From Candidatus Baldrarchaeum yapensis (lineage in GTDB: Archaea; Asgardarchaeota; Baldrarchaeia; Baldrarchaeales; Baldrarchaeaceae), in assembly GCA_016840465.1 (NCBI GenBank), contig JAEOSH010000020.1:1-30560 (forward strand): a stretch of 30,560 bases of DNA. The letters are read 5' to 3'. The translations under genes and the position numbers were made by a program. A model generated the notes under the pieces. It did not search any database and was not told the origin of the DNA. It saw only the letters and a program-made list of their open reading frames with translations. Below, in pieces: positions 1-30,560 of this stretch (its first letter is position 1; each line of letters begins with the position of its first letter).

Positions 1-249
1 TTCTTTTAAACGACGTAAACTTTAAATTACCGCAGTTAATACTTAATCTCCTCAATCCATTAAAAACATCCACCAATTTGTGAAAAGTCACGAGAAGTAC
101 TATGCGCTAAATTGCTTTTTCATTTCCCTGCAGAAGAGCCCCCAACATTGCTCCGATATTCTTGAAAACGCCATGTTAGAATGACATTGTGAACTTCTAA
201 TTGTATAACAACCGTCAACTTTTTTTCCTATTGTTACATAGATTGGAAC

Positions 250-879
250 ATGAAACTGATGACGAAGTATTTGCTCTCAAGATACGGCGGGAAAGTTGCG
301 ACCAAAACCGAACTCATCGCACTCTGTAACAGGTTTAACGTGAATCCGAATTACTTTGTGAACTACATCATTAGGTACGGTTACGCGATTAGAATATTAA
401 GAGGCCTGTACTACGTTAAAACCGTAGAAGAGTTCAAGCTTGGGAGAATTGTCAACCCTCTAAGAGTTTTGGCCTTGGGAATGGAGAGGCTTGGCGTTAA
501 ATGGTACTTCGGTCTCTATACAGCACTTAGACTTAATGGAGTTACTCATGAATACTATGACGTGATTTTCGTATTAAGCAACTCCATCTACAGGCCCAAA
601 ATCATCAAAGTTGCGGGAGAAAATGTAAAATTCATCAAGATAAATCCAAGTTTGGTGGTATTCGGTCTCGTGCGAAAAGATGAAATTGTATGCTCAGATC
701 TCGAGAAAACAGTCCTTGACTTTATATACCTCTCAAGGTACGGCTCCCTTTCCAGAGATAGCGCGATAGCGGTGCTTAGGGAATACGCAGATATGTTAAA
801 TAGAGGAAAACTTGACGAATACGTCAGCCACTACCCTAAGACTGTAAGGAGAGTACTGGTGGATGAAGGAATACTCTGA
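250..879 (+). CDS. abiEi: Type IV toxin-antitoxin antitoxin, AbiEi family (N-terminal wHTH transcriptional regulator)
   Basis: 209 aa. YFGLYTALRLNG and SDLEKTVLD segments match the AbiEi/COG5340 pattern. Overlaps the downstream AbiEii-like gene by 17 nt. Confidence 0.8.
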   Translation: MKLMTKYLLSRYGGKVATKTELIALCNRFNVNPNYFVNYIIRYGYAIRILRGLYYVKTVEEFKLGRIVNPLRVLALGMERLGVKWYFGLYTALRLNGVTHEYYDVIFVLSNSIYRPKIIKVAGENVKFIKINPSLVVFGLVRKDEIVCSDLEKTVLDFIYLSRYGSLSRDSAIAVLREYADMLNRGKLDEYVSHYPKTVRRVLVDEGIL

Positions 880-1789
880 GTTCGTTCGGTTCGTAATAGA
901 AAAGACGGGGATCAAAAAGCCATTGCTTATCGAGAAAGACATATTATTACATGCATTACTCCATAGGCTGATCAAAAACCGCGAATTCGGAGAAAATTAC
1001 GTGTTCAAGGGAGGATCGTGCCTAGTAAAATGCTACTTCGGCTATTACAGATTTAGTGTTGACCTCGATTTCACCTACTTACGTCAAGAAAGGTGGGAAA
1101 ACCTGACAAAATCCGAAAGAAGGAGAGAACTTGTTTCGGAAGCCGAGTACTTATCTTCACTAATTAAGAACGCATCAAGAGACCTCGGGCTCGAGTTCAT
1201 AGCGGACCTCAGAAATAATAGATTTGTCGAGTTCAGCAGTGGATCTAGGCTCATCACATATAAACTCTACCACCGAGGTGAACTTCTTAAAATTCAGGTG
1301 AACTTGGTCGAGACGTTACTATTTAAACCACAAAGACGTGAAGTTAATCACCTTCTCAGGGATATTAACATAACAGACGAAGAGAGAGCCTATTTTAAGG
1401 AATTTCTAGAGGAATATTGCGAGTTCGAAGTGTTAGCCTATGACTTGAGAGAAATACTTTGCGAAAAGGTAAGAGCGATACTTACTAGAAGAGTACAGAA
1501 GTTAAGAGACCTCTACGACCTTTATATGCTCGAGAAGAGGGGGCTAAGAATCGAGGACTACGAGAAGGAAATAGCACGTAAGCTCAGGCCGGCGCTAAGG
1601 TACAGGAGATATAGAGAGGCCTTTGAGAGAAACAAAAAGGAATTCAGAATCCCTCCAGAGCTAGTAGCGGATAACTATGAGTCTTCACTATTCGTGAAAC
1701 GGCCAAACATGGAGGAGTTCGGAGGTTTCTTGGCTCAGATAAGCAAAAAGTTAAGAAAGTTAATAAATGAAATCAATTTTTTTAGATAA
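863..1789 (+). CDS. abiEii: Type IV toxin-antitoxin toxin, AbiEii/AbiGii nucleotidyltransferase
   Basis: 308 aa. Motifs EKD, FKGGSCL..CY..YYRFSVDLDF, EK.RA and RDLYD are characteristic of the AbiEii family. Paired with the upstream antitoxin. Confidence 0.87.
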   Translation: MKEYSEFVRFVIEKTGIKKPLLIEKDILLHALLHRLIKNREFGENYVFKGGSCLVKCYFGYYRFSVDLDFTYLRQERWENLTKSERRRELVSEAEYLSSLIKNASRDLGLEFIADLRNNRFVEFSSGSRLITYKLYHRGELLKIQVNLVETLLFKPQRREVNHLLRDINITDEERAYFKEFLEEYCEFEVLAYDLREILCEKVRAILTRRVQKLRDLYDLYMLEKRGLRIEDYEKEIARKLRPALRYRRYREAFERNKKEFRIPPELVADNYESSLFVKRPNMEEFGGFLAQISKKLRKLINEINFFR

Positions 1790-1919
1790 TATTTGGTTAT
1801 CGCGTGAAAACAACAATATAGTACTCATCCCAAACATTTACACCACGAACATGAATATAGTCTCAAAATTAACGCGAATAGATTGAAAGTTCAAACTCTT
1901 GGAAGCCCTCATCACATTA

Positions 1920-1941
1920 TCGCAAAAGCGGAGTTTTGCGA
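1920..1941. other. Perfect 8-bp inverted repeat/hairpin between convergent genes
   Basis: TCGCAAAA-GCGGAG-TTTTGCGA, read directly. Function (terminator or protein-binding site) is unknown. Confidence 0.35.
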
Positions 1942-2067
1942 CAGGTAATGTCATGAAAAATCCTATTGCCGCATCACGATGCTACACGATGATATATTAT
2001 CTAGCGCGACTCGGTAAAAATTTAGGATCATTATTCATTAAGTTCCATCATGTCGTAGGAGGAATTA

Positions 2068-2817
2068 TTATCCCGTGGATTCATTGACTTTGCTCTTTAT
2101 ACTCTTATCAACTTGATTTTTAAGCTTATTTACGAATTCTTCCACTCTTTTGTGCCATTTTTCGAATTCTTCTTCCACTTCTTCTTTAGGATACTTGCCG
2201 GATAAAAGTTCTCGATGTGCAATTTGTTTATGAAAGTTCTGAACTCAGACCTGTAGGGTTCTGGAAGCATCCTTCTGATAATGCCCCATCTTGAGACTTC
2301 TGTTGAGAGGTAGCTCATTGCAGCTATGCGGGCTGCGTGGAGGAGGGCATCGAACGCATCCCTAATAAGTCTATCCCTATCGAGAGGTTCCTTTGTCTCC
2401 AGTGCGAGTTTTAAGAGGAGCGCTGCGACGCGCAACAAGGGCATGGCCTCATCGAATGTCGGATCTCCGAGTCTTTTGGCGAACGCAAGCAAGTACCTCC
2501 CATCGCCGTAAAGTATTCTAAATGATCCCAGCACACCTCTCAGGAGTTTCTCATTGGGAGTTCCATCGGGTTCTGCCACGATCACGTCCATGTCGACCGG
2601 CAGGTCTTCAGAGTACACGGCATCTAAGTAGCCGTCGTAGTCCTTGATTTTTCTAGTGATATTAGGATGTCGATGTCCTTGGACAGGTCGGTGCGTATAC
2701 GGATGAGCCGAACTGCACGATCTCTACGATGTCAGGGTCGTACTCTAGTAGTTTCTTGCAGATGATCCTCAATGCGGTATCATATTTATGGCGATCCTCC
2801 AAGTTGATGAACCTCAT
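2068..2817 (-). pseudogene. Frameshifted minimal nucleotidyltransferase (MNT)-HEPN/PaREP1-like fusion
   Basis: Manual reconstruction: MRFINLEDRHKYDTALRIICKKLLEYDPDIVEIVQFGSSVYAP /fs ~2690/ DLSKDIDILI /fs ~2660/ TRKIKDYDGYLDAVYSEDLPVDMDVIV...AFDALLHAARIAAMSYL...KLHIENFY /fs ~2200/ GKYPKEEVEEEFEKWHKRVEEFVNKL...STG*. It carries the GS...DxD nucleotidyltransferase motif and a helical HEPN-like C-terminus, with three -1 frameshifts. The track ORF 2130..2618 is the middle piece. Confidence 0.72.
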
Positions 2818-2930
2818 ATGATCCTTTCAGCTATCTCCTCTATAGTATTACGATTCTCCGGATCCTTGCCGCCTACACAACTCTTCATCAACAAAATTAC
2901 ATCTATACTAAGACGTGTAAAAGGTCGACG

Positions 2931-2945
2931 GAAAAACATTTAAAT
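2931..2945 (+). promoter_or_regulatory. Putative archaeal BRE/TATA promoter of the SCP2-acyl-CoA dehydrogenase operon
   Basis: GAAAAAC-ATTTAAAT about 65 nt upstream of the start codon. Confidence 0.35.
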
Positions 2946-3011
2946 TCGCAGAATCGGTATTATTACTAAAACGATGGACGTATCTTCTTTTCCGTTTATG
3001 AGGGGATGGAA

Positions 3012-3629
3012 ATGCCGGTGGTTTACCCATCTAAGGAGTGGATGGACGAGTTATTGAAAACTGTCAACTCGGACGAGAAGTACAAGCAGGTTGCGGCAAG
3101 ATGGGAGGGAGACTTCCTATGCATAGTGGAGGTTGACGAGGAGGCGCTTAAGGACTTCAGCAAACCTAAGGTCATGGCGGGTCTCCTCAGCATGCTAGAT
3201 ACGATACCCAAGGAAAAGAGACTGAAGTTCAGGGGAACTCTCATTGGCGACTTCATAGAAAAGAAGTTGGGCGTTCCAGTAGATGCTGACATAAGTTCGC
3301 TGAACCCCGAAGAACTGGCAAAGAAGGTTTCGGAGGTGAAGCCCGAAGAGGTGAAGGGCGCAACACTCAACATCTGGATGGACTTCTGGCATGGGGAACT
3401 GAGGAAAATAGAGGTTGCAGTTCCTGGGGAACATGAGGACGCGAGGTTCAAACTCATAGGACCGTACTCTGTGTACAAGGAAATGGTGAGAGGGAAGACG
3501 GACGCGATAAGCCTTGTGATGCGCGGAAAACTCAAACTGGAGGGAGATCTGAGTTATATGATGAGGAACATGGCGGCGATAAGGAGATTTGCCGAGTTGA
3601 TGGGATCGATTCCAATAGAGGAGGTTTAA
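3012..3629 (+). CDS. SCP2 sterol/lipid-binding domain protein with a ~70-aa internal insertion
   Basis: N-terminal YPSKEWMDEL...N.DEKY...A..WEGDF and C-terminal FKLIGPYSVY..MV.GK.DAI..VM.GKLKLEGDL.YMMRN match SCP2. ATG 3012 preferred (GAGGGG SD, 6-nt spacing); the track start is 3006. Confidence 0.75.
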   Translation: MPVVYPSKEWMDELLKTVNSDEKYKQVAARWEGDFLCIVEVDEEALKDFSKPKVMAGLLSMLDTIPKEKRLKFRGTLIGDFIEKKLGVPVDADISSLNPEELAKKVSEVKPEEVKGATLNIWMDFWHGELRKIEVAVPGEHEDARFKLIGPYSVYKEMVRGKTDAISLVMRGKLKLEGDLSYMMRNMAAIRRFAELMGSIPIEEV

Positions 3630-3647
3630 TTTTCGAGGGTGTACGAA

Positions 3648-4946
3648 ATGAAGTTTTTAGATCTTGATGAACTCAGCGAAGAGGATAAGTTGCTAAGAGA
3701 GGAGGTCCACAGATTCGCGAAGGAAGTAATGAGGCCCGCATCGATAGAACTCGACAGGATGCCACCGGAGGAGAGAATAAAGTCCGACTCTCCATTCTTT
3801 AAGGTTATAAAGAAGATGAAGGAATTAGGATACCACAAACTCCATGTGCCGCCCGATTTGGGAGGCCCCGATCTGACGCCACTACAGAGATACATTGTGA
3901 TGGAAGAACTCGGGTGGGGGAGCCTCGGCCTCGCAACAGCAATAGGGGTCGACATGATACCATTCACATGCGCCGCGCTTTTCGGATCAGATGAGATTAA
4001 GGAGGAATTGGTTAAACCTTGGATGGAGGACACAAAAGGAGAATACAGAGGGTGCTGGGGAGTCACCGAGCCTGAGCACGGTAGCGACTATTTGATGGTG
4101 CTCAGGGACGAAGATCATCTGAAGTACGGGAAGGGAAACGTCGTTGCTGAAAAGGACGGAGATGAATGGGTGATAAGTGGGCAGAAGTCGGCGTGGGTTT
4201 CCGCGGCCCCTGTTGCCACGCACTGTGGATTGCACGCGCAGGTAAAGGGGGCAAAGAGTCTTGTAAATGGGCTTTTCTGCGTGGTTCCACTGAATGCCGA
4301 GGGCGTGAGGAGAGGAAAACCCGTGGATATGCTCGGCATGAGAGATTGCCCACAGGGAGAGTTATTCTTCGACGATGTGAGGATTCCCGACCATTATGTC
4401 ATAGTTGCTCCTACGCCCTTCTACGGGGTGTTTTGTGATCAAGTTCTGTGCCTGACAAGTTGCGCAATGGGAGCGTTCTCCGTGGGGCTTGCGAGGGCGG
4501 CGTTTGAGGAGGCGCTGAATTACGCGCGGGAGAGGGTGCAGGGCGGGGTTCCCTTGGTGAAACACAAGAACATAAAGCTGAAGCTTTACGAGATGTTCGA
4601 GAAGGTCGAGACGGCACGGTATTATGTGAGGAAGGCCATTGAGTACACACATAAGAAAACACTTGAGCAAAAGACTTTCGATGCGTCACCGAGGCACGCG
4701 AGATTGGCTCAAATATACGCGAAGAGAATAGCTTTCGAGGTTGCAAATGATGCGTTGCAGATATTTGGTGCATACGGTCTCAGCAAGGAGTTCATAATTG
4801 AAAAGTTGTTCAGGGATGCGCGGGCGCTCCAGATAGAAGATGGAACCGTGGAGGTGCTGAGCCTAGAGGCCGCCGAGGATATAATTCTGAACTATGAGAA
4901 GGACTACTACGACGCGGATGTGATCTACAAAAAGTATGAGGAGTAG
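3648..4946 (+). CDS. Acyl-CoA dehydrogenase family protein (atypical IEDGT active-site motif)
   Basis: Motifs WGVTEPEHGSD, W.ISGQKSAWVS, GMR.CPQGELFFDDVRIP, R.QGG.P, QIFGAYG and KLFRDAR. ATG 3648 follows a GAGGGTG SD; GTG 3639 is an alternative start. Confidence 0.95.
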   Translation: MKFLDLDELSEEDKLLREEVHRFAKEVMRPASIELDRMPPEERIKSDSPFFKVIKKMKELGYHKLHVPPDLGGPDLTPLQRYIVMEELGWGSLGLATAIGVDMIPFTCAALFGSDEIKEELVKPWMEDTKGEYRGCWGVTEPEHGSDYLMVLRDEDHLKYGKGNVVAEKDGDEWVISGQKSAWVSAAPVATHCGLHAQVKGAKSLVNGLFCVVPLNAEGVRRGKPVDMLGMRDCPQGELFFDDVRIPDHYVIVAPTPFYGVFCDQVLCLTSCAMGAFSVGLARAAFEEALNYARERVQGGVPLVKHKNIKLKLYEMFEKVETARYYVRKAIEYTHKKTLEQKTFDASPRHARLAQIYAKRIAFEVANDALQIFGAYGLSKEFIIEKLFRDARALQIEDGTVEVLSLEAAEDIILNYEKDYYDADVIYKKYEE

Positions 4947-4957
4947 ATGGCCCGCCC

Positions 4958-6061
4958 TCACCTTATGTATTTTTGAGGCAGGCTCTTGATTATCTCTTCC
5001 GCCTCCCTAACTATGCGCTCTATAAGTTCCTTGACCGTCGGGAGGTCATCTATATTGCCTGAAACTTCTCCGGCAAGTATAGGCCCCGCTTCGGGGTCTC
5101 CGCCTACGTAGGACGCTTCCCACTTCTTGGGATCGTTCTTGAACCTTATGAACTCCGGATCCGTCTCCCTCCTTCCCTCCTCCAACATCTTAAGAACCTG
5201 TTTCGCGAAGGTGTTTTTAAGCACTCTAACAGGCCCGAAGACTCCGGGAATCACGACAGTATCTCTTTCAGAGGCCCTCAGAATAGCCATCTTGTATCCT
5301 TCGGAGAAGTCGCTCTCCTTTGTCGCAATAAACCTTGTCCCCATATATATGCCGTCGGCGCCCATAGCAAGTGCGGCAGCTAATCCACGCCCGTCGCACC
5401 ACCCACCAGCGGAGAGCACGGGAACTTCTCCCTTTGTGAGTTTTACTATCGCTGGAACGAGGACACTTGTATGAACCGGGTCGTATGCGACATGACCACC
5501 CGCTTCGTGGCCTGAGGCCACCAGTCCATCCACACCTGCATCAAGAGCCTTCTTCGCATGATATACTGAGGGCACTACATGAAAAACTATGAGCCCGGCG
5601 TCCTTTAGTTTCTTAGTGAACCTCCTGGGGTCACCAGCGGACGTGAATATAACTTTAAGTTGTCTTCTGGCCTTATCGTTTGTTTCCAATTCCTCGATTA
5701 TCATGTCGATCAGATAAGGTGCGTCAACCTCCTCCCTCGCGACCCGCACATTTATTCCTATCGGCTTATCCGTGAGTTCGAGCACCTTTCGCAATTCCGA
5801 GATGGGATCCCTTATGTGGGTTTCTAGGCCCTCAACATCTATGTCCGGCAACATCCCTGTCGCCTTTGCAACCTCGTAGAGTTGGGGCGCTTTTTCCTTC
5901 AATATTTTGCCCACTCCCGAGTGGCTTATTACGCCCAGCCCTCCCGCATTGGAGACGGCGGCGCACAGCTTAGTGGTTACAAATGGTCCCATTGGCGCCT
6001 GCACTATCGGATACTTTATCCCGAAAAGATCACAGATGCGGGTCCATATCATTCCCATCAC
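4958..6061 (-). CDS. Nitronate monooxygenase / FabK-like FMN-dependent oxidoreductase
   Basis: Motifs IKYPIVQAPM, AVSNAGGLG, GHEAGGH, AGGWCDGRGLAAALAMGADGIYMGTRF and AGEVSGNI. The start could be 6058 or 6052. Confidence 0.87.
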   Translation of the reverse strand: MMGMIWTRICDLFGIKYPIVQAPMGPFVTTKLCAAVSNAGGLGVISHSGVGKILKEKAPQLYEVAKATGMLPDIDVEGLETHIRDPISELRKVLELTDKPIGINVRVAREEVDAPYLIDMIIEELETNDKARRQLKVIFTSAGDPRRFTKKLKDAGLIVFHVVPSVYHAKKALDAGVDGLVASGHEAGGHVAYDPVHTSVLVPAIVKLTKGEVPVLSAGGWCDGRGLAAALAMGADGIYMGTRFIATKESDFSEGYKMAILRASERDTVVIPGVFGPVRVLKNTFAKQVLKMLEEGRRETDPEFIRFKNDPKKWEASYVGGDPEAGPILAGEVSGNIDDLPTVKELIERIVREAEEIIKSLPQKYIR

Positions 6062-6124
6062 CCGATCTTACAAAAGGCACCTCTCTCACGAACGACTATA
6101 CATGTTGCTTAATGAAGAAAGATG

Positions 6125-6146
6125 ACTAAAGCTTATAATTTTTAGT
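6125..6146 (-). promoter_or_regulatory. TATA box (TTATAA) bracketed by a 6-bp inverted repeat upstream of the NMO/FabK-like gene
   Basis: ACTAAA-GCTTATAATT-TTTAGT. The minus strand reads AAAAATTATAAG, about 70 nt before the start. Confidence 0.4.
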
Positions 6147-6214
6147 ACTCACATGTGACAATCGCCAAGAGGCGCCCTGTAATCCCCTTATTCGCGATGT
6201 GGCTTCTGATAGGC

Positions 6215-7519
6215 TCAAGATTTACCTGCTGGGAAGATGGAGCCGTATTTTGCTATATTCTCTCTCAATTCCGTGAAAGGCGGTATGCAGAATCCCTCGG
6301 ATATTGCTCGAGCCCTGAGTTTGCTTATAAGCGCGGGCCAATCTATCGCGACCGCACATATCTCCCTACATGATCCGCATTGAAGGCAGAAGAATAGACC
6401 ATTTCTAACCGCAGCTTCAATGCCTTCGCTAAACGCGGAGTGCACAATTCCCCAGGCGACCGGGTACTTCTTCCATCCGAAGTACCAACAAAGGTTTCCA
6501 TAGACTGGGCAACTCAGAAGGCAGTTTCCGCAGTGAATGCAGTAAAGGGCCTCTTCAAACCCCTCATTTAGCATCTTCCACCTCCCGTTATCGATAAACA
6601 GTACATGCACTTTCCGTGGTCCGTGAACTCCAACCGCCCTGACTCCCTGTAGGTCTGCGGACCAACTTGGTCCTCGTATCATGGAAACGTAGGTTGCGAG
6701 TACCCTCTCGGGAAGGACAAACTTGCTCAGGGCGTAAACTATTGTTAGGGAATCCTGTAGGGTGGGCGCCACCTTTTCTATCCCCGCGACGATCAAGTGC
6801 CTCTCGGGGAGATTTGTAACGTGTCTGATGTTTCCTTCATTTTCGACTATCCATACCACGCCTTCATCCGCACTTATGGAATTCGCTCCACTGATTCCGA
6901 CATCCGCCTCTATGAAATATCTTCTCAGCGAACGTCTGGCCGCCGCAAGTATGGAGTCAAATGTAGGGCGCACAGGTTCTCCTACCTCCCTTGAGAAGAC
7001 ATCCGCTATTTCCTTTAAGGGTATGTGAGCAGAGGGAGCCATGGGGTGGCTGGGCATCCACCCCTTCGGCTTCAGTAACTGCATGATCCGCTCCCCAAGG
7101 TCGGTCTCCACAACCTTAATACCCTTCTCCTCCAGCATTTCGGGGATCCCAACCTCATCGGCCGTGGTGGTCTTGGATTTTACGACAAGCCTTGCATCCC
7201 CAACGACTTCCTCAGCGTACTTCCTAGCCTCGTCGGCGGTCCTAGCAATAAACACTTCGAAGCCGGCGTTTTCTAGAGATTTTATTGCTCTTTCCAAGTA
7301 TTTGTCCAAGTCAGCTATCGTCCTAACTCTTATCCCCCTCACCTTCTCCCTTAGGCGTCTTGCCTCATCACCAACCATCCACGCTAGGTAGCTTCTCCTC
7401 ACAACTTCCGATGCCATTTGCACCGCGGGTCTGTTCAACCTTATTGCGGGGTCGCGCTCTACGCGTTCCAAGAGTTCTTTGAGTTTTTCGTATAACTGTG
7501 ATGAAGACCGATGCGTCAA
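6215..7519 (-). CDS. LUD-domain / LutB(LldF)-like protein with two [4Fe-4S] motifs
   Basis: Motifs VVKSK, VVETDLGE, ADVGISGAN, ENEGN, VAGIEK, GPS..AD, CIHCGNCLLSCP and CLQCGSCREIC. TTG start preceded by GGAGG. Confidence 0.85.
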   Translation of the reverse strand: MTHRSSSQLYEKLKELLERVERDPAIRLNRPAVQMASEVVRRSYLAWMVGDEARRLREKVRGIRVRTIADLDKYLERAIKSLENAGFEVFIARTADEARKYAEEVVGDARLVVKSKTTTADEVGIPEMLEEKGIKVVETDLGERIMQLLKPKGWMPSHPMAPSAHIPLKEIADVFSREVGEPVRPTFDSILAAARRSLRRYFIEADVGISGANSISADEGVVWIVENEGNIRHVTNLPERHLIVAGIEKVAPTLQDSLTIVYALSKFVLPERVLATYVSMIRGPSWSADLQGVRAVGVHGPRKVHVLFIDNGRWKMLNEGFEEALYCIHCGNCLLSCPVYGNLCWYFGWKKYPVAWGIVHSAFSEGIEAAVRNGLFFCLQCGSCREICAVAIDWPALISKLRARAISEGFCIPPFTELRENIAKYGSIFPAGKS

Positions 7520-7520
7520 G

Positions 7521-8258
7521 TTATTCCTCCCCCAACTCCATTATTCCAAGCGCCGCACATACCACTTGCGATATATCATATACCTTTATTTCATGCTCAA
7601 ACGCGGCAAACGAGATGCTATGGTAGCATGTCGGGCATGCAACGATTATCGCATCGGCCTTTGCGTTCTTCGCCCTAGTGCATATCTGATTACTGATCTT
7701 ATCCGCAAGCGCGGGAAATGATATCCTTATTGGACCGCCGCAACACCATGCGAACTCTCGGGTGTAGCCCTCAATCTCTATAACATTAAGCCCTGGTATT
7801 TGGTTCAGTATGTTACGGGGTGCGTCATAAATCTGAAGATGTCTGCCCAAGTGACATGGATCATGATACCAGCACCTTAATGGCACTTCCTTGGAGAATT
7901 TCACCTTTTTCCGTATAAGCAGATCCGAAATTAGTTCGGTGAGATGAATGGCATTAATTGTCCATTCCTCCACGTACTTTTTGTAATCTTGCCTAAATGT
8001 TTTCGCACACATGGGGCAGGGGGTTATGATCTCCTTAATTCCTGCCTCTGTAAACCTTCTACTGTTGTCTGATGCAACTCTCTTGAAATCCTCGAGAAAC
8101 CCTGTCATCAGCAGTGGCCCCCCGCAGCAAGTCTCATCCTTCAAGCGCTCAAACTCCACTCCAAGTTTTTCTAACAGTTTAATGGTTGCATCTGCAAGTT
8201 CATGATACCTTTGCCTCTCCATACATCCTAGGAATAATAACCTCCCCTCACTGGTCAC
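7521..8258 (-). CDS. Cysteine-rich CCG-domain Fe-S protein (LutA/GlpC/HdrB-D-like)
   Basis: Two CCG repeats: FLGC...ETCCG...PCPMC and YHDPCHLGR...CCGG...ACPTC. The GTG start overlaps the iorB stop by 4 nt. Confidence 0.87.
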   Translation of the reverse strand: MTSEGRLLFLGCMERQRYHELADATIKLLEKLGVEFERLKDETCCGGPLLMTGFLEDFKRVASDNSRRFTEAGIKEIITPCPMCAKTFRQDYKKYVEEWTINAIHLTELISDLLIRKKVKFSKEVPLRCWYHDPCHLGRHLQIYDAPRNILNQIPGLNVIEIEGYTREFAWCCGGPIRISFPALADKISNQICTRAKNAKADAIIVACPTCYHSISFAAFEHEIKVYDISQVVCAALGIMELGEE

Positions 8259-8881
8259 ACTTCTCCCTCCATGAGTTTCATACCGATTCTGATAGCCCTA
8301 ATGTTGTCCTCAGAGAAGCCCATTTCTCTGAGCGTCACCTCAATATCCTCAAAGGAAAGGGGCATCACCCCAAGGGCAAGGGCCACTCCCAGCATTATCA
8401 TGTTCACCTTCGTCAAATCCCCGAACTCGCGTTCCGAAACCGCGCTCGCGTTCACGACTCTGACGTTCGGAGTTATCTTCTTTAGCAAGTTCGCGATAGT
8501 ATCGGTGGGAGGCATCTTCAGTCCGAAGGAACGCGCCCTCGTGGGGAGTATTTGATAGTCGTTTATGAGGACATAGCTTTTACTCGAAATGTATTCTGAA
8601 ACTCTCAGCGCCTCATTACTCTCGAGGCACATCACCATGTCCGCATCCCCCATTGGTATGATGGGTGATAGCGTGCATCTCCGCGGGTCGAACTTCTCAT
8701 CATCTTCCAAAATCACGTATCTAACTGCACTATCGACTGGGCCCTCCCTCTGCGATGCCCCTCTGGTCTCAGTACCCACAACTATGTACCCTTTCCTGAG
8801 ACCGGCTCTTTTCAGAAGGCGTCCTACTGTTATTACTCCCTGTCCTCCCACTCCCGCCACGAGGATGTTGTACTTCTTCAT
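8255..8881 (-). CDS. iorB: Indolepyruvate:ferredoxin oxidoreductase beta subunit
   Basis: Motifs ILVAGVGGQG, ET.GASQREG.V, AD....LE.NEALR and NMIMLG. Lies directly after iorA. Confidence 0.9.
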   Translation of the reverse strand: MKKYNILVAGVGGQGVITVGRLLKRAGLRKGYIVVGTETRGASQREGPVDSAVRYVILEDDEKFDPRRCTLSPIIPMGDADMVMCLESNEALRVSEYISSKSYVLINDYQILPTRARSFGLKMPPTDTIANLLKKITPNVRVVNASAVSEREFGDLTKVNMIMLGVALALGVMPLSFEDIEVTLREMGFSEDNIRAIRIGMKLMEGEV

Positions 8882-8884
8882 GGA

Positions 8885-10834
8885 TCACACCCCCAGCAAG
8901 TGAGGATTTACTATTGTCTTTCTTATCGCAGGTCCTCCGCTCTTACAAATTTGCCTACATACATCGCAATGTGTACACCTTGCGGTCTCGATGTATAGGA
9001 TCTCCTCACCGTCAATGATTGATTTCTTGATCGCTGGACATCCAAAGTTCTTGTAGCATTCCTCACACATCTGGCAACGTTCGGGCTCTAATATATAATA
9101 TGCTGCAATACCTCTCTTCTGAAGTTCTAATCTTCGTGGTTTTTCTCGTCTTTCGGCCTGTAATGCGCATTCTCTCCTTGCAATTAAAACTCTGACCCCC
9201 TCGTGTTCGAGTGCCTCACTTATTGCTTCCATGGCCGACCTGACGTTGTAAGGGTCAAATACTTTCACAAACCTGACACCACAGGCCCTCACAATTTCCT
9301 CAAGCTTCACGGCTGGGGAGGTGGGCTCATGAGTGCTGCTAATTCCTGTAGCTGGTGTTGGTTGATGTCCGGTCATCGCAACCCAGCGGTTATCGAGAAT
9401 TACGAGAATCAAGTTCGCGTTGTTGTACACTGCGTTTATTAATCCGGGAATTCCGGCATGCAGGAATGTGGAATCGCCTATAAACGCTATTATTGGCTTA
9501 TCCTTAATGATATGGCTAATTCCTGCAGCTATGCTTAATCCGGCTCCCATGCAGATCACAAAGTCTGTCATGTTAAACGGCGGAAGAGCTGCTAGCGTGT
9601 AGCATCCGATATCGCCGCCAAATATTGCGTTATCTCCGACCACCTTCTTTATTGCATAGAGGGTTGCTCTATGCGGGCAGCCCGGACAGAATATTGGGTC
9701 CCTAGGTATATACTTCGACTTTACCTCAGTTGCCAACTTCCTAATTTCATCGTAGTTCTTCTTTGGCTTTACTCCTAAAACTTTAGACAGACCCTGAACC
9801 ACCAGGTCGACGTTCAACTCGCCATAGGCGGGAAAATATTCCTTACCGACAATTTCTACGTCAAGCCCAAGTTCGAATGCTATTCTTTTAACATCAGATT
9901 CTATGAACCCTTCCAACTCCTCAACAACTATTATCCTCTCGAGGTTCTCGGAAAACCTTTTGATGAGCCCTCTCGGTATCGGGTGAACAATCCCCAATTT
10001 AAGCACCGGCAGATCGTAGAGTCCCAGCGAGTCAAGTGCCTCCATTACGTAATTGAACGCGCCACCTGCCGTTATAATTCCCGTGGAACTCCCACCCTCA
10101 AAAACCCTATTTAGATCGGATTTTTCAGCGTATTCCTCAGCCTTTCTAAATCTATCTAATAGCCTCTTTTTATTCGATAGTGCCACAAAGCCCGCGTTAA
10201 CATACTTGAATTGGGATCTGACGAATCTCTTCCCTTCTCTCGGTGGGTTTATCGGACCGTAGGTAACCTCGCCCAATCCATGAAGTGTGCGCATATTTGC
10301 GTCGAGAATTACCGGGAGATCCAACTTCTCCGACATCTCAAATGCGGCAATGGTGAAATCTTTGCACTCCTGAGGATTTGATGGCTGAACCAAGGGGCAG
10401 TGCGCATGTAACGCATAATACCGGTTATCCTGCTCGTTCTGAGAACTGTAACATCCAGGGTCGGATCCATGTGCTATAACAAGTGCGCCTGGATTCGGGC
10501 CGGAATAGCAAATTGTAAAGAAGGCATCCGCCGCTACGTTCAGTCCCACATGTTTCATTGCGACTAAGGCCCTCGCGCCCGTCCATGCTGCACCTACTGC
10601 TGTCTCTATGGCAACAATTTCATTTGTCGAGTATTCAAAATACAATCCGCTAATTTTTCTGCATATATGGGAAAATATGTCACCTATTTCTGACGCAGGT
10701 GTGCCGGGATATGTCGTGACGAAAGACACTCCCGCCTCTATCGCGCCCCTCACGATGGCCTCATTTCCAGAAAGGATTACTTTCTTCCCCGGCTCGTCCA
10801 CAAGTATTTCCTCAATGAACTCCTCCATGCTCAT
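8885..10834 (-). CDS. iorA: Indolepyruvate:ferredoxin oxidoreductase alpha subunit
   Basis: Motifs SGNEAIVRGA, YPGTPASE, STNEIVA, MKHVGLNVAAD, SSQNEQDNR, FCPGCPHR, GDIGCY and the TPP motif IGDSTFLHAG. C-terminal 2x[4Fe-4S] ferredoxin domain. Confidence 0.95.
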   Translation of the reverse strand: MSMEEFIEEILVDEPGKKVILSGNEAIVRGAIEAGVSFVTTYPGTPASEIGDIFSHICRKISGLYFEYSTNEIVAIETAVGAAWTGARALVAMKHVGLNVAADAFFTICYSGPNPGALVIAHGSDPGCYSSQNEQDNRYYALHAHCPLVQPSNPQECKDFTIAAFEMSEKLDLPVILDANMRTLHGLGEVTYGPINPPREGKRFVRSQFKYVNAGFVALSNKKRLLDRFRKAEEYAEKSDLNRVFEGGSSTGIITAGGAFNYVMEALDSLGLYDLPVLKLGIVHPIPRGLIKRFSENLERIIVVEELEGFIESDVKRIAFELGLDVEIVGKEYFPAYGELNVDLVVQGLSKVLGVKPKKNYDEIRKLATEVKSKYIPRDPIFCPGCPHRATLYAIKKVVGDNAIFGGDIGCYTLAALPPFNMTDFVICMGAGLSIAAGISHIIKDKPIIAFIGDSTFLHAGIPGLINAVYNNANLILVILDNRWVAMTGHQPTPATGISSTHEPTSPAVKLEEIVRACGVRFVKVFDPYNVRSAMEAISEALEHEGVRVLIARRECALQAERREKPRRLELQKRGIAAYYILEPERCQMCEECYKNFGCPAIKKSIIDGEEILYIETARCTHCDVCRQICKSGGPAIRKTIVNPHLLGV

Positions 10835-10852
10835 ATCGACACCCTCGAAAAT

Positions 10853-11713
10853 TTAAACCTCGGTTATCACCTTTCTCAGGAGGTCTTCACATCCAGCTCC
10901 ATCGATTATACATCCCGACATCCCGATCTTTTTAAATTCGGAGATCATCGCCGATATTTGGCTCAAATTTGCCTCATCTGCTCTTCCACTTTTTAGTTCT
11001 TCCAGAAACTCCGGTGGTGGGGTGAAACCGGGATACCGGCGGCTTAAGCTTTCCGCGTGTTCGATCGAGGGTACCAGACACACTGTGGAGAATACGGCAA
11101 GTCCTTGGCTTTTTGCAAACTCTGCTATTCTCTTTATCGAATTGATGTTAAGCGATGGCATAAGTTGTATGAAGTCCGCGCCCACCTCCCTAAATTTCTT
11201 TATCGAATGGAGTAAAGGTTCTAGATTTTCGTTGTTGGGATTAACCCTCAGACCAACGAATAATTTGCCATCAAAGTCTACCACTTGTCCAAATATATCC
11301 CTTTTCCCCCTCTCCAAAGTTTTCATTATTCTTACGAGTTCCGTAACGTCAACGTCGGAAACCACAGATGCGCCAGCATCAAACTCCTCCTGAAAGAATG
11401 TTCCAGTGCTCACAACTACTGATCGTATTCCGACATTTATAAGTGTGAGAACCTCGGACATCACTGCGCTCTTGTTCTTTTTCTTGCACTCAAGTTGATA
11501 GAGTATCTCGATAGGAGTCCTCTGTAGGAGAATAACGCTCGAGGCGAGTGGGTCGATGGATGACGGCGTTATTTTGGAAAATGTCAAAGCGTCAAATTTG
11601 TCATCTAAACCCTTCAAAGAATTCCAGATGTCGTCGAGTTCCTTTAGCGTTCTGGGAACCCTTATCCCGATCACAATTGCCATCTTTTTCGAAATCACAT
11701 CAGCTAGACCCAT
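10853..11713 (-). CDS. Divergent methylenetetrahydrofolate reductase (MetF)-fold protein, catalytic residues apparently lost
   Basis: Residual MetF patterns: CKKKN (for CRDRN), GIRSVVVSTG, VGLRVNP, GADFIQ and YPGFTPP. Follows a metV gene in the metV-metF order. Confidence 0.72.
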   Translation of the reverse strand: MGLADVISKKMAIVIGIRVPRTLKELDDIWNSLKGLDDKFDALTFSKITPSSIDPLASSVILLQRTPIEILYQLECKKKNKSAVMSEVLTLINVGIRSVVVSTGTFFQEEFDAGASVVSDVDVTELVRIMKTLERGKRDIFGQVVDFDGKLFVGLRVNPNNENLEPLLHSIKKFREVGADFIQLMPSLNINSIKRIAEFAKSQGLAVFSTVCLVPSIEHAESLSRRYPGFTPPPEFLEELKSGRADEANLSQISAMISEFKKIGMSGCIIDGAGCEDLLRKVITEV

Positions 11714-11716
11714 ACT

Positions 11717-12355
11717 TCACTCCTCCTTCACCTTTAACGACAATGCCCCATGATACCGCCGAGATTCCCGATACCTCAGCGCAAGGTCCAATAGTCCGAG
11801 AGACTTGGCCCTATCTAGTATCAGATACCAGACACATTCCCTACCCGGAAGAAGCGTGCACTTTCCGTCAACCACATATTCACATGGGCCGTTCACTGAC
11901 ATTACCGGGCAGATCGCTATGGGGCAGATCCCCACTGTTTCATATAGCATACAATCGCCACAGAACTTACACAACTCATGATATACTCCAATTCTCTCCA
12001 CCTGGCCTGAGAAGAGAGTATTAAGAGCGGGTATCACAATCTTACCTGTTAAAGCGGCTACCGTCTGGACACCAACGCCGCAGGCAAATACAAGGATCGC
12101 ATCGGATTCTTCTACTGCTTTCCTCACCAATCGGAGATCCGCCCTCAATGTTCTCATGTCGCAGGGAGTTTCTGCGACTATAGATCCGGTTATTTTCTTT
12201 TTTCCTGAAAACTTTTTGTAGAATTCCTTTATTTGCTCCTCACCACCTGTTCTGCACACTGCAGCGCACGAGTTACATCCAAGGAGAAATATCTTCTCAT
12301 ACGGCTCGATCATTTTCTCTATCTCGTCAAGAGGTTTCATTTTTGTGATTATCAC
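11717..12355 (-). CDS. metV: MetV-like Fe-S protein (MTHFR C-terminal-domain family)
   Basis: Motifs MIIT.MKP.DEI, GCNSCAAVCRTGG, ACGVGVQ, PALNT, C.FCGDC.L..T.GICP...C....NGPC and GKC...RECVW. Confidence 0.85.
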   Translation of the reverse strand: MIITKMKPLDEIEKMIEPYEKIFLLGCNSCAAVCRTGGEEQIKEFYKKFSGKKKITGSIVAETPCDMRTLRADLRLVRKAVEESDAILVFACGVGVQTVAALTGKIVIPALNTLFSGQVERIGVYHELCKFCGDCMLYETVGICPIAICPVMSVNGPCEYVVDGKCTLLPGRECVWYLILDRAKSLGLLDLALRYRESRRYHGALSLKVKEE

Positions 12356-12475
12356 CCGAACATCCCCTCTTGCGGTTCTTTATGCGTCAAAATAGTGTAT
12401 GATAATGTTTTAATTTAAGACTTTTGTGAGAATATATATCGATTCCATAGATCTCTAAGTTTCCGTGCCAATGTA

Positions 12476-12515
12476 CCATTTTCGTTTTCCTTCAAGAGAT
12501 ATGTTGCGAAAATGG
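12476..12515. promoter_or_regulatory. Perfect 9-bp inverted repeat in the divergent promoter region (candidate operator)
   Basis: CCATTTTCG-N22-CGAAAATGG, centred in the 261-nt gap between metV and the amino acid dehydrogenase. Confidence 0.4.
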
Positions 12516-12616
12516 AATTTTTGGTATCGTATTGAAAATTACCTCGAATCCTGAGAATTTATGATATCGAATAATTGATATTTCCACCGTCTGTAGTAGA
12601 CATGGGGTGAAAACTC

Positions 12617-13789
12617 ATGGAAGGAATAAAATTGGACGAAATAGGACCCGAATTGGTACTTCACGTGTACGATCCGCCCACTGGTATGAGAGGTGTAGTG
12701 GTAATCGACACCACCGTTTATGGTTCGGCTGCTGGCGGCATAAGGATGCTTCCAGACATAACAACATCGGAGATTGTAGATCTTGCTAGGGTGATGACGT
12801 ATAAGTTCGCAATTTTCAACTTGCCAGTGGGAGGGGCAAAAGGGGGCATCTGGGCAGAGCCTCATATAAGGAACCGCGATGAGATACTGATCGCGTATGG
12901 GCGAGCGATTGCTCCATTACTGAGATCTGGAATTTACATACCGGGCGCTGACATGGGAACTAGTGATAAGGATGTGCAACTGATTTGTGATGCCGCGGGA
13001 GCGGAGGAAGTCAAGCCTAGAGGATTAGGCCTTAAAATAAAGGAGGGAATGCCTCTTGAAGATCACCTGACCGGGTATGGCGTGGTTACCGCCTGTAAGA
13101 TTGCTTGCGAGTTTGCTGGAATAGATCTCAATGGGGCTACGGTTGCCATAGAGGGTTTTGGCAAGGTTGGAGGTGGTGTTGCTAGGTACATGGCACGCGC
13201 AGGTGCAAAGGTGGTGGCAATCTCCACGATAAAGGGCGCAATTTACAACCCCAATGGGATCGACGTGGAGGAACTTCTCGAGATGAGAAAAAGATACGGG
13301 GATGATGTCGTTCTGGCGTATAAGGATGCCAAAAGGCTGGAGAAGGAGGAACTCTTCTCGCTTCCCGTTGACATACTCGTCCCGGGTGCTCGACCTTATG
13401 TGATAAACAGAAGTAACGTCGATAAAATAGGGGCGAAGATAGTGTGCCCTGGTGCGAACATTCCAGTCACGGATGAGGCCGAGGAGATCCTTTTACGAAG
13501 AGGTATAATATCAGTGCCTGATTTTATAGCAAATGGCGGCGGCATCATAGCAGGTGTTGTCGATAGACTGGGAGGAGACGAGAAACAGGCATTCAGCATG
13601 ATAGAAAGCCTTATTGGTTCCCTCACACGACGGGTTTTGTCCGAGGCCATGGATAAGGGGATCCCTCCGAGAACCATAGCAGTCGAAATCGCGCGGCAGA
13701 GGGTTTTAGAAGCCATGAGGAAAAGAGAGCGAAAATCGCTAGAAGAATTGCGAAAAGCGGTGAAGGAAAGCCTTGGTGTTCGGGATTAG
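12617..13789 (+). CDS. Glu/Leu/Phe/Val (ELFV) amino acid dehydrogenase, probably not glutamate-specific
   Basis: Motifs GGIRM, MTYK, GGAKGG, GADMGT, TGYGV, the NAD-binding IEGFGKVG and PDFIANGGG. GGGGTGA SD. Confidence 0.9.
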   Translation: MEGIKLDEIGPELVLHVYDPPTGMRGVVVIDTTVYGSAAGGIRMLPDITTSEIVDLARVMTYKFAIFNLPVGGAKGGIWAEPHIRNRDEILIAYGRAIAPLLRSGIYIPGADMGTSDKDVQLICDAAGAEEVKPRGLGLKIKEGMPLEDHLTGYGVVTACKIACEFAGIDLNGATVAIEGFGKVGGGVARYMARAGAKVVAISTIKGAIYNPNGIDVEELLEMRKRYGDDVVLAYKDAKRLEKEELFSLPVDILVPGARPYVINRSNVDKIGAKIVCPGANIPVTDEAEEILLRRGIISVPDFIANGGGIIAGVVDRLGGDEKQAFSMIESLIGSLTRRVLSEAMDKGIPPRTIAVEIARQRVLEAMRKRERKSLEELRKAVKESLGVRD

Positions 13790-13820
13790 GAGTTTCATTA
13801 TGTCAGATTATCTAATTGAG

Positions 13821-14738
13821 TTAACTTATCGCCTCGTAAACGTCGTTACCAACTCTCTTAACCTTCCCCCTTCTTTCTAGTTCTACTATGTACGCTCGCA
13901 CAACATTTTTCAACCACTCCCCGTAAGAAGGTAGCCCAGAATACAAAATTCTTGCAAGTTCCTCCGGCGTTCGCGGCTTTTCCTTGATCAGCAAATATAT
14001 CTCAGTCAGTCTTTTCTCCTTCTGTTCGATTATTTCATATATTCTGGCCAAGGGATCCTCAATGACTGGACCATGGGCCGGAAGTATTGTCTCCAGTTTC
14101 AATTTTGCGATCCTTCTGAGGCTCTCCAAGTATAGAGCGACGTCCCCAGAAGGATAACCTATCCACGTTCCCCCCTCGCCCGTCACAAGGTCGCCGGAGA
14201 AAAGTATCCTCTCGTCAGGGTCATAAAGGCAGATGTGACACGGGGAGTGTCCCGGCGTGTGGATTATCCTCAGAACATGCCCTCCGACTTCAAGTTCATC
14301 TCCATCCCTCAACGTCTCATCTACTGTCATTTCTGATACTTGGCAAATTCCCCTAAGAAAAGTTTGTATAAACATATCTGCCTCCTTTCCTGTCCTGCCG
14401 GAATACAGTTCCGCGTACTTCCTAAAGTCTTTAATGACACCCGCGCCTATTTCGTGGAGCGCAACACTCAGCCCCCATCTTCTCTTCAATACTGTGGCAC
14501 CGCCGAAGTGATCCACGTGAGCATGTGTTACCACTATCTTCCTCAGCCCCTGTGGTCTCCCTATGATCTTCTTGATACCAGCTTCTAGTGCGCCGACCAT
14601 CGATTGCCTACCGTAGCCGCTGTCCACGAGTATCCAATCATTCCCCTTACCGATAAGATACACGTTGACATCCATAAGTATTGGCAGATCTTTCTTCAGT
14701 TCAACCCTGTGTATGAAGAACGCCACCAAACTCACCAT
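13821..14738 (-). CDS. MBL-fold metallo-hydrolase with C-terminal winged-helix-like domain
   Basis: Metal-binding motifs THAHVDHFGG, TPGHSPCH, FSGD and PAHG. Confidence 0.9.
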   Translation of the reverse strand: MVSLVAFFIHRVELKKDLPILMDVNVYLIGKGNDWILVDSGYGRQSMVGALEAGIKKIIGRPQGLRKIVVTHAHVDHFGGATVLKRRWGLSVALHEIGAGVIKDFRKYAELYSGRTGKEADMFIQTFLRGICQVSEMTVDETLRDGDELEVGGHVLRIIHTPGHSPCHICLYDPDERILFSGDLVTGEGGTWIGYPSGDVALYLESLRRIAKLKLETILPAHGPVIEDPLARIYEIIEQKEKRLTEIYLLIKEKPRTPEELARILYSGLPSYGEWLKNVVRAYIVELERRGKVKRVGNDVYEAIS

Positions 14739-14838
14739 TAGATTCTTTGCGTTCGTGTTAACTTTAGTTTTTTGTTTTTCTGCCTCTTATGTCGTTCTCG
14801 TTCGTTCACAACAATCGTAACTTCCGCACGTGGCTGGA

Positions 14839-15180
14839 TTAATCCTCGCTCTGCAGTTTCTGCAGTATGTTATAAAGTATTAGTGCATCTATTACCGAGC
14901 CCTCGACCTTCAATTTTCCGCTGAGCACCGCAGTGGGACCGTAAAGCTCGCCGCTTACCACTCTCACAAATGTGTCGACAGTCGCTGAGAATGTAATGTT
15001 CGGATTGGGATGTTCTCCCCTCCTCACTTCCACACTCCCAGATGAAATTTTTATGTAGAAGTTCTGTCCAGGCATATCTTCAAATTTTACCTGAAACACC
15101 TTGTTTAAGCGTGAAATTTAACTCTCTATTTTATTCTTTTTCTCCTCAAATAAACGAGCGATGCCTTCCGCTATAACCAT
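14839..15180 (-). pseudogene. SCP2 domain protein interrupted by a premature TAA
   Basis: Reads MVIAEGIARLFEEKKNKIES*ISRLNKVFQVKFED... with an in-frame TAA at 15120-15118. It aligns end to end with the intact paralog at 16469..16801, where the stop position is Asp. The track ORF 14839..15099 is the 3' part. Confidence 0.78.
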
Positions 15181-15338
15181 GGAATCCACTCCATATAACA
15201 TTTGTATGATAATTTGGGTAATAGTTAGTTCTCTTACCGCATAATAAAAATATTTTCAAACAGAATATCTGTTAGTCGCAAAATTCCGCTTCTAAACAAG
15301 ACAAACAGAGCATTCGAGGAGTATCGGGAAACAATTTC

Positions 15339-15360
15339 AAAATATCGCACTAAAATATCG
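15339..15360. repeat. 9-bp direct repeat in the divergent promoter region of the two pseudogenes
   Basis: AAAATATCG at 15339-15347 and 15352-15360. Confidence 0.3.
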
Positions 15361-15498
15361 ACATAAAGATTATATTTCCTGCTGACATAATTTTTCTTTG
15401 CATCACAGGTTAGTATGGATGATGTGGTGGAATTGATAACGTTTTCTGGTCACAGGCAATCTATTGATCTTTACGGTGATGACATCTTCAAGTCGCAT

Positions 15499-16430
15499 TT
15501 GAGTGGCGTTAAGGAGCGCCCATGGGTTAAAGGGGAGCGCCCGTGGTATAAGTTCTACGAGCCCAATGCACCTCGTACGATAGATTATCCTGAGGTTCCC
15601 CTTTTCGAGATATGTGACCAGGCATCACGCAGGTTTTCGAATCATAAATGCATTATTTACCTGAAGGATGGGAGAGAGTACTTCTATGCGAATCTCGGAA
15701 AGATAAGCGATAAACTTGCTGCTGCTCTCCATAAGGATCTCGGCGTAGGGAGAGGGGAATCGGTCGCAATGATCATGTGGAATTCCCCCAGTACATTTTC
15801 AGCTGTTTTGGAATCCTTAAGACGGGGGCCTCATGCACCCCCTCATGATAAAGCACGAAAGCGTAGGGATGCCTCTTGTGGATACTGACTGTAAAGTTGT
15901 GGACCCAGAAACCGGGAGGGAAATGCCACCAGACGAGGTTGGAGAACTCTTATGGAGAGGGCCCCAGGTGATGAAGGGGTACTGGAGAGCACCCGAAATG
16001 ACTAGGGAGGTTCTGACGGAAGATGGGTGGCTTAGGTCGGGAGATTTGGGATACATGGACGAGGACGGCTTTGTTTATGTTGTCGGCAGGACAAAGGAGA
16101 TCATAAAGTAAGTACAAGGGATATAGGATTCTCCCTGACGACGTGGAGGCAAAGCTTTATGAGCATCCGGCGGTGGCGGAGTGCGCAGTTGTAGGGGTTC
16201 CGGATCCCGTAGTCGGCGAGGTCATAAAGGCATTCGTCGTTCTAAAACCCGAATACCGCGAAAAAATTTCGGAGGAAGAGTTTCTGAAGTGGGCAAGAGA
16301 GAAGCTAGGACCGTTGAAGTGCCCTAGGATCGTAGAATTCAGGAGTTATCTTCCGAAAACTCCGATTGGTAAAGTTTTCAGGAGAAAACTACGCGAAGAG
16401 GAGTTAAGAAAATTGAAAGAAAAGAAATAG
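15499..16430 (+). pseudogene. Decayed long-chain acyl-CoA synthetase (AMP-forming, FadD-like)
   Basis: N-terminal ERPWYKFY..P..IDYPEVPLFEI. A -1 frameshift in C5 (15785-89) restores NSPQYIFSCFGILKTGA. An internal deletion of roughly 250 codons at ~15830-15842 removes the TGGTTGxPKG and YGxxE motifs. A 4-nt AAGT duplication lies at 16106-16113. The C-terminal EHPAV...GKVFRR is intact. Joins track ORFs 15415, 15833 and 16143. Confidence 0.85.
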
Positions 16431-16468
16431 GGTTTTATCCAACAGATTCATATTTTTATCATCTGATA

Positions 16469-16801
16469 TTATCTCAGTTTTTGGAGGATGTTGCCGAAAG
16501 TGATGGCGTCCGGCAGGGATCCCTCTATCTTGAGTTGCCCGCTCATATAGGCTGCAGTTCCGTCCAGTTCGCCGCTTACGATTTTCATGAACACTTCCAT
16601 TGTTGCTATGAATGTAACGTCAGGATTTGAGTGCTCTCCCTTCTCCACCTTGACCTCGCCACCGGAGATCTGAATGTAATAGTTTTCCTCAGGCTTATCT
16701 TCAAACTTTATCTGGAACACTTTCTCGAGACCTGCAATGTCGTCCTTTATTGCGTCCTTCTTTTCTTGGAAGAGTTTTGCGGTCATTTCAGCAATCGACA
16801 T
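16469..16801 (-). CDS. SCP2 sterol/lipid-binding domain protein
   Basis: KVFQIKF...YYIQISGGEVKVEKGEHSNPDVTF......FMKIVSGELDGTAAYMSGQLKIEG is a canonical SCP2 C-terminus. ATG 16801 or 16807. Confidence 0.88.
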   Translation of the reverse strand: MSIAEMTAKLFQEKKDAIKDDIAGLEKVFQIKFEDKPEENYYIQISGGEVKVEKGEHSNPDVTFIATMEVFMKIVSGELDGTAAYMSGQLKIEGSLPDAITFGNILQKLR

Positions 16802-16824
16802 ACGCATCTCCCCATGCTATCAAC

Positions 16825-16837
16825 TGTAATTATTACA
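16825..16837. promoter_or_regulatory. 13-bp palindrome abutting the SCP2 TATA box (candidate operator)
   Basis: TGTAAT-T-ATTACA. On the minus strand it directly follows and overlaps TTATATG. Confidence 0.4.
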
Positions 16838-16946
16838 TATAATGGTTATGGAAAAAGCGTTACGTCGGATGATATATTGTTTTCGAAAAGTAAAAATACT
16901 AATATTTCGTTAAAAATTAGTATGAAGCCATAGGGAGTGGAAAATT

Positions 16947-17471
16947 ATGGGGATAAAGGGTGCGATTGCGTGGAGATTTCTGGCTAAGAAAATGAACGCA
17001 ATGGAGATAAGATACTCACTGCTGGGAATCGTAGAATACTTAATTCAAACGTACAAGGAGCCTGAGAAGGTATATTCGGAGCTGAAGAAAATATTCAAGC
17101 GTGCGGGGGAGATCGTGTATTTGAAGTACCTTCAGGCGACGAGGAGGTTCGCCCGATCGATCGAAGACTTGATCCCAACGTACAACTTGGGGTTTAAACT
17201 CTTCACTGGAAGGTCCTTTGATGATATAAGGATGGAGCGTGAGGGCAAAGACATCTATATAACGTACACGATATATGACTGCCCAATATGCAAGGGTCTC
17301 AGTGTTCCGATTCCTGTACCGATCTGCGTATTCTTCGCGTCAGTCTTTGAATGGATAGAGGAGCAAAGATTGCAAGATTGGAACGCGGAGTTTGTAAAGT
17401 GTGATGAGACGAAGTGTAGAGTCAAAGGAGATGAGTGTTGCGAGTTCAGGGCGCATATAAGGCTGAGGTAG
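16947..17471 (+). CDS. Stand-alone V4R (4-vinyl reductase) domain protein 1
   Basis: C-terminal DCPIC...PICVF and ETKCRVKGDECCEF fit the V4R Cys pattern (E-x2-C-x3-G-D-x2-C-x-F). No output domain. Confidence 0.8.
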   Translation: MGIKGAIAWRFLAKKMNAMEIRYSLLGIVEYLIQTYKEPEKVYSELKKIFKRAGEIVYLKYLQATRRFARSIEDLIPTYNLGFKLFTGRSFDDIRMEREGKDIYITYTIYDCPICKGLSVPIPVPICVFFASVFEWIEEQRLQDWNAEFVKCDETKCRVKGDECCEFRAHIRLR

Positions 17472-17480
17472 GTGATGTTC

Positions 17481-17978
17481 ATGTGGAGAAAGGTTGAGAA
17501 GATGAACCTCATTTCGTACACCTCTGGGAATCTTGCGTTTGTAATGTACCTCATGGAGATGGGAAAAAGCCCGGAGGAGATAAATGAAATATTTAAGAAT
17601 ATCGGAAGAAGAATCGCCGATGGGATATTCGATGACTTCATGTCCAAGGTGAAGCGGGTTCCTGAAAACCCCGATGATGTAGGAGAACTCATCAATATGC
17701 TCCTAGATTATTCTGTTGGACAAAAGGCGAGCGATATAGAAGTCAGGAGGGAGGAGCGCGAAATTGTGGTTTCATGTAAGGTGAGGTCATGCAAGTTTTG
17801 CCTAGATCTCGAGTCCCCCTCACCGATGATCTTCCTCTGCTCGGGAGTGGCGGGGCTTATTGAGCGCATAATTGAGAGGATTTCAAGAACGCTCAGAATA
17901 AAGGAAGTGGAGTGCCGGGAGACGAAGTGCTGCGCAAGAGGAGACGAATATTGTGAGTTTGTCATAAGGATGGCGTGA
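17481..17978 (+). CDS. Stand-alone V4R domain protein 2
   Basis: Motifs IGRRI, SCKFC...LCSGVAGLI and ETKCCARGDEYCEFVI. ATG 17481 follows a GGTGA SD; GTG 17472 abuts the previous stop. Confidence 0.82.
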   Translation: MWRKVEKMNLISYTSGNLAFVMYLMEMGKSPEEINEIFKNIGRRIADGIFDDFMSKVKRVPENPDDVGELINMLLDYSVGQKASDIEVRREEREIVVSCKVRSCKFCLDLESPSPMIFLCSGVAGLIERIIERISRTLRIKEVECRETKCCARGDEYCEFVIRMA

Positions 17979-18140
17979 GTGCCGGAAGGTCTTGTTGTTA
18001 ATTGTTTGGCAATCTCCCCATCAAAACTTTCATCTTGTCTCGCATAAACATAAAAACCATAGATTAAGGTATATGAATTAGATGAGTTCAGTATATATGA
18101 GTGGTATACTTCATAGAGGATCGACAATGTATGAAGAGAG

Positions 18141-19880
18141 GTGTACATTTTGAAGGGGAGTCGGGGACTTCCCGACTATGTTATTAACAGAATATGGGAA
18201 CAATGCTGGTCAGAGGATGCGAAGAGGTGGATAGAGAAAATAGGGCCGCCACCTGAGGATGTCGACATCGTGGCGTACTGGGATAGAAGGATAAAGGAAG
18301 AGCTCCGAGTTCTCGACGAGGTCGCGATGGTATTCTATGGGTATAACATACAGATGACGTACCGCGAGTTTATGGAACGGAGAGATAGATTTGCGACTGC
18401 GTTGCACGAACTGGGCATTCGGAAAGGAGACAAAGTAGCGGTGTATCTTCCCAATTGCCCCCAATTTGCAATAGCCGCCTTTGGCGCATTAAGAATAGGC
18501 GCGACGATAACATGTGTGAACCCCCTCTTTGCCCCCAGAGAGGTGCAGTTCCAGCTAAGCGATAGCGAGAGCAGGGTTGTCGTTACAACGGACACTTTGT
18601 ATCCTAAGGTTAAGGCCGTTAAGGAGGATACTCCGCTTGAACATGTAATAGTCCTGAATCTAAGAGGGGAAAAACCCAAAGTCGAAAAGGAGCCCGGGGT
18701 GCTATACTTCGATGAGATGATAGAGAAAGCTTCACCCAAGCCTCCAAAGGTAGAGATAGATCCTAAGGAGGATATCGCGGTTCTCCAGTACACCGGGGGG
18801 ACCACCGGAATCCCGAAGGGGTGCATGCTCACCCACTATAATGTTCTATCTAACGCGTGGCAGATGAGACCCATTGGCGAAGTTATGAAGGAAAAACTGG
18901 GAATTGAGAGACTGAAGAGATTATGTGTCCTTCCGTGGTACCACATTTACGGGCAAACCTGTGATCTCGTCGGAGGCCTCGGGGACGGACAACTGCTCGT
19001 GATTTTCGATAGATTTGATCCGGGAAAAGTTCTGGACGCAATCCAGCAGTATAAGCCGCACATATTCTTGGTTGTCACACCAATTCTTCTGTTCCTACTG
19101 CAACACCCCAAGATAAGAGAAGTGGACTTTTCATCCCTTAAATTGGTAAACGCAGGAGCCGCACCACTGCCGGTTGAGATTGCAAAGCAGTGGAAGGAAA
19201 TAACGGGGGTCGAGGTCCAAGAAGGCTATGGACTAAGCGAGGCAAGCCCCGTAACTCACACAACCGCAAGTCCATTCTTTGCAACGAAGATAAAATTGGG
19301 ATCTGCCGGTGTGCCGCTGCCGTGGACTCTCGAAGCTATCGTCGACCCTGAAACGCTTGAGTTTCTACCCCTCGGAGAGACAGGAGAGTTGGTTGTTGCG
19401 GGACCACAGGTGATGAAAGGTTACTGGAAGAGGCCCGATGAAACAGAGAAAGTCTTCTTCGAGGCCGGGGGAATAAAGTGGCTCAGAACAGGAGATGTCG
19501 CCAAAATAGACGAGGAGGGCTTCGTGTGGATTGTTGACCGCGTCAAGGAAATAATAAAGTATAAGGGCCATTCGGTGTATCCACGGGAGGTGGAGGAGGT
19601 CCTCTATGAACACCCCGCGGTCATAGACGCGGCTGTCGTCGGTGTCCCAGACCCCGTCGCTGGGGAAAACATAAAGGCGTTCGTCGTCCTAAAGCCGGAG
19701 TACCGTGGGAAGGTCACCGAGCAGGAGATAATAGAGTGGTGTAAGGAGCGTCTCGCGGCCTACAAGTACCCCCGCATGGTCGAGTTTGTGACGTCGATAC
19801 CGCGAAGCGCTGCCGGAAAGGTCCTCCGTAGGGTCTTACGTCAAAAGGAAATAGAAAAGATGAAGAAAGAGCAAAAATGA
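18141..19880 (+). CDS. Long-chain fatty acid--CoA ligase (AMP-forming, FadD-like)
   Basis: Motifs LQYTGGTTGIPKG, EGYGLSEASP, GPQVMKGYW, WLRTGD, DRVKEIIKYKG, YKYPR and GKVLRR. Confidence 0.93.
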   Translation: MYILKGSRGLPDYVINRIWEQCWSEDAKRWIEKIGPPPEDVDIVAYWDRRIKEELRVLDEVAMVFYGYNIQMTYREFMERRDRFATALHELGIRKGDKVAVYLPNCPQFAIAAFGALRIGATITCVNPLFAPREVQFQLSDSESRVVVTTDTLYPKVKAVKEDTPLEHVIVLNLRGEKPKVEKEPGVLYFDEMIEKASPKPPKVEIDPKEDIAVLQYTGGTTGIPKGCMLTHYNVLSNAWQMRPIGEVMKEKLGIERLKRLCVLPWYHIYGQTCDLVGGLGDGQLLVIFDRFDPGKVLDAIQQYKPHIFLVVTPILLFLLQHPKIREVDFSSLKLVNAGAAPLPVEIAKQWKEITGVEVQEGYGLSEASPVTHTTASPFFATKIKLGSAGVPLPWTLEAIVDPETLEFLPLGETGELVVAGPQVMKGYWKRPDETEKVFFEAGGIKWLRTGDVAKIDEEGFVWIVDRVKEIIKYKGHSVYPREVEEVLYEHPAVIDAAVVGVPDPVAGENIKAFVVLKPEYRGKVTEQEIIEWCKERLAAYKYPRMVEFVTSIPRSAAGKVLRRVLRQKEIEKMKKEQK

Positions 19881-20028
19881 AGGTTGCAGAATACACCGTT
19901 GTGCGATAAATGTAAAGAATCCTAACATTTTCCTACTTTTTAATAATTTTAACGATTTTTTATGCCCGTAATTACGATTTTAATTGGCGTCGATCTTACA
20001 GCCACAATAAATAATCATTATCATTCTG

Positions 20029-20175
20029 AGTGACGAGATCGGAAGCGATGAAGTCCCGAGATTATTCGCATTTGCGGAAAAGCTTTACACCAATTATCAC
20101 TATAACTTTCTCAATTGTAAGAGATTTCAAATATACATGGAGGACTCTTTGAAACTCATGCAGATTCTGAAATAA
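20029..20175 (+). pseudogene. C-terminal fragment of a PaREP1/HEPN-like gene
   Basis: Not in the ORF track. Reads SDEIGSDEVPRLFAFAEKLYTNYHYNFLNCKRFQIYMEDSLKLMQILK*, which aligns with EDPEVVGLFAYAERLHANFYHGFL..F....EHVLRLIEKL of the convergent PaREP1 pseudogene. Confidence 0.5.
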
Positions 20176-20228
20176 TACTGGAGGAGAGAGGAAAATCTTC
20201 ATAAAGCTAATATCTGAGGGTTGGATTG

Positions 20229-20700
20229 TCATTTACCACTTTTGATGTCTGCATGAGCCTTAAGATACTTGTTTAACTTCTCGATAAGCCTCAGCACATG
20301 CTCTCTATGATGCTCAAATGTGCCCTTTCTTAGAAAGCCGTGATAAAATTTGCATGAAGCCTCTCGGCATAAGCAAAGAGTCCCACAACTTCGGGGTCTT
20401 CCATTTTCTCTGCAGCATGCTCTATGATCTCGGTGTAGTCCCTATGGTTAAAATGGGGGAGCTCATCTCTTTCTCCAATGGCATTTAGCAGTGCCGTTAC
20501 TGTGCCCCTCTCCTGTAAAACTCCTCCGCCTCCCTGACGTACTTCTCGTAAAGTTTCAGGTACACGTATACTCTTGTGTTCGGATCGCGGTCTTCACAGG
20601 ATTTTTCGACGATTATGTCAAGAGCTGTCTTATTTTTCCTCAGTGCGCTCTTTTCAAGCATGCGGTAGATTTCAAACGGGATCTCTATCACTACATCCAT
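20229..20700 (-). pseudogene. PaREP1-family (HEPN-related) gene with N-terminal RHH-like segment, disrupted
   Basis: MDVVIEIP...YLKLYEKYVREAEEFYRRG, then an out-of-frame deletion of ~10 codons (the usual DxxQAxEKxW) at the G-run 20505-08. Continues GTVTALLNAIG..HFNHRDY...LFAYAERLHANF, then a -1 frameshift in T4 (20345-48), then YHGFL...*. Possible TTG start at 20730. Confidence 0.75.
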
Positions 20701-20956
20701 CAGGTACACATACTTTGATGCCCATCGCAACCTCTTCCTTATTTTATGAAGTTGATGCTTTTAACCTTTTAAGAAATGACGAATTGCTGGCGATCTCGGA
20801 ATCTTGTTATGTCTTTTCTAATTGTGAGAGTTTGCGCGGCTAGGGTCAACGGTGTTTAGATTTTGGAGCAGAAACGGTCAGGATCTGGCATATTTACGTA
20901 CTACACGAAAACTAAATAAATCGCTGGGACACAAAAGAAAATATCGGGGTGATCAA

Positions 20957-21709
20957 ATGATAAGAGGTATTCCTTTTCATGCGCCGCTCTATCAGGGAGA
21001 TATGGAGAGAGGGATCGAGTACAGGAACTGTGAAGGATTGGCGGCATTCTTCACGATAAAAGGGGACATTTCGGGTCTTCTGCCGGAGGGACTGAAGCCC
21101 TATAGCGACCCACCACAAGGGGGCATCTGGTTCGCCCACTACTCCTTCAGCACGCTTGGAGAGTACTATGAGTTCTTGAGCGTCATACAGGTGGAGGACC
21201 CGGAGGGAGAGATGGGGTATTACATTCCTTTCATTTATGTGACAAATGATGCTGCGCTCGCGGCGGGTAGGGAACTCGCGGGTGCGCCCAAGAAACTCGC
21301 AAAGATAGAAATCACAAAGGAGTACGAGTTGGTGCAGGCGATTCTCGAAAGACCTACTGGCAAGAGGCTTGTCACGTTCACAATGATGCCGACCACCAGG
21401 GTTGCTGGTGGCATAATAGACGCCATACTTCCCAAGCCGACGCCTCTGCTATCCGTCAGGCATTTACCGCCAATCAAGGGCAAGGGCGGCGTTACTCAAC
21501 TGATCAAGTGGTACGCGGATATAGACTTCCACACGGACCCACGAGGCGAGAGGGTAATATTCATGGGACCCGCATCGGTGACCTACGACTCTCCCTCGGT
21601 GATAGACCCCGTTCACAGACTCGAAATAGATCAGATACTTGCCGCGATCTACTTCCAGTTCGATATGAAACTGGGCGTCACCAAGATTCTCAAGGAGTAT
21701 AAGGAATAA
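20957..21709 (+). CDS. Acetoacetate decarboxylase (Adc)-like superfamily protein
   Basis: GEYYE...V and YVTNDAALAAGRELAGAPKKLA, with the Schiff-base PKK motif. ATG 20957 follows GGGGTGA; the track extends to GTG 20852. Confidence 0.85.
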   Translation: MIRGIPFHAPLYQGDMERGIEYRNCEGLAAFFTIKGDISGLLPEGLKPYSDPPQGGIWFAHYSFSTLGEYYEFLSVIQVEDPEGEMGYYIPFIYVTNDAALAAGRELAGAPKKLAKIEITKEYELVQAILERPTGKRLVTFTMMPTTRVAGGIIDAILPKPTPLLSVRHLPPIKGKGGVTQLIKWYADIDFHTDPRGERVIFMGPASVTYDSPSVIDPVHRLEIDQILAAIYFQFDMKLGVTKILKEYKE

Positions 21710-21759
21710 TTATCCGCTCCAAACCTCTCCAAACTCCTTTTTATATGCGTGGTGAGTGA

Positions 21760-22953
21760 ATGCTAGTGGACTTTCTGCTGACAGAGGAGCAAAAAGCGAT
21801 TAAAGAGGCGGCGAGGGAGTTTGCGGAGAAGGAGTTTCCAAAATACGCCGAGGAGTGTGACCGCGAGGAAAAGTTTCCATTTGAGTTGTGGAAGAAAGCC
21901 GCCGAACTCGGCTTCATAGGAATGTACATCCCCGAGGAGTACGGGGGTCAAGGGCTGGGAATTCTCGACTTCTGCCTTGTCGTTGAGGAGTTCTGGAGGG
22001 TCGATGCCGGGCTGGGGATGATTCTCTCCACAACATTCGGCTCCGAGATGATAATGCTCTTTGGAACCGAGAAACAAAAGAAGAAGTACCTTCCTCCACT
22101 CGCAAGGGGAGAAAAGATTTGCTGTGCCTGCTTTACCGAACCCCAAGCAGGAAGCGATATTGCGGCAGTAAGAACGAGGGCCGTGAAGGACGGCGATGAA
22201 TATGTCATAAATGGCACCAAGATGTTCATAACTAACGGCTCCATCGCTGATTACTACATAGTTCTAGCAAGAACCAACCCAAATCCCCCGAAAAGGCATG
22301 AAGGGTTGAGCGTGTTCATAGTGGAGAAAGGAACACCGGGATTGGAGGCAAGGAAGCTTACAAATAAGCTGGGAATCAGAGCAAGCGACACCGCAGAGGT
22401 GGTATTTAAAGACGTGAGGGTTCCGGAGGAGAACCTGATCGGCAAAGAGGGAGATGGTTTCCGGCAGGCGATGGAGTTCTTTAACCTGACGCGGATCCAT
22501 GTAGCGTTCCAAGCGGTTGGTCTGGCGCAGGGAGCATTCGAACTTGCGCTGGAGTACGCGAAAAACAGGGAGGTATTTGAGAAGAAATTGGTGGACTTTC
22601 AGATGACGAGAGAGAAACTTGCAAAGATGAGGACCGAGATAGAGGCTGCAAGGTTGCTTGCAATCCAAGCTGCACTGGTTGCAGATAAGACGGGGTCACC
22701 CGATCCGGGGTTGACCGCGATGGCCAAATACTATGCTGCTAAGATTGCCCAGAGGGTTGTGTACGAGGCGCAACAACTGTACGGCGGCTATGGTTTCATG
22801 GGAGATCAGGCGATTTCGAGAATGTACAGAGATGTCAGGATACTCGAGATATACGAGGGGACGCGGGAGATTGAGTTAGAAGTGATAGCGCGATCGATAC
22901 TAGGAAGGGTACCGTCAAGACTGAAGATACTACGAAGGCATCCCTTGATGTGA
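21760..22953 (+). CDS. Acyl-CoA dehydrogenase (canonical IYEGT type)
   Basis: Motifs LTEEQKAI...REFA, CFTEPQAGSD, NGTKMFITNG, KLGIRASDTAEV.F.DVRVP, YGGYGF and EIYEGT. Confidence 0.95.
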   Translation: MLVDFLLTEEQKAIKEAAREFAEKEFPKYAEECDREEKFPFELWKKAAELGFIGMYIPEEYGGQGLGILDFCLVVEEFWRVDAGLGMILSTTFGSEMIMLFGTEKQKKKYLPPLARGEKICCACFTEPQAGSDIAAVRTRAVKDGDEYVINGTKMFITNGSIADYYIVLARTNPNPPKRHEGLSVFIVEKGTPGLEARKLTNKLGIRASDTAEVVFKDVRVPEENLIGKEGDGFRQAMEFFNLTRIHVAFQAVGLAQGAFELALEYAKNREVFEKKLVDFQMTREKLAKMRTEIEAARLLAIQAALVADKTGSPDPGLTAMAKYYAAKIAQRVVYEAQQLYGGYGFMGDQAISRMYRDVRILEIYEGTREIELEVIARSILGRVPSRLKILRRHPLM

Positions 22954-22962
22954 ATGCTACCC

Positions 22963-23188
22963 TTAGCGATCCTTATAATCGGTATCAGAAAATCCCATTC
23001 TCTCCTCTAGAAATTCCTTAAGCACGTCCTTATCAACGCGCTTGCGATATTTCATAATTACGTCAGCAGGTCCCTTCTCCCTTACACGTCCTCCTTTTAT
23101 CTTCTCGGTCAAATTTATGAACTCTTCAATAACGATCTCGCGCAATTCTAACCTTTAGCACAGTATATTCCTCTGATTTCATACTCAT
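22963..23188 (-). pseudogene. Possible degraded antitoxin (VapB/AbrB-like) with a truncated PIN-like start
   Basis: MSMKSEEYTVLKVRI, then a frame change to ..KGPADVIMKYRKRVDKDVLKEFLEER, then MGFSDTD resembling a VapC DT motif. Weak by-eye similarity only. Confidence 0.3.
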
Positions 23189-23365
23189 CACACATCCTTA
23201 TCCTAACACTAATAATAACGGCTATCGGCCTGGTAAAAATAACACGCTCATCACATTCACCTCCAGGAATTTTAGCATGCTTTAACAGGAAGTGAACCGG
23301 GTTATCACAACCACGGTTACTGTGAGATGATCAAGAGTTCGGAAAAAGTCTCATGGAAGAGTCTT

Positions 23366-23815
23366 CTACGTAAAGGTGAACTCTGAAGTAGAAGAACTCG
23401 AGTGAATGGTGGGGGTTATTATCCTTAATTTCTTTATCCTCGAGAAGTGATCAACGTTCATCGTCGCAAGTACACAGTCATTTGCCAACGTTATGGCAGC
23501 AATGAGCACATCACCAACTTCTATCGGCATTCCCTTGCTTTCGAGCATCGCCAAAATTTCTCCCGCGATTTTGGAGGACTTAATATCAAGATACAGTACC
23601 TCCATGTTATCAGCGAGATCCTTAACCTCTTTCAAATTCTTTTCCCGCTTCTTGGACTTATAAGCCCCATAAAAAAGCTCAAATATGTTTATAATAGTGG
23701 TTGCGAGGGGGATGCCTTCCTCCTCCAGTCTTTTGACAAACCTGACAATATCCTTCACATCCCTAAGTAGTCCCACTAGAATGTCCGTGTCCAGTACTAC
23801 TTTTGGAGTCTCCAT
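23366..23815 (-). CDS. vapC: VapC PIN-domain ribonuclease toxin
   Basis: PIN motifs VVLDTDIL, INIFEL, GDVLIAA and T.NVDHFSRI. Overlaps the upstream antitoxin by 19 nt. Confidence 0.9.
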   Translation of the reverse strand: METPKVVLDTDILVGLLRDVKDIVRFVKRLEEEGIPLATTIINIFELFYGAYKSKKREKNLKEVKDLADNMEVLYLDIKSSKIAGEILAMLESKGMPIEVGDVLIAAITLANDCVLATMNVDHFSRIKKLRIITPTIHSSSSTSEFTFT

Positions 23816-24054
23816 CGCGCCCTCACCGATCTTATTGCTTTTAGAATCTCCTCGGCCTCTTCATCATCCATTTCCCAGGCTCCCGCAAACTCGCTCACCC
23901 TCCTCCGAGCCCTGCCTAGCAATATGTTTATGACTTCGTCTATCGATACTGGGCGCTTCAACTCCGCACGCAATTTTCCTGCAAGTTCGTTTAAACGCCT
24001 ATATGTCTCCTCACGAACTTTTATCGAAATCATTTTTGTCACTATTACCGCCAT
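23797..24054 (-). CDS. vapB: VapB-family antitoxin
   Basis: TKMISIKVREETYRRL...SIDEVI..LL...VSEFAG.W.M.DEEAEEI pattern, directly upstream of vapC. Start probably ATG 24054 or GTG 24042, not 24138. Confidence 0.8.
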   Translation of the reverse strand: MAVIVTKMISIKVREETYRRLNELAGKLRAELKRPVSIDEVINILLGRARRRVSEFAGAWEMDDEEAEEILKAIRSVRARWRLQK

Positions 24055-24112
24055 GTAGAATAAGTGGAAATAGAAGGATAAAGATTGCGAAGTGTTCGAG
24101 CGAAAAATCGTA

Positions 24113-24370
24113 CTAGCTATCCTCCACATACCTCTCAACGATCGTCCTGATGATGTTTATAGCGATCCTATCGCTCTTCTTCAGTGCTGTCATCGTCGAT
24201 ATAATTCTAAATGCCTCCGCCCTCGATAATTTCGAAAAATATCGTCCACTTCTGGTGCTCTCAAGGTATACGAGTTGCTCACTTGTGCCGTACCGGTGTA
24301 CTCTGAGAACATGCGTGATGATGCCTTTAAGAATACTACTTGCCTTAATGTATTTTCTGTAGGAACTCAA
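24113..24370 (-). CDS. Small basic hypothetical protein
   Basis: 85 aa with a TTG start. AGA/AGG/ATA codon usage resembles neighbouring genes. No recognisable motif. Confidence 0.35.
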   Translation of the reverse strand: MSSYRKYIKASSILKGIITHVLRVHRYGTSEQLVYLESTRSGRYFSKLSRAEAFRIISTMTALKKSDRIAINIIRTIVERYVEDS

Positions 24371-24436
24371 TTTTCTCGGAACGGGTTAAGAAGTTGTTCG
24401 TATTCAGAGTTGCCCACGTGAAGTTGGGGTGATTAC

Positions 24437-25180
24437 GTGAGGGTGATCGTGCTTGTTAAGCACGCTGCGAGCACAGAGGCGGAGATCCGCATTGGCACGG
24501 ATGGAAAGAGCCTAGACACGCGTGGACTCGAATTCGAGATAAATGACTGGGACAGGTATGCGGTCGAGGAGGCGCTGAGGATAAAGGAGGCCCATGGGGG
24601 AGAGGTGGTCGTGGTCGGTGTAGGCATCGATTGTGACCCGACCTTGAGAAAATGTCTCGCGATGGGTGCCGATAGGGCAATTAAGGTGCCGATAGATACC
24701 GGAATGGATCCGTATCTGACGGCAAAGGCAATAAAGGAGGCAATAAAGGGCGAAAAGTTCGACCTCATACTTGCGGGAGTAATGAGCCAGGACCTCAACT
24801 ACTCCCTCGTGGGAGTTTTGCTTGCCGCAATGCTCGATCTTCCGTTTGCGACCGCAGTGACCAGCGTTAAAATAGAGGATGGAAAAGTTAGAGTCCTGAG
24901 AGAATTGGAGGGAGGATATCAGGAGGAGGACGTTCTTCCGTTGCCATGTCTCCTCACAGTCCAGAGCGGGATCAACGAGCCCAGATACGTCTCAATAATG
25001 GGTATAAAGAGGGCCAGGACGAAGGAACTAAGGGAGGTGAAGGTGACGTTAGGCGAACCTACACTCGTGGTCGAGAGGATCTACCATCCTCCCATTAAGA
25101 AGGCCGAGATGCTTGAGGGTGATGCGCCGAAAATTGTTGACCAACTGATTGAAATTCTTAAAAGTCGGGGGCTGATATAA
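24437..25180 (+). CDS. etfB: Electron transfer flavoprotein beta subunit
   Basis: Motifs IVLVK, INDWDRYAVEEAL, LAMGADRA, AG..S.D, RELEGG and INEPRY. GGGGTGA SD. Confidence 0.93.
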   Translation: MRVIVLVKHAASTEAEIRIGTDGKSLDTRGLEFEINDWDRYAVEEALRIKEAHGGEVVVVGVGIDCDPTLRKCLAMGADRAIKVPIDTGMDPYLTAKAIKEAIKGEKFDLILAGVMSQDLNYSLVGVLLAAMLDLPFATAVTSVKIEDGKVRVLRELEGGYQEEDVLPLPCLLTVQSGINEPRYVSIMGIKRARTKELREVKVTLGEPTLVVERIYHPPIKKAEMLEGDAPKIVDQLIEILKSRGLI

Positions 25181-26136
25181 TGAGGGTGTTCGCGATCGCG
25201 GAGCACAGGTTTGGGGAGTTGAACTCCATAAGCTTCGAGTTGCTTCACCTGGCGAACTCCATAAAGGGCAGTGGTACGAGTGAGGCGGTTATAATAGGAC
25301 GGGATGTTGCCGGGTTCGCAAGAGAACTTGTAAGGCACGCCGATAAGGTCTGGGTAATCAGCGATGAAAGTCTCGAGAACTACAATCCGGATCTTTACAT
25401 CGATGTTCTCCTCCAACTGTTCAGGATCGAGACACCCGACATCGTACTTATAGGTCATACCTCTCAGGGTTGCGAACTTGCGCCGTATCTTGCAGTTAAG
25501 CTTGGGGGCTCCGTTGCGACGGATGTTGTCGGGGTGAATGTGAGCAACGATGCCGTTACAGTGTCGCGCTACATATTCCAGGGGAAGCTTATGGTCGACC
25601 TCAAAATCACGAAACTTCCATGCGTATTGACCATCAGGCAGGGCGTGTTCAAGGAGGGACCCGAGGTCAACGGGGAAGTCATTAATACGGATATAAAACC
25701 ATCGAGGAGTCCTGCAAGGTCCTTTGTGAAGTTCATAAAGCCGGAAGTTGGTGAGGTGGATATATCGCAGGCCGACGTGATAGTGGCGGTGGGCAGAGGA
25801 ATAGGGGATGCCTCCAACATAAAACTTGCCGAAGAGCTTGCCCAAATCCTGGGAGGAGTTGTTGCAGGGAGCAGACCCGTTATAGACAGCGGCTGGTTGC
25901 CAAAGGATAGGCAGGTCGGCATTTCCGGGAAAACCGTAAAACCGAAACTCTATCTGGCGCTGGGGATAAGCGGCGCCTTCCAGCACGTCATTGGGATGAA
26001 GGATAGTGATCTGATAATAGCGGTGAACAAGGATCCGGAGGCGCCGATATTCGGAGTCGCTCACTACGGCATTGCTTCCGATCTGTTCGAGATAGTTCCA
26101 CTGCTGATAAAGAAACTTAAAGAAATCAGGGGTTAA
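25180..26136 (+). CDS. etfA: Electron transfer flavoprotein alpha subunit
   Basis: Motifs ADVIVAVGRG, GSRPVID.GW, RQVGISGKTV.PKLY and GISGA.QH..GM...IIAVNKDPEAPIF. 1-nt overlap with etfB. Confidence 0.95.
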   Translation: MRVFAIAEHRFGELNSISFELLHLANSIKGSGTSEAVIIGRDVAGFARELVRHADKVWVISDESLENYNPDLYIDVLLQLFRIETPDIVLIGHTSQGCELAPYLAVKLGGSVATDVVGVNVSNDAVTVSRYIFQGKLMVDLKITKLPCVLTIRQGVFKEGPEVNGEVINTDIKPSRSPARSFVKFIKPEVGEVDISQADVIVAVGRGIGDASNIKLAEELAQILGGVVAGSRPVIDSGWLPKDRQVGISGKTVKPKLYLALGISGAFQHVIGMKDSDLIIAVNKDPEAPIFGVAHYGIASDLFEIVPLLIKKLKEIRG

Positions 26137-26246
26137 AGTCACGAAACCCATCTTTCATGCTAGATTGACAAACTGCCATTTTTATCATATTGCTAAACGT
26201 GAAAGATGATTTATTGCGACGATGAATTACACCATGATGATGCCAT

Positions 26247-26414
26247 ATGGGAAGGCGGTAAATTTCTATACTGATCGATGAGGAGGAGTATCGAAAGCTT
26301 GCAAAATTAAGAGATGAGACGGGATTGCCTATAAGCAAGATAATAGAATTAAAGTTGAAGGGATACGAGATAGTGAAAGTTAGAGAAAAGGCTAAAGAAG
26401 AGCGCGAAAAGTAG
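26247..26414 (+). pseudogene. Small ribbon-helix-helix (CopG-like) DNA-binding protein with a premature TAA
   Basis: Not in the ORF track. Reads MGRR*ISILIDEEEYRKLAKLRDETGLPISKIIELKLKGYEIVKVREKAKEEREK*, with TAA at 26259-61. The strand-helix-helix pattern is RHH-like. Confidence 0.5.
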
Positions 26415-26525
26415 CCTGTGATTAAGACTTATTGCTGATGTTTGTAATGTTCTTCTCAAGAGTCCTTTTCGCATTGACGGAATCTATTCTTAAACATCAT
26501 TTAGAGGTTTTCGCATCATGCATAA

Positions 26526-27383
26526 TTACTCTACTTTGAGAACGATCATCAGTCCTGCAACGATGATCATCATGCCGCCTACTATGGTGTACATGGACGG
26601 TATCTGGGCGAGGAAGATATACGCGAATATCGTAGCAAACACGGGATCCAGATATGAAAGGACAGATGCTGTCCGCATCGGTATGCGGGTGAGGGCATCG
26701 TACCATATCCTCAAAGCGAGGGCGGTGTGCACGACGCCGACGACTACAACTATTAATGCTACGATTTCATTCATCGAGTAGTTCCATAGGACGGCAAAGG
26801 GGAACAATAAGAACAGCGATATGACCGCCTGATACAAAACAACCACTTCGGGCTCGTGTTCCTTCGCGGCTAGTTTGCTTGTGACCGCCAGACCGCCGTA
26901 TGCCACTCCCGACAGTATACCGAAGATGAAACCCGGAATCGTGAGCGAGGAGAAGCCCTGAAGGACCATCAGAAAGATTCCGCTGACGGTCATGAATACT
27001 GGGATGACGACCCAGGCGGGCACCTTCTCCTTCAGCGCTACTGGAGATAAAACTATTGCGACCACGGGTCCGGTGTAGTAAAGCATCACCGCATTCGCGA
27101 TTGCTGTGAACTGCACCGCGTAGAACAGAAACACCCAATTCAGGGTCAGCAGGACGCCGGAAACAATAACATACTTCTTATTTCCCGAGACCTTCAGCGC
27201 ACCGACACCTTTTCCAACAATTATCATTGCCGCAATTGCTGGCGCCGCAACTAGCACTCGGAAGAACACAAATACTGGTGATGGGAGACCACTCCATATT
27301 GCAAATAGCGTGATTGATCCCCATATCATCGTTACAACGAGCATTTCGAAAACTCCCAGCAGGTAATCGCGGCACGCGTACAT
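26526..27383 (-). CDS. DMT/EamA family transporter
   Basis: About 10 hydrophobic segments in two EamA repeats (IWGS..F, LFYAV..T.IANA.ML.YTGP, S.LSYLDPVFA). ATG 27383 preferred over TTG 27431. Confidence 0.9.
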   Translation of the reverse strand: MYACRDYLLGVFEMLVVTMIWGSITLFAIWSGLPSPVFVFFRVLVAAPAIAAMIIVGKGVGALKVSGNKKYVIVSGVLLTLNWVFLFYAVQFTAIANAVMLYYTGPVVAIVLSPVALKEKVPAWVVIPVFMTVSGIFLMVLQGFSSLTIPGFIFGILSGVAYGGLAVTSKLAAKEHEPEVVVLYQAVISLFLLFPFAVLWNYSMNEIVALIVVVVGVVHTALALRIWYDALTRIPMRTASVLSYLDPVFATIFAYIFLAQIPSMYTIVGGMMIIVAGLMIVLKVE

Positions 27384-27518
27384 GACGCCATCCTTCCTGC
27401 CATCTGACGTAATTGACAGCACCGACCTCAAATTGTTCTACTCAGCAAAGATACCAGCACGAATCCTTGATATGGATGTACACCCTAAGGATATTTGATG
27501 GTGACCAAGGTGTAGGCC

Positions 27519-29321
27519 ATGGCTTCTAAGGATGATCGCATCTCGAAGAAAGTCCGCAAGGTCCTAGAACTCTTTCCTTACAAGATAGAATACGAGGTGC
27601 GCGATGGTATCGTGTTCCTGCGCGGCAGGGTCAGAAGTTATGACGAGTACTTGGAAATAGGGCTGAATGTGGGAGCCATAAAGGGAGTGGAGGGGGTCGT
27701 AAACGACATAGAGTGGGACGGAATGCCCAAGGAGAAGATCGAGGCGGAGCGCAGAAGGCGTGCCGAGTTGGCGGAGAGGGCTAAGAGCACAGTCTTGGGG
27801 GAGTACGACGTTGTGGTAATAGGCGCGGGCGTCATAGGGTCCATGATTGCCAGGGAACTTTCCAAGTACAAGCTAAAGGTCGCATTGGTTGAAAAGAACG
27901 CGGACGTTGCTCAAGGGGTGACGAAGGCAAACAACGGACTGATACACTCGGGGCTTGAGGAACCCCTCGGGAAGCTAAAGACGAAGTTGTGCGTTGAGGG
28001 AAACAAGATGTACGACGACATCGCCAGAGAGTTGAACGTAAAGTTCAGGAGAATCGGGGGTCTATGGCTCATAACCCCGAGGACTCTTCCCAAACTTAGA
28101 GAAAAGCTTCCCGGCTTCCTGTACACGTTCGTCTTGAAGTACATCCTGCCCACACTCGTTAAGTTGAAGGCGCTGGTTCTGAGGGTCCCGGGGGTTAAGA
28201 TCATCAGGAGCCGCAAGGAGATACTGGAAATGGAGCCGAACGTTACCAAGGACGTGGTGGCGGCGGTCTACGTTCCCACAATAGGAATTATCGACCCATA
28301 CGAGTTGGCGATAGCGCTAGTAGAGAACGCGGTTGAGAACGGGGTGCACACGTTCTTTGAGACCGAAGTTATAGGTTTCGAGAAGGAGAATGGAAGGATA
28401 ACCTCAGTGATAACGGATAAGGGCGTTTTGAAAACAAAATTCGTGATAAATGCAGCTGGCTTGTACGCGGATGATGTGGCGGAACTCGCCGGGGCTAGAG
28501 AGTACACAATTCATCCGCGGAGGGGCGCGATCATACTCTTTGACAAGACCCTCTCGGGTTACGTTTCTCATGAAATTGCCGAAATAGAACTTCCACGCCC
28601 GGAGAGGACAAAGGGCGGTGGGATAAATCCGACGCTCAGCGGGAACATCATCTGGGGACCGACCGCCGAGGAGGTCATCGATAAGGAGGATAACTCCGTG
28701 AGCAGTGAGGATATAAACCTACTGTTGGAGAAGTTCGGGAGGGCGGTGCCCGACTTTCCGAGAAAGATAATAAGGTACTTTGCCGGAGTAAGACCCGCAA
28801 CCTTCACCGAGGACTTCATAATAAGACCCGCGAAGTGGGTTAAGGGGTTCATACACGTGGCGGGAATCCAATCTCCGGGACTTGCAGCCGCACCGGCGAT
28901 AACAAAGCGCGTCATCGAGATACTGAGGGAGGAGGGGCTCGAACTTGTCCCCAAGGAGAACTTTAAGAGCAACAGGGAACCGATGAAGAGGTTCAGCGAA
29001 CTTTCAGTGGAAGAACGTGAAAAGCTGATAAGAGAGGATCCGAGGTGGGGGAGGATAGTGTGCCACTGTGAGATGGTGACGGAGGCCGAGATAGTGGAGG
29101 CCATCAGGCGTATGAGGAAAATAGGTGTGAAAACGATAACCCTCGATGGGATAAAGTTCAGAACGAGGGCGATGATGGGGAGGTGCCAGGGCTCATTCTG
29201 CCGTATAAGGGTGGCATTGGTGGTTGCGCGGGAGTGCGGCGTTCCGGTGTGGGAGGTCACGGTGAGGGGGAAGGGCTCGGAAATCTGTGTTGGGGATATA
29301 AAGTCGCTGATGAGGACGTGA
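27519..29321 (+). CDS. BON-domain-fused FAD-dependent oxidoreductase with C-terminal BFD-like [2Fe-2S] domain (GlpA/glycerol-3-phosphate dehydrogenase-like)
   Basis: N-terminal BON pattern (V.V.DG.V.L.G.V......A...V.GV..V.N.I). FAD-binding IGAGVIG, TKANNG.IHSG, INAAGLYAD, GIQSPGL.AAPA, then VCHCE.VT...RTRAMMGRCQGSFC. Confidence 0.85.
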   Translation: MASKDDRISKKVRKVLELFPYKIEYEVRDGIVFLRGRVRSYDEYLEIGLNVGAIKGVEGVVNDIEWDGMPKEKIEAERRRRAELAERAKSTVLGEYDVVVIGAGVIGSMIARELSKYKLKVALVEKNADVAQGVTKANNGLIHSGLEEPLGKLKTKLCVEGNKMYDDIARELNVKFRRIGGLWLITPRTLPKLREKLPGFLYTFVLKYILPTLVKLKALVLRVPGVKIIRSRKEILEMEPNVTKDVVAAVYVPTIGIIDPYELAIALVENAVENGVHTFFETEVIGFEKENGRITSVITDKGVLKTKFVINAAGLYADDVAELAGAREYTIHPRRGAIILFDKTLSGYVSHEIAEIELPRPERTKGGGINPTLSGNIIWGPTAEEVIDKEDNSVSSEDINLLLEKFGRAVPDFPRKIIRYFAGVRPATFTEDFIIRPAKWVKGFIHVAGIQSPGLAAAPAITKRVIEILREEGLELVPKENFKSNREPMKRFSELSVEEREKLIREDPRWGRIVCHCEMVTEAEIVEAIRRMRKIGVKTITLDGIKFRTRAMMGRCQGSFCRIRVALVVARECGVPVWEVTVRGKGSEICVGDIKSLMRT

Positions 29322-29332
29322 GGTGATGGAAA

Positions 29333-30560
29333 ATGGTGAGAGAGGAGCAATATGATCTGGTGATAATTGGGGGAGGAGCAGCGGGGTTAGCGGCGGCCGT
29401 TAAAGCGAAGACTCTGGGGATAGAGAGGGTTGCTCTCATAGACAACCCTCCATACGTTGGCAAATTGCTAGGAGGCATACTGCCTCAGTGCATACACCCC
29501 GGTTTTGGAATCCACTATTTCAAAGAGGAGTTGACGGGGCCGGAGTTCGCAGCAAGACTGATAGATCAAGTTCTCGATCTCGACGTGGAGGTGCTTCCCG
29601 AAACCTTTGTTGCGGAGCTGAAGTGCTCAAATGGCGTTTGTGAAGTCATGACAATTTCACCAAGGGGAATAGCGAAGTTTACCGGGAAAGCGCTGATATA
29701 TGCTGCGGGAGCGCGCGAGCGCAGCATATTTGAGATAAATGTTACCGGTTACAGACCGGCGGGTGTGTTTACCGCGGGTGAGACTCAGGCGCTCATGGAT
29801 CTCTTCGGGGTCATGCCAGGCAGGGAAATAGTCATAATAGGCTCGGGGGACGTGGGACTGATAATGGCCAGAAGGTTCGCGCTGGAGGGGGCAAAGGTCA
29901 AGGCGGTCGTGGAACTTATGCCGTGGCCCGGCGGATTGACCAGAAACATTGTACAGTGTCTGGAGGACTTCAACATACCATTGCTACTGAGCCATATGGT
30001 GACGAAGATCCTAGGAACCGCACGGGTGGAGGGCGTGGAGGTAGTTAAAGTGGATGAGAACCTTAGGCCTATTCCCGGCACGGAGAAGGTAATAGAGTGC
30101 GATACTGTGGTTGTAGCGGCCGGAATAATACCGAGGATTGAGCTTTTGGAAGATGCGGGTGCATTGATAGACCCAGCGACAAGGGGTCCGATAGTTAATG
30201 ATTATCTTGAAACAACATTGCCCAACGTGTTTGCTGCCGGGAATGCGCTTGTCATAAACGATTTAGTGGACTATGCCGCAGAACAGGGAGAGTGGGCCGC
30301 TGAGAGTGCGTCCTTCGTTATCAACGGAGGGGTTATACCTCGCGAGGGAATCAAACGTGTAGAGTTGGGGAGAAACGTGAGGTTGGCGGTTCCTCAATTT
30401 CTAACCGGGCAAAGGGATACGTATCTGTACATTAGGGTGAGGAGGCCGGAGGAGGATGTGCGGCTGGTGATTCCTGAAATCGATAAGGAAATGAAATTGC
30501 GCAAGGTCAGACCCGCCGAGATGATAAGGTTGCGTCTGAAGCGGGATGAGATTTCGCGCG
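29333..30560 (+). CDS. NAD(P)/FAD-dependent pyridine nucleotide-disulfide oxidoreductase-family partner subunit (3'-truncated by the window edge)
   Basis: Absent from the track because it has no stop in the window. Reads MVREEQYDLVIIGGGAAGLAAA...GGILPQCIHPGFG..YFKEELTGPE...GARER...RPAGVFTAG...IIGSGDVGLIMARR; this type is typically encoded after GlpA-like genes. Confidence 0.88.
   Translation, partial: MVREEQYDLVIIGGGAAGLAAAVKAKTLGIERVALIDNPPYVGKLLGGILPQCIHPGFGIHYFKEELTGPEFAARLIDQVLDLDVEVLPETFVAELKCSNGVCEVMTISPRGIAKFTGKALIYAAGARERSIFEINVTGYRPAGVFTAGETQALMDLFGVMPGREIVIIGSGDVGLIMARRFALEGAKVKAVVELMPWPGGLTRNIVQCLEDFNIPLLLSHMVTKILGTARVEGVEVVKVDENLRPIPGTEKVIECDTVVVAAGIIPRIELLEDAGALIDPATRGPIVNDYLETTLPNVFAAGNALVINDLVDYAAEQGEWAAESASFVINGGVIPREGIKRVELGRNVRLAVPQFLTGQRDTYLYIRVRRPEEDVRLVIPEIDKEMKLRKVRPAEMIRLRLKRDEISR

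Follow-up and report, generated by a model that had tools for sequence, protein, structure and literature searches.

A conserved metV-metF*-iorA-iorB module joined to a CCG/LUD-Fer4 cassette in Candidatus Baldrarchaeum yapensis

Described relatives and the architecture of the locus

Several described systems share parts of the gene cluster considered here. The two-subunit OFOR IorAB of Thermococcales and methanogens (TIGR03336/TIGR03334) has the domain order POR_N, TPP_enzyme_C and 2x[4Fe-4S], and the NADH-dependent phenylglyoxylate dehydrogenase PadEFGHI is an OFOR with appended electron-transfer subunits. In the LutABC/LldEFG systems of B. subtilis and Shewanella, a LutA-like protein with two CCG domains is followed by a LutB-like protein (LUD + 2x[4Fe-4S]). 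In the MetVF (type II) methylene-THF reductase of acetogens and in MetVF-HdrABC-MvhD, MetV with all its invariant cysteines directly precedes an MTHFR-fold protein and serves as the Fe-S/Zn subunit and site of ferredoxin-dependent electron entry (PMC9430772). Finally, the luo operon of D. vulgaris combines a 2-oxoacid:ferredoxin oxidoreductase (PFOR, DVU3025) with a LUD/Fer4/CCG-type 2-hydroxyacid dehydrogenase (LldG/LldH, DVU3032-3033): the genes are co-transcribed, and their products, which run together on native gels, have been proposed to form a 'lactate-oxidising supermolecular structure' (PMC4481167).

The window, that is, the whole 30,560-nt stretch of DNA analysed, carries six co-oriented genes at 6215-12355 on the minus strand of the ORF listing, in the order metV, metF*, iorA, iorB, CCG and LUD-Fer4. 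The intergene gaps from metV to LUD-Fer4 are 3, 18, 3, -4 and 1 nt, exactly as claimed in an earlier note that described a tight six-gene unit here, and the domains are confirmed by Pfam and NCBIfam. The locus is identical in four separate assemblies (ENA ERZ27248328, Logan SRR7051321, Logan SRR7051323 and JGI 3300022470), and an assembly chimera is therefore ruled out. A GGAGG-like motif lies 6-14 nt upstream of the start in 6/6 genes, including those with non-ATG starts: GTG for metV, where the upstream motif is GAGGGG, GTG for CCG and TTG for LUD. One gene caller places later starts in CCG (233 aa) and LUD (400 aa); the 245-aa start of CCG, which makes the gene overlap iorB by 4 nt at the stop codon, retains the domain's conserved N-terminal Cys12. 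At the level of sequence, this overlap and the putative ribosome-binding sites indicate a single mRNA.

Upstream of metV lies a divergent, AT-rich intergenic region of 261 nt (12356..12616, read directly from the sequence), with a TTAAATTAAAA stretch that precedes the metV start by ~60 nt. It is probably the promoter region both for the operon and for the divergent gene of an amino acid dehydrogenase of the Glu/Leu/Phe/Val family (12617..13789, plus strand; 390 aa, PF00208 + PF02812), whose scores against all glutamate dehydrogenase equivalogs are far under the cut-offs. Downstream, a 153-nt gap with a T-rich stretch and a AAATTATAAG box separates the cluster from the gene of an NMO/FabK-like FMN protein (4958..6061, minus strand; PF03060 192.9 bits), which has a 72% identical paralogue elsewhere in the genome. 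This gene is probably transcribed separately, and its membership in the cluster is uncertain.

The statement that no characterised operon combines MetVF-like, IorAB and LUD-type proteins holds for its MetV/MetF* part, which is without precedent, and goes too far for the remainder, as luo already joins a 2-oxoacid oxidoreductase to a LUD/CCG lactate dehydrogenase (PMC4481167). No description of a metV-metF*-iorA-iorB unit was found in the searchable literature.

The four-gene module

Rather than the single six-gene unit of the earlier note, the cluster is a conserved four-gene module (metV-metF*-iorA-iorB) fused to a mobile two-gene cassette (CCG + LUD-Fer4) with three copies in the genome. The synteny holds for the module, which recurs in bacteria and in a second Asgard family; all six genes occur together only in this lineage among the loci searched. 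Sixty-two IorA loci were retrieved using peptide patterns; as one pattern, CQMCEECY, is characteristic of the linked clade, the 27/62 loci in which metV lies ~550 nt upstream of a bacterial iorA give no prevalence. The 23 of these 27 that are fully resolved have metV, a 170-229-aa MTHFR relic, iorA and iorB in the same order, with junctions overlapping by 1-4 nt (mostly -4 or -1), and no other conserved neighbours of the bacterial four-gene loci were found. Carriers belong to Spirochaetota, Thermodesulfobacteriota, Deferrisomatales and Poribacteria; of 151 evenly sampled Spirochaetota genomes, only 4 contain the relic. The second Asgard family (f13, three genomes) has the order iorA-iorB-metV-metF* on one strand, with genes for peptidases and for an ADP-forming acyl-CoA synthetase next to iorA, and tblastn identities to the window proteins of 56-57% (IorA), 45-51% (IorB), 48-54% (MetV) and 24-25% (MetF).

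IorA (8885..10834, minus strand; 649 aa) is an indolepyruvate-type 2-oxoacid:ferredoxin oxidoreductase alpha subunit with intact Cys motifs that matches the classical enzyme in its domain order (POR_N, TPP_enzyme_C and a C-terminal 2x[4Fe-4S] Fer4 region) and passes the equivalog cut-off of TIGR03336 IOR_alpha (687.6 against 650.9 bits). IorB (8255..8881, minus strand; 208 aa), the IOR beta subunit, likewise has a POR gamma-type domain (PF01558, 86 bits), but scores only 107-112 bits with the IOR_beta models, under their equivalog cut-offs; classical IOR, moreover, lacks the MetV and MTHFR-fold relic present here. A second, ordinary iorAB without MetV/MetF* is encoded in the same genome (C46). 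In the IorA tree, a bacterial clade of 31 rows (SH-aLRT 100) is MetV-linked in 27/27 rows with enough flank, and the IorA of the window and of f13 group together within its sister. Among the residues specific to linked IorA, in a set partly pattern-retrieved and thus partly circular, are Gln588 and Tyr594, which lie within the first Cys motif of its ferredoxin-like domain. In a further, sister clade of Asgard IorA, with 7 rows from Jordarchaeales and a probable Freyarchaeia genome, MetV is absent next to iorAB; an enzyme of this type can therefore do without the extra subunits.

MetV, encoded by the first gene of the cluster (11717..12355, minus strand; 212 aa), is a MetV-family Fe-S/Zn protein (PF12225/DUF5981, 83 bits) with 13/13 family-invariant Cys. 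It forms a joint clade with the iorAB-linked MetV of f13 at 97/92*, and the AU test does not reject uniting all linked MetV in one clade (p-AU 0.42). The IorA and MetV phylogenies follow gene linkage; with linkage itself found in the 27 bacterial loci and in f13, the proposal that the MetV/MetF-like pair belongs with IorAB is borne out.

MetF* (10853..11713, minus strand; 286 aa) reaches 30.4 bits with PF02219 (cut-off 24), against 135.9 bits for the canonical MetF of the same genome. Its AlphaFold model (pLDDT 91.8, 8 strands) is a full-length MTHFR-fold (beta-alpha)8 barrel without the folate-chemistry residues, and every one of the top 50 Foldseek matches is an MTHFR, the highest TM being 0.78; no sequence match to solved MTHFR was found at E <= 1. 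In the alignment, Asp120 is replaced by Thr, Gln183 by Met and Glu28 by Ile: the first two are missing from all Ior-linked MetF-like proteins, Glu28 additionally from that of the window, and the canonical MetF keeps all three. The bacterial relic, at ~170 residues, is a partial barrel. As the closest non-self relative of MetF* is only 28% identical (among 1.8 billion representatives) and its branch is long, selection on it may be relaxed. Judged from these replaced catalytic residues and from a canonical metVF elsewhere in the genome (C1:19111-20753), MetF* is no folate reductase. The pair thus departs from acetogen MetVF in residues and, in bacteria, in length; its partner genes are iorAB rather than hdrABC-mvhD or rnfC2, and because the WLP-type metVF sits elsewhere, its pairing with IorAB appears unrelated to C1 metabolism. 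The 'flavin-bearing' character once given to MetF* is unproven, with the three residues lost and the bacterial counterparts shortened.

Complex prediction weakly supports an association of MetV and the relic with IorA. The check, made on bacterial MetV, relic and IorA with IorB omitted, was a weak pass: with IorA as the scored partner, the score was 0.40 (runs 0.45, 0.40 and 0.37), and the best of 3 controls gave 0.00. Across runs at least 93% of contacts agree, and partner pLDDT is at least 87. The score mark was reached by 58/80 solved complexes and 2/110 mismatched pairs; with a score of 0.60 or less, it was reached by only 7/80 solved complexes and by both passing mismatches.

The CCG/LUD-Fer4 cassette

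The CCG protein (7521..8258, minus strand; 245 aa) is LutA/LldE-type, with PF02754 in two stretches (119.6 bits) and CCG motifs at residues 44 and 172; its further matches are to the C-terminal half of LdhH and also to TfrB. The LUD-Fer4 protein (6215..7519, minus strand; 434 aa) is LutB/LldF-type (PF02589, 138.8 bits), with two CxxCxxCxxxC motifs. Both proteins retain intact domains and Cys motifs. The pair and its order are those of LutABC/LldEFG, but LutC/LldG was found neither in the cluster nor in the rest of the genome, and TIGR00273 (LutB/LldF) gives 286 bits, below its cut-off of 444.8. The cluster differs from luo in that an IOR-type enzyme takes the place of PFOR, two separate proteins, CCG and LUD-Fer4, correspond to the single LldH, LldG/LutC is missing from the genome, pta/ack and permease genes are absent, and MetV/MetF* is added.

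Elsewhere the two genes mostly form a cassette of their own, in unrelated surroundings. They were found beside iorAB in one other case, the archaeal MAG L066, whose IorA falls in a different IorA clade and whose locus runs, on one strand, iorA, an HD-domain gene, iorB, LUD-Fer4, a membrane protein gene and CCG; this independent recurrence upholds the proposed link, and fits a logic leading from 2-hydroxyacid via 2-oxoacid to acyl-CoA. The pair might instead be an electron exit, an HdrD/GlpC-like Fe-S module passing electrons from IorA/MetV to a thiol/disulfide, quinone or membrane partner. CCG domains are acceptor-side modules in HdrB/D, GlpC, GlcF and TfrB, models that the CCG protein matches, and the missing LutC, the membrane protein gene in L066 and the translational coupling to iorB all agree with such a role. 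It is nonetheless unlikely: LUD is the signature domain of the lactate-utilisation family, homology is closest to LutB/LldF/LdhH-type proteins (~40-46% identity, 46% being the best non-self match of LUD-Fer4), a Helarchaeota copy adjoins a GlcD/GlcF-type D-lactate dehydrogenase, and the characterised precedent uses the module as a lactate dehydrogenase (PMC4481167).

A proposed composite route from 2-oxoacids to acyl-CoA

The reading that we favour, and hold to be somewhat probable, is a composite operon that oxidises 2-oxoacids to acyl-CoA, the 2-oxoacids probably originating from aromatic or branched-chain amino acids. At the core of the operon would be a conserved four-subunit variant of indolepyruvate:ferredoxin oxidoreductase, in which IorA and IorB would perform the TPP/CoA chemistry and MetV and MetF*, docked on IorA, would form an extra electron-transfer arm. 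The residues needed for folate and NADH chemistry are gone from MetF*, which would most likely serve as a scaffold; a flavin site serving a new acceptor is a possible alternative role. PadEFGHI, whose PadE model from NCBIfam was seen among the profile matches, shares the concept of an OFOR core whose electron acceptor is changed by added redox subunits; here, however, those subunits come from unrelated families, and the window cluster shows no evident NAD(P)-binding module.

IOR-type enzymes are reversible in principle. Running reductively, the complex would take electrons from reduced ferredoxin or another donor via MetV, carboxylate arylacetyl- or branched-chain acyl-CoA to the 2-oxoacid, and leave the latter to be aminated. 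The divergently adjacent amino acid dehydrogenase gene and the ferredoxin-dependent entry through MetV in MetVF enzymes (PMC9430772) speak for this direction, but the surroundings are catabolic, with acyl-CoA dehydrogenases, ETF, acyl-CoA ligase and SCP2 in the window and the peptidases and acyl-CoA synthetase flanking iorA in f13, and we consider it quite improbable. Even less credible is a chance or merely regulatory juxtaposition of three unrelated, non-interacting co-oriented units: confinement of the six-gene set to one lineage and the mobility of the cassette would suit it, but the four-gene module is shared by two domains of life, with gene trees that match and reading frames that overlap, the iorB/CCG junction points to one mRNA, and L066 provides a second iorAB + LUD + CCG cluster. 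Least plausible of all is that MetV/MetF* remains a ferredoxin-dependent methylene-tetrahydrofolate reductase acting as a sink for the reduced ferredoxin of IorAB, as the surviving Pfam matches (MTHFR and DUF5981), the complete barrel and the use of reduced ferredoxin by MetVF enzymes (PMC9430772) might suggest, given the replaced residues, the truncated bacterial counterparts, the missing match to solved MTHFR, and a canonical metVF with all residues elsewhere in this genome and one also in f13.

In the composite operon, then, a LutA/LutB-type Fe-S 2-hydroxyacid dehydrogenase pair would have been inserted directly behind iorB in this Asgard lineage, and the amino acid dehydrogenase, judged by its position, probably supplies 2-oxoacids. 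The Stickland-like branch point, like the direction in which the electrons flow, is an inference: with the 2-hydroxyacid dehydrogenase pair on one side and the divergent amino acid dehydrogenase on the other, both 2-hydroxyacids and amino acids could feed the 2-oxoacid pool of IorAB.

Structure of the cluster and its surroundings

Six minus-strand genes lie in the order metV (11717-12355), metF* (10853-11713), iorA (8885-10834), iorB (8255-8881), a CCG gene (7521-8258) and a LUD-Fer4 gene (6215-7519), with gaps of 3, 18, 3, -4 and 1 nt; the asterisk denotes an MTHFR-fold protein that lacks the residues of folate chemistry. These reading frames, coordinates and gaps match exactly those of the earlier note, and domain searches upheld its labels (MetV, MetF-like, IorA, IorB, CCG and LUD). 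MetV was recognised as DUF5981 (PF12225, 83 bits) and MetF* gave a weak Pfam MTHFR match (30.4 bits, cut-off 24). IorA matches the IOR_alpha equivalog TIGR03336 (687.6 bits vs a cut-off of 650.9), has a TPP_enzyme_C domain (88.5 bits) and holds the Cys ligands for three [4Fe-4S] clusters (Cys383/386/411 and CxxCxxC...C motifs at 587-599 and 620-630), and IorB carries a Pfam POR domain (86 bits) and falls below the IOR_beta equivalog cut-offs (best 107-112 bits vs 205-238).

A GGAGG-like motif 6-14 nt upstream of all six starts, GTG and TTG starts included, makes the arrangement compatible with internal initiation on a polycistronic mRNA. Upstream of metV lies a 261-nt AT-rich stretch that it shares with a divergent amino acid dehydrogenase gene. 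At the other end, the LUD gene and the NMO/FabK-like gene downstream of it are 153 nt apart, and this interval contains a T-rich stretch and a TATA-like box; the NMO/FabK-like gene probably has its own transcript. Scans of sigma-70 promoters and intrinsic terminators returned counts not above those of shuffled sequence, with models that are not applicable to an archaeon. The locus is identical in four independent assemblies. The genome itself (2.27 Mb, 100 contigs, 96% complete) is the sole member of its family among species representatives.

Several features of the surroundings are recorded in their own right. The NMO/FabK-like gene has a 72% identical paralogue on another contig of the same genome (C76:24915-26009), about 6.5 kb from a further 2-oxoacid:ferredoxin oxidoreductase gene set (C76:32543-35004). 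An AMP-binding (acyl-CoA ligase) gene at 15415-16431 (+) is apparently split into three successive pieces (144, 92 and 95 aa), a state common to all four assemblies, and an intact paralogue of 576-579 aa lies at 18141-19880. At 863-1789 (+), an AbiEii-type nucleotidyltransferase toxin gene overlaps a 209-aa ORF at 250-879 without a Pfam match; the two (250-1789) are probably an AbiE-like toxin-antitoxin pair.

MetV, a stripped MTHFR barrel and their linkage to IorAB

MetV is a Zn-binding Fe-S protein of about 24 kDa with two predicted [4Fe-4S] clusters, and enzymes of the MetVF type take electrons from reduced ferredoxin, having lost the use of NADH (PMC9430772). The window's MetV has every Cys that is invariant among 22 bacterial and 8 archaeal MetV proteins; the invariant Cys residues are kept in all systems with metV encoded beside iorAB (hereafter linked), and number 13 in the window's protein. 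In a separate observation, IOR appears among the inconsistent mass-spectrometry contaminants of purified Sporomusa ovata MetVF (PMC9430772), which may be coincidence and is not counted as evidence.

For MetF*, AlphaFold predicts a confident and complete (beta-alpha)8 barrel (pLDDT 91.8), and Foldseek against the PDB places nothing but methylene-THF reductases among its best 50 matches (TM at most 0.78, identity 14-16%). Sequence searches of the PDB with MetF* and with MetV returned nothing relevant at E <= 1, so that among PDB entries the MTHFR identity of MetF* emerges from fold comparison only. Divergence is extreme: a word-indexed homology search found no match to MetF* other than itself, the closest relative in an exhaustive search of 1.8 billion representative proteins is at most 28% identical, and identity with the canonical (intact) MetF of its own genome is 26%. 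Alignment with canonical MetF, anchored to solved MTHFRs and given in E. coli numbering, locates what has been lost. The ALTGD motif containing Asp120 reads STGT in the window, AAGA, STGI or SIGT in a second Asgard family of three genomes (f13), and ASGN or similar in bacteria; the strand-6 TQ containing Gln183 has become LM, TL or TT in the Ior-linked proteins, the window having Met for Gln183; and Glu28 is replaced by Ile in the window. The canonical MetF of the window's genome keeps Glu, Asp and Gln at these three sites. Of the family motifs considered for flavin binding, MetF* retains some (NP after strand 5, KK in helix 5 and GAD), and Thr-Asp after strand 2 is changed to Ser-Lys. A Gln at His88 was considered as a further loss and rejected, as canonical archaeal MetF likewise has Gln.

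The same genome encodes a second, canonical metV-metF pair (C1:19111-20753), whose MetF scores 135.9 bits against Pfam MTHFR, and the MetV/MetF* pair is part of the IorAB unit, not of C1 metabolism. The gene for the closest IorA in each f13 genome (56-57%, tblastn) has iorB, metV and a MetF-like gene following it in the same orientation, and a second metVF pair lies about 5 kb from the iorAB-linked one. That second pair is the orthologue of the canonical pair of the window's genome (MetF 53-54% identical), and the iorAB-linked MetF is a divergent paralogue, just 30-33% identical to canonical MetF.

Two f13 loci have features of their own. At L015 (genome G025), the flanks at 1316-5229 and 15599-17179 encode an M24 peptidase, two PmbA/TldD peptidases, an AsnC-type regulator and a luciferase-like oxidoreductase, with an ADP-forming acyl-CoA synthetase gene divergent from iorA; the surroundings of iorAB-metVF* in f13 are a peptide-to-arylacetate/ATP context. 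At L016 (genome G015), one of the three, iorB is parted from iorA by a 4.3-kb insertion (L016:11740-16057), probably a mobile element splitting the operon. It carries four ORFs, one of 439 aa with LAGLIDADG-like and HTH domains and the other three without a Pfam match.

An IorA search of species-representative genomes yielded 62 loci, of which 27 had metV about 550 nt upstream of iorA, a fraction that is not a prevalence because the loci were retrieved with peptide patterns, one of which, CQMCEECY, typifies the linked clade. The 27 come exclusively from bacteria (Spirochaetota/Leptospirales, Thermodesulfobacteriota, Deferrisomatales, Poribacteria and unclassified), and the interval between metV and iorA holds an ORF of 170-229 aa that weakly matches MTHFR positions of roughly 60-180. 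This shortened counterpart, or relic, is modelled with 7 strands and 5 helices as an incomplete barrel (pLDDT 88.8) resembling both MTHFR and PEP-mutase/isocitrate-lyase barrels (TM about 0.6), and retains only a few family motifs (NKNR, KPVYDLD, GAD); three of five relics scanned had no Pfam match, and NCBIfam has no model for MetV or for the relic. Where all four genes were resolved (23 bacterial loci), the junctions are mostly -4 or -1 nt and the order, metV-relic-iorA-iorB, is identical to that of the window. No neighbours beyond the four genes are conserved around the bacterial units. At two high-GC loci (L046 and L067) an apparent relic-IorA fusion was rejected, since the Arg/Gly-rich N-termini are typical of spurious upstream extension in high-GC DNA; a profile search places the relic in its own frame between metV and iorA. 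The relic occurs in only 4 of 151 Spirochaetota genomes in an even sample, and the four-gene unit is patchy yet spans two domains of life. The grouping of MetV/MetF-like proteins with IorAB proposed in the earlier note recurs in both bacteria and f13.

The IorA and MetV trees match this linkage. The IorA tree has 64 rows, 31 of which make up a single clade of bacterial linked sequences (SH-aLRT 100), with metV present in all 27 members that have enough flank. Its sister (support 90) comprises the window and f13, all of them metV-linked, plus a Jordarchaeales/Freyarchaeia-like clade of 7 without metV; the remaining clades are unlinked, including the second iorAB of the window's genome, on contig C46. 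In the MetV tree, the linked copies of the window and f13 form a clade (97/92*) separate from the Asgard canonical copies, and the bacterial linked copies form another (98/95*). A constraint uniting all linked copies was not rejected (p-AU 0.42), a test limited by a set that held no bacterial canonical MetV. No clade-specific insertion was found in linked IorA. Residues that set linked IorA apart, being conserved there and absent from unlinked forms, include Trp425 and, within the first Cys motif of the ferredoxin-like domain, Gln588 and Tyr594; subject to the bias of pattern retrieval, these residues are compatible with MetV docking at that domain.

Complex prediction for the bacterial trio of locus L049 (MetV, the relic and residues 6-637 of IorA, with alignments of 22 rows for each and IorA as the scored partner) gave a score of 0.40 (runs of 0.45, 0.40 and 0.37), with 0.00 for the best of three controls and a verdict of weak support. 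Contact agreement between runs was at least 93% and partner pLDDT at least 87. Of 80 solved complexes 58 reach the mark applied, against 2 of 110 mismatched pairs; those that reach it at 0.60 or under are only 7 of the 80 and both of the passing mismatches. As gene order provides a strong prior, the prediction counts as modest support for binding between MetV, relic and IorA.

The CCG/LUD pair and its precedents

The CCG protein matches PF02754 (119.6 bits) in two stretches, corresponding to two CCG domains with CCG motifs at residues 44 and 172. The LutB-like LUD-Fer4 protein has its expected domains, two ferredoxin-type Cys motifs and a TIGR00273 score of 286.3 bits, below the cut-off of 444.8. 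The motifs of both proteins are intact, and together they resemble a split form of LdhH/LldH, and LutA plus LutB. The CCG protein is the sole Hdr-like element of the cluster, in which no HdrA or MvhD domain, as in the Hdr-type MTHFR (MetVF-HdrABC-MvhD), was found. The LdhH/LdhL quinone L-lactate dehydrogenase (NF045670) is a single LUD-Fer4-CCG subunit; here it is split into two genes, whose scores of 274 and 126 bits fall short of the 800-bit cut-off. Self-matches aside, the best homologue of the LUD protein shares 46% identity with it, and hundreds of split and fused forms lie near 40%. With PF02589 as the query, three LutB-type genes were found across the genome (96% complete), namely the window copy (6215-7519, minus strand), one in a stand-alone CCG-LUD pair on contig C100, and a fused copy on contig C83 adjoining a CoA-transferase and an MFS transporter; the same search found no LutC/LldG-type gene (stand-alone LUD). 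At least 15 further CCG-domain paralogues are scattered through the genome (tblastn with the window's CCG protein as query).

Elsewhere among Asgard and Archaeoglobi genomes, too, the CCG and LUD genes form a free-standing cassette of two whose neighbours vary; a Helarchaeota copy adjoins a GlcD/GlcF-type D-lactate dehydrogenase. Just one other locus, L066, from an uncultured archaeon with a 0.8-Mb genome (G044), places the pair beside iorAB: a tight run of seven co-directional genes (L066:9986-16546) comprises iorA, a 102-aa ORF, an HD-domain gene, iorB, the LUD-Fer4 gene, one for a 376-aa membrane protein with a weak SfLAP match, and the CCG gene. Encoded between LUD and CCG, the membrane protein could be an anchor. 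As the L066 IorA falls in a different, MetV-free clade, the association of iorAB with CCG/LUD arose there independently.

A characterised precedent for pairing a 2-oxoacid oxidoreductase with a lactate-dehydrogenase-type module is the luo operon of Desulfovibrio vulgaris, in which PFOR shares a transcript with the LldG/LldH lactate dehydrogenase and runs together with it on native gels (PMC4481167). The earlier suggestion that no known operon joins all three modules must be tempered to this extent; for metV, the literature searched gave no description of it beside iorAB, nor of an IOR with an MTHFR in one operon. The analysis contributes the Asgard form with a full-length but stripped barrel, the co-phylogeny, and the window-specific fusion with a LutAB-like cassette, and describes no new category of enzyme.

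Proposed electron flow, alternative readings and significance

The cluster is probably a composite operon, in which a conserved IOR core with two extra subunits has gained a LutAB-type pair. Gene structure, domains, lost residues, the retained fold, the conserved linkage and the concordant trees are observed directly; physical association, electron path, substrates and direction are inferred as follows. Electrons from TPP chemistry would pass through the three clusters of IorA to those of MetV. MetF*, its folate and NADH chemistry gone, would act as a structural partner of MetV or offer a repurposed cofactor site. A 2-hydroxyacid dehydrogenase pair of the LutAB type would have joined behind iorB in the window's lineage, such that hydroxyacids, through this pair, and amino acids, through the upstream amino acid dehydrogenase, would converge on the 2-oxoacid.

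Four other readings of the cluster, and a bolder version of the composite operon, must be weighed. Firstly, the CCG/LUD pair may be an electron exit and not a dehydrogenase, which we think unlikely. Secondly, all six proteins might form one soluble super-complex taking 2-hydroxyacid to acyl-CoA, with electrons of the LutAB-like pair (about -190 mV) and the IorAB pair (about -500 mV) confurcated at a repurposed flavin site of MetV/MetF* onto a mid-potential acceptor such as NAD(P)+; the bacterial four-gene unit would then be a minimal form that re-routes IOR electrons off free ferredoxin. Ldh-EtfAB would be analogous, yet its parts are entirely different, and we treat this elaboration as speculative and rather unlikely. 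Thirdly, reductive operation of IorAB appears improbable; the other genes of the window are catabolic (acyl-CoA dehydrogenases, ETF, an acyl-CoA ligase, SCP2 proteins and an acetoacetate-decarboxylase-like protein). Plain juxtaposition of the cluster genes, to which the finding of all six genes together in this lineage only might speak, is very improbable for genes so tightly packed and, in the metV-iorAB part, so widely recurrent. Finally, that MetV and MetF* are a genuine methylene-THF reductase, as the retained barrel might suggest, is the least credible reading given the residues lost.

Anaerobic fermentation of amino acids relies centrally on 2-oxoacid:ferredoxin oxidoreductases, and so does the syntrophic peptide-degrading lifestyle proposed for Asgard archaea. 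If a conserved IOR subtype with two subunits from the MTHFR system is borne out, its electron output in the organisms that carry it would not be simple free ferredoxin, and models of energy balance would change accordingly. Annotations of 'MetF/MetV' beside iorAB should then not be counted as Wood-Ljungdahl pathway genes in reconstructions from MAGs of Asgard archaea and bacteria. MetV would count as an electron-transfer adaptor that can move between systems, and the MTHFR barrel as a fold able to degenerate into a non-catalytic partner. The version in the window, with its full-length stripped barrel and LutAB-like pair, may represent an instructive intermediate and would suit structural study well.
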